Assembly: GCA_030141605.1 (NCBI GenBank)
Contig: JAQGDQ010000096.1
Span: 1-64,000, forward strand
Source of the DNA: Tubiluchus corallicola
Taxonomy: Eukaryota > Animalia > Priapulida
DNA length: 64,000 nucleotides
Reading direction: 5' to 3'
Shown: positions 1-64,000 of the stretch, piece by piece
Layout of the letters: the number at the start of each line of letters is the position of its first letter
Position numbering within the stretch: the first letter of the stretch is position 1
The notes under the pieces: generated by a model
Told to the model about the DNA's origin: nothing
Database searches by the model: none
Seen by the model: the letters and a program-made list of their open reading frames with translations, nothing else
Program-made: the position numbers and the translations under genes

Positions 1-2589
1 AGGGTGTCTCAATTCATTAAAAATTATGGTCTTTCGCAAATGATGTTCAAATACATTTACCTGTTTCGTTTATATCACGAATATGGAAATAAACGCATCA
101 TCATCCATCAAACAATGATTCATACATCCAGGGACATGATTCTGTTCACCTCCCTATGACAGGATTCCCTACTCGCTGCAATGCCCCAAGTGCATTTATC
201 TCTAAGGATCATTTTATTTATATCTAAATAAATGCATGCTTGAATTTGAATTACGTAATTGCTTCCCTTGAAATGTAACATAGTTCTAACATTCCTCACC
301 ACGTCAACTATATATGTAACAGGAACTGAGTTTTTGTCAGCTATGAACAAACGAATTTCGCGTTTTTTTTCTAATTCTTTATTAACTTTCGAAAATGCAT
401 TCATAATTGTTGTGCCCAAATTGCACGGTGGCATCAAATAAGTTTGTTTAATACAAAACACTTCAAGTAACCTCAACAAACCCATAGAACATTTATTCAG
501 CTCAGAAAATAAGCCTTTTCACAGTTCCAGCAATTGATGATGATCGTAAAAAGGTCAGTGGTTGGTTAAGTGTACCAGACAGTGTATTTGTGTACGCTTG
601 ACAATGCCTCGCAGCCCAAGCTATTGTAATACTAACAATTTTGATAGCTAGCTATATAGAACCTCATCTAGTTCGCTTTTCTGGTTCCTAAAAAAGATAT
701 TGCTAATAAATCACTCCATGCACGGACTATAATGCATAATTAAGTAAAGTCCACGTACAACAACTGAAGTTACTCAATTGAATCAGCAGACAGCTTTACT
801 TTACCCACATGTCATGTGACGGTCGCTGTTAAGACCTTTGACCTACAGCAACTATGCTTTGCACAACGACACTGTGAAGGGGCTTATTAATGACAATGCA
901 ACCCACTAATAGCATTATGATCTTTCACAATCTTCTCTTTTAAGGCTCAAAGTCGTAATTGCATATTATGTTTTCCTTTCTCAACTTTCAGTTTTATTGT
1001 TCTTATACCATTGCTATTATTACATTATTTACATCATCTTTATTTACATTATTAAGTTATCTACAGAAGTATGCATAATTATAATAATTTTTTCATTTAA
1101 GTAAAGTAAGCGTGTTAATGACCATATGGTCGTACATTCACCTCGCACTACTCAATTTATTTTATTTTAAATTTATTGATGTGTTTGATATTGTATGTTT
1201 TGAAGTGTGAAATAAAACTCATAGTTCATAGTTCATAGTACTGTAGCCACGATCTGGCTGGAGTCATAGAGACGTCAATTTCTTCAGTCCTTCAAAAATT
1301 GCCCTTATGATTCCCAAGGATAAAACTCTTCCTCATACTTAACAATCATATGCACATGCCTGCCATATCCTACCATCGTTTTGTTGTATTAATATATAAT
1401 TATGATTGGCTTTGAATTTTGAACTTCAGTAGGAATGACCAGAATGGATCTGAGAATATGCTAATGAGAAAAACAACATGGGCTAATGTTAGAGTATTTT
1501 CGATCAGACTGCTCATCCAAACTTTGGTTCACTGCTGATTATCTGGAAAAAGAAATTATTTTAATGATTGAAATTCAGGCTAGTGCTACTATAGCAACGA
1601 GTTCAAACAGAACCAATCAGAAGTGTAAATTCTGTTTTTTTTAAACATTTAGCACAGCTTTGAAAGAATGCAGCTAACATTTAATACAAAAAAGTGTTTC
1701 TCTAAACCAAACTTGCTAATTAAGGCTGTTTTTACGCAACTTTGCAATAAGACATTTAATTTTTCATTTAAGCGTGTACAATTTTTTTAGCAAATATTTG
1801 TAAACTTATTTCATTTTTGGGTAAAGCCAGAGGCTGGGGCAAATTAAGGGAATTTTACTGTATTTTGTGCAACAGGTCAATCTGTCTTTGATATTCTCTT
1901 CCTTTGCTTTTTCAAAGACTTTTCCAGATTCAGTTGTACATATTTCACTCAGATCAAAAGGCTTTAACAGGATTTTTCTGTTTCTAGTTCATAAATACTT
2001 TGTATCCCTTTTCTTTCTTGAAATGCAGACAATCTTGAAAAGGCTGTTGTCTCTTAGCTGTTAAACTCTCATTAATGTAGCATAGCACTACTTGGTTCAT
2101 AGGCCCCATGTACCCCGATTTATTTGCAGTTATTAAACACTTTATCTCTCTCTTTTTCGTACAAATTTCATTATCATTTTTAGTGTACAATTATTTCTCC
2201 CATTTTCTATCTTTCAGGTTTGGAAACAAAATTTAATAAATGTGGGCATGTATCAACATTAATAATAATTTTAATAATAGGTTAAGATTGTAATAATTAA
2301 CTGATTGTAGATTGAACGTGTTAAATTCCTTACTACAAAAATAATATTAATAATTAATACCGACATTACTGCACGTACATAAAATGTATGTGGGCAACAA
2401 TTTATAAAAACTTAGTTAAAAACGGTTAGTTAAAAAAAATCAAGTTGTACGTTATCACCAATTATTGCATTTTACGTACGTGTGATTGCGCACATTGGCC
2501 AATCACAATTTTAACATAAAAGCAAATCTACGAACGTTTACTTTCTAAAATAACCGGGTTACAGACATACTATGTTGCAAAGCAGAAAA

Positions 2590-3045
2590 AGTTGAAAAAC
2601 GAAGAGTCGATTCGACAGCGAATATAATATTTTTGACTGCATTTATTAGCACAACACGATTCAGAAATTGATGCATTTCAAAGAAAAAACTACAGGAACA
2701 TTCTAGGAATAAAACGGCCAAAGAAAATATCAAACAGGATCTGTACAATAAAGTCAAGGCAGAGGAATGGACAATTAAAATCAAAAGGAGAAGATCAAGA
2801 TGGATAAGACATGTTATGCGACTACCAGATGACAGTCCATTAAAGTTAGCTTTCAAAGAGCACTGTAGAAAGAAAAGAAACCGCAAGGAGGACAGCTGCT
2901 GGCTTACATCAACTTCATCCAAAAAGATCTTATCAACACACCATTAGATATCAAAAATACAGAGACATAGGAGGTTGCTGTTGACTGGGCAAGTGATCAG
3001 CAGGGTCATGTCAAATGACGTGTGACTCCAGAGATGATGATGATT
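2590..3045 (+). mobile_element. RTE-like LINE 3' fragment, decayed
   Basis: DLYNKVKAEEWTIKIKRRRSRWIRHVMRLPDDSPLKLA resembles the RTE ORF C-terminus (RxRWxGHVxR), followed by a short (TGA)n tail; boundaries approximate. Confidence 0.6.
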
Positions 3046-3237
3046 AGTACAATAAAGACTTGAATGTTTACACACATGATCAGCTATAACCCTGAACAGC
3101 ACTAATTGATCGGCTAGTACGTTTACAAAAAACCCACATAAGCCTCTCATATGAATACTATTACAACATGTAATCGTTGAGGAATACAGGATAACATCAT
3201 AGATTCATAAGAGTCATCAAATTGATGGATGGATGAA

Positions 3238-3753
3238 CCAGTGGCAGCTCTTAGCTAAAATTGGTGGGGATGCTGCAAAATTAAAAATTTTTAGCAATTG
3301 CTTTAATACTGTGTAAAAGGAAACAAATATGTGTAATTATAATGTTGTAATTGTAGTTTTAAGCAAACAAACTATTTTAAACATAACCTTGATAAACTCC
3401 TAAACAAAAACTAACGAATAGCCTAAATTGTCGCAGTTCAAGAATATGCCGATACACGGCTTTTAAACATGTTACAACTGACAACATGTACTGCAGTGAA
3501 CGACAGTACTCTTTCTACCTAAAGTACAGCGTTTTATCTCAGAGATGTGTGCATGGCCACATGTGCAGAGCAGCCAAACACCGTGTTGCTTGGGCTGTGA
3601 AGTAAATTGTACTTCCCCCCCGTGCTCCGGTTCCGCACACGTATAAAGAAAGAACTAAAAAGGACATTATATTGAATACTATTGATAATAATGAGTAAAA
3701 ACGGGGGGGGGGGGGGCTGCAGTACCACATTACCTATACACGAGCTGCTACTG
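3238..3753. mobile_element. hAT-like MITE
   Basis: TIRs CAGTGGCAGCTC / GAGCTGCTACTG; 8-bp direct repeat TGGATGAA at 3230-3237 and 3754-3761; subterminal G-run. Confidence 0.7.
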
Positions 3754-4012
3754 TGGATGAAGCTACAATTTCGACAAGTAACAAAAAGTAAAACATGTGT
3801 AAGCGAAAAATGGTGAGGAGAAATTAGAAGTGGATGATGCAGGGATGTGATGAGTGAAACAATGAAACAGACAAATAGTGGGTACTCAGGAAGTGGACAT
3901 ACAAAATGAGGATCAGAGAGAAGAGTGAAAAATGCTAAATAATTACGAATTTGATTTATCTGTCTCAGTTAGTATGGGGAACTTTATGATATTCTAAATT
4001 GATATACAGAGT

Positions 4013-4268
4013 AGATATATACATGTATACATGTATACCACATACATGTATACACACGTATATATATTTATACATATACATAAACCCATACACGCACACA
4101 CACACACACACACACACATGTACATACACACACACATACATACATACATACATACATACAGACATACAGACAGACATACATACATACATACATTTATATA
4201 TATACACATGTATATGTACCCGTATTTAAGTGGGGGAAAAGAGATTAAATTATATATATATATATATA
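4013..4268. repeat. Compound (TA)/(CA)/(TACA)/(CAGA) microsatellite
   Basis: Directly visible; produces several spurious low-complexity ORFs. Confidence 0.9.
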
Positions 4269-4739
4269 CTCGTAGTATTAACTATAATTGTATGTAACAT
4301 TTAAATGTAGCTGATGGTAGTTATGTAGCCATCAAACCATTAAGGATAGGCTATGGGGGGGGGGGGGGGGAAATTATATGAATATAAGTGATTCATTAGC
4401 AAAATTAATGCTACAATAATACATTCAAAATTTTTTGTATCATGAGGAAAATAATGTTGATTATATGTGGGCGAAGAGAGGTTATATTATGTCATTATAG
4501 CCAAATTAGTTTAATAAATACGGCTATTGGGAACATCGTAACAGCAATTGCAATACCATGACATACATATAATATTATGAATAATGAAGGGAGAGGCGCA
4601 TGCATTGGCAAAATGTGATTCTACGCTGCAATGAATGAATCATTTCATTTTAATTGATTTATACCTTTTACTAATAAAAGTAACAAAAGTCGTAAAGATA
4701 TCTATTAGTAAAAAAAAAACACAAGTGCAAAAAGACACA

Positions 4740-6180
4740 CGTGCGCAAAAAATTAAAAATACCTTATATTGCTTGGTAGCTATTTTTAAAGAAGCAGACG
4801 AAATGATTGTCTTGGGCACACTGTTCCACAAAATAACTCTATTGTGCTGTAAGGTATTTAAGCCATACGCTGTGTTAAATCGTGTTTGAAAATAGTGTCC
4901 CGTACTGGAAGACCTAGTATAGTGAGAGTGAACGTCTTTGATTAAGGAAAAGTAGGTAGTATATAGTTCAGGCAACTGCCGGTTATCAAACTTATACATG
5001 AATTTAAATAATTCAAGATTATAAATATCTATAAACTAAAGGTATATTTGTGATGATGTTGCATGGTCTTTGTAATTGGCAAAGTCATATATTTAACTAT
5101 TTTATTCTGTACTGTTAATAGCTGTTATAATAAGTATTTTTTGTTTGCCACCAAGACATCACACAGTATTGGAGATACGGTAGACTAATGCATGGTAGAC
5201 CATTTTCAAAATAGGCAAATTAATAAAATGCCTTAACTTTGCAGAAATACCCGCTGTTTTGTTTAATTTTGTTGCTGTAGAGGAAATGTGGGTAGACCAC
5301 TTCATATTATTATCAATATGCAACCCAAGGTACTACTACTTTGTGTTAAAGTTATGTTGCCAATTTTGAGTTCAAAAGTGGAAGAGTCTTGTTGTGAAAG
5401 GTTCCTACTGATTAACACATACTTTGTTTTAGTGTAATTAACAGATAATTTATTTGCTTTCATCCAGTAATCAATCTTTTTAGTTCATTGTTAGTGCAAT
5501 ATTGTAAAGTTGAATAGTTAGTAGATGTGAGGAAGAAACTTGTGTCATCAGCGAAAAGGCGAGTGTTAAAATTAGTAGCAAGAGGTAGGTCATTGATATA
5601 GATCAGGAAACGCAGCGGCCCAACAGTTGATCCTTGAGGTACACCACAGTTTATGTCTAGCAAATCAGAGCATGTATTGTTTATAGTGGCGAACTGTTGT
5701 CAGTTAATTAAGTCAGATTTAAGGAGATCCAAGGCAGGGCCTCTGATTCCATAATAATGTAATTTATGTAGTAGAATATCATGTTGGACTGTCAAAAGCT
5801 CTAGATAAATCTAGGAACATTGCACAAGTGAATAGTTTTGTGTAAATTTAGAAGCATATTTTCAACAAATTCAGAAGTAGCTAATGAAGTAGGATAAGTT
5901 TTGTGAAAACCAAGTTGAAATTTTGTTAGTATATTACATGAAGTGAGAAAATTGTTAATGAGATTACAAATAATATTTTCAAAAATTTTGGAAACTGGTG
6001 ACAGGAGAGAAATTGGGCAATAATTTGATGGGTTGTTTATTGAATCATTATTATAAAGTGGTTTACTTTAGCTACTTTTAGACATTTAGCAAAGGTTCCT
6101 TCAGAAACTGCCATATTAAATAATTGAGAAAGTACTGGGACAATTAAATCACTTGCTAATTTGTAGAATTTAACATGGAA
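4740..6180 (-). mobile_element. CR1-group LINE ORF2 remnant (5' truncated)
   Basis: GVPQGSTVGP, IYINDLP, LFADDT; upstream LIVPVLSQLFN...KVAKV; C-terminal MYK...HSHYTR...LWNSVP; many stops and frameshifts. Confidence 0.85.
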
Positions 6181-6837
6181 ATGGCTGGTGGTTGTTGATA
6201 AGGGGTGGTATGCTCCTGCAAATGTGAAGCAAGTGCTGATACTAATTCCAGTAAACACAAAAGGTGTTTTTAAAGTGTCTGCCATCTTGAAATATCAAAC
6301 TTTATATAATCTCAGTGAAATTTAACTGTCTAGCATTATAAGTTGCATTATTACACGTTGCAATTCTCGGGTATTTATCTGTATCGTACAACACATTATA
6401 TATTGTTTTTTTATGCAGTTGTAGTACTAGTAGTATTACTAGCAACTCCTATATAGTAGTGAAGATTTTTATTTCAGTATTATTGTTTCGCCTCCTACTC
6501 CTCATTTTGTTTTCTAGTTTTGCTCACCTACTTTTTTTAAAAATTTTTAATTGGCCAAATTATGGTTTCCAATTCTAAATTTAACTTCCTTCTAGTCATG
6601 AATACAATATACAGTAAAATATTTGGATGGACTAGTGTTAGAAGATGAGGGTCTAACTTTGGCCCACTACATTTAAAAAAAGTACAAAAATGTAAAACCT
6701 CCAACCAGCTGGTTTTTTCGCACTGGCACGAATCTCACTTTGGTCAAACAGCTGGCTTCACTGTGATGCATTGCCGAAATGAAGGACCTCACTACAGCAG
6801 TATTTCCTTCCATGGGCTCGTTGCTAGTGTTACTTAA

Positions 6838-7258
6838 AGAAAGACAGGATGATTTTTCATATACTGCCCCATTTTCAAATACGGTAAAAAGTATATATTT
6901 TAACACCAACAATACTGCAAAAGGTCTCTAATAATTAAATAATAGATGAAAATCTTAATTAATGGCAGGCAAGCTCAATTATTGATGACATCACAAACTA
7001 ACATAATTTTTAACACCAAAAATATTCCAAGAGCGGGTTGCACGTGTTTGTGAAAGCGAAAATTGAAGTGCAGTGCTGCTGTAAGAGTTACAGTGTGTTG
7101 TACTAAAACTCAACAAATTTTGAGTTAAGAATTCAAATTCACTGTGTGGTAATAATTCTTTCATGTAAGGCATTCTTTAAAAAATACTATGTTTCCTTTC
7201 AATATTTTAAAGAATAGATTGTTTAGAGCTACAATTTAACATTAGATCCGGTTTTGCT
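6838..7258 (+). mobile_element. TTAA-flanked non-autonomous DNA transposon (Kolobok-like), copy 1, internally deleted
   Basis: TTAA on both sides; imperfect TIR AGAAAGACAGGAT vs AGCAAAACCGGAT; homologous to 47647-48140 and 63091-63738. Confidence 0.65.
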
Positions 7259-8552
7259 TTAAGCAGTCAAGCATCCAAAAGTAAAGTAAAAAGCAGTCAT
7301 ACTCTTAATGACGTGATAGTGGTGTTGTCATGTCATAATTGACAACATTTTTGGATTTATGTGATGCACTTTCTTATCTATCAGTCATTTTTAGGACATG
7401 CAATCAATTTTTGGCCCAAGCAAGCACCATCTTGGATTTGTGCATATATCTCAGAAGTACCAATCCCGATTTGGACGATGTCTCCTGAAACCATGTTCTA
7501 ATAGAAACTGAAGGGAAAACCCTATTGCAATTTGTTCTAAGTACCACCTTACTTGGAGCTATTTTTGCCCATCTATAAAGGTCCAAAATTCAGGTTTTGT
7601 TCTTACTTTTCCGCATAAATTTCATGTTTTCCAAATTTGGTAAGAAAAATTTAATTAATTGTGGGTTTGTACCATCATTACTACAGTCCTCAGTATGTAT
7701 ACAAGACTTAGGAATGATTTTTTTGTTTAGTGGCTAATTATCATATGGTAGGTCTTTTGGCTTAGCAGCTAGCAAAATATTTAGAGTAATAAAAATGCTG
7801 AGATTCTGAAAATTGAACTTTGCAACATATATAGTTTGAGTGTGGATTAGAAATGACACTATAGCTTTTAATCAGTTTTTCTAAACTGGTTGCACACAAA
7901 GTTTAATTTAAGTATGATTTTGATTTTATGTTTCCATTGTATGTAACAGTTTTAAGCAATAAAAAATATTAATAATAAATAATAATTCTTGTAAAGTAGT
8001 AAAATTTCTCTGAATGTATAATTCAGGCATTCTTAAGGATTGCAAATTATAATTGTAGAGACAAATGTGACATGACAATAATACTGAATTCATATGCTAG
8101 GAATCTTGCTCAGCAACGGCTATTCATGTTAAAAAACTCGGTTTTTGTGAGTTTTTAGCTATGCAACAGTGCGATTCATAAGTCTTGCATGTTTGGTATT
8201 TTTGGCCATCGTCATAATCATATGCCCTATATTGGGCAGGAAGAATTCTAAAATAAAAAACTGTTCCCTCAAGACAGGTAAACACAGCAGTAATCCTCCA
8301 AAAAAATAGGGCCGGATTATGATCATAGGTTAATGAATTTATGGGGCCACTTCAGACGGAGTTACCCTCTAACTCACCCGCACCCGTTTAGAACATTTTT
8401 TACTTGTGATATATTTTAGCAACATCTACATATCCTAAAGTAAACTTGTTGTAAATTCTTTAAATAAACTAGAATATCTATCTTTTGTCACTAAAAATAT
8501 TCTTTATTTTTTGAATTTAAGATAGTGCTCTTCTGAGACTTGCCATGGTTAT

Positions 8553-9010
8553 AATCATAAAGAAGACGAAGTGCTCTTTAAATCTCAAAAAACTTTTTTA
8601 GAAGCTTCGTGGACTTTTTCTGCTGTAAGGTAGAGAAACAATAATAAAAATCATAAAAATTACAGATAAAACTACTTGTAAAGTGTAAGTATACAATGAC
8701 ATTAAAATAAGGGATACAATATTCGTTAAGAAGCTGTATTATAAAATCAGTTTCAGTTTGATTTTGTTTTTTTTGTTAATTGATAATTGTAATGTTTCTT
8801 CTAATTTAGTTTTTAATACAGCTTCTTAATGAATTTTGGATTCCTTATTTAATTTATTTAATGTCATTGTTCACTTACACTTTACATGTAGTTTTTTCTG
8901 TGACTTTTATTATTGTATCTCTACAGCTGACGAAGTCCATGAAGGACGAAAGCTTCTGGAAAAATAAAAGTTCTTTGAGACTTGAAGAACACTTTGTCTT
9001 CTTTATAATT
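8553..9010. repeat. Diverged ~190-bp inverted repeat (arms ~8553-8741 and ~8814-9010), possibly Penelope-like pseudo-LTRs
   Basis: AAGAAGCTGTATTA/TAATACAGCTTCTT, GTAAAGTGTAAGT/ACTTACACTTTAC and ATAAAGAAGAC/GTCTTCTTTAT occur in mirrored order. Confidence 0.75.
8922..8960 (+). ncRNA. Candidate minimal (short stem III) hammerhead ribozyme variant
   Basis: CTGACGA, extra A, stem II GTCC/GGAC, GAAA, palindromic AGCT stem III, weak stem I TACAG/CTGGA. Confidence 0.45.
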
Positions 9011-9086
9011 TCTTAATTTTTGACTATCTGTGCCTTTAAAAACTGTTACTGAATGCAAAGTTAAAATCCTGCTCGCACTGATAAGA

Positions 9087-9251
9087 GAGTGTACATGCAC
9101 CCATGACATGAGAATGGCCGAACTGCAGCTTGTTCTGTTTGGAGTGTACATGCACCGATGACATGAGAAGAGCCAAGCTGCATTTTGTTCTGTTTGGAGT
9201 GTACATGCACCCATGACATGAGAAGAGCCAAGCTGCAGCTTGTTCTGTTTG
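9087..9251. repeat. 55-bp minisatellite x3
   Basis: Unit GAGTGTACATGCACCCATGACATGAGAAGAGCCAAGCTGCAGCTTGTTCTGTTTG. Confidence 0.9.
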
Positions 9252-9794
9252 TAGTGAAAGACAGAAAGTAAAAAGTGTCACGTGTTACAGTCAAATGTAT
9301 AATCGTGTATTGTAAAAATGTAGATAATCAAAGCATCTTGGCATTATGCACAGCAAGCCACAATAACTAATTGCTTAGCATTAATTAGCAATTATTAATC
9401 CCTTTATGTTAAGTTCAAACCATTCATTTCGTTTACTATTTTGTTTGCATTTCATTTCCTTTGATTTCCTTTGTTCAATACGTACAGTGTACACAACTTT
9501 ATTACAACTTTTACATAAATTCTTATGTAAGTTTTTGGATGGCCATTTGCTCAGCTAAATTCTCATCATCTGAATGCAGCTTTATGAAATAAAATGAAAA
9601 TTCGTTAGCTGTAACAGTGAACTTGAACGTATGCACTAGTCTGCCATATAGCCCACAGGTCATTACTTAAGATGTAAATAATAGACTTTACAGTGTAGGT
9701 ATATTTCTTTTGTAAGTGTTTTGTTTTTATCTTATAGCTTACCTGTTATAAGCCAAGGCCTACGTGTTAGTCAGGTTGTCTGCTCATAAATTTC

Positions 9795-9873
9795 ATGGCT
9801 GGTGGTAGTGCAGGTGACTGGTGTTTAATTGAAAGTGATCCGGGTGTTTTCAGTGAATTAATTCGTGGTTTTG
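9795..9873 (+). CDS. UCHL5: UCHL5 coding exon 1
   Basis: ATG at 9795, MAGGSAGDWCLIESDPGVFSELIRGF; donor G|GTAAGT. Confidence 0.93.
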
Positions 9874-12800
9874 GTAAGTTTCATTTTAATTTTTACTTTC
9901 CAGTTTGAGCACATAGTTGTCCAGTAATGATCAAACTTCGTACAACATTTGCAAAGATACATATAGTAGTGACATTATTTCAAAGTCTCAAAGAATAGCA
10001 TGTAGAACTGTGTTGTTCTATCCTATTATACAGCTATTCTATTCTATTGCTACCCCGCTCAATTAGATTTTGGCGTACCACATATTGTTGTCTTTGACCT
10101 TTGCTCTGCGTAGTCTATGCAAACTCCTTATTCAGAATGACAAGTGAACATCTTCCTGATATGCAAGCCTTTGCAGATGATTATCAGTTACATTTATCCT
10201 TTCGTCCATCTAGTAACATGTCTGATTGAAATGTTCTGACTGCTAGGCAAAATTGTATTGAAGACATTAGAAAGTGGATGTGTGCCTTTCATTTAAAATT
10301 AAATGATGCTAAAATGGAATTTATCTTCACATCAGCTTTCAAAATTTGATATCAGTTGCACATATGTTGGTGGAACCAACATTGCTCCACTTGAGTCAGT
10401 GCACAAAGTATGGGTTACTGTTGATCAGAACATGTCTATGGATAATCATATTTCTAAAACTGGTTATTACTTGTTATTACTATAGCATAAGGTAAATGGA
10501 TAAATGTTTCAACCTTTCTGCTAAAAAAACATTAGTCCAGTCATTGATAACCATCAGAATTGACTATTGTAATCGCTTATTGATAAATGTTCCTAAGTAT
10601 AAACTCCAAGAACTTCACTATTTATTATGGTGAGACACCTGATTACATTTGTGACATGATTCATCCAATAAATTCAAACGGCACATAGCCTTAGATCAAA
10701 TGATAATCTTTTACTTATGGTTCCTAGAGTGTGCCGATCCATTCTGGGTGATAGGGCATTTTGTGCTGAAGGACCAACTCTATCAGACAGTCTACCTATC
10801 CAGATCAGGACACTTTCGAACACTTTCGAATCGTTTTAAAAACAGATTAAAGCGTACTTTAAAAAAACATGCAGTCTTTAAGTGATCAAGGCATAGTGAT
10901 CAAATTATTTGTCGACGTATACTTGTATTTTATGAATCGGTGTGTTTTTATGTATTTAGATACTCTTAATTTTTATGAAATTTTGTAGGCCTACTGTTTA
11001 AACTTGTGAATTTTTAATTCTGTCATAATGATTTTAGATGTTTTTGTAAAGCATCTTTGAACATTCAGCCGTTTGTTTGTCTGCTATAAATTTAAGTGCT
11101 ATACAAAATAATAATAATAAGTATTATTATTATTGGATAATAATTCAGTTTTGTACATCAATGTACTTTTGAACAGGATTGTCATTAATTTTAATCTATA
11201 CTCTTATATTAATATTCTTGGTATATATATATATATAAGATTCGAGGCTACAGCCCGGACGAGGGCACCATTTGCGGCGATCTATACATCAAACGAAAGG
11301 TCTCGATCTAGTGTCGTCTCATTGGGGGTTTATTTTTCGAATGGGGCACACCGCGAGGAACGGGGGGGCGAAAAACCTCCAAAAATGGCCATTTTTCGGC
11401 CGTTTTTTGCAAAAGTTATACGCCTGAGATGTAGAGAACGGGAATGGGCCGAGGGTGGTGCTGGGTGTTGATAGATAGCCCGTTCAGCGGTGGGTGTCAT
11501 AGGCCTATTTAGAGTTCCCGAGAGGGCCACGGCGCCCTGCAACGGGCGTTTTCCCGGACCCAACTCGCGATTTTTTCGAAATTTTGATCAAACGGCCTGC
11601 GGAAACGTTCTAGCGGCGCCCGGTGGGACTCTCGGAAGGAGATATATAGCTCATCAGAAAGAGGAAGAACAGGGCTACACGATGGTGTGGGCTATATGTT
11701 AGGGCAGGTCCACCGAGAGAAGTACCGACGAGTTAATTAGCTGTTCTATTTTCGGCGATTTTCGCTTAGAAAACTGTTGTGACGATTTCCATTGTGCTGA
11801 TGTCATCTATTATTGCTTATAGCTTTAATTCAGCAAAAAGCTGCTTTGCGTTAGTTAAACATACAGTAGGCACGAGTACAGGTTTTGCGTTAGGATGTTA
11901 CGGGCTTTGCGTTATACATGAGGACTGTGTAGGATGTTCGCGTGTTATTGATTATATGTGGTTTTTACGCAAAATCTTTTGCGGGGCCTTTGCTAGTCTC
12001 TTATATTAATATTCTTGGTATATATATATATAAGATTCGAGGCTACAGCCCGGACGAGGGCACATTTGCGGCGATCTATATATCAAACGAAAGGTCTCGA
12101 TCTAGTGTCTTCTCATTGATGGTTTATTTTTCGAATCGGGCCCACCGCGAGGAACGGGGGCCGAAAAACCTCCAAAAATGGCCCTTTTCGGCCGTTTTTT
12201 GCAAAAGTTATACGGCTGAGATGTAGAGAATGGGAACGGGCCGAGGGGGGGTACTGGGTATGGATAGATAGCCCGTTCAGCGGTGGGTGTAGTAGGCATA
12301 TTTAGAATTCCCGAGAGGGCCAGGGCGCCCCGCAACGGGCGTTTTCCCGGACCCAACTCGCGATTTTTTCGAAATTTTGACCAGCATGCGGGAAAAACGT
12401 TCTAGCGTCGCCCGGTGGGACTCTAGGAAGGAAATATGGGGCTCTTTACAAAGAGGAAGGACAGGGCTACACGATGATGTGGGCTATGTGTTAGGGCAGG
12501 TCCACCGAGAGGAGTACTAGCGAGTTAATTAGATGTTCAATTTTCGGCGATTTTCGCTTAGAAAACTGTCCTAACGCATTCCATTGTGCTGACGTCATCC
12601 ATTGTACTCTATAACTTTAATTCAGCAAAAAGCTGCTCTGCGTTAGATAAACAGACATACAGTAGCTGCCTGCTGGCTTTGCGTTAGGTAAGTAGGCAGG
12701 ATGTTACGGGCTTTGTGTTATAAATGAGGACTTGGTAGGACGTTTGCGTATTATTGATTACACGTGTATTTATACGCAAAATCTTTTGCGGGGCCTTTGC

Positions 12801-15800
12801 TAGTTTTATATTAATTGCGCTGAGATTCTGACGACTCGTTTAATGATATAACTTAAAATAAACTTCTGAATAATTTAGTGTGTCAATTCTTTCATACGAA
12901 CCATAAATAGTTCCTTGTGTGTTCATAGCTAGTTTAATTGAATATTCTTATTTTCGTTTTTAATTTACAAAGTTAGTTCAGATCAGTTTGGACAAAACTG
13001 CAAACTAAAAACAGATATCGACTACTATTTATAACAATTTTCTTACATCTCTTGGGATTATGGTATTAAAAAGTCATCAAGACAAGGTATTGCCCTGTCT
13101 CCACTTTTATTCAGCATTTATCTTGATGTTTTTTAAAATCTTTGCTAGGATCGGTTTAAAGCTGGTTTTGAATGCACCTCCACAGAGTTGCTGTAAGAAA
13201 GTCATTACAGTCTGTTTACTATATTGTAGGTGTGCAAGGTGTGCAAGTAGAAGAATTATGGAGTCTAGATCCTGACAGACTTAAACAGCTAAAGTAAAAA
13301 ATTTAGTATTGTCTTTTATTATTGTGCAAAGCTTAAAAAGATTGGACAAGACAGTAACCTTATTATCACTCCAAATAAGGCTAGTGCCCACTCAAAGTAG
13401 TGAAGACTATATGAACATGTATAATCTTATAACCTGTCTTTTGATGTTTTTTTCGAATCGAGTGAGGCTCCAAAATAGTTTTTTGTCAAGAACTCCAGAG
13501 ATAAGATATCGAAGAGAAAAATGTTTTGGATTTATAAGCAGGCTTTTCTGTTTCTAGGAACTCCTGTCCAGGTACAATAACAAATACAGTAGTAAAAATT
13601 AGCATATTGGGCAAGCTGTCAGTGTTTAGGAACCAGTGGAGGGCAGTCGTGAGACTATCTTCCGGAGAAATGGCAACTAAATGGCAAAATGTATTAAAAA
13701 GCCTGCAACGAGCAACCGATTGCAGTATCGACCCTGTACCAGATTCAATCTAATTAACAGTATATCTATATCATTGCCTTTGTGGTGCATTGCAAAATAA
13801 ATCTATTGAATTGAAAAAAAATTGAAAGTGGATTGCAAATTTCATATCCAAAAACAAATTCATAGATAGCCTTGGACATCTTGGATATTCGTACGGTATC
13901 TGAGCAATATACATGAAGGGAAAAAAGCAAATGGTGCAGCATTTTTTGTTGATATTATAAAATTTGGATATAACAAAGCATAGTCAAAAGGTGCCAGTGG
14001 ATGTTAGTAATGGCAGAGTATAGCTTGAGCAATTACATAATTTCGAGCATAGCCTACTCACTTTCCTGCTATATCCTTCGCCACCTTTCTGTAAGATATC
14101 GCCCGTATCTAAGATCAGAACAAGTCAATGTCACGTAAACGAGCGTAAGACTGAACAGCGAGAAATAAAATAAGCTTGTGTAGTGAACAGTATAATATTG
14201 CAATGCAAGAAAGGGATTCTTCTATTATTGGCAAATTCTTTATAGGAATTCTAATCCCTTAAGTGGCCAATGCATTTGGGGCAATTTGTAATGAAAGTGT
14301 ATTATCAGGAAAGAACTAGGAAGCTTAGAGAATAGTGAGTCTTGAAGATGATTAACTGTCGTTCAGAAAAATTCAATAGGGATGAAGGGAGACTGCGCTT
14401 CGAAAACAATTTGCCTTTGTAATTTCGTTGCGAGGCGATTAACAAAGCGCTTGTGCCTATCAAAAAGTTAGTTATTAGTAAACATATTATTTTTTGAAAT
14501 TTTAATATTTTTTGCACTCTCCAGATAATATTGTATATTATATTACCAATATAATATTGCAGCGATTTGTATCATTGTTTTATTAAATAATATATCATCT
14601 ATTTCATTTTCAACTTTATTTTTCTTTTTGCATTTCAATCTCTCTGAATAAAAGCTTAAATTAACTTACTTGCAGACCTGTTCATGGTCTTATTTTCCTG
14701 TTCAAATGGAAAGCCAACGATGAGCCATCTGGGTCTGTGGTACAAGACAGCAGATTAGACAAAATTTTTTTTGCAAAACAGGTAACAATTACCCTTCATA
14801 TTTTACTTTTTCAGGTCTGTTGAATTCCAATTTGTTTAATTTGTAGAATCGAACAATTTTAGAATTTAACAGATAATATGATTTTTTAAGAGATGCAATA
14901 AATTGATTTTGCCTTTTTGCTAGTACACTCATTCAACATTTTAAGGTCAGGTAAAATCTCTAAAATGATACAATTGTAGTTTTCCATGATGAAGTTCTGT
15001 GATAATGAATGTGCTTACAACTACAGTGAAACCTTAAGCGGATCCCTAGTGGAAAAAATTTAAGAGGCTAGATGTCTGTCAAAGCTTTGAATAAAATTAT
15101 TTCTGAGAGTGGCCATATGATAGTTATTTTGTAGATTTAGCTTAAAAAGACACAGTTTCTTCTGGAATCAGCATCCTTCAAACATATTCTCTTAATTGCT
15201 ATTAACGTCACTTTCAATGTGAATGTTGAATTCTTTGGTTGACACAAAGAGAAATATTTTCATTTTAATAGGTAATAAACAATGCATGTGCAACGCAAGC
15301 AATTCTCAGCATCTTACTCAATTGTAACCATAATGATCTGCAACTAGGCCAGTCTCTTTTACAATTCAAGGAATTTTCCCAAGGCCTGGATCCCCCTGTA
15401 AGTTATTTGAGGTTTCTTTAATTTCATTTTGTGTAGTGAATTTCATTTATTTCTATGAAACATGTTTCTGTACTTAATTCACAGTGTTTTGCTACGACAC
15501 TCATGTAATCACCAATATTTAAAACTAATTGTCATTTTCTTTCACAATTTTCTTAATTATGTAGTAGCTCTTATGCTAATGTTTACCTTTTTGGTTCCAA
15601 GTCTGAAGTCCTATACCTACACTGTGAAAGCAATAATTATGTACCAAGAATGCTTTACCTTATTGAGAACATCATTGTGCTACAGTCTTGAGAAATAAAA
15701 GGCCGAAATAACATTAGTGCTGTTGTTCTTGTTATTGTTTGGTACTTTTTATGCAAACACACTTTTAATGCAAACTCACAAAAAAGAATGAACTTTCATC

Positions 15801-18800
15801 ATTGATTTAACTAATGTAGTCTTGAACACAGCGTACTTATTTATTGCATTTTGTGGACTTTATGTAATGCCAATTGCCTGTATGACTACGTATTTATAAA
15901 ATACATACTTTTCAGTGAGTTTGAATGTACTGCAAAGTGGCTGATAGTCTGACACATGACAGCGTCTTCTAAAAGTACTTTACATTCTCTCTGAAGCCAC
16001 ATAGTGTACATTATTTATACACTTTTATGGTTAATATGTGCTTGTCCATCTGTCTACTAGTCATATCCATATTATTAGCCGTGTGTGCTTATAGAGTTAC
16101 CTCAATTACAGAGTACTTTTTTCTGGATCCCTATAAGCTTCACTATAATGATGTTGTACTGTATGTATAATGTATTACACGTAACTATGCTATCTAGCCA
16201 TATAATTTCAGATGAAAGGACTATGTCTAAGCAACATGGAAGATATCCGGTTAGTGCATAACAGTTTTGCCAGGCAAAATATGTTTGAATTTGATAATAA
16301 TGCAGTAAAGAAAGATGAAGATGCATTCCACTTTGTGGCTTACATGCCAATAGAAGGACGGCTTTATGAATTAGATGGATTAAAAGATGGACCTGTTGAT
16401 TTAGGTAAGTGTGTCATGTAAATGTTCTAAACTTTTTCTAGGTAAATTTTTTTGTGTATAACTGTGTAAATGTATGCATTTATTACATGTTCTGGAAACC
16501 TTGTCAGTTTGCAAAAAAGTTGCATAAATCTGTAAGGTGTACAGTTTTGTATTAATTTCGTTTACTGCACCCTCAGCATTACAGTGAGTAATTGTTTTTT
16601 ATTGTAAAATTTTAGACAACAGACATTAGACAATAAGCCTTTTTGAAGAGATAATTTTGAACCTGTAGCCTGAAATGAACAATTTATAGCTTATGTTGCT
16701 TACAAAAACATTTCTTACATTTCTTCACAGTTTAAAAACCCATTGGCCCACATGGCAGATAATTACTGTTGGAAATAGTTTTCAATGTGCATCATGTGTG
16801 AAGGGCTGTGTTTTATTGAAGTGAAATAAAAAAATTGATACAAATTTTAAGTTCACAATTGAAAATTTCAAGTTTATCGCTTTGCTAGCATATCATTTTT
16901 CGAGACTATGTTGCCCTCTCGACTAGTTTGTGTAAGTTTACCGACAGATTTAGCCTAGCACCATGCCTTTTTTGTGCAGCTGTTTCTGAAAAACAGGTAT
17001 TGTCTGAGTAGTTGTGGCTATGAGCTTGTAATATTGAAAAACTTGCAAATCTCAATTTTATAGTAATTAAACAATATGGTAACTGAAAGATTAAGCATAT
17101 TGAATGTGTTTTTTAAGTTTTGTAAAGGCATGGCCACAGATGGTGTGGCTGTGGTGCAAATCAGTACAAAACCCTTGAAAAATTGATGACTTATTAATGC
17201 CTTATATATTCATCAGGTGAATGAGATAAAGCTCAGTCGATGCGAAAACAAGGTATATCTACATGGCATAAATAAAATTATTTATTATTATTATTATTAT
17301 TGATTTTTTTCTTTTTCTGACATTGTTTCTAGGGTTAATTCCAAAGGATACAGATTGGCTAGACTTGGTGCGTCCGGTTTTGGAACGACGAATTAATAAG
17401 TACAGTGATGATGAAATTCATTTTAATCTCATGACCATTGTATCAGATAGAAAACAGGTTTATGAGAAACGACTGAAAGAACTGAACTGTCAGTTGGAGG
17501 TAAGCTGCTTTTTAGAGCTGAAAATAACGACTGAGATTCTATCATGCGCTCACACTGAATAAAAATTTTGCTATAAAAGTTAATTTATTTACAAGGGAAA
17601 ATAAAGAAACTGGGTCACATTAGTAAATTTGAAACACAGAGTAGGAAATAATTTAATTCAACATGGTTGTTTCTCGTAAATTTTTGCTGCGCTGTTATGA
17701 TGTGTTATGAATGCTCGCATTTATGATTTTTCTGCTTTGAAATAGTAAAGTGCGATGGAAAACAGATGGGTCTGAGACGCTGAGAAGGAATCATGGATGC
17801 TGTTTCTGCAAAATTTTGCATTCATTATATGGGTATACATAATACATGGAATTTCCACCCAGAAATACACTTCAAGCAACTTTGAATGGATTCAGAGTTT
17901 CAAATAAAAAGCTATTAGAAGCCGCTCATTATTTTTGGAAACTACTATTAAAACACTTGGATTTTGCTGTAAGCCACAAAGTCTGATACTACCCACAACG
18001 GGTCCCACATGTGCACATGTGTCTGATATAATCAGTTAATATCCCATTATTGATTTCTAATGGTGACAAATAACTAGCTTTGTATCATGAGAACTAAGGT
18101 ACAGATTTAGCTGAGATCAATAATCTAAGATTTGGAGAAAACCTAAAGTTAAATGAGTGCAAAGCGATAAAATGTAGATCATGCAGTTTAATTGTATATC
18201 TGGATGTACAGGGCTTATGGTCCATTTATGTTCTAGCCGTTTTTTTCATTATAATTTTCTGCTATATCACTGAGTTTGAATAAATCTGTTCAGAGTTAAG
18301 CTTTATACAACTCTGTCATATTATATGACTACTTGTATTGGGGTTTGGTCACACTTGCTGGTGTCATAATGGTACTACCAGAGCCACTAGTGTGGCTGTA
18401 CAAGATACATCAAGTACAAAAACAAATTCACATAAGATTTTATGTATCAACTATCCTTACAAGTACCAGCTTTAAAATCTAAGGGAAAATTTTTGTCTTG
18501 GTGGGTAGGCATTGTGGAAATCAAAATTTTGACTGCAGGTAGTTGTTTGTACACTCGTTTCAATGATCAATTTTTAAACTGTGAAAATTTTTAAGTTAAA
18601 AAAATCCATCAACATAAAAATGTGCTGTAATTAACTTACTCACATTTTATTACTAAGTCCTGAAGACATCAGTAATTTTACTTCTTTGCATTTTACAAGC
18701 AAAATTTGTAATGAAGTCATTTAAACTTTGCACTGTACATGGAATATCTGGCTGAATGTATTGACTAACTTACACCACTTTTAAAGTTTAAACTAAGCTA

Positions 18801-21800
18801 TGACAAATGTTGCTACTCCATGATAACATACATGCAAACGTTATGATGCATATTGGTTGTAAAAAAAGGGGCTATGGTTACCTTGGTAACAGGCAAAGAG
18901 GGTCTAGAGTCTGGACGGGGCGAGTCACATCAGAAATCGTATTAAAAGTGTTTATTTGTACTAAAATTATGTTAGGCTTTGGGCAATGTCATATAAACAG
19001 GGTTTTTGTAATAAGGAGTTTGTAGTATACGTAATTATATGGATTCTATTAGGTCCCCTGACTTTAGTCAGTTGGGCCTATTGCCGTCATGCGGCATCAG
19101 TCAAGCGTCGTTCACAATTGACTTAATTTTCCTTAATTGGCCAAAACCTTCTGTCTCAAGTTGTTGACTTTTTGTGTACAGCAACCTTGGCATGAGATGC
19201 ATGTCGTGTGTCAAAATGAAAAACCTGGGCTTGAAAGGTCGCGACCCAGTGGATCATGAATGTTACGTGGGGTTTTTTCATATTTTGCTAAAAATCTAAG
19301 TGATGTATGCAGTAAACAAAATGGTTTTATGGCAATTTTGAACAGTATATTATAAGACCTTTCAAAGTCCAGCGGTTGCTATGGTGTACTAAGTCTTAAT
19401 TTGGTAGTTGCTAGGGGGTAAAAATGACCATTTCTTCCAAAATAGATAATGTACATATTCTTTGACAGTTTTGACGCTAAACGGATACAACATACAGAAA
19501 ACATTGTAATGCTAGAGTTTTTGACTGCCAAAATTTTGGTCCACCTGAGGTCACTCAAAGGACTTCAACAGGGAATGTCTCTATCATGTCGAGTAATATA
19601 TCAAATTAAAGCTTGGGTTGGGCGGGTTTGACACTAAAAAATGTTAGCCCATCTGAGGTCACCTAAAAAGGTCATGTACAGGGAATCTCTCAAACATATT
19701 GTGTAATATATTCAAATAAAGCTTATGCTGAGGTGGTTTGACATGGTTCATTAAAACATTGAGCGTCGCTGATGAATGACTTCATTTTCTTTATTTTGCC
19801 AAAGCTTTTTGTCCTTCATCTTAGATTTTTGGTGTGTAGTAACCTTTGCATAAAATGCATGTCAAACTGAATGACCAAGCTGAAAAATTTTGGGCAGTCT
19901 AGGGTCACCCTTAGGGCATGTAGAGAATGTAGCAAACAATTGTGTAATAATTGTAGCAAACTGAAGCTTACGATGAAGTGGGTTTACAAGGTTCATGAAA
20001 TGGTCAGAAGTCAGTTGAAGAGCATCTCAACAAAATCACTAGGGTCACAGGAATGAAGGCTCCCTTTTCATAAATAACTAATTAGGCTTTTGAAACGTCT
20101 TACTTACTCACTTACATAATTGTTTACCAATTCACTCATGCACTTACTTAGTCCGATAGTTACTTTTGGTCTCACAGCATAACAATAATAATAACTTCAA
20201 ATGAGTGTACATTTCACTGTTATTTGCTGAAATGTGTGTATTTCTGTAACGCTGTTTTACGACTTCTTGTATTATTAGAGTATGTAAAATAGAATAATTT
20301 CACTCATTATATCAATTTTGAAACAAATACAACTTACAGAATCCATTATAAAGTAACAGTTCTTGACACTATAAAATTTTGCCCTATGCAAGATCCCCAC
20401 CATTTTCCATAATATTATACAATTCTTCTTCAGGGGACCTACACCATCATTGACGGTCTGGTTGTGAGCTTGGCAGGGACATGATAAAATTGTCGTGCTA
20501 CTGAGAGTTTCGTTGTAAGCCGAATCGTATTAACGGGATTCGTCTGTACTATTTCTTTTTTAGATGAGCAGTTCCATGATCACCAATCAATAAACAATTA
20601 ATAACTAATTTATTTTTGTATCTCCGGTTTAAAAGTCAATTTTAGTTGAGGCCTGCACCGTTCGATAAAGGAGGAATTAATAGATTGACGTTGCTTATTT
20701 CGCGATCAGTAATTGGTAATCAATAAAAACTTCTAAAGTCCCTAATTGTTTGTCCAAAATGTGCCAAGATGCCCTAAATTTCAATCTGCTGCTCCAAAAG
20801 AAGGTTCCTTGCGGCAGCAGATCTAATAATTGGCTTCTTGAAGTTTTTTATTATTTGTTTTATAATTACATTTGAGTTTATGGTTGTCTACATAGGATGC
20901 TGGGATGGAAACAGAAGATATTGCTAGGGAAGTTTCTGAATTAAACTCATTAATCAAACAGGAAGAGGAAAAGATACGAAAATACAAGGTATTTGCGCTG
21001 GTAATTATTTGAAGGTTATAATTTGTACATCGCTTTTTCACATTTCCTCTTTTTGGCCAAGTCTGTTTTCAAAAATTTATTAAGTAAGGGCCTGTCCACC
21101 AAAAACAATAATATTGAAGTTTGCAATTGAAATTGTAGATAAATAATTAGTTTACACATGAATTAAGCTTACCTCTAAATTGATTTTAGAAAATTACTCT
21201 TAAGTGAACTAACACCTGAAAATTCATATTGGTTGATGAGCTGTTAGGATTGAATTGAAACCTACCTTGATTACAAAGGACTGTCTCGCAGTCTGTTGTG
21301 GAGATCACTGGCATCAATTAGAATTGCATAGAACATCGTAGAATGTTCCGTCGGAATGACCGTCTTACCGTCTGTTTCTACAGCGAGCTATATAAGGCGA
21401 AGCAGGCTGCCGGCAAGCGGATATCGCACACAGAGCACGCAGACCTCACGGACGTAATACTTACATTTTTAGATGTACTTAAACGTTTTCCAGATTTTCA
21501 CATTTATTGTAATCATTTCAACGTTCCTTCATCTTTGTGTTATAGAATTCTCTCTAAATAAAGTAATATTTAATGGCGTGTTTTCTGGTTTTCTCTACGA
21601 GCCTTCCGAGAGAAACAAAACACAACAAATATTGGCGCAGTCGACAGGATCCTTGGTAACTCAGTGGACAGTTGTTTATTCAAGCAATAATGGCAGAGCA
21701 GATGGGCGCACTTATCAAGCTCCTCCGCCAACAGATGGATCAGCAGGCGCAGCAGATTCAAATCCAGAGGGAACAGATAGATTGGCAAGAGCAGCATCAC

Positions 21801-24800
21801 AAACTAGAGATGGATCGGCAAGTAGAACAAATGGATCAGCAGGCACAGCAACACAGAGAGGATATGGGCGCTATGAGGAAGCTGCTTCAGACTAGAACTC
21901 CACCTCAAGCACCCACCTTCCACCTGCATCAACACTTACAGCTGCCATTCCACCATTTGCTGCTTTTGATTCACTTTCTGAACTGTGGCCTAACTACTGG
22001 TCAAGATTTCGTACCTTCGTGGTAGCCAATGCAGTGCCTGACCAACGCCAGGCTCAAGTTTTCTTAACAAATCAGACTGCATGTGTTTACAAACAACTGG
22101 CAAATCTAGCGACACAACAGTCTCCATCCAAGGATATTGTGAAAGTTATAACTGTATATTTAGGTGCTGCCATCTATTGATTCGTTACTTTAAACATTTA
22201 CTAGTTGAATTCACCCCTTAATGCAATTGTATGTTCCAATGAATATTCAAACTCACTGTATCTCCCCTATTTTTTTGTAAATGGGATATGTGAAGCCATG
22301 TTTTTGCATAGTTCTTTACATATATAAACTGGCTAGATTCCACTTCTAGCCACTGTCTACTCATTCGTGATCACTGCAGGACATGCTGGTCCTCAGTGTA
22401 GCAGTCATGCAACACTATAACTATATAACTATGTAGTGCAATAAAAGTATTTTAGTTTGTGCAAATATTTAATCTTGTGTTTAGTTGTTTATACCAGTGT
22501 TCAATTTCGTCTTCACAAATATCTTTCACATATGGTCCTTCGAGCCGGATGCGAGCCCAGACAGCGCACAGGGATAACCACACAGGACTTCTACTTCTTT
22601 TGTCAACATGACGGAGCAAGTGGAGAAAACTAAACGAGTTCGTCGAGCTCTGAGATCTTCACTCACTATGGCTACCAACTTATTATCTGACGAGCTAAAT
22701 CAAGAGATTCCGAGGAAAGAAGAGGTAAGCCTTCTCTTATCAATTGTTACTGAAAGGGCAGAACGCCTGTTTGAAGCAGACAACAACATCTTGTCACAGT
22801 TGTTAGACGCTGACTCTGAACAGGTATCACTCGACGAGGAAGTCGAATCTGCTGATGAGTACAAATGGCGAATTACACGTGAAGTACATCGTGCCAATCA
22901 ATTTCTTGGCCCTGCTTCCGCAGCTGACCATCCTACCACTGGTCCTGCCGCAGGTGTCAGCCGAGCTGACACTCTCTCTGACAATTCACTTGCTCGTTCA
23001 ACAGCTTTACTCGCTTACCTAAGCTAATACTGCCGAAATTTGATGGCCAGATTCTGGAATGGCTGGCGTTCTGGGAGCAGTTCGATGCTGCTGTTCATTC
23101 TCATGAGCATTTAGCACCTGTGCAGAAGTTCACTTATTTGAAAGGTCAACTATGCGGTGAGGCTGCCACAGCCATTGCCGGGTTGCCTCTTTCTTCAGCT
23201 AATTATGCAACCGCCATTCATCTACTTGAGCGTCGGTTCGGGCGCAAAGAAGTACTAATAAGTGCGCATATGTCAGCACTTCTTCGATTGCAACCATGCA
23301 CTTCTCTCGATGCGAAGCCACTTCATAAAGTGCTCGATCAACTTGAGACAAACGTACGGGGTCTCGAAGCCCTACATGTCACTTCGGATTCTTATGGTCG
23401 GTTACTAATACCGGTCCTGTTGTCTCGTATTCCTTCACATCTTCGTCTCCAATGGGCAAAGAAGGATGCGGACGAAGAAGGTACAGTCACGGAACTTATG
23501 GAGTTTCTCAGAGATGACATCCAAGCTCGTGAGCGTGTCAGAGAAGTCAACTACTTCGTCGAGAAGCCTCCTCAACCAACTGTGAAACAGTGTTCTAGTA
23601 AACGTTCTACATTTCTGACAAGGGGCACCAATAACAGTCAGTCATGTTTATTGTGTGGCGATTCGTGCAGAACCCCTTTCCATTGTCAGAAGTTCTTAAG
23701 CTTGTCCGTTGATGCTCGACAGCAGCTCATCAGGGACAGACACTTGTGTTTCAATTGTTTACGGTCACATCGACTACAACAGTGCACATCCAAGAATGTG
23801 TGTCAAGAATGTGGTTCCTTGCATCATACACTGCTGCATCGTGTTTCTTCAAACAGTGCATTCAGCGGAAGTTCTCCTAGTGTTGTTTGTGATCCGCCTT
23901 CTTCTAAACTCAACTGCATGGTGAAAACTACCAGCAATGGTCACCGCACCGTTCTACAGACAGTTCTTGTCCACATGGATGGAATTGATCGTCCGGTTCG
24001 TCTACTCCTGGATAGTGGATCGGAAGAGACTTACATCAGCGAAGCTCTCAGTCAACAAATTCAACGCAAACGGGCTACTCAATGTAAGTTATTTCAAGTT
24101 CAAACTTTTGGTGGGAAGAATACTTCCTCAATTAACAGACAGAAATATGAGTTCAAACTGCGTAGTATGTATAATGATCAATGGTATTTTATGAATTGTT
24201 GGGTTGTTCCCTTCATATGTTCACCCCTTCAGGGTGTTGAATTGTCGTGCTTAACTACGTTACCACAAGGTTTAGATTATGCTGACGATTACAGTCAATT
24301 GCAATTGCCTATTGATGTATTGGTTGGTAATGATGCCCTTCCTCACATCTTTACCCCTAATGCTCCCATCTTCCACTCCAATCTTATGCTGATTCCTACC
24401 ATCTTCGGTTGGACATTGAGTGGTTGCGTTCCTAACTCCCTGTCACAACATTCCTCCTTGGTTCCTCTTGTACGCACTCTGTACTCTAGGAATGCAGATG
24501 CCAATATCTGTGAATCTTGGTGGCAGTTGGAGTCCATGAACATTCATCCTGACACGGAAAAGGACGAGTTTCCCTTATCCATCAAACACATTGATGGTCG
24601 ATGCGAGACTACTTTGCCATGGGCTGGGTTCGAACGTCCACAGTTCACTAAGCAACAAGCCTTGGCACATAGTCGATCTTTCTACAGGTTGCCTCCAGAA
24701 CGGCAACAGCGATACAGAGACTCTTTAAAAGAGTGGCAAACCCTTGGAATCATTGAAGACGCACCTAACACAGATGGTGGCAATTTCCTACCCCATCATA

Positions 24801-27800
24801 GTCTCATCCAAGGATCAAAGTTGCGAGTTGTTTTCAACGGCTCAGCAAAGCCTACCATTGGCCTCAGCATCAACGATTGTCTGGTAACAGGTCCCAACAT
24901 GCTCAGCGACCTTTTAGCCATTCTGGTACGTTTCCGCAGTCACCAAATTGGTCTAATTGCTGATATCGAGAAAGCCTTCCTGATGATTGGAATCTCGTCT
25001 ACAGATCGAGAGTTTCTCAAATTCATTTGGGACTTGGACGGCAAACAGCACGTCAGCAGATTTGCCAGACTTCCCTTTGGGCTTTCTGCAAGCCCCGCCA
25101 TTCTTCATGCCATCATTGCGATGCATCTAGACAGCCTACCGGCGACTTCAACAGTCACCTCTCTTAGGCACAACATGTATGTCGACAATCTCGTATCCGG
25201 TTGCGACTACGAAACCGACATCGATTCATTCAAATCTGAAGCTATTCAAGCCTTCGCCAGTGCCGGCATGAACCTTCGTGCTTGGCAGACTTCTTCCTCT
25301 TCTACAAGAGAACGGTGGGAGTGCAACTCTGATGACTTTACCAAAGTTCTTGGCCTCAGCTGGTGCCATCAATCTGATACCATAGCCGCCAGCCTGAAGC
25401 TTTCATCTGAACCTCCCATCACTAAGCGTCAATTGCTAGCCGAAATCTCCAAGATTTTCGAATCTCTGGGATTTATTTCCCCCTTCACCATACGTCTCAG
25501 GATTCTCTTTCAGTCACTCTGGAGAAGGTCACTCAACTGGGAAGATGAACTACCTTCCAGTACTGCAGTACAATGGGGTCGTTTCATTGAGGAAACACAG
25601 CAACACGAATCCAGGATACACTTTCCTCGATACGTACCAATGACTTCACACTCTGAACTTCACATCTTTTGTGATTCTAGTGAGGCAGCTTATGCAGCTG
25701 TTGCGTACATCAAGACAGACACCAATGTCGACTTACTCATTTCGAAGAGCAAACTAGCCCCACTTAAACCACAGACTCTGACTCTTCCACGTTTAGAGCC
25801 GATGGCTGCTCTTCTTGGGGCTCGTCTAGGGACTTACATCCAGCAGCATGTACCAGTCCTATCATCATGTCTCAGACATTTCTACTCGGACTCAATGGTA
25901 ACACTCGGATGGATACGCAGTATGCCAAAAGACGTGTTCGTGAGGAATCGAGTTCGTGAGATCCACACACTCTCGCAAGCATGCGAGTGGTCTCACGTAC
26001 CTAGTTCGCAGAATCCCGCAGATCTGCCAACTCGAGGTTGCAAGCTACTCTACTTGCAACACCTGGACCTTTGGAGACATGGTCCACCTTTTCTCACACT
26101 CAGGGAGGAGTCGGACTACTCTGTCTGCGAACAGAAGTCCTCCACTTTGTTCACTGCAACAACTCCTCTTACAGATTCAGAGAAGACACCACTTTTTCCT
26201 GTGGACCGATGGTCTTCCTTACACCGAGCTATAAACATAACCTCTTATGTGCTCAGATTCGTTCATAATTCACGACTCATCAAGTCAACTCGCGTCGGCG
26301 GACCACTTACGCCACACGAGTTAGCAAATGCTACTGGCTCCCAAAGCCTCACAGGACTGTCAAGAAGATTCTTCAGAAGTGCGTTTCCTGCAAGAAGCTT
26401 CAAGGACGACCATACACTTCTACTGAAGGCAGTCTTCCACCATTCAGAGTCACAGAAGTGCGACCATTTGCGCATACTGGACTTGATCACTTCGGCCCAT
26501 TGTATCTTGGCGACCAGACCAAATCATGGGTTCTTCTGTTCACATGTGCCGTCACTAGAGCCGTACACATGGAAGTTGTCACCTCACTCAATGAGAAGGA
26601 CCCGGGACTAGCTATTCGTCGGTTCTTAGCACGCCGTGGACCCGCACAATTCTACAGCGACAACGCTCGATCATTCGTCAGCTTGGCGAAACACATGCAG
26701 AGGAGTCTAACCTGGACCTTCATCCCTGAAGCTGCACCCTGGTGGGGAGGTTACTGGGAAAGACTCATCGGAACTATCAAACGTTCTTGTCGCAAGACAC
26801 TTGGCAGCACATCTTTATCTCTGACTGAACTCACCACAGTGGTCACAGAGTTAGAGGAACGCATCAATCGGCGCCCTCTCGTTTTGTCCGGAGATGAACC
26901 TTTGACTCCAGGACACTTCATCTTTGGAGCTACTCCACCAGCACTTTTGGACATAGGCATCCACGATTCACCACCTCCTGAAGATCTACAGAGGAGATGG
27001 AAACATCGTCTCACCATTAGCACACATCTTTGGTCCAGATGGAGGAACGAGTACCTTCTATCCTTACGACAATGGAGAACCAAGACAAGATCTCCAGCTA
27101 CTCCGAAGGAAGGAGACATCGTTCTCGTCCATTCCAAGCCTCTACCTCGATGGCGTTGGCCACTAGGGAGGATCGAATCACTGATTCCCGGTCGAGACGG
27201 AAATCCACGAGCCGCCTACATCAGGAGTCACGGACGCCTTACTCGCCGTCCCCTTTGTCTCCTCTACCCCTTAGAATGCACCTGATCTTTAATGACATAC
27301 CTCCTAATTTGCATTGTTTCATTTATTTGACATTTTGTATTGTATTGACATGTATTGAAACTCTAATTATTTTCGTTTCAAGGTGGGAGGATGTGAAAGT
27401 TATAACTGTATATTTAGGTGCTGCCATCTATTGATTCGTTACTTTAAACATTTACTAGTTGAATTCACCCCTTAATGCAATTGTATGTTCCAATGAATAT
27501 TCAAACTCACTGTATCTCCCCTATTTTTTTGTAAATGGGATATGTGAAGCCATGTTTTTGCATAGTTCTTTACATATATAAACTGGCTAGATTCCACTTC
27601 TAGCCACTGTCTACTCATTCGTGATCACTGCAGGACACGCTGGTCCTCAGTGTAGCAGTCATGCAACACTATAACTATATAACTATGTAGTGCAATAAAA
27701 GTATTTTAGTTTGTGCAAATATTTAATCTTGTGTTTAGTTGTTTATACCAGTGTTCAATTTCGTCTTCGCAAATATATTTCACAGATATCAAAGAACTGA

Positions 27801-30800
27801 CAATTGATGAAATTGTCAACTTTATGAAGGAACAATTTGACCCGAATCTTTTCATACTGCGTGAACGTTTCAAGTTCTGGAGTAACATGCAAAGGAAGCC
27901 AGGCGAAACTACATGTGACTTTTCTTCAATCCAAAACCCACTAGATGAAGCTGTGAGACAGAGGTTCATATGCTCAATCAATAACGAAGCTGTTTTGAAG
28001 GCTGTCTTCAAAATCAAGGATGAACAGCTGACTTTCGCCCGTGCTATCCAAATCGCTGCCGATCTGTGGTGACTACTCAGTCGGCATCAACGATCAGCTA
28101 GAGGACCACCGTCATCCAATGCCACTCCTAGAGGAACTGATGCAGAAGCTGGGAGGCGCATACGGCTACACGAACATCGACCTTGCTGATGCCTACAACC
28201 AGATTAAGCTGGCACCCAAGAGTCAACGCAGGCTGACGACGACGACGGGAGGCAAATGGTGAAGACATGGACACGGTGTGTGCCATTAAAGTTCTCAGTC
28301 TTCAAGTCAAGCCTATGGATGCCAACATCCTCCGACAAGAGTCCGGGAAAGATCCAGTGCTAGCTACGGTCATGTGCTACGTCCGAGAAGGATGGCCGCC
28401 CAAGCACGCTGAGATCAACGAAGAAGTCGAAAAGTTCCGGAAGTTGTCGGATTCACTCAGTATCTGCCACGGATGCCTCATCCATGGATCAAGAGTTGTG
28501 ATTCCACAAAGCCTGCAGTCCAAGATCCTGGATCTTCTGCATATCGGGCATTTCGGCATGGAACGCATGAAACAGTTGGCAAGAACTGCTGTCTACTGGC
28601 CCGGTATCGATGCGGCTATCGAGATGGCTAGCAACGATGTGACTCATGCGGAGAACATCAGAACAAGCCATCCAAGCCTGCAGTTCACCCATGGATGCTA
28701 CCAGAGAAGCCGTGGAGCCGCTTACACCTATATCACGCCATAAACTTCATGGGTACGAACTGGCTGGTGATCACGGATGCTTACTCAACGTATCCATGCA
28801 TTCACCCTACGTCTTCCTCGTCCACTAGAGCCACTCTAGATCTGCTGGAAGAGGACTTTGCTCACTTCGAATTACCTCACACGTTGGTCACAGACAATGC
28901 ATCAACCTTCATGTCTAATGAGTTCCATAGCTGGTGCAGAGAACGTGGGATCACACATCTCACAGGAGCACCATACCATCCAGCTACCAACGCAGCAGCA
29001 TACCGATTGGTGCAGACATTTAAGCAACCACTCAGAAAATCTTCTCTGCCCCCAAAGCAAGCTCTTCAAGAGTTTCTGATGCAGTTCCAGAGAACACCGA
29101 CATCCTGTGGATTCTCTCCGAGTGAACTCTTGATATCTCGGCAGATACGGACAAGGATCGACACCTTGCTACCCTCGCCAGTGCACACAGCTCGGGGCAA
29201 GCAATCCAAGGAGTCATCTCGCTGCACTCCAGACTCGGGAGGTGTCGCCAAGGTCACCCAGCAGTACAAGGCTGGAGAGCCTGTCTATACTCTGTACTAT
29301 GACCTCGTCGAGACGGACATCCCCGATGGGTACCAGCGGTCATCAAGAAAGCTTTGGGTACTCGCTGCTTCAACGTTCTCACGGTCCAGTGTGGAGACGA
29401 CACTGGGAACAGCTACATCCGTGCTACGCTTCTACGAGCCTGGTGAGGAGACGGATTTTTCTTCTGAGCTTCCACCTGATCATCCAATGGAGAACCTGGA
29501 AGAACTGCCAGAAACCCTGAAGCAGACCGGAGCACCTCAGCCCATGTCCGAGACCAAGCCGCATGTGCCTGAGTATGGACCGGACAACCCCAGACGATCC
29601 AAGAGGACACCCAAGCCGAGGGAGAGACTTTGTTGCTGATGCTTTGGAGACAGCATCAATTTCGGTGGGGAGGTGTTGTGGAGATCGCTGGCATCAATTA
29701 GAATTGCATAGAACATAGTAGAATGTTCCATCGGAATGACCGTCTTACCATCTGGATTGTTCTCGAACATTTGTTCGAGAAGTTTCTACAACGCGCTATA
29801 TAAGGCGAAGCAGGCTGCCGGCAAGGGGATATCGCACACACACGGCACACAGAGCACGCAGACCTCACGGATGTAATACTTACATTTTTAGATATACTTA
29901 AACGTTTTCCAGATTTTCACGTTTATTGTAATCATTTCAACGTTCCTTCATCTTTGTGTTTCAGAATTCTCGCTAAATAAAGTAGTAATATTTAACGGTT
30001 TTCTGGTTTTCTCTACGAGCCTTCCGAGAGAAACAAAACACAACACAGTCATAGCATTGAACTTGTTATCTAAAGATCTCAGCAATGTCACTTTTTTGCA
30101 TTTCTTCTGTTTGGTCATATTTAATAGCTATGGTCCATTCCATGAAAAACAATAATCCACGCATTGCAATTTTATATTAAGTGACTGTAATAATGTTATT
30201 CCACACAATGGTGTGCTGACCAAGGTGAAGCAAATGTGCTGGACACCTATTTATGCTTGCTGTTTTATTTTTTACCCAAGGCCACTAACTTCATCGTGGT
30301 CAATGGTAGGAAGCTCATCTATTGATAGGAAAGGTCACTTTAGTGGTACTACTGTGTACCAAATGTTTTTTTGAATATTGGCAGTCCTGTTTTCTTTGTT
30401 TTTTTTTCGATAAAACATTTCACCTTTTGCAGCTTTTGGCATTATTACAGGGTTATTGATTTTTCTACACGGTCTTGAATGTTTCAGTTTTGTTTGAACG
30501 TTTGTGTTAAGTTTGTTAACAATTTAAACATTTAAATTTTATGTCTGTGAAAATATGTCCCTCCCATGTTTATCCATATGTAGTAGTTGATATTAAAAAA
30601 ACAGTTCAGGCTTTGCAAAAAGAAACGGAAGGTAGAGAAGCAAGAAAAGAGGCAGTACAGTAAAGTCGATGTATGTAAAGTGAACTAAAATATTGTCATT
30701 ACTGCAGTTTAGTTTTGGATTAATAAACGAATTATTCTCTGTTCTGAAGTGTTTGTCAAAGTATACGAAAACCGTCTTTTCTCTTACTTTACGACTCTAC

Positions 30801-31935
30801 ACTTTACGATCCGACCGAAATCTACAATTCATTACAGCAACAGAATTAGCAACTATTTTTGTAACATAAAAAATTTGTTTCCATCTCCTGAACATCTAGT
30901 TCAAGATTTTTTTTACTAATTTTATTTAATATTAAAATAGGTATTGTCAGTGTATTATGCTAGCAAATGGTCACGTGTGGAGCATTGCATTCATTCTTTT
31001 TAACGCTTAGTTAAATTTAACTGCAGCACTTTTACTGGTTTTTCTAATTTAATTACAATTTTCCCTGTACATTTATAGATTGAAAATATACGTCGAAGAC
31101 ACAACTATTTGCCATTTATTGTCGAATTATTCAAGATTTTGGCAAAGGAGGGGCAGTTGGTTTCGCTCTATGAAAAGGTATGCGTTTAGATTAGGTTTAT
31201 AGAAAAATGAAGCATTAAGTAAGGTATTACCTAATGTACATGCACTCCCAACTACATTGCCCAGCACTGAACCAGAAGCATTGAATGAGAATGTATGAGT
31301 CATGTTTAGGTAAATGAATAAGTTTTGGATTAGCACAGTTTCAACCTCAGTGGTTTAGTTGTAATACTGAAAGGTTCTTTATGATGTGCTTTTGTGGTGA
31401 AGTGCTGTAGTCTACCTAATGAGAAACACTTAGTTGACTTGGATTGCAAAATGGCACTGGTTTTGATCAGGGTATAAATACTAACACCTAAGTAATCATG
31501 TGTAATAAATGAAAGCGATACTGTATTAGAGCTATATGACATTTTTCTAGAATTTAACCCCACTAGAGTCGTAATCGCTATCACTATTCATAATACAGTT
31601 TATGACACAAAGCAACAGTGATAACATAACATAGTTGATAATGCGATTGTATCATAAACCAACTCTGCTGTTTTGCTGTACTTTAAAGTTGTAGCTTGAA
31701 ACAAGAAATAAATCTAACTCATTTGTATAGGGCAGATATAAGCATAATGCTACCTTATGAAAAATTGGAAAACTATAATTGCCTCAGTTTGAAAGCTGAA
31801 GGATTCAATTGATTAAATTTCATTCTTTGTCTATTTAGCAGTTATATTTAATCTGATATTTGCAATCATTTTTAGGCCAAGCAGAAAACAGCTGAAAAAT
31901 CCAGCAAAGAAAAGCCAAATGTGGTGCCAAACTGA
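9795..31935 (+). CDS. UCHL5: Ubiquitin C-terminal hydrolase L5 (UCH37), 9 coding exons: join(9795..9873,13230..13293,14676..14781,15272..15397,16212..16404,17333..17499,20896..20988,31079..31177,31876..31935); 987 nt, 328 aa
   Basis: All introns are GT-AG with matching phases and the spliced frame is open. It reads MAGGSAGDWCLIESDPGVFSELIRGFG...PVHGLIFLFKW...FFAKQVINNACATQA...EDAFHFVAY...LYELDGL...IENIRRRHNYLPFIVEL. Peptidase C12 Gln/Cys/His/Asp motifs and the UCH37-like C-terminal domain are intact; there is no long BAP1-type insertion. Confidence 0.95.
10140..10885 (+). mobile_element. L2-like LINE RT remnant in UCHL5 intron 1
   Basis: AFADDYQLHLSF...CIEDIRKWM...LKLNDAKMEF and LVQSLITIRIDYCNRLL are L2 ORF2 signatures; disrupted. 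Confidence 0.75.
11195..11996 (+). mobile_element. Non-autonomous Helitron, tandem unit 1
   Basis: A|TCTATAC 5' end; 3' hairpin CGCAAAA-TC-TTTTGCG, then GGGCCTTTG-CTAG; no TSD. Confidence 0.8.
11997..12803 (+). mobile_element. Non-autonomous Helitron, tandem unit 2
   Basis: Begins TCTCTTATATTAAT directly after the unit-1 CTAG; same 3' hairpin and CTAG|T end. Confidence 0.8.
13230..13293 (+). CDS. UCHL5: UCHL5 coding exon 2
   Basis: Acceptor TTGTAG; GVQGVQVEELWSLDPDRLKQLK; donor AA|GTAAAA. Confidence 0.9.
14676..14781 (+). CDS. UCHL5: UCHL5 coding exon 3
   Basis: Acceptor TTGCAG; PVHGLIFLFKWKANDEPSGSVVQDSRLDKIFFAKQ; donor CAG|GTAACA. Confidence 0.93.
15272..15397 (+). CDS. UCHL5: UCHL5 coding exon 4 (catalytic Cys)
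   Basis: Acceptor TAATAG; VINNACATQAILSILLNC...FKEFSQGLDPP; donor GTAAGT. Confidence 0.93.
16212..16404 (+). CDS. UCHL5: UCHL5 coding exon 5 (catalytic His and Asp)
   Basis: Acceptor TTTCAG; MKGLCLSN...HNSFARQ...AFHFVAY...YELDGLKDGPVDL; donor G|GTAAGT. Confidence 0.95.
17333..17499 (+). CDS. UCHL5: UCHL5 coding exon 6
   Basis: Acceptor TTCTAG; DWLDLVRPVLERRINKYSDDEIHFNLMTIVSDRK; donor GAG|GTAAGC. Confidence 0.93.
19047..20463 (+). mobile_element. Helentron-associated non-autonomous element (HINE/DINE-1-like)
   Basis: Subterminal IR TAGGTCCCCTGA (19050-19061) / TCAGGGGACCTA (20430-20441); 5' hairpin; three diverged ~110-bp core repeats (GGTCAC...AAGCTT); 3' stem-loop ACCATC-ATT-GACGGT then CTGGTT. 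Confidence 0.65.
20896..20988 (+). CDS. UCHL5: UCHL5 coding exon 7
   Basis: Acceptor ACATAG; DAGMETEDIAREVSELNSLIKQEEEKIRKYK; donor AAG|GTATTT. Confidence 0.88.
21294..21627 (+). repeat. Gypsy 5' LTR (334 bp)
   Basis: Direct repeat of 29674-30045; TG...CA ends; TATATAA box; AATAAA at 21557. Confidence 0.92.
21633..21650 (+). promoter_or_regulatory. Gypsy primer-binding site, tRNA-Ser-like
   Basis: TGGCGCAGTCGACAGGAT just 3' of the LTR is complementary to a tRNA-Ser-type 3' end (...GACUGCGCCA). Confidence 0.7.
21690..22137 (+). pseudogene. Gypsy gag 5' part (Q-rich N-terminus, frameshifted)
   Basis: MAEQMGALIKLLRQQMDQQAQQ..., then FAAFDSLSELWPNYWSRFRTFVVANAV...LATQQSPSKDI, cut by the BEL insertion. 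Confidence 0.75.
22138..22530 (+). repeat. BEL 5' LTR
   Basis: Direct repeat of 27392-27784; 8-bp terminal IR; TATATAAA box; AATAAA at 22440. Confidence 0.94.
22533..22550 (+). promoter_or_regulatory. BEL primer-binding site (tRNA-Tyr)
   Basis: TGGTCCTTCGAGCCGGAT is complementary to the tRNA-Tyr 3' end. Confidence 0.85.
22608..27285 (+). pseudogene. BEL/Pao gag-pol polyprotein in three frames (22608-23027; ~23000-26330; ~26332-27285)
   Basis: LPKLILPKFDGQILEWLAFWEQF and QKFTYL (DUF1759-type Gag); knuckles CFNCLRSHRLQQC and CQECGSLHHTLLH; protease LLDSGS; RT ADIEKAF, RLPFGL, YVDN; RNase H HIFCDSSEAAY, TLPRLE, NPADLPTRG; integrase GLDHFGP, YSDNA, WERL. Confidence 0.9.
27392..27784 (+). repeat. 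BEL 3' LTR
   Basis: Direct repeat of 22138-22530, preceded by a PPT. Confidence 0.94.
27790..29340 (+). pseudogene. Gypsy gag 3' part, short RT fragment and integrase (HHCC + core), disrupted
   Basis: KELTIDEIVNFMKEQFDP...ERFKFW...QRKPGET; ICGDYSVGINDQL...IDLADAYNQI; LHIGHFGMERMKQLARTAVYWPGID; KPWSRLH...LVTDNASTF...GAPYHPATN. Confidence 0.85.
29674..30045 (+). repeat. Gypsy 3' LTR (372 bp)
   Basis: Direct repeat of the 5' LTR plus two segments absent from it. Confidence 0.92.
31079..31177 (+). CDS. UCHL5: UCHL5 coding exon 8
   Basis: Acceptor TTATAG; IENIRRRHNYLPFIVELFKILAKEGQLVSLYEK; donor AAG|GTATGC. Confidence 0.93.
31876..31935 (+). CDS. UCHL5: UCHL5 coding exon 9 (stop)
   Basis: Acceptor TTTTAG; AKQKTAEKSSKEKPNVVPN*, a K/E-rich tail like the AKEK end of UCH37. 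Confidence 0.82.
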   Translation, partial: AKQKTAEKSSKEKPNVVPN

Positions 31936-32029
31936 AAGGTAGCTCTATTTACTCACTGCACATTTTACTGCGATTTATGCTCAATACTTTACTTCTTCAA
32001 CTAATACCACACTCATATTGCTTCCCTTA

Positions 32030-32295
32030 TCTGAAGGTCTGATGATGTACAAAATCTTGAAAGATCATATGCCTGATTACATGAAACAGTCATTTATATG
32101 TGTTTCAGACATGTGCAACAGGGTCACTCGAGTAGCTGAATCCCGCAAACTTTACTTGCCAAAACCAAAGATAGAAATTTATAAACGCGCTTTGGCTTTT
32201 TCAGGAGTGCGACTGTGAAACTCTTTACCACTAGAAGTGACCGACGCCAATAGCATCAATGCTTTAGGTCACAATTTAAAAAAATGCTTATTAGA
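32030..32295 (+). mobile_element. CR1-group LINE 3' fragment just downstream of the UCHL5 stop
   Basis: LMMYKILKDHMPDYM...LYLPKPKIEIYKRALAFSGVRL*NSLP. Confidence 0.7.
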
Positions 32296-33072
32296 AAATA
32301 CTGTGGCCCATAAACTAATGCAAAGACGTTTTTCATTTTATCTCTTACTGCAGATGTTTTACGAAAGGTTCTGATTGTGTTTGTCTTTGTTCCTATTGTG
32401 TATAAATGTATATTTTGTTAGACCCATTCTGTATAAATTGTGATATTTAATTTATTTTTAAACTGTGTAAATTTCTAAATTGGAATTTTAGTGCTCGTAG
32501 TGTGTAATATTTCTGTCTTGTTTTTTTGCCTTTATTTTATTTTGTGGACCACCAAAAAAAACTGATAGTTTTGTAATTGTTGGTTAAACTGTTATCCACA
32601 TTAAGTAAATAATTAATGATAGTTATCCACATTAATTAAATAATTAATAATAAGAATATTCTAAAATAAGAAGACAATTCTAATCTGCATATATATGTTA
32701 GTGTGCTTGTCAGAGGTAAATTCATTTTGATTTTGTTTTGTTTCAGATGTTGTGTTGTGGATCATAGGTGATTAGCTTTCAGTGTTCTTTTCCACACTGT
32801 ATGAAAACCGGAATGTGATTACTTTACTGAGTGAATGATTGATTTATGAATAATTTCTGAAAAGTATGGAGGCCTGTTCTTTTACAATACAGCAATATGA
32901 AATTTTGCGATGACACTTCAGGCAAGAACCTCAGTGTGTTGATGTCGCTGCAGCATTTTTTAATGCCATGATGTTTGTGAGTACCCTGGATGAGGATTTT
33001 CCAAAGCCCCAACTCTTGTTGACATGCTGGATGGTGGTTGCACATGTGTGTATAAAAAGTACACTAATGATA

Positions 33073-33484
33073 CAGTCAAACCTCGTTATAACGCCAGCCT
33101 TGTTATAATGTCAACTTCTGGCTTGTCCAGATTTTCATAATGCATTAAATATACGGAATACCGCCGATCTGCCAATATATCTGTTGTGCCATTTTACGCA
33201 ATAAATCTACCCCGTTATATTGTCAACCAAGATAAAGCACAGTGAATTGCTGTGGCTGGTTATCTAATTAACCAGTATGTCACAAGATTGCTTCTACATA
33301 TTGTGTTATCTAAGAGTTTTGCAAGGTACCACCTCAAAACTGCACCTGGATTGTTAATGCAGCAAAAATGTACAGTATAATAATAATACTATATACTACA
33401 CCTATTTATGAACCTCACTTTATCCCCGCTATAACGCCATATTCAGCGATATCACAGACCAGGCGTTATAACGAGGCTTGACCG
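33073..33484. mobile_element. Tc1/pogo (Tigger-like) MITE
   Basis: 23-bp TIR CAGTCAAACCTCGTTATAACGCC with 2 mismatches at the right end; TA on both sides. Confidence 0.85.
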
Positions 33485-34549
33485 TAGTTTACTGTGCACA
33501 ATGCAGTGATACTTGTGAAAGAAGCATTATATTTATAAGCTGACATCCATTCAATTTCAGTACAAGCTTTTGTTTTCGTTTATACATTTTTCAAAAATTT
33601 ATGCACTATCCTTGTTATGTTTTTTCTGTTTTACTCTTGGAATGTTATGCCTGGTTGTACTGCAGTGTTTAAAACAAGTAATTGATCAGGAAAATTTAGG
33701 CTATAAAATGTCACGAAAGGGAAATAGAAATTTAACGAAATAGAATAATTAAAATGAAAATGATGTATATGCATATTTAATTTTACAAATGGAATACCTT
33801 AACCACTTTAGCTTAGTTACATGCCATACGACCAAGTATTTAATTTCTAAACGAGTCACTTTCTCTTAGTGTACTACAAAAAATGAACAAGGTTGTGAAC
33901 GTAGTAGTGCCCTGAGAAATGTGATTCCGAATGATAACATTCTATTTTAAATAGAAATTATAGTTTACAAAATACAATAATTATAATTGCTATTAAAAGT
34001 GTCATTACATTGTAAATTTTTTCAATTTATTCACAGCTGTGGGGCTGTTTAACCTTAATCATTAACAAATAGAAAATTACAATAGGTAATGAATGGTAAG
34101 AATAATAACACTGTTAAAGTTCCCAAGTTGTCCATATATTACAGGCTCAGGCTTGCAGATATTTGATTGAAAATGGATATTACATTGGAAAGCTATAAGA
34201 CAGTCAGCATTAAAACTAGTAAAACCACCTGATAGAACACATGCAAAGTTTTGGAGCAAAAGCTAGCGTTCCATTATTATTTTCAGATATTTTGCATTTA
34301 ACATAACCACTTGTCTAGACTAGAATATATATGGTATGTTACGTTTAGAGGCTAGGTCTTTTTGGAATTGATGTTCTACTTATTTAGATTGCTTTGAACC
34401 AGTACAAACTAGAATTATCACATTTTGGTTAGCCAATAGCATGGGGAATGCTACCCAATGTACAACTATGAAACAGTTTTCTTCGTCAAGAAAAAAACAT
34501 TTTCTTCATTTTACGGACCTGCAAATGGTGCACTTACAACTTATAACTC

Positions 34550-34985
34550 TACGAATTTTTTACAAACCTATATTGGATTATGGTCATGTGATATGGAGCC
34601 CAAATTGTCAAGACATGATAAGGAAAATTGAAAGTATACATTCAACGCAGAGCTACTAGACTCGTACCTGCTGTTTCTTATTTACCATATGCTGCAAGTT
34701 TGGGCCTTACAACTCTGAAGTACAAACGCAAAAGACAAATTTTAATTCGAATCCTTAAAGGTATAGAAACCATCAACAGCAAGATATTTTTCCATCGACA
34801 GACACCATGGTACCAGAGGTCAGTCCTACAAAATCAAGAAGAGAACAGTTCCCCAAAGGTGGAGAGAAGTAGGTTCACATTTGCAAGGCGAGTAATTAAT
34901 GAGTGGAACATGCTGTTTAACACTGTAGTTCAAGCCTCCAATCCTACCCAGTTAGGGTTCATCTTGATAGACACTGGAAAAGCAA
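34550..34985 (+). mobile_element. CR1 LINE 3' fragment
   Basis: KPILDYGHVIWSP...IESI/QRRATRLVP...LGLTTLKYKRKR...FARRVINEWN. Confidence 0.8.
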
Positions 34986-36928
34986 TCCTGAAAAATATAT
35001 AGACCCCAGGTTGCCACAATGGCAACATGAAACCTTGTGCTACACTTCATGATCGCATTGTGGCCTCCTATTTGTTCATTTTTTTATATTAATAAAGTAA
35101 ACAAGGAAGAGTGGAGAGGTCCATAAGCTACTTATGCCTAACCTCTATCCTTCGACGGCAACGGTAACAAAATATTTACACTAACCTGAGAAGAATAGCT
35201 GACTTGATGACCAATTGGTCTTTTGCTACCTTTCTCCTGCACACCCTAACTCTTTCCTTTATGCATAATTTATCCTGTTATAGCAATAACACTCTATTTG
35301 TATTCTGGTGTAAGTGAGTAGATAAATAAATGTCTACGCCTACGACACAAATTATTTTTAATAACAAGTCGTCAATTGTTAATTCCAAAAGCTCAAAAAC
35401 AGCTAAACTGGAATGATGTGTGGCGTCAACGTGCCGTGTGTACCAACCAAAAATATCCACTATCGTAAAGGAATAAGGTGCTATGTGTGGTTTATTAGTG
35501 TGCATTTAAAAACGTGTATTTTTTTACAATAAACAATCAAAATATAGTCACAATGAATTAAAAAATTTATTGGAATTGTATTTCTTTAATTATTAACTAT
35601 ATGTATTTATATTATTTATTGCTATACATATATTACTTTTTGGGTTATTTGTGGCACTGATACATGGCACGATTAATAAGTAAACTGGCTTGAAAGAAAT
35701 TTGTGTTAACGACTGTCTTTATTGCACATGCTTATTTCGCGGCTGCCATGACGCGGTTTTTGGAAATTGGAGTCTGCGATACATCATGAAACCATAATGG
35801 TGATTAATGAAATATTTGTATTTATAGCTCTAAGGTTTATTACACCGCTTTAATAACCAATTGAGTTCTTCGTGAATTTTATCTGTTTCACTTCTAAAAT
35901 ATTCCCATACTCTATTTGCATCGTCGCTCTGGAAAGTGCCGTAAATATGATATTTTTACAGAATCTAACAGTAACGACATTAAAGTCAGTTCTGTTGTAT
36001 TTCCTATATACTTGAACGTTTGAGCTTATTTGAGACATACAAAATTAAATCATAATGCTGAGTGATTACTTAAAGAGGTCCAGATATTCCTGCTACTCCG
36101 AAATCATTTTTTCCAGTTGAGATAATAAGGTGTAACCCTATGTGAGGTGTATATGGTTGATGTCAATTATTCAGTAACGACAAGTTCAGAAAATCGTCTT
36201 GAAAACTAACATTGTTAGGAGCTATCTTTTTCTGCCAATCGACTTTTGGATAATCTCACACAATTAATAAGCTGGTTTTCTCAGCAAAACTGTTTAATGG
36301 CCTGTGTAACCCCAACAGACATTGAAGTTTTTTAATTCATTATTATAATTACGCAAAGAATTCATAGTTATTTTTACAAAAGAAACTTATAAGTTAAATA
36401 ACTTACCTTTTTCTGGTGAATTTTGAACGCTTGCATTGCTGTAATCATTAACACTGCTAACAACGAGGTGATAAAAAATCAAAAGAAACAAGTTTTACAG
36501 TAAGATTATAATAAAATAAACTAAATATTCGTAATAAGAGTAGGATTTTAGGTAGTGTTTATTCGGGTAACAAAAGTCAGACTAGGGTGATTAAATTCTG
36601 AAGATTTGTTACAATTTTTGATCACTAGTATTAGGGTGGCTGACGCGCGCCACCATATTGTGGGAGATGAAGGTAGAACATCATTTTCTGGCATATTTCG
36701 GTTATCAGTTTTCAAACAATATGAAAGTAAATTAAAAATCAAATTAATACAGTTAATTTACTGTTGTCGGTCTTTTATCTACCGAAATTTAATTTTCCGT
36801 ACTGTCCTAAGTTTTGAGCAGGAAACTTGTGAAGTTGTCAAAAACGGCTTTACTGCAATCGATCCGTCAGCGTGACATCAAAAATGGCCGCGATTTAAAA
36901 ATTTCGATGGGTATTTTCAAATCAATTT

Positions 36929-37187
36929 GCGGCCCGGACTAACAGCTTCATTTTCGATATTATCAGCCTTACCTGGGTAAAAAAGGTCGGCAAATTTTTC
37001 TGAGACCCGAGCCACAATTAAATTACAACATTTTGTCTGTCAAAATAGCGTGTCTTTTTTTCGCACTGCGGTATTAAGCCTTCAAAGAGTGGAAATCTTA
37101 TTGGCTCGCATCTAAAAATGTTGGTAAATGTGTTATCTTAATTCTAAAACACGTAATGATTGGATAAAATGAGTTAGTCCGGGCCGC
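36929..37187. mobile_element. MITE with 4-bp ATTT TSD (Sola1-like), nested in the 4-kb element
   Basis: Perfect 15-bp TIR GCGGCCCGGACTAAC / GTTAGTCCGGGCCGC; ATTT on both sides. Confidence 0.75.
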
Positions 37188-37419
37188 ATTTGTCCATTTA
37201 GAGAACCCGGTTTGTAATGAAAACTTCTCCTTTGCCTCCTCGCTGATTGGACAATTCGGGTGATGTCATGTACAGCTTGAGCTATGACAAGGCGCTTTGC
37301 GATTGGTTGCTGGAAGTAAATATGTTGTAGATGGGCGCAGCGCCTGAAAGATGTATTGTGAAAGCCAATATCAAAAGATGGAACTTATCTAACTGCAAGA
37401 GTATGCTTACCTGGTAAGT
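37095..37419 (+). promoter_or_regulatory. Candidate promoter and first exon: four ATTGG (reverse CCAAT) boxes and a consensus donor
   Basis: ATTGG at ~37100, 37159, 37246 and 37302 in locally CpG-richer DNA; CTG|GTAAGT at 37413/37414. Confidence 0.35.
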
Positions 37420-40400
37420 TATTGAAATTTTGTTGTATACTACTGTACCTGTATTCAAGAGTTTCCAGAGTTTATTCACCGTGTCTACTACTGTACCTGT
37501 ATTCGCTTTGAGTCTTCTTGTGCCTGTATTCTTGCTTACATTTGTACTTGCGCTTCTTATATGGTATTTGTTAAAATTCTACTACAGTTTTTTATTGTTT
37601 GACTAATTTTTGACATTTTAATGTGCTTGCAACCAGTTGTATGAAGTTATTTTTAAAGATGAAACCTAAAAGTTTATACTGATTAATTAATTTCACCTCA
37701 AAAGTACTTTATCGCTGTAACATTGGTTCAAATGCTTTTTAAATTTAAGGATACTTTGTGTGGGCCTAGCTAATGCAGGTAAAGTTTTGTTTATTACTCG
37801 AGCTGATATTACTTCTGAAAGCATTAGCTGTAGCTTCTAAAACAACTGCTTTGTCTAAAACAATTTTAAATACACATTTTAGTTTTTTATGTTATTTTTT
37901 GTTTTAATCACAAGACCTTTGCTACTACATTGAATTCTATTGTTTGCACATTGCCTACCAGTTCAAAATTATTATGCCTTAAAGTCAATTGCTAATAAAT
38001 TCATTAGATGCTCTAAAATGTACTGTGTATATCCAACCAGAATCACCTCACACTCCCAAAATTATTATGTGCAGCCAATACTTTAGCCGTTTTTGTGTTA
38101 TGTTAGTCACATTATAAAGCAGGTTAAAGTACTAAGGTATTAATTTGCCAAGAATTTAATTACTTCATATTTTCATTAACTATTCTGACTAAACTTTAGT
38201 TTTGGCTAAAGGTTTTCCAGTCAACAAAACTATGATAAACAAAATTATTAATTTTGATATTTATTATGATGTTAAAGAATAATTATGAGAAACTCAAATA
38301 TTGAAAACTTGTTTTTCTAGGCTTTTGCAAATCTTACCTAACCTAGTGGAACCCTGCAGACCAGTAAAGTTATTATAGTGTCATCTTCATTTTGCGTTAT
38401 ACAACCGCTAAAAGATCAACATTTGAATTTGGAGTTCAAGATCAGATAATTAATAAACCCGCTGACATTTTTGAGATCTAACGTACTATTTTAAAAATCA
38501 AAGGTTTCAAACATGTAAACTTTTGTAAATTAGCTTGTAAATGCTTGTTGTTAAAAGTAAGCTTAAATCATTAGCTTCTCTTGTGCAGAAAATTCAAATT
38601 TTAGTAAAATACTTTTATACTTTGCTATGATAAATTTATAGTCATATATTTTACCAACCAAATATTTGAACCACTATTCATTTTAACTAAGTCTTCGTTT
38701 CTTCAATCTTATCTGTCCTAAAAACTCAGCAATCAACCATGAAGACATACTCAGCAGGAGTGGGTGCATCTTAGACTTCTTGTAGTTAGATGTTGTGCTT
38801 GTATCCAAAAAACCCATATCAGGTTTACTTGCAATAATTTTACTTTTCGTTTTCCATTTTTACCCAAGTTTGATAACTAGGCGTAGTCTATCATTAATTC
38901 ATTAAAACCTTCATATTAAGAAAGTAGTACAAAAATTGTATAATGTACTGTAAAAAGAAATCAGATATGAATATTTTGTGTAGTTAACATCATTATTTAT
39001 AATAAATTTACTTTCCATTATTACAAGTTAAGTTTTAGTTATTTTTTAACTTTTGTCATTTTTGACTTTACCTAGCAGTAAAATAAAAAAACAAAAAAAT
39101 TGAAGAATGAACTTGACTAATAGCAGAGCAAAAAAAAAAGTAGTGAGCAAATACAAGAAAAATAAATTGCTATTAGATCTGCTGCAAAACCCTAGTGTAC
39201 GATTTGTATGGGACATAATATACAATGAACATATTCTAGGCAAGTTAAAATCTAGTACACATTTGAAATTGAGAAACAGGAATTGTAAGCTCTACATATA
39301 TTGCAAGTTACAGCACACAGTCATATTGCAATAACTGTATTTGGCAATTTTGTGTCTCAGATAATGTTACAAGACATTTCATTGCAGGCAGTTAATCCTA
39401 CTGAGCTAGACACTGAGCTAACAGTACATTTAACTACATCCAAAAAATACATGCACTGTCGATTAGATGTACCTGGAAATTGCAAACTTGCCATGCAGCT
39501 TTCACACTAGAAAAATTTCATTATACGTACATAACAAAAATACAAAACATCAATTAGATATGCACGAAAAAAGGAAAAAATACATTAAAACAGGTGTGAA
39601 TTACATGCACCTGGAGAAATTGCAGACCTATTATGTATCCAGCTTTTCCATGCTGTATCATTTCTTAAGAAACGTATCTGGGTATCTGAGAAAAGGTAAC
39701 AATTGGCATTTAAAATTATAAAATAAAACAGTTATCGATTAGTTGTGTCAGGTGAAACTAATTAGGAATTTCCAGCAATGCTTTAAAACAGGTGTAATCA
39801 AGGTAGTACATGCCCTATGATAAAAGATTACAGATTTAAGGTATTATTTTTGAAAAAAATACCTTTAAAATGCTCTTGGATTAGTTCTACAAAGAATTAA
39901 TTAATGCGTTGCCATGACAACGGAGTTTCTTCATCCTAGATTTTTACCTGTACAAGAGGAAAACATGGACTTGGCACTAAACACAGAAAATCACTTCAAT
40001 GGCTATGTGTAACCAACTAAATCCCACTTTCTAAAACGCATAGTTTTCATATCGTAAATTTGGTAATATTCACGAAAATACTGTTTTCCCGGTTTTTCCT
40101 GGAAAAATTTTCCCTAGCATAAATCTGAAGGTGCAAAGTGTTTATGAATATCTGTTCTATGTACACTGAGCTACCAAAAGTCATATTAACAATTAACTAC
40201 CAGCTGAATTGGCATCTTTTATAACACTCTAAAGTTGACAAGTTAGCACACTTTCGTAAAAGGTCCATTTTTACACCTGTTAAGGTAAAACATCATTTGG
40301 ATGAATTTTGGATGCTGGAAAAACGAATACTATGTTGCCATATGACTTGATATGATTATTTCTCGTGCAATGCACTCCATTTAACAACACTAACATACTA

Positions 40401-41802
40401 AAACCTGTATTTGGAAATTTTAGTTATAAATAATAGAATGCTAAAAGTACAATTTTTAACTTTTTGCTCAAACCGGACTTAGTCATTTTTTCTTACTCCC
40501 AAAACTCGAGCGTTTTTTTGAACTTTAACTGACCGCCATTTCAAAACAAACTAATTATTTTAAATCTGGTTTTTTTTTATTAACTATATGCTCATAGCTC
40601 TATCAAATGAGCACGCTTGCGGCTATGGTGGCGCGCTCTACAATTTTCGTTCAGCCACCCTACTAGTATGATTATGCTACGACACTATCCTGTTTTTTGT
40701 ATTTTAATTTTATTACTGTACTAAACCTTGTTAACTCATGAAGCACCATTGTAACTCACAGCTCAAGCAGTTCACATGCTGATCAAACATAAACAATTGG
40801 TTAAATAAAATAAAAAAAATTTATGCTTGCAATAATAATTACACATCAATTTCTAAGGTTTCTCAAAGTTTATGTTATTGTACAAAAACATTTATGCCCT
40901 TTGACAGTTCAGAAGAAATCTTAACTGTTATGCAGTTCAACTAGCTTATACCCGTCAAGTAACCGATTGTTAAGATTCAGCGGCATTGAAGAAATTATCA
41001 TTGTTTATGTTCACAAATAAAACAGCCACTGGTGCATTCAGTTATTACACCCTGAGAGCCTGAGCTATGAGTTGCAAAAGTTAGTGTTTCCCCACACGCG
41101 TTTTTAATTATCTGCCATATTTCTTGATTACTTAGTTGCACACTTCATCAACTACATCAGCCTAAGTGCACTGAGCACTACCAGCGTAGGGATTACAAAA
41201 ATAAAATAATCTATATTATCCTTTTTGTATGCTGTTAAACTTAATAATCCATTTATTCATATCTTTGTTGATGGCCTGAAATAGGTTTTTAACGGTTAAT
41301 AAACAATTTCATGTGGATAATAGATAGATTGCAACTAGCGTTTAGCCACGCCCACATTGATCGCGTGACACACGTGACAAACACTAACTCGCTGCAAGTC
41401 ACTACAGTATATAAACAAGAGTGAAAAACATGGACAGTTTGTGAATTTTAAGTGATTTATATTCGATTCCAGAAAATGCATCATTATGCTACAAACCAAA
41501 CTATAAGAAATTGCCTAGTAAATCCTTGCAAAGAGGACTTAATTATTATATGTGGACTATATCAAGATTTATTGCGAAGTTTCAAATATAGTTACAATAA
41601 AAGCGCTAGTTATAATAAAACTTACAACAAAGTACTAAAATAACAAATATGAAATGGTTTGTTAACTTTGCTTTACATGTTGTGTTGTGCGTTAAGTCCT
41701 ATTAACATTTCATGCGTTAAGTCCTGATTTAGCCGACACATTCTACAAGTAGCCAGTAATGAATAATAGTACAGTGTAATAATAAAACATTAGAAAACTT
41801 CT

Positions 41803-41973
41803 CTTTGAGCAGACAGCACGATTGTTATGTGGCCTCCCGCATGCTCTGACCCAACGGTGACATTTGTCTAAATCTTTTTTTAGGTTGGGGAAACTTATAA
41901 GTCCAACTTCTCCTAATCTTTCTGTATAGCGAACATCCACATGACACGTACCCCAAGCACAACGCTTCGCTAT
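41803..41973 (-). pseudogene. THAP zinc-finger exon remnant
   Basis: (ATA)AKRCAWGTCHVDVRYTERL...ISFPNLKKDLDKCHRWVRACGRPH...AVCSK; start codon and splice donor decayed. Confidence 0.75.
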
Positions 41974-42199
41974 TCTTCACTACTATTAACGAATTTTAGC
42001 TGCACAAGGTTTTTTATGGCAAGAAAAAAGCAAAAGTAATCATGAACACACGCTTTAGCTGTAGATTTCGTGTAGGCTTTTGGTGCAAATGTGGCTGGGC
42101 ATGTAAGTAAAGCCCCAACAATCTCAGGCACCAACAATCGAAGAACAATAAGCGCTAAATAAAAGCGCCTCATTGGTCATTGCGAGGTGGACCCCTGCT

Positions 42200-45100
42200 T
42201 ACTTACTTGCTGTCCCCACCAGGTGGAGGCAGGCCAGTGCAGGTAGCATCCCGAACCATCGCACGCCACTGCTTCAGGTCCTCGCAGTACGACGGCAGCT
42301 CTGTGAGATCGTCGGAAACTTGGTGGTAGTGGTCCATCCCGAGAGGAGACACAATATCGCGCTTGATTTGATGCCAGAAATGCTTTTGTTGACCTCTTCT
42401 GCACCGCTTCCACGTGCCGCGGCGTGCTGCTGCCACCGGCGCCGGCTTGAACATGGAGATGAGACCCGCACGTCTGTAGACCTCTGCGTTCGTAATGTGA
42501 TTTGAATAGCTAATGCCGAGAACATGCCTTAGCAATTTGGTTTTGAACGAGTTAAGACATCTTTCATCCTCTGCTAGGATAGTCCAGGTTTCGCTGCCAT
42601 ACATCAGCATGGATAGAATGCTGGCTTTGAACATGTGGAGTTTACTCTCAATGGATATTGCGGGTTGCTGCCAAAGAAACCACAGGCAAAACTGATCTGC
42701 CGATGATTCTCCATCGTGCAAGAACCGTCGTTCGAGATTTGGCTGCCCAGGTAAGTAAAGGATTCGACCAGCTTGATGGTGTGCCCGTTGTGCTGTATGA
42801 CGTCATTGTTGAAGTCTGATCCGATGTACATCGCCTTGGTTTTCTCGACACCAACTATTAGACCGTATCGTGCTGCGTTCTTTGAAAAGATATCCAAGAA
42901 CTTATTCATGATTTTGGGGTTGTCTGCTAGCAACGCTAAGTCGTCTGCGAAGTCCATGTCCGCAAGGGACTGGCCGACTGACACCTGGATACCTTCGTGA
43001 CCGAGCCTGTCGATGCTCATGTGCGTAATTCGGTCGATGACTAAGTTGAAGAGCATGGGGACAATGGGCATCCTTGGCGGACACCTGTGATTACATCAAA
43101 TGGCTCGCCGAGGTGGCGGTACACCCGGACTCTGCTGTTGCTGCCGGCGTAGATGGACCTGATAGCATTCAACACCGAAACAGGGACACCGTCTAGCGCG
43201 TACAACTTTCACAGACGCTCTCGGTCAACTGAATCGAAGGCTGCTGCGAAGTCAACGAAACATGCCACAAAAGGTTGTTGGAATTGCAAGTGCCGCTCAA
43301 CGCTGCGACGAAGCGTGAAGATTTGGGCTCGCCCTCGCGGAAACCGGCCTGCTGCTCCCGTGTGGTTGATTCCCGATGACGCTTGAGCCGCCGGAGGAGA
43401 CGGTGGCGTACAGTTTGTCGACTATAGATAGTAGAGATATCCCTCGATAGTTCTTACACAGCGTCTTATCAGCTTTCTTGAATAGAGGAATCAGAAGCGA
43501 CACCACCCACTCCTTAGACACTCTGCTGCTTTCAAACACCATTTCGATGACCTGGTGCAGCCAGGTAATTGCCGTCTCACCACCTGCTCGAATCATCTCG
43601 GCGTTGATGCTGTCCAAGCAGGGAGTTTTGCCGAGCTTCATTGCTTGGACTGCTTTGCAGATCTCATGGACAGTGATGGGACCGCTAGGAATTAGCTGTG
43701 AGGTGGTAGCATTCAGCACAGGACCGTCTAGCTCATGATCTAGTTCAGCTGGCGGCGCACGATTCAGCAGCTCCGAGTAGTACTCTCGTCACCGAGCCAG
43801 CTTTCCTTCGAAGTTATCTATGAACTGTCCATCAGCAGCCCGTATTCGCTCACTAATAACTGACGATTTCTTGGGCGAAGTACTCCATACATCTTCCTTA
43901 GACTTCCACCAGTACTCCAAATCAACCTTCGCAAGCCCCATAACTACAGCGTCCAGCCCAGATGTGTGTTGCTTGATCTTCTCCTTCCGGCGAGCATCAC
44001 TCGCGATTACTGTCTCCTTATGCAGTTTTGATTCCTGGGTAGTCCCTCGGCGATACCCTACCACATCCGATGCCACCTCCGTGAACCCATCTCGCAGCTG
44101 CATCCACGCCTCTTCCACAGCGTCGTCTTCGGGCTCCTGCAGGGCAGCGAAGCGGTTCGATAGTTGAAGCTCGAACTCCTGAGCAATGGGCGCGTCTCAG
44201 AGCTTGCCGGAGTCGAAGCGGCGGGGTGGTTTTATTGCTGTGCGCTTCTTTATCTTCAAGCGAATCTTGCACACAAGAAGCTTATGGTCCAAGCCAACAT
44301 CTGCGCCCGGAACGTGCGAACGTCTAGGAGCAAAGATCAGAGTCGCTGCTGCACTAGAAAATGGTCGATCTGTTTGGTTGTGATGCCATCATTTGATTTC
44401 CAAGTAACCTTATGAATATCACGGTGTTGATACAGGGTGCCATTCATTGCAAGCCCGTTCATTGCAGCAAACTCAATCAGTCGGGTGTCGTTGCGTTGAC
44501 CGAGACCCTGTGCGCCCATCACACGTCTCCATGCGTTGTCGCCTCCACCGACATCAGCATTCAGATCTCCACTGATGATGAGGAAGTCTGATTTTGGTAC
44601 TCCTTGCAGGCACTGTTGCAGACTAGCGTAAAAGTTGTCTTTTTCAGCTCAGGACGGCGCATACACAGAGACGATGGTGAGTTTGCCATGGCGAGTGTCG
44701 ATCCGTGCCGACATGATCCGTTCAGACACTGTATCAAATGTCATGAGTGCAGCTTTGGCAGTGTGATTAAGGGCGATGCAGACACCAGAGTGCCCCACGT
44801 CCCATCCAGAGTAGAGGATGGTGTAATCTCCAATGCATTCCTCGCCAAACTCCCGCCACCGTACCTAACTCAAGCAACAAATAGCGACCTTATATTCAAC
44901 AAGTTGACGTATTAGGTCCTCTAGCCTGCCAGGCACATTCAATGACCATACATTCCATGAGCCAATCCAAGTACTGGTTTTTGCCGCAAATAAGTGTCTC
45001 CTTTCCGTCAATCGTTGGGAATTTTCCGTAATCGTACCAGGGTCAAGTCCTGAGAATCTGGTCGGGTTTGTACTTATACTTGTTTCGAAAACAACAAGAT

Positions 45101-45329
45101 ATAGCACCAGGGCGAGTTGTTAGCACGGCGCTGGCCGGTAAGTCTGGAGGGGCTGCCTCCTCGGACGCGGCCTTTCACCAGCGGCAGTAAGCTTGTCCGC
45201 CATGGTTGGACCTCCAGGGGTATAAAACCCCAGACGGCGTAGCCTTGCTACGGACCCGTTGCCACCTGCTACGCTCGATCATAAAGATCTTCGATGAGGC
45301 CAGGGAGATGGGTTTGAGTAGCGAGTAGC
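42200..45329 (-). mobile_element. Full-length RTE-clade LINE, decayed
   Basis: TSD GACCCCTGCT (42190-42199, 45330-45339); AAGT-repeat tail right after the stop; endonuclease IGSWNVWSL, HKVTWKS...QIDH; RT NYRGISLLS, DMDFADDLALL; many frameshifts. Confidence 0.92.
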
Positions 45330-45779
45330 GACCCCTGCTAGTTGGTTGACGTTCTGCGATCTATGTATGAACTGCTTGATAAAGACATCATAGTTTGTTT
45401 TTGGTAAGTCACCCTTACGGCAAAATGGTTGTCTCATCTTCCTACTGCCTATTAGCCAGGCACACTGCTAAAGCAGCAGTTAATAGACTGCTGGTTAGAC
45501 ACGTGCTATAGAAGTGCACAGCAGAAACTGACGTTTGAATTTTAAATTCTCTAACAATTATATTGTATTACAAATCATGCCTTCATTCTCTTTGTGGGAA
45601 TAGGGTAGAAATATTAGGTTCATGTAGTAAACAATGCAGTTAATTACTTGGGTAGGGTTTAGTTTGACTTTAATATTAAGTTCCTTAATTTGTAACTGTT
45701 AATGATGGTACAACTGTTACTTCTATAAATGCATCCAAACAAAAGTTTATCATAGGTACTAATATATTCAGATGAAGAG

Positions 45780-46400
45780 ATATCCACAGTGATTCAGTGA
45801 AATTTGCAGCAAGATGCCAAGAACAACTAGAGAACAATTAAGTGATAAATGTATGTAGATTAACATGCATCTACCATTTATTGACATCATATTCACAGGG
45901 AAACAAGTGTAGTTTTCAATGGCAAATTCTTCCAATATAAATCCAGCCTTGGATTTTTTGGTCGTGCTTCTATTACAGCTACAGCATGTGGTTTCATCAG
46001 GCTAATATATATTTAATCTGAATTCATCACGTTTATTGCTCAAATAGTCAGTAATTGTGTGCACACATGCCAGTTATTCCAAAACTTTCTGCTGTTCAAC
46101 TCCCCTAACAGCCTTTCACATTTTCACAATTAATAGTGTTTGTGCAATTAATTTGATTATGTACATTATTTGTGTATTTTTTAGTATTGAATCTACTGTT
46201 GACTCACGGGAGGTATTACTCCCCTAACTTTCCCCCCATCTTTTTACCCATGTTCCAGTCTTCGCTGCCTTTTCCGCTTCTGCTTTTTTAATTTCATCTA
46301 TTTTCTTAATTTTCTGCTTTCTTAAGTTTCGCATACTTTTGTCAGGAATTTGTGTGGCCAGGCGACTATGTCATCTTAAATGCTTATTAGTTGTCAGTAA
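45780..46400 (-). mobile_element. CR1-like LINE ORF1-end / endonuclease-start remnant
   Basis: CVHTITDYLSNKRDEF...KPHAVAVIEARPKNPR...EEFAIENY resembles a CR1 AP-endonuclease N-terminus; a K/E-rich segment lies upstream. Confidence 0.45.
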
Positions 46401-47646
46401 AGCTTTCACGCAAACAAAAGTCAGTTTACACTATTTATTTTTTGTGTAACCCAGGCATAACCTGAGCATTTGTGTGAAATTTTGAGGCCTGATGTATGGC
46501 TGAAGTAATAATTTTATGATTTTAGGGTTGTGGTAACACTTGCAACAGCTTGAAACTTCAAACTTGTACTCAAATTTAGATACCGTATATCTTTTTGATT
46601 TTTAAGTGCTATTTACTATTTTCCTGCTATCCCATTGTACATCCACTACTGCCAGACCAAAGTGTAAAAGCAGTCGGCAATTTTGCTTCACGGAAGTATC
46701 CATTTTGAAGGCGACAAATCATTTATTTTACACTAATCTCAGTTAGATTTTTGCTTTAAAAGTGCTGACTAAATTGAGTACAGATAATCGAAATTTCTCA
46801 AGTTGTACTTTTAAACTCGTACTCGACTTATAGAAGCGTATAACTGCACATCACTGCTAGATGGGGTTTTGGGTCACATCCCAATGAATTTATTGCTGAT
46901 CTGCAAAACAGATTCAGGATTAGAGAGTAGAACCTTATGTTGTTTACAATTAAAATCTATGTAAGTGTCTGTGGCGGCGTTTTTTTGTCGAGAAAGTCCA
47001 AAAAATTGTATCTTGTATATGTATGTATCTTGAGAGCTTGATAGATTCATCCAATATATATGTAAATCATATGCGAAATATTATGAAAAACGCAAATTAA
47101 CTTGCATTATTATCATGCGCTGTCACTTACACATTGATGCCAATGCAAAGTGATCCGAAGTCATCTGCAGCATTGTCTAACAAAGTTGGCAATAATTTAG
47201 TTTGAGTCCAAAGATAGGTCGGCAAACTAAACTTATATGTACTCTCCTGAAAGTTTTTGTAATTGTGATATGACAACACCACACCTTGAATCACCCAGAG
47301 GAACCCAATGAAGATTCGCATTTTGGCCGCTTTTGTCCGATGTTCAAACCTGGCTAAGCGCCACTGCAAGTACAGCTTCACTAGAATGAGAGCAAAACGA
47401 AAGCTGAGCATACTAAGCTGGAATTCTGGATTGGTTTCTTTGGGAATTCCAGATTAGTGCAAGTAACACATTCAGAACTAGCACAGACTCCAATCCTGGC
47501 ACAGAACAGTTATCTATAGACCACTTGTAGAATGTAGACCAAAGATCACGTGCACTGTAGAAACTGTGCATCATTATCTGACATCTTTTGCTTTGCTTTC
47601 CTTCACTCATTAGTCACCTCTGGTATCCATGGTCTGAGTTGCTTAA

Positions 47647-48140
47647 AGGGAGGCAAGATCATTTTTCATATACTACACCATTTTCAAGTTAGATAAAACG
47701 TATACATTTTATCACAATTAACACTGCACAAGCGTTTCTGCTAATTAAATAATAGATTAAAAACTTAATTTATAGCAGGCGAGTCAAACTATTGATGACA
47801 TCACAAGCTAACATAATTTTAAACAGTAAAAAGATTCTGCGAGCATGTTGCACGTGTTTGCGAAAGCGAAAATTAAAGTACAGCACTTTTGTAAGAAATT
47901 CAATGTGTTGTACTAAAACTCGGCAAGTTTTTAGATAAAAATTCAAATTTCAGATTTACTGCTGTGCTCATACATGAACTGTCGAACGTGTGTAGTTCGT
48001 CACAGACACATCTGAACTGAGAGGTACAGCACCTGTTTTTGTGCAGTGCATTTTCGAAATGCAGGCGCTAATGCCCGCCTAACTAGCGATTGGCGAAATG
48101 CATGTAACGGCAAAGAACTGTGGCGCGAACGCAAAATAGT
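47647..48140 (+). mobile_element. TTAA-flanked DNA transposon family, copy 2 (right end not found)
   Basis: TTAA|AGGGAGGCAAGAT start; colinear with copies 1 and 3. Confidence 0.6.
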
Positions 48141-49557
48141 TAATTATTTTTTTGGTTTGAGGAGCATTGGCCTTTTTGTCACTTCTCTGTTAACATTGTC
48201 ACTGTTAAGGCAGTCTAATGCACCCCCCCCCCAGTTTAGCATTTTTGATGTTAGATCGTTCTCACTAGAGTGGCAGTAACTAATTAGTCTAACTTTTTAT
48301 TTTGAATAACTTTAACCTGAAATTTCCGTAGATGACTGGATTATACTTGCAGTGCATTTGACCACAGAGAAATGCAGTGGCCTAGTGATCTAATTGTAAA
48401 ACATCTGCAATGTAAACAAAAGGTCCTTCATTCAACTCCAGGCTGCATTCCAACTTTTTCACATTTCTTGTCTGTCTATGAAGTTTGGTATCAAAATTTA
48501 ACCATTTTGGGGCAGGGGGAGGGGTGTAACATCATGAATAACAATTAACTGCTAGATGTTTCTATAGCACAGTTTACATGGGCCAAAAGCTGAAAACATG
48601 CAAACTGCATGTATAACTTAGCATGTGCTTGATCAGGAAATGCAAATCATGATTGGGTTGTCAGATCACACTTGCAGAAACTTTCAGAAGAGTAGGCCTA
48701 CAAATTAGTTTGGTTTACTGACCCATTATTTTATCTTTGGACTCAAGCTAAATTATTTTCAACTTTATTAGACAATACTGCACCTGACTTTGGATCATTT
48801 TGTGTTAAGATTAGTGTGTATGTAAATGCAATTAATTGTTTTCATTCGTGTTTTTATAATACTTGATCTAGATTTATATTAGATGACTAGATCTATCAAG
48901 CCCTCAAGATACATGTGCACATAACGTACCTGCAGTTCAGTTTAAAAAAGCAAGTTAAAAATGCAGCTGAAATTTTTAACATTGGCAAACTTATTTTTGC
49001 CTGTCATAAACGTGTTACCTGCTTTTACTTTGCTTTATTTTTCATAAATTTACTTATTTCCATTTATGTTTTTATTGCTTAAGCCAGCTAAGGTGTTTAT
49101 TAGTTTTCTGATCTGCATCCTATAAAAGTTCCTAGACAGCACTGTGTTGCATTGTATTTAATAAAGAATGCTTATGTGAAGCTTCTGATTGCACACTTGC
49201 ACAATCTGGGTCTAGCTTTACAGCATTTGTTTTCAAAGAAGCCAGCCAGTAACCAGGGCTTCATCTGGGATTGCAGAGGCCAGCACAGTCTATTCAGTTA
49301 CATTCGCTCATTTTCTGTATTGATGCTGGTGGTTGCTTTTGCTGTTTACTGCTTGCCATTTTCTGCAGCAGTATGTGAACTATAATCTTTATGAATTTTG
49401 ATATATGTTTATGTAAAAAAGTGGATTCAAAAGCGAGAAGGTAAGAATATCTTTCTTGTAGCACCATTTGTCTTTCAAACTAAGATTTGGTGGTATCATA
49501 CTTAGTGTTTAGGAGGTTAATTGCAGATTTACTTACAAAGACTCAGTTTGTTATTGG

Positions 49558-49970
49558 ATTTGTGGTCATTATCTAAGTAGACTTATACAATGTAGCATTC
49601 AGTATCATGTTATATATTTGTGGTCATTACCTAAGTAGACTTATACAATGTACCATTCAGTACCATGTTATATATTTGTGGTCATTACCTAAGTAGACTT
49701 ATACAATATAGCATTGAGGCATTCAGTATCATGTTATATATTTGTGGTCATTACCTAAGTAGACTTATACATGTAGAATTCAGTATCATGTTATATATTT
49801 GTGGTCATTACCTAAGTAGACTTATACAATGTAGAATTCAGTATCATGTTATATATTTGTGGTCATTACCTAAGTAGACTTATACAATGTAGCATTCAGT
49901 ATCATGTTATATATTTGTGGTCATTACCTAAGTAGACTTATACAATGTAGCATTCAGTATCACGTTATAT
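49558..49970. repeat. 58-bp minisatellite x7
   Basis: Unit ATTTGTGGTCATTACCTAAGTAGACTTATACAATGTAGCATTCAGTATCATGTTATAT, nearly identical copies. Confidence 0.95.
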
Positions 49971-51370
49971 TTTAGTGCATCTACTACTAGATTCATTATT
50001 ATACGACAAAATGAATAGAGCTACATATGTGTTGCTGAATCTGAATTTTTATATGAGTATCCATTCAACCGTTTCGTATTATTACGACAACCGAGCCATT
50101 GCGAATTCTCAGTGACTGCTTCAGCACTAGGCTATTAGTGTTATGGCATGTTCTGACTAGCAAGCTTTATCACCAAGTAATCTGTACGTGTGTCATAGTG
50201 TCAGAGAGCTCGCAGTTTCTTGTCGAGAGCAACTTGTAAAGTTGTTCACACTTGCAAATTTACTGTCAAAAAAATGGTGACAAAAAACCCGCTAGTCTGA
50301 ATGTAATACTGTATGCTAATTCTGGTGTGATTATCGTTAGGTTGTTGACTTGCAATATAACTTTATAACGAGGTTGATATTTCCGTAGTGGCGGTCTCAC
50401 ATTCATGTAATAAGTTTTAGCCAGTTTTTATGTTGTGATGTTGCAGTGACTACTATAGTTTAAAAGTAAAGTTGTTAATTAGCATAACAGCAGTGAAAGA
50501 TATTGGATTGCTGTGAGGTTTCACAGATTACTGTTTAAATTTTCTTTAAAAGATGTAAATATTTGCTGCTTTTCACAACATCTTATTTACTCTTTTACCA
50601 GTTATTTTCTTGTCCGTACTCTAAGGTTCTGTGATTGTGGCCTGTGATTTTAGACTTGCCTGTTTTTCTCTTGTGTTTTTGCTGTACTTTTGTGTTTTTG
50701 TTATGTAATTGTTATGTAATATCAAAAAATTAGTATTACTAATTTCATGTGATCTTTTCTCGTTCTTTTACCTGAAAATAAACCCGAAAACAGCAGTAGT
50801 TTGGATCATCTTGTTTTTCCTGCTTTTTAATAAGGTAATTTTCATTACTTGTAGAGTTACTTACAATCAAGTGGTAAGATCATGTGGCCACCTTGAGCTT
50901 GCTCGGAGCCTGACACTAGTGATTATTAAACAGCAAAGCAAAAACTTGTGCTACCAGCATAGCTGACTTTGTCAATGAATTACTGTTTGATTGACATAAG
51001 AAATCAATCTGTTAGGTAGACAACAATTCATTGATAAAGGCAACTGTGATGGTAGTAGGTAGGATTGAGTAGGCTTCACTAATTCTGTACTAGGCATGTA
51101 GTATTAATAGCCTTGATTACATAATTTTGGTATTACTAGTTGAAAGACACTGTTTTGTAATACCTCAAATTGCAAGCACTTTAGCAATGCACTTTGAACA
51201 TTTATTGTATAAAGGCATAACATAAAATTTTATTAATATTATTATATCATTTTTATTATGGATGCTGGTGAACTGTCAAATAGAGCTGATTAAATAGTAC
51301 TACATACTATAGATAATTTTTTGGCAGTTTTTGTCTTGTACCAAATTTTATTATAGTTATTTAATAATAT

Positions 51371-51790
51371 TTACTCAAGCTGATGGCACATGCTTGGGTA
51401 GAGTGTTTGATCACATCAGTGCATGCATGCGTCTGTCTGTCTGTCTGTCTGCCTGCATAATAAAATCAAAACCTATAAAGCTATCATCAAACTTGGGGCA
51501 GTGATAGGTCTGGGAAAATTTCACAGCTTATTGCTTTTTGGTCAAAAAACCCAAGGTCCAAAATGTCAGACTAATTTTTTGCACGTGATAGTAATTGGTA
51601 ACTTCTTTGAAGGTTGCATCTCTATTGAGTACTTAAATATTATGATATTTGCTCTTTGGAAAACTGAATTTCTTGGTAATTTATCACGAAAAACAGAATT
51701 TGGTTTACAAAAGAAAAGTCAAGAGGTATAAAATAACAAATGGTGGTAGGCAGGTACAATGAAGGAGTTTCATGCAAACTACGAGTCTCA
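51371..51790 (+). mobile_element. DINE-1/HINE-like element
   Basis: 5' hairpin TACTCAAGC...GCTTGGGTA, (GTCT)n microsatellite, CATCAAACTTGG motif; 3' end uncertain. Confidence 0.5.
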
Positions 51791-52754
51791 ATGATTTATC
51801 ATTGAAATTCTCTTCCGTCTGAAAATGGCTTTGCGGTGATTTTGAAAAATTTAGATTTCTCCTTAAAACACATCTATTTTTACATGCATATGAGTAATTT
51901 TGTATATACTTTGCCTTGTGGTCTTCAACAACACCTGGTTCAAATATATTATTTTTACTGTCATGTATCTTGTTCTGAGATCTTAACTGTTTTGTGTCTT
52001 ACGTATATATCTTTTATACAGAGTTTTAGTGCAAGATGAGATTTTAATTCTCTATAAACTCAATCAACTTAAAACTTAAATTTAATAAATGTAAACTCAA
52101 TGTTAATTGAAAACCAGTTACTGCCAGAAAGCTGATTTCTGAGTGAAACACATTTATGCATAGGTTTACACTTTGTTTTGATAGTTTGGTTACAGAAAGA
52201 TTATTGTGGGTCATGAACAAAATCAACAATGCTTTTTAATGAAAACCTTTATTCATTCAGTAATATGCAAAATTCTGAATGTCCCATATATGGGATGCTA
52301 TGCATAAATGGGTTAAGCTTCTAGTACTACTGCTACTACATGTTATGTATATATAACAGTATAGACGTTATATAATAATGTTATTATAACAATATAAAAC
52401 TGTTATGTGAACATTCAACGTGGTAAGTTACGTTTAAAATTTTGGGGAAAAAATTAAAAATTTGTAAAAAATTGACTCATTGACAAATGTACATAATCGC
52501 TATTAATATACATTTATAACTAAAAAACTGTTGATGACAAAGTCATAAATTGAAAATTCTGTAATGTGTTCTGCCAGTGCAATATAATGTAATGTTGTAG
52601 TAAAGTAATATAGTGTGGTGTAGTACATGTGTTACATCACATTAAATTACAGCACAGTTGGTAAAAAAATCCCAGGTTATCAATCTTTAGTGTCTGGATT
52701 GTGAAAGATTTTTGTTGTTAAGTTTAACTGGCTCAAGATCATAAATTCATTTTT

Positions 52755-53045
52755 GTTAAATGTGCCCCTTGCTTGATTACCTAGGAATTGCATTTTTTTA
52801 AATTAAATCAGAATTTACCACTTTTGGCCTGCAACCTCATGGCTCAGTGATTTGAGTACCTCAACATCGTCATCAATGAATTCACCCATGCTTGATTACC
52901 TAGGAATTGCATTTCTTTTCAATCAAATTGGAACATCATTTTTGGCTGGCAACCTCACATGGCTCAGGAATCTGAAGGTCTAAATATTGTCTCCAGCGAA
53001 TTTGCCCTGCTTGATTACCTAAGAATAGCATTTCGTTTTAATGAA
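52755..53045. repeat. Diverged ~120-bp tandem repeat x2.5, probably the core of a larger (~52700-53850) non-autonomous element
   Basis: GCTTGATTACCTAGGAATTGCATTT at ~52771, 52890 and 53009; GCAACCTCA...GGCTCAG twice. Confidence 0.7.
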
Positions 53046-54667
53046 AACTTGTGACCTTTTGACCCTTGTCCTTGGGCAGCGGTTGGTCAGTCTTGAGTCA
53101 ACCTGTGACATTTAATTAGCCTTGCCAAAGCTTTTCATTTCATATATCACAAGCTAATTTTTTGCTTGGCGCTGGAGAAACATCTGTTGTTAATTTTCAC
53201 ATTTTGCCCCCCTAGCAAAAACTCTCAGCAAAATGGATGAGATGGAAATCAACACCACCTAGCTAAATGCAAAAAATTGTGGCCCTAGTATGTAAACTAT
53301 AGAAGGACATATAGCCTAACAAAAAACTGATAGATGTCTACTGTCCTTGACTGTTTGACCTAAGGTTATTGCTCAGTATTACATTTTCTGACACCATACT
53401 CCTGGTACCTACGCTGCAAGTTTCATGACTTCACATTGTTTGCTTTTCCAGTTATTGACAACACCCTGTTTTAATACTTTTGCATATGTCATGTGACCTG
53501 GCCTCACCCACTTTCTGAAAAACACCTAGTGCATATCTGTCCTTAACTGGCTACCCAAACGTGCAAAATGTGGACTCCTACTGTAAGAGAAGTTGAGTGA
53601 CAAAGCCATTTGCCCTAATTTGCACACTTTGGCTACTAACTCGGATTTTGGATTTACTCACATATTCATATCCCTAGGAGGAGTTGAGTGATAATCAAAA
53701 AAAGAGCCCATGTCCAGTGTGCTCAACCCTTTGTCCTGAGGTCAACGGTCTCCATACCTGAGCCCCTGTCTCTGGTGTCTGCCCTGCATATTTGGTGACT
53801 CTAGGTAGTACGATTTTTGTGTTATTCAGTGTTGTACCGGAGAATAAATAAATACTTTTACGGTTTTGTAAATAAATTTCACATATTGCAGAATCTTAAC
53901 TGTTTCAAACCTGATACCATGACTAACATTGACCAACCAAAGGATGAAAGCTGACCTAGTTAACAACGCTAAAAAATAATGAAATTTTCCAAGCCCTTAA
54001 TAATTAATGCATTTACTACAGCATTGCAGTTTGCCTCACTGTGGTTGTATACCTGAGTGGTGAAAAACTATTACTGTAGCAATTGAAGCCTGTCGTCATG
54101 ACAACGGATGCAGCTCACCTATTAGTGATTCATTATAGTGTCATCTTTTTAAAGCAGCTTCTTGATAATGCCACTGTAGCTGATAGGCGTAGCTTGAAAG
54201 TTTTGTTACATATTCCATCATTAGTAGCTTTGGAGCATATTGTATATTTTAGCTGGATTATTTTTATTAATTTGCAATTGATAGTATGACCGTAAATAGC
54301 AAATAAATGTAATTTCAGCAAAGGAATGTGTAATTTTCTTTCTTTTACTGTGTGTTTGTCTGATACATAGCTGATGTTAACAGGAGTATATATTATATCT
54401 ATATATGAATATGAGTAATACTACGTGTATATGTGGTATATGTGTATTATGGTTAGTCGCTCAGCATTCATATGGCTATGTAAATAAATAGCTTGCTATT
54501 GCCATGTGTCTATTAGCCAGATATGTACCTGTACGTCATGGCTCAGCAGGATATTCAATATATTGCATATGGCTAATGTGCGGTGTTGTAATTTTATTTT
54601 TATTGTGCATTTTAGATATGACTGTATTTACCAAGTAAGATAGCTTGTGAGTTGTGAAGTATTCACA

Positions 54668-54709
54668 ATGGCCGAAGCTTCCAATAGTGATAGCCAAAAC
54701 TTAGATCAG
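54668..54709 (+). CDS. GPSM2: Probable first coding exon of the GPSM gene (MAEASNSDSQNLDQ)
   Basis: Acceptor TTTTAG at 54615, ACAATGG start context, phase-0 donor CAG|GTATGG in frame with AAC ATG AGT of the next exon; no homology support. Confidence 0.55.
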
Positions 54710-57700
54710 GTATGGTACCACATTTGTGAAAAAATCTTGGTTCTTGCTCGGATTCGTTTTGAAGCGATTTTTAATCCATGATGACCATCATTCAATAGAG
54801 ATTGTTTTATTCTTATTAGAAGACATTATTATTTCTTAAGAAGTCAAATTGGTATAGATATTCATTTGTGCAGTAGATTTTATAAGTGAAAGATTTCCTA
54901 ATAATGCACAGCTATTACTAAACTTTATAGCTTATTTCTACTGGTTTGTAGCCTGTAACAAGTTTGTTTCTCATTCTTTATTTTTCAGACAAGTTTCTAA
55001 ATAAACTTAACGTGCCTGCAGTTAACCCTGCAAATTTTTTTTCATTAATGACCATTTCATTATTCTTTCAGATTTAAACATGTGTCATAAGCTAACCCTC
55101 ACATAAACCATATCTTCATACCTCACATGGAATGTTTTTATTAAACTACTAATATGTATAAATACGTAAAAAACCTGAGTAAAATACTCAACTTACCTTA
55201 CCTTAGACCTTAGTCCTTCCTGCGCATTGATGCACATTGGGCAGACAGCATTTTCCACTGAGTTCTATCGGCGGCTTCGTTCTCTACGTTTTCCCAACGT
55301 CTGTTGACAGCTCGAAGGTCTTCTTTGAAGGATCTGCGCCACGTTGTTTTTGGCCGACCTCTTTTTCTTTTCCCACCAGGTGGTTCCCACTGTACTGCTG
55401 TTTTGGCGTAGCGACTTTCTGATAGACGGAGAATATGTCCAGCCAGTTTCATTCTTCTCTCTGTAACTATATCTTGTAACCGCAATGACTGCGCTCGTTG
55501 AAGAACTTCTACATTGGTGACATGGTCGCGGTAGGAGATTTTTAGTATCTTTCGAAGGCATTTTTGGTGGAAGACGTTCAGTTTCTTTGATAACTCCGCT
55601 GTGACTTTCCAGGTTTCGCTGGCATAGAGAGCCGTTGGCAGCACAATGGCGTTGTACAGACGAAGTTTGATTTTCATGTCAATTTTCTTGCTTGTCCAGA
55701 TTTTTCCCATCTTCCTAAATACTGCTGTTGCTTTGCCGATTCTCCCCCTGATGTCATTTTCTGTACCTCCATTACAGGTCATCACACTGCCCAGATATGA
55801 AAAACTGGTAACATTCTTAACCATTTGGCCTCCCACTGTTATATGTACATCATTCTGTTGGTTTGTCCACACTTTCAAAACTTTGGTCTTTTCTTGACTA
55901 ATTCTCAATCCAATTTTTCCCGCTACTTCTTCCATACTTGTGGTCAGTTGTTGCAGGCTTTCTTTTGATGTTTCCAGAAGAGCTATATCGTCAGCAAAGT
56001 CCAGATCTGCCAATCGTTGTTGTTGTTTCCATTGCATTACTAGACCTTTACCATCAACCGCCTTGTTCATGATGAAATCAATCGTCAGTAGGAACAGGAA
56101 TGGCGACATAATGCAACCCTGCTTAACTCCAGTTTCGATGGTGAAATACTCGGTGTTTCCCTCTTGTGTTCTTATACAACAGCCGCTGTTTTGGTAAAAG
56201 TTCTGGATGGTTGAAATGCATTTCTGTGGGATACCATACAGAGAAGCAATTTTCCATAGAGACTGCCTGTGAACAGAGTCAAAAGCCTTCTTGAAATCAA
56301 TGAAATTGATTAATAAGGGCTGTTGGAATTCCATACATTGCTCAATGATGTTTCTGAGAGTGAATATCTGTTCACAGCATGATCTTCCTTTTCTAAATCC
56401 AGCTTGTTGTTCTCTTAGTCTTATATCAACAGCATCTCTCAACCGATCTAGCAGCACTATACTCAGGACTTTTCCAGGTATTGACATCAGAGTTATTCCT
56501 CTCCAATTATTGCAATCTGTCAGGTTCCCTTTTTTAGGCAACTTCACGATGACTCCATTTCTCCAATCTTCGGGGACCTTTTGTTGTTCCCAGCAGCTGT
56601 TCAGGAGCTTTGTCATTGATCGTGTTATCCCTTTATTACCGTGTTTCAGGAGCTCAGCTGTTATTTGGTCCTCTCCAGCTGCTTTGTTGTTCTTTAGTTT
56701 TTTGATGGCAGTTTCGACTTCCAGTTCACTGATGTTGTCCAATCTTACATCTAGCTGTTGTTGTCCAATTTCATTTTCAAAATTGAATAATGTTGTTGGG
56801 TTTGGCTGGTTGAGAACTTCCTTGAAGTGTTCCACCCATCATGCGTTTTGCTGTTCTGTTGTTGTGAGAGTCACACCACTTTTGTTCTTGATTGGCACAG
56901 CTGGGGTGCCTCCTGTTCCCGTTAGATCTTTAACAATTCTGTAGAGAGTCTTGGTATCATTATGGCTGGCTGCTAACTGTGCTTCTTCACCCTTCTTTTC
57001 AAACCATTCGTTCTTGTCCCTCCTGCTACGTCTTTTTACTGCTCTATCTGCCAGTTGGTACTGCTCATTGGCTTGACTCCTGCTTTCTGGTGTTTTTGCT
57101 TGGTCTCTCATTTGCTTAGTCTTCTTTCTTTCATCAATTAATTCCCAAGTTTTTTCTTGTATCCACATTTCTTTTCTGTTACCCCTTCTTCTGCCGATCT
57201 GTTCATCTGCAACTGCTGTTACTGCTTCTTTGAATATTTTCCACTGTTCTTCAATATCGTTGGCTTGTAGTAGTGGTTCAAATTTGTTGCTAAGTGCAAG
57301 TTCAAAACTCCTTGCTTTTTGTTGGTCTTTCAGGTTTTCAACCGCAAAAGGTCTTGTGATTTTTGGCTTTTGTATCTTTTTCAGTTTGAGCTGCACTTTT
57401 CCTTGAACTAGGTGGTGGTCAGAGCCCACATCAGCTCCACGACATACTTTCACATCTTTCAGTGCTGATCTCCATCTCTTGCTGATACAGATGTAGTCGA
57501 TTTCGTTCTGTGTATTTCCATCTGGTGACCTCCATGTCTTCTTGTGGATGGTTTTGTGGGCAAAATAAGTATTTCCAATACACAGTCCATTTAAATTGCA
57601 CAACATCAGGAGCCGTTCACCATTGTTGTTTGTTTCTTGAGCTGATCCATGTGGCCCGATTACATGCTCCAATCCGTGTCTGTTGTTGTCAATCTTTGCA

Positions 57701-60700
57701 TTCATATCACCCATGAGGAGAATGATGTCATGGCTGGGGATGTCATTCAGCACATCTTGACATTGTTGGTAGAAATCATCTTTAACTTGTTCATCTGTAT
57801 CTTCAGTTGGTGCGTAAATGCAAACAATAGTTGTTTTCGCATGCCTTCACTGTATTCGGGCAGTTATTATCCTCTCACTGACTGGGTTCCATCCTATTAG
57901 TGTCTTTGCTGCCTCTTTGTTCAGCATCAGACCAACACCTCTCTGGTGATCCTCCTCTGGTCCTGAATACAGAAAGGTTGTTTCTCCACTCTTGATGTTT
58001 CCGCTTCCTGTCCATCTCACTTCCGTTACGCCTAAGATACTGAGTTGATAGTTGTTGAATTCCCGGATAACTTGGGCCATTTTTCCTGTTTGGAACATTG
58101 TTCTTACATTCCAAGTGCCAATTTTTGTCACCTTTGTGGCACTCAGTATAGAGTTCTTCATCGGATGCTGGGCTTCCTCTCGGCTTTGACCTAGCATCGT
58201 CATAACATGGGTCGAACTTTCTGCTTTGTGCCGATTTGTGTCAGTAGATTTGTTTCTGTCTGTTTCTGTAGCAATTGAGAACTTTTACAGGATAGGGGTG
58301 CTAACCCTAAGCCCAACCCTCCTCCTCTCTCAACCGGGCTTGGGACCGGCTATGGCAGAGTTAAATACTCAACTAGGTAGCACAAATATCAGAAAAATCA
58401 ATGCCTAGTATTTAAGAAGTACATGGTTATTATTTAGATTATGTTATGTACCTGGTGCTTGTGGAAAACTGAGCTTAAAATTGTCAGAAACATTAATAGT
58501 GGCAATTTCATATGAATTCACCATGAGCTTGACTGAGTTGTATTTGGAGAGCAGTTCATTTTCTTGTCATTTCTCAAATTGTACTAGATTATCTGTTGAC
58601 TAAAACATTGTGTATTTTCATTTCTTTACTATGGGATTTTTAACTTTAAGTGCCATTTGCAGTAATAGTTTCAAAGAGAAATGGAGACAACAATTAAATA
58701 ATTTAAAAGCAATTTATAATGGAAGCTTTCTATTTTGTAATTGGTTGATAGGTTGCGATACTTCATTTAAAAATCTTCCTTATTGCGGAACATTTATATT
58801 TATTTTTATAAATACAAATAATAAAAAAATATCGCTAACTTCGGTACTTAGTTGCTGTCATCTTCAGCAATATCATCAACTGCTCTTTTTGAGTGGCCAA
58901 CATTTTCTTTACTATGTATAGACATAATTGTGTTTACAGGACTACTTGCAATATATTTTGTTTAGCAAGTTAGCGATTTTTTCTCACAGTGCCAGCACGT
59001 AAGTAGGCAGTGCACTCTATGAGTTTGCTCAAGACTGTGGCTACAACCTGTAACGGTTTGATAATTTACAAGTTTAAGTTTATTAAAACTTGTGACCCGA
59101 AAGTTTAATTATATTACATTAATTAAGATACGCTGAGGTTTAAAATTACAATTAAATTATATTACATTAAAACAACTTTACCAAACATTAATTAAAATAG
59201 GCATTTAAAAGACAGTAATTTGCATTAAGATTAAACTTATTAAAATACATTCTTAAAACATCTCGGTGTCACAGCGTATACAGTAGTACTGAACTTACTG
59301 ATAATTAAAAGTGCATATGGTATAAAACTACTTTTTAAAACGTTCAGTACGGCAAAGAGGTAAACGGTACATCAGTTGTTTACGAAGATTGTGCTCATGG
59401 GGGTTGAGTGTACTTCTTGATTTTGAATTGACTTGAAAAATTTTTGCAAATGTCATTTCTACATTCAGATAAATGTTCGATTTTTGATAGCTGCAAAGAA
59501 TTTACATAAGGTGTTGCAAGGGAAAATTAACTTGAATAATGACTGTAGTTTTGTCTGTTTTAATGTTAAAAAGGTATGCCATGCAGGACAAGCGAATTCC
59601 AGTATCGGTCTTATTGTAAATAGTAAGATCAATAAACAGTAATCGTATCTTTCTGAGAAATACCTGCTCTCTTTAAAAGTTTTATTAAGTAAATACGTTT
59701 GCAGGCTTTTTTGTGTATCTCTTCAACATGTACATTCCAGATTTAGTTATTAGAGATATGGACACCTAGTAATTTGACGGAATTGGCTCTTTCAACACGC
59801 TCACCATTAATAGTAACAGGAGGAATATTTGTTTCAAGTTTGGAAATATTCATGCACATTTCTTTAAATTTAGAGCTATTAAATTTCATATTGTTTAATT
59901 GGGCCCATTCCAGTGCTTGTGTGGTTGCAGTCTGCAATTTGGTAGGTTTACCAGGGCCGCAGATGTCAATGAGGGCTGTATCATCAACATACTTGATATC
60001 TTGTCATACAGTTAAAATTCATTTAACATATCAATGAATATTTTGGTAGAGTTCATAGTGACTTGAGGCACACCACTACACATAACTCTATTCTAGGTAG
60101 CAACTTGTGCGTTCAACCACCCATCTCGAAAACCAGTTTCGTCTGACAAATGAACTGCAAACAGTAAAACAGGGAACTTTAAAGCCAAGCATTCAAGGTT
60201 TTACTAACTGCAAATTGCCAAAAAGACCAAATTGACTAAATACTACCAGTGACTCTAACAAATTTTGCTTGCCATTGTGGAATTAATAAATGACATCGCA
60301 TGTTTAAGCTTCTGGTTGTATGTGAACTGACCGTTGTTCCTTTACATTATTACAGAACATGAGTGGAGAAACTTGCATAGAATTAGCTCTAGAAGGTGAA
60401 CGTCTGTGTAAATCTGGTGATTGTCGCAGTGGTGTTTCCTTCTTTGAAGCTGCAATTCAAGTAGGAACTGACGATATGAAGACATTGAGTGCAATTTACA
60501 GTCAGCTAGGCAATGCTTATTTTTATTTGGGTGAATATGGCAAGGCTCTGGAGTACCATCGACATGACTTGACACTTGCACGGTAATATAATAAATGGGT
60601 ATTACCTAGAATAATAGACATTACGTACAACACAACGAATAGAGAGCAGTGAAAATATTTTTTTATTTTGCAACTTTCTTTATGAAAATCGTAAATAAAA

Positions 60701-61241
60701 TGTGTATTTTTAAATGTTTAACATTTAAAGTTAATATGTAATGTTTTACAAGTTAAGTCTAACTAAATGTGCTGTACTTGAAATTTGATGCTAATTTTAT
60801 TACATTTATAGCACCCATTTTAATAGCTCGCCAGGTGCACTTGAGTAGGCATTTATTCCCAAACTATTGTTCAGATGTGACTTGGGAACATTCCAAAAAT
60901 GCAGGCTATATACAAGCTGTGTCTTATTAACGATTGTACCTAGGCAATGCAGCATCATATGTATTATTGATTATTTACTGTAGAAATTAAAGTTAAAAGC
61001 TCAGCTAGTTTTTTAGAAATGGTTGTTGAAATATCTCCAATCAAGAAATATCAGAGAAAGTTTTATGAGATAACAATCTTGTACGTAGAAACATAATTGT
61101 TTTAGGACAATTGGTGATCCCCTTGGGGAGGCAAAGGCAAGTGGCAACTTGGGTAACACTCTGAAAGTACTTGGACAGTATGAGGAAGCAATACTGTGTT
61201 GCAAACGACACCTTGACATTTCTAAAGAACTGCATGATCAG
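54668..61241 (+). CDS. GPSM2: G-protein signaling modulator (LGN/Pins/AGS3 family), 5' partial: join(54668..54709,60356..60582,61106..61241); continues beyond the window
   Basis: CIELALEGERLCKSGDCRSGVSFFEAAIQVGTDDMKTLSAIYSQLGNAYFYL...YHRHDLTLAR|TIGDPLGEAKASGNLGNTLKVLG matches the N-terminal TPRs of LGN/Pins. It is probably the single invertebrate co-ortholog of GPSM1/2. The first exon is less certain. Confidence 0.88.
55194..58362 (-). mobile_element. Full-length young RTE-clade LINE in the GPSM intron (antisense)
   Basis: TSD AAATACTCAACT (55182-55193, 58363-58374); TAAGG-repeat tail; single EN-RT reading frame; twister ribozyme at the 5' end. Confidence 0.95.
55210..58203 (-). pseudogene. 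RTE AP-endonuclease / reverse transcriptase ORF (998 codons, two in-frame TGA, no frameshift)
   Basis: IGTWNVRTM, GDMNAK, SDHHLV, NWRGITLMS, FIDFKKAFDSV, GVKQGCIMSP, DFADDIALL; stops at 57847-57849 and 56839-56841. Confidence 0.92.
58311..58363 (-). ncRNA. Twister self-cleaving ribozyme (P1 type) at the RTE 5' end
   Basis: Minus strand U^AACUCUGCCAUAGCCGGUCCCAAGCCCGGUUGAGAGAGGAGGAGGGUUGGGC; P2 CUCU/GGAG, P4 CCGG/CCGG, T1 CCC/GGG, T2 GC/GC, conserved UAA and GAGGG. Confidence 0.85.
59250..60160 (-). mobile_element. LINE RT remnant (L2/CR1 group)
   Basis: GVPQVT, KYVDDT, WAQLNNMKFNSSKFKEM, VKLLGVHISNN; decayed. Confidence 0.75.
60356..60582 (+). CDS. GPSM2: GPSM/LGN TPR exon
   Basis: Acceptor TTACAG; NMSGETCIELALEGERLC...HDLTLAR; donor CG|GTAATA. 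Confidence 0.93.
61106..61241 (+). CDS. GPSM2: GPSM/LGN TPR exon
   Basis: Acceptor TTTTAG; TIGDPLGEAKASGNLGNTLKVLGQYEEAILCCKRHLDISKELHDQ; donor CAG|GTTTGA; phase matches the previous exon. Confidence 0.92.
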
Positions 61242-61455
61242 GTTTGATTTATTCAATTTAGCCACTACTACATTGTGATTCCAGTTACTGTTGTGCATTA
61301 AAAATAACCAACAAGTTACTATGTAGCACTGACTTTGTTTTAGTATTGTTCAAGTACTAAAATTATTTGTAAATACAAGGTAATTGTAGGAGTACGTATG
61401 TGAGCTAGCTTAAGAAATTTTCAAGTATGTTTTTGTAGTGTCATTTTTCTGCATT

Positions 61456-62614
61456 AGACTGCAGTACATAAGTCAACCAGCGGGGGTCCACCTCGTAATG
61501 GTCAATCAGACCCGCTGTATTTTGGCTCTAACTGCTTTTAAAATGCCACGCCTGGACTTACTTCCAAACTCAAGGGTATTTGCTTGTGAAGCGTATAATA
61601 ATATACAGGGAAACTGTGTGCTCATGAGTGTTTTACTTATAGAATTCATTAAATAGCAGTGAAAGAGAGTATAGAATGGTGAAGCGTTGTGCTTGGGGCA
61701 TGTGTAATGTGGATGTTCGGTATCCAGAAAATTTCGAAACACTTGTTAGTTTCTCCTAACCAAAAAAACACGTAGACAAGTGTCACCGATGGATCGAAGA
61801 AAGCAACATGAACAGCTCGGCCCATTCAAAATTAATAAAAATCCTGCTGTCTGCTCAAAGTTTCCTAACGTTTTGTTGTTACTGCTGACTACATCTAGAA
61901 ATCTGGCATGCTATATCAAGATTTAACGCACAGGAATAAGATATCTCAGATACTATACTGTACAGCATAACATAAGATTTCGTTTATTGCGCATGACTGC
62001 ATGAATGAACACTAGAGACTGTACGTTTTGTAATTATTGATAGTCACAAAATTTAGCTCAGCTAACTTGCTTAAGTTTTTTAATTTATTCAGGTATATAT
62101 TATATTATGTTATGATATAATTTGTTACGATATATTACTAGCTGACATTTCAAACATTATTGTTTTCTACAGATAATAAACTAAACTACTATATACTACC
62201 ACCAAAAAAATACCAGTAGGCCTAGTGTATAATATATTAATTATTAACTTATTAATAACAGTAATATTGATAATAATATAGTAATAAATAATGCTACTTA
62301 AACAATCTAGTCAATTGAAACAAATCTCAAATGCTACTAATATTTCAAAAAATAAATTACCGAAGCAAAGAAATAATGAATATAATAAAAGATGCATATT
62401 TACAACCTGTTGTCCTTCTGCCATTTTAAAACTTTGCTCTTTTCTACTGATTTTTGACTAGAGACGTGGGCAGATGACAACACTTGAGCCATCCATCTTT
62501 TTCACTTTTGTTGATAATAAACTTTATATGCTGTAGCGACTTGCAATGAGCGAGTGTTTGTGAGCGCGTGTATTACATCATCAAGTTGGGCAGACTAAAC
62601 ACTGTTTGCGATCT
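61456..62614 (+). mobile_element. THAP-bearing non-autonomous DNA transposon, second copy
   Basis: AGACTGCA...TGCGATCT|AT ends; MVKRCAWGMCNVDVRYPE...KCHRWI...AVCSK remnant at ~61676-61860. Confidence 0.7.
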
Positions 62615-63090
62615 ATGTGTTGAGTGACACAACTTAGATAAAACTATTATTTGGGCCCATAGTTATATCAAACTTGTATTATTAGCTGAGGTTATTACTA
62701 TAAAAACTGGGGGTTTAGTTTTTTTAAATTTTAATAAGTGTTTCTGTTGGGACCTCCTGCACCAAGCAATTACAACTTCATGTGAACAAATACTAACAGT
62801 TTCTAATGAAAATTATATTAGTGCAACAAGAAGTGTGTGAAATTTCCTGACATTAATCATGTGCTTGCAATACGCCCATGTCATATATGTTACTAATTAA
62901 AGTAATCTTACCGTTGCTTGTCATTCATTAAATGTCAGCGTATTTCTATTAATCATACTAACATGGCCTATAATCAGCTTAGTATAATCAGTTTCTATCT
63001 AAGGGTGAATGCCCACTGATTAAGTGATTACTTTGCAATGATTTGCACAGATTTTATGTTTCATGGTGCTGGATACCATTTTATCTTTGA

Positions 63091-63738
63091 ACGAAGACAA
63101 AATGATTTCTCATATACTACCCCATTTTCAAATCTGATAAAAAGTATACACACATGAATACTGGCAAAAGCATTTCTGATAATTAAATTATATATTAAAA
63201 ACTTATTTAAAGGCAGGCAAGTATGTGATGATCACAGTATTAGTTTGTGATGTCAACTATTGATGACATTACAAACTAATATAATTTTTAACAGCAAAGA
63301 TATTCCACAAGTGTGTTGCACTTGTCTGCAAAGGCGAAAATTGAAGTACAGTGCTACTGTAAGGTATTCAGTGTGTTTCACTAAAACTAGACAAGTTTTA
63401 AGATAAAAATTCAAATTTCAAATTTACCTCTGTGCTCACGCTAGAGCTGTCGAACGTGTGTAGTTCATCACAAATTAACACATCTGAACTGAGCGGTACA
63501 GCACCTGTTTTTTTTTTGTAAAATGCGTTGCCGAAATGCACGCACTAGTGCCCGTCTAACTAGTGAATGGCGAAATACGTGTAACAACGAAGAACCAGTG
63601 GCGCAAACGTGAAATTGTGTTTATGTGGTAATAATTCTTTCACGTAAGTCATTTTTGAAACAAATAGTGTGTTTCCTTTCAATATTTTAAAGACTAGATT
63701 GTTTTGACCTGCAGCTTCAGATTGGGTCCAGTTTTGCT
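63091..63738 (+). mobile_element. TTAA-flanked DNA transposon family, copy 3 (most complete)
   Basis: Colinear with copies 1 and 2; ends CCAGTTTTGCT|TTAA. Confidence 0.65.
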
Positions 63739-64000
63739 TTAAACTGCAATTACAAATAGAAAGTATGACACTGAGAAGAGTCTTTAAAATTGGCAATAAA
63801 AATACAAAAAGAGCAAAATACTGTAAAGAGTTTGGACAAGGTAAAATATTTGGCAAACATGAGCCAGGTTATAGGCCTAGCAAGAACGATGATACTGTCA
63901 AAAATCTGCCATGATGAGAATAAATCAAGTTGAAAAGATAACCAATATAGGTTGTACTAAGGAAATAGTTGTTAGCAATACACAATGCTTACATGCAGGA

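What the first reader, a model, noticed from the sequence alone, without database searches (positions are those of the whole stretch)
58311..58374. Twister ribozyme whose cleavage site is exactly the 5' end of a young RTE LINE
Seen: the minus strand reads U^AACUCUGCCAUAGCCGGUCCCAAGCCCGG-UUGAGAGA-GGAG-GAGGG-UUGGGC. The element/TSD junction (58363/58362) falls between the U and the A, about 150 nt upstream of the ORF ATG. Known: P1-type twister ribozymes (rice-type core UAACACUGCC...CCGGUCCCAAGCCCGG...GAGGG) cleave at U^A, and twisters are reported in Schistosoma RTE elements. P2, P4, T1 and T2 all pair here, with P2 covarying (CUCU/GGAG). Inference: the inserted RNA was the 3' product of self-cleavage, so this family is probably released from read-through host transcripts by its own ribozyme rather than using an internal promoter. 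The concept is known, but it is probably unannotated in this lineage.
Basis: partly seen in the sequence, partly recalled or inferred. Interest (0 to 1): 0.85.

Follow-up and report, generated by a model that had tools for sequence, protein, structure and literature searches.

The report
Twister ribozyme heading an RTE retrotransposon
A recently inserted jumping gene in an animal genome begins at the exact base where a predicted self-cutting "twister" RNA would cut itself, so the element likely trims its own transcript, as already shown for a related element in blood flukes.

Summary
Observation confirmed. Rfam twister-P1 matches 58316-58367(-) (43.2 bits, E 2.6e-8, below the 67.2 gathering score; P1 and P3 are missing). 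A perfect 12-nt target-site duplication ends at T58363, so the 3,169-bp RTE-type LINE starts at the A after the predicted U^A cut. All six other full-length junction contigs listed from two studies leave the element at 58362-58366. Seven of 34 related RTE loci that retain the ORF start carry a twister at the same place. The arrangement is published: S. mansoni Perere-3 (Liu 2021, with cleavage assays), and a 2020 review states it for the RTE superfamily. This scan also noted it in three other genomes. Corrections: P2 does not covary here (its U-G pair is likely a private mutation); the ORF has two stop codons; 'read-through rather than internal promoter' is untested, and the only nearby host gene seen (GPSM1/2) is on the opposite strand. 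Small additions: a compact twister form (no P3, 8-nt linker) shared with distant RTEs, and a covarying hairpin that would occupy most of the P1 3' strand. Cleavage was not tested. New member of a known kind; interest 0.3.

The parts
58363..58374 (-). 5' copy of the 12-nt target-site duplication; its last base T58363 supplies nucleotide -1 of the predicted cleavage site
   Evidence: identical 12-mer at 55182-55193, only two occurrences in the window
58317..58362 (-). Twister core without P1 and P3: A58362 (+1, predicted general acid), A58361, P2 58360-58357/58325-58322, T2 58356-58355/58339-58338, single C-G pair 58354/58350 closing AUA, P4 58349-58346/58337-58334, L4 58345-58338, 8-nt linker 58333-58326, GAGGG 58321-58317 (G58321 predicted general base; T1 58344-58342/58319-58317)
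   Evidence: catalytic roles from Liu 2021 and McKinley 2024
58289..58314 (-). Conserved 26-nt hairpin of RTE 5' leaders (3-bp base, bulged C, 5-bp stem, 7-nt loop, followed by GUAAAA); uses the GGG of 'UUGGGC'
   Evidence: 4 of 9 pairs change on both sides among six sequences; also in three twister-less RTE loci
58204..58362 (-). 5' untranslated leader, 159 nt
55210..58203 (-). Single ORF of 997 codons, APE endonuclease plus reverse transcriptase, interrupted by two in-frame TGA codons (57849-57847, 56841-56839), no frameshift
55194..55209 (-). Very short 3' end of TAAG/TAAGG repeats directly after the stop codon
   Evidence: Perere-3 ends in GTAA repeats
55182..55193 (-). 3' copy of the target-site duplication

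Best explanation
[quoted passage not shown] Steps: (1) a source copy is transcribed from upstream or from near its own 5' end (inferred; promoter unknown); (2) the twister folds on P2, P4, T1 and T2 and cuts 5' of A+1, needing only one host nucleotide upstream (inferred from homology); (3) the 5'-OH-AAC... RNA is translated and reverse-transcribed at a nicked AT-rich target primed on the TAAG tail (established for LINEs, inferred here); (4) the new copy starts at A+1 next to its target-site duplication (shown), and the flank supplies a new -1 base, so the ribozyme is rebuilt at each insertion. This particular copy has two stop codons and could at most be mobilised in trans.
For: Rfam hit with L4, GAGGG, T1 and T2 intact. 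TSD ends one base before A+1. Six of six other junction contigs listed for the ribozyme region leave the element at 58362 (three), 58365 (one) or 58366 (two), in two studies; a 427-nt family contig of the second study ends at 58363; summed contig depth in X1 falls 6797, 2834, 512, 0 over 58359-58370. In three of these contigs the base 5' of A+1 is not T, so U-1 is not a fixed part of the element. 7 of 34 related loci with the ORF start carry a twister in the leader (A+1 125-186 nt before the estimated ATG in the four measured), 0 of the other 46 loci have one anywhere. In L021 an 11-nt duplication (10 of 11 identical) ends at C^AA. Liu 2021: all 113 full-length Perere-3 have a twister, TSDs abut the AA, any base at -1 cleaves. 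McKinley 2024: about 94% of natural twisters tested cleave, P1 and P2 imperfections and L2 length do not matter, P3-less forms average 0.85 cleaved.
Against: No cleavage or RNA-end data for this organism. The hit is 24 bits below Rfam's gathering score. Nested folding of this copy's leader favours a rival pairing of the purine run with CCCCUAUCCU; P2 probability 0.05, and folding z-scores are unremarkable; pseudoknots are not modelled. Liu 2021 call cleavage without P1 inefficient. Four of seven junctions have TTT directly 5' of AA (flank frequency of TTT 4.5%), which could mean some RNAs began a few bases upstream. The L021 duplication is followed by AAC on both sides, so its junction is ambiguous by 3 nt. 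One listed X1 contig is 5'-truncated at 58025, and the contig tables were cut (4 loose ends and 38 pieces not shown; 19 pieces not shown).
Confidence: 0.8

Rival explanations
1. Dual system: the leader is also an internal promoter that starts at or just upstream of the element, and the twister trims the start and may help cap-independent translation. Read-through from host genes is then not needed.
For: L1Tc carries promoter and HDV-like ribozyme in the same 77 nt (abstract). A conserved domain in RTE 5' UTRs has been suggested to bind a regulator. A young family of about a dozen similar copies (depth ratios 11-15; rough) needs a germ-line source of transcription. The GPSM1/2 exons seen are antisense to this copy.
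Against: No promoter evidence here. Liu 2021 found Perere-3 transcripts that include upstream flank and infer host promoters; a review says RTEs lack promoters and are read within introns or after LTRs. This rival does not remove the ribozyme's role.
Confidence: 0.3
2. The twister is a decayed or misfolding relic in this family, and 5' ends cluster there for another reason: a transcription start, or reverse transcriptase stopping at the folded 5' structure.
For: Rival nested fold in this copy; sub-threshold Rfam score; T-rich junctions; some relatives have decayed cores (L010, L065).
Against: A structural stop would leave ends 3' of the ribozyme, not at A+1; ends fall on the predicted scissile bond in flukes, in L021 and here; catalytic A, G and both pseudoknots are intact; the relatives fold to P2 plus hairpin.
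Confidence: 0.12
3. Chance coincidence of one junction with a twister-like motif.
For: The junction is ambiguous over T58363-T58365, and the target continues T-A-C-T-C, close to the element's A-A-C-T-C.
Against: E 2.6e-8; six further junctions within 5 nt; same position in other RTE loci.
Confidence: 0.02

Closest known systems
T-variant twister ribozymes of Perere-3 (RTE clade), Schistosoma mansoni; Liu et al. 2021, PMC8501958
   Same: P1-type twister at the 5' end of a single-ORF APE+RT LINE; TSD abuts the AA; -1 base and 5' P1 strand come from the target; same P4, L4, GGAG-GAGGG-UUGG; short G/T/A/A repeats at the 3' end; about 147 nt to the AUG there, 159 here. L083, whose twister equals schistosome sequences in that paper's supplement, has an ORF start 41.8% identical over 146 aa.
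   Different: No P3 hairpin (one C-G pair round three bases), 8-nt instead of 5-nt linker between P4 and P2; apparently a non-schistosome animal host (inferred from the GPSM exon, 77-87% identical to vertebrate and arthropod orthologues); no activity data.
Truncated twisters at the 5' end of RTE-superfamily elements; one sentence in de la Pena et al. 2020, PMC7761336 (cited there as in preparation)
   Same: States the same general arrangement and the same proposed role, 5' processing and translation initiation.
   Different: No sequences or lineages given in the passage; I found no follow-up paper.
Natural twisters without auxiliary stems; McKinley et al. 2024 (CHiTA), PMC11662667
   Same: P3-less twisters, variable L2 lengths and imperfect P1 are known and active; candidates in bivalves, echinoderms, crustaceans, worms and others.
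   Different: Main text does not link them to RTEs (0 hits for 'RTE'). The supplement could not be read, so this exact form may be among the tested sequences.
HDV-like ribozymes at the 5' ends of R2, L1Tc/Ingi and some RTE LINEs (via PMC6765202, PMC5786205, PMC3383444)
   Same: Self-cleavage one base before the element frees it from a longer transcript.
   Different: Unrelated ribozyme fold; R2 is site-specific in rDNA; L1Tc also has an internal promoter.
[quoted passage not shown]
   Same: A sequence domain shared by RTE leaders of many animals; probably the hairpin at 58289-58314 (inferred; the figure with the alignment is not held).
   Different: No structure is described in the text (0 hits for 'hairpin').

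Membership tests
Twister ribozyme, type P1 (Rfam RF03160) | Covariance-model match | tested here: inconclusive
   43.2 bits, E 2.6e-8, but below the curated 67.2; the missing P1 and P3 and the long linker likely cost score. Only 1 of the 10 other twister-P1 hits in related loci reaches 67.2.
Twister ribozyme, type P1 (Rfam RF03160) | P2, P4 and pseudoknots T1, T2 can pair | tested here: met
   All pairs standard in this copy, one U-G in P2; 92.7% of cells paired over six sequences against 39-54% for slid controls. The core is nearly invariant, so covariation support within it is weak (1 pair, in P4).
Twister ribozyme, type P1 (Rfam RF03160) | Catalytic residues: A+1, A+2, first G of GAGGG, L4 consensus | tested here: met
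   A58362, A58361, G58321, UCCCAAGC present.
Twister ribozyme, type P1 (Rfam RF03160) | P1 stem next to the cleavage site | tested here: not met
   Flank AGUAUU cannot pair with UUGGGC next to the site. P1 is reported dispensable or to give inefficient cleavage when absent, so this makes it a truncated variant rather than a non-member.
Twister ribozyme, type P1 (Rfam RF03160) | Site-specific self-cleavage | not testable with these tools
   Needs an assay; no RNA holder was listed.
RTE-clade LINE | One ORF of about 1000 aa with APE endonuclease then RT, no ORF1 | tested here: met
   997 codons; Pfam RVT_1 E 7.8e-35, Exo_endo_phos_2 E 3.6e-4; APE residues N32, E61, D166, N168, H263 identical in 31 of 31 aligned homologues.
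RTE-clade LINE | Very short 3' UTR of short tandem repeats and a TSD | tested here: met
   TAAG/TAAGG repeats straight after the stop; 12-nt TSD.
RTE-clade LINE | RT phylogeny groups with named RTE reference elements | tested here: inconclusive
   No homologue in the 120 listed is labelled RTE and the tree held no named clade references. Indirect link: 41.8% identity to the Perere-3-like fragment L083. The clade name rests on anatomy and my own knowledge.
Perere-3-type twister-headed RTE | Full-length copies start at the AA of the cleavage site, next to the TSD | tested here: met
   This copy by TSD; six other junction contigs at 58362-58366, whose own TSDs could not be read.
Perere-3-type twister-headed RTE | Co-transcription with upstream host sequence | not testable with these tools
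   No RNA run holds the stretch; blank, not evidence.

The most novel reading that the evidence does not exclude
RTE leaders are built from a constant, covarying hairpin plus an exchangeable 5' ribozyme head. A compact twister head (no P3, 8-nt linker) sits on RTE lineages whose proteins are only 39-51% identical to this one, and because the hairpin takes up the GGG of the would-be P1 3' strand, the ribozyme has evolved to cut without P1. Its activity would then be largely independent of the insertion site, unlike the Perere-3 model in which the target-site sequence tunes activity through P1. Twister-less RTE relatives carry a different structured head that matches no Rfam family and may be another self-cleaving RNA.
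Probability: 0.3. Interest if true: 0.55.

Novelty: new member of a known kind. Interest (0 to 1): 0.3.

Why it matters
It extends an experimentally shown fluke mechanism to a young, low-copy family in another animal, where nearly identical copies with different flanks offer a natural series for asking whether the insertion site controls cleavage. The compact form and the neighbouring hairpin give a sharper picture of the RTE 5' end and a small P1-free cutter that needs one upstream base. It does not open a new kind of system.

Tried and rejected
No whole genome is held, so copies could not be aligned from an assembly; contigs of sequencing runs were used instead. No RNA holder listed; the one guessed RNA run and run X4 laid nothing: blanks, no evidence on expression. 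Rfam at gathering scores finds nothing in the window. Viral contigs: 0 matches to the twister pattern, one marginal protein hit. The seven pattern matches in prokaryote assemblies are short contigs that look like host contamination (two have RTE ORF matches) and were used only as sequence examples. The host lineage could not be named: the GPSM exon is too conserved (best 87%) and the nearest named LINE proteins are 52-58% identical from amphioxus, nematodes and an ascidian. Alternative P2 register (CUCU with AGAG, then GAGGA) rejected: it breaks T1, and relatives and Liu's Table 1 fix the register GGAG-GAGGG. An extra CAU/AUG pairing between L2 and the 8-nt linker was considered by eye on six sequences and left open. 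Folding z-scores were uninformative. The X3 loose end at 58318 looks like a sequencing adapter (recalled) and was dropped from the junction count. Hairpin descriptor hits in L044 and L056 lack the GGGTT context and were dropped as chance (background 25 hits in 296,775 nt). The compact form was not found in Liu's supplement (0 hits for four motif spellings; control motif 758 + 1119 hits; line wraps can hide hits and three PDF tables are unreadable). No look-alike notes in this genome or by sequence.

Full report
Observation. Rfam's twister-P1 model matches 58316-58367(-) at 43.2 bits, E 2.6e-8. That is far above chance but under the family's gathering score of 67.2, which is why a default scan of the window is blank; P1 and P3 are absent. 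The element runs from A58362 to 55194 (3,169 bp) between two identical 12-mers (58374-58363, 55193-55182) that occur nowhere else in the window. The target has T where the element has A58362, so that A is element-derived; the three Ts before it are inside the duplication and cannot be assigned. The junction therefore lies on the predicted U^A bond, with slight ambiguity on the 5' side.

The element. One reading frame of 997 codons starts 159 nt after A58362 and ends in a tail of TAAG/TAAGG repeats. It has APE and RT domains with the APE catalytic residues shared by 31 of 31 aligned homologues, no frameshift, and two in-frame TGA codons. This is RTE anatomy by my own knowledge; I had no named clade references in the tree. 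The nearest named proteins are 52-58% identical, from amphioxus, nematodes and an ascidian. The host is an animal with a conserved GPSM1/2 gene 2 kb away on the plus strand; I could not name the lineage.

Other copies. With no genome held, I laid contigs of sequencing runs (X1, X2, X4 are one sample, X3 another study). Leader contigs are 11-15 times deeper than the flank contig (a rough sign of about a dozen copies, since the tool warns that depth is not copy number). The family is young: this copy differs at 2 of 426 positions from X3's collapsed contig, which itself ends at 58363. All six other junction contigs listed in the ribozyme region leave the element at 58362 (two in X2, one in X3), 58365 (X1) or 58366 (X1, X2); summed depth in X1 drops from 6797 to 0 over 58359-58370. 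Where contigs leave at 58362 the next base is not T, so U-1 comes from the target. One X1 contig is truncated at 58025, one X3 loose end at 58318 was dropped as a likely adapter, and both tables were cut (4 loose ends and 38 pieces not shown; 19 pieces not shown), so this is a sample of junctions, without their TSDs. Four of the seven junctions have TTT before the AA, more than flank composition gives; I cannot tell target preference from RNAs that began a few bases upstream. Contigs in X2 branch at 58356/58357, where this copy has U and five of five compact relatives have C, so the U-G pair in P2 is likely a private CpG-type change, not covariation.

Relatives. A partial scan of metagenome contigs gave the best 80 of 528 confirmed loci. 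Thirty-four match the ORF start. Rfam, run on 36 of the 80, found twisters in L007, L021, L042 and L065. A model built from this copy, L007, L010, L021, L065 and L084 (these match by construction) added L028 and a cut L080: 7 of 34, always in the leader on the coding strand, and 0 of the other 46. Nine of the 34 have under 200 nt before the ORF and others may be truncated, so 7 is a lower bound. L021 has an 11-nt duplication (10 identical) ending at C^AA, followed by AAC on both sides; no TSD was found for L010, L028, L042 or L065. L007, L010, L021, L065 and L084 share this copy's compact form: one C-G pair round three bases in place of P3, and an 8-nt linker where Rfam has 5. They fall in three separate parts of the RT tree among twister-less rows (L056 left out for short cover; no clade test), which fits either loss or exchange of heads.

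A hairpin after the ribozyme. 58314-58289 forms a 3-bp base, a bulged C, a 5-bp stem and a 7-nt loop. Four of its nine pairs change on both sides among six sequences (12 of 500 shuffles reach the paired fraction of the whole structure, and the structure was read from these sequences). A descriptor made from them hits 14 of 35 leaders, 12 in the same GGGTT-like context, three of them without a twister. It uses the GGG of UUGGGC, leaving only UU for P1. It is probably the conserved RTE 5' UTR domain of Kojima 2018 (passages and one section seen, figure not held). Against a clean fold in this copy: nested prediction pairs the purine run with CCCCUAUCCU and gives P2 a probability of 0.05, while three relatives fold to P2 plus hairpin; pseudoknots and co-transcriptional order are not modelled.

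Mechanism. Shown: motif, junction, clustering of ends, conservation of position. Inferred: folding, cleavage 5' of A+1, insertion of the 3' product, regeneration of the site by any upstream base. Unknown: the source of transcription. The only host exons seen nearby are antisense, so this copy gives no support for read-through, and L1Tc shows that promoter and ribozyme can share one leader (abstract). I put ribozyme-defined 5' ends at 0.8, an added internal promoter at 0.3 (compatible with the first), a relic at 0.12.

What is known. Liu et al. 2021 (PMC8501958; parts 1 and 3-7 of 9 of the text read, supplement searched and its first part read) show twisters heading all 113 full-length Perere-3, TSDs next to the AA, cleavage in vitro and in yeast with any base at -1, and translation after cleavage. 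De la Pena et al. 2020 (PMC7761336; passages) state that truncated, active twisters are conserved at the 5' end of RTE-superfamily elements. McKinley et al. 2024 (PMC11662667; abstract, passages, three results sections; supplement unreadable) report about 94% of natural twisters active, tolerance of P1, P2 and L2 changes, and only partial loss with G-to-A at the general base. Passages of PMC6765202, PMC6154101, PMC10085705 and PMC13725137 were also seen. Roth 2014, Ruminski 2011 and Kosutic 2015 I know only through these papers; the likeness of the P3-less core to the rice twister is recalled. Searches for a survey of twisters across RTEs found none beyond these, in a library that lacks most subscription papers. 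The compact form is not in Liu's supplement text, but may be in McKinley's. Three earlier notes of this scan describe the same arrangement in other genomes (unchecked, not counted as evidence); a fourth named the Kojima paper.

Verdict. A real feature, correctly spotted, and a new member of a published kind. The compact head and the hairpin that limits P1 are modest additions that make one testable point: whether RTE twisters cut regardless of the insertion site. Interest 0.3.

Noticed in passing
window 60358-60583 and about 61107-61242 (+): Two coding exons of a GPSM1/2 (LGN/AGS3) orthologue, up to 87% identical to vertebrate proteins. A splice-acceptor-like sequence precedes the ATG, so the LINE lies antisense either in a 5' intron or upstream of the gene.
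   Followed up: partly
run X1, 1535-nt contig joining at window 58365: One copy carries, directly 5' of its start, an inverted copy of about 20 nt of the twister's 5' part (fold-back at the junction), which would pair with and block its own ribozyme.
   Followed up: no
window 58363-58366 and other copies: Four of seven junctions have TTT directly before the AA, against 4.5% TTT in flanking DNA. Perhaps second-strand priming on T runs through untemplated As; unexplained.
   Followed up: partly
L024:620-830, L039:2110-2325, L025:1-140, L015:1-240, L017:2640-2840: Twister-less RTE relatives share another conserved, foldable leader upstream of the common hairpin, with no fitting Rfam hit at E <= 0.05. 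Candidate self-cleaving RNA; five sequences only.
   Followed up: partly
L007, L010, L021, L065, L084: The compact twister occurs in three separate parts of the RT tree, mixed with twister-less relatives (L084 has no ORF match and is not in the tree; no clade test run; some 'no twister' rows may be truncated or decayed).
   Followed up: partly
L082-L088: Short contigs in seven bacterial assemblies carry eukaryotic RTE-type twisters, one equal to schistosome sequences; likely host contamination.
   Followed up: partly
window 57901-58212: Run X1 also holds an older subfamily about 6-10% divergent from this copy, and run X5 (same species label) holds only relatives under 90% alike.
   Followed up: no
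window 21470-29640: A Pao/BEL LTR retrotransposon (Peptidase_A17, DUF1759, RT; 22982-27285) amid pieces of a second integrase-bearing element.
   Followed up: no
window 42203-44196 (-): An older, frameshifted LINE fragment with RT similarity and no twister match.
   Followed up: partly
window 52767-53046: Three copies of a 42-nt motif at 119-nt spacing, a short tandem array.
   Followed up: no
window 11100-12500: Two similar GC-rich stretches about 800 nt apart, a local duplication or repeated element.
   Followed up: no
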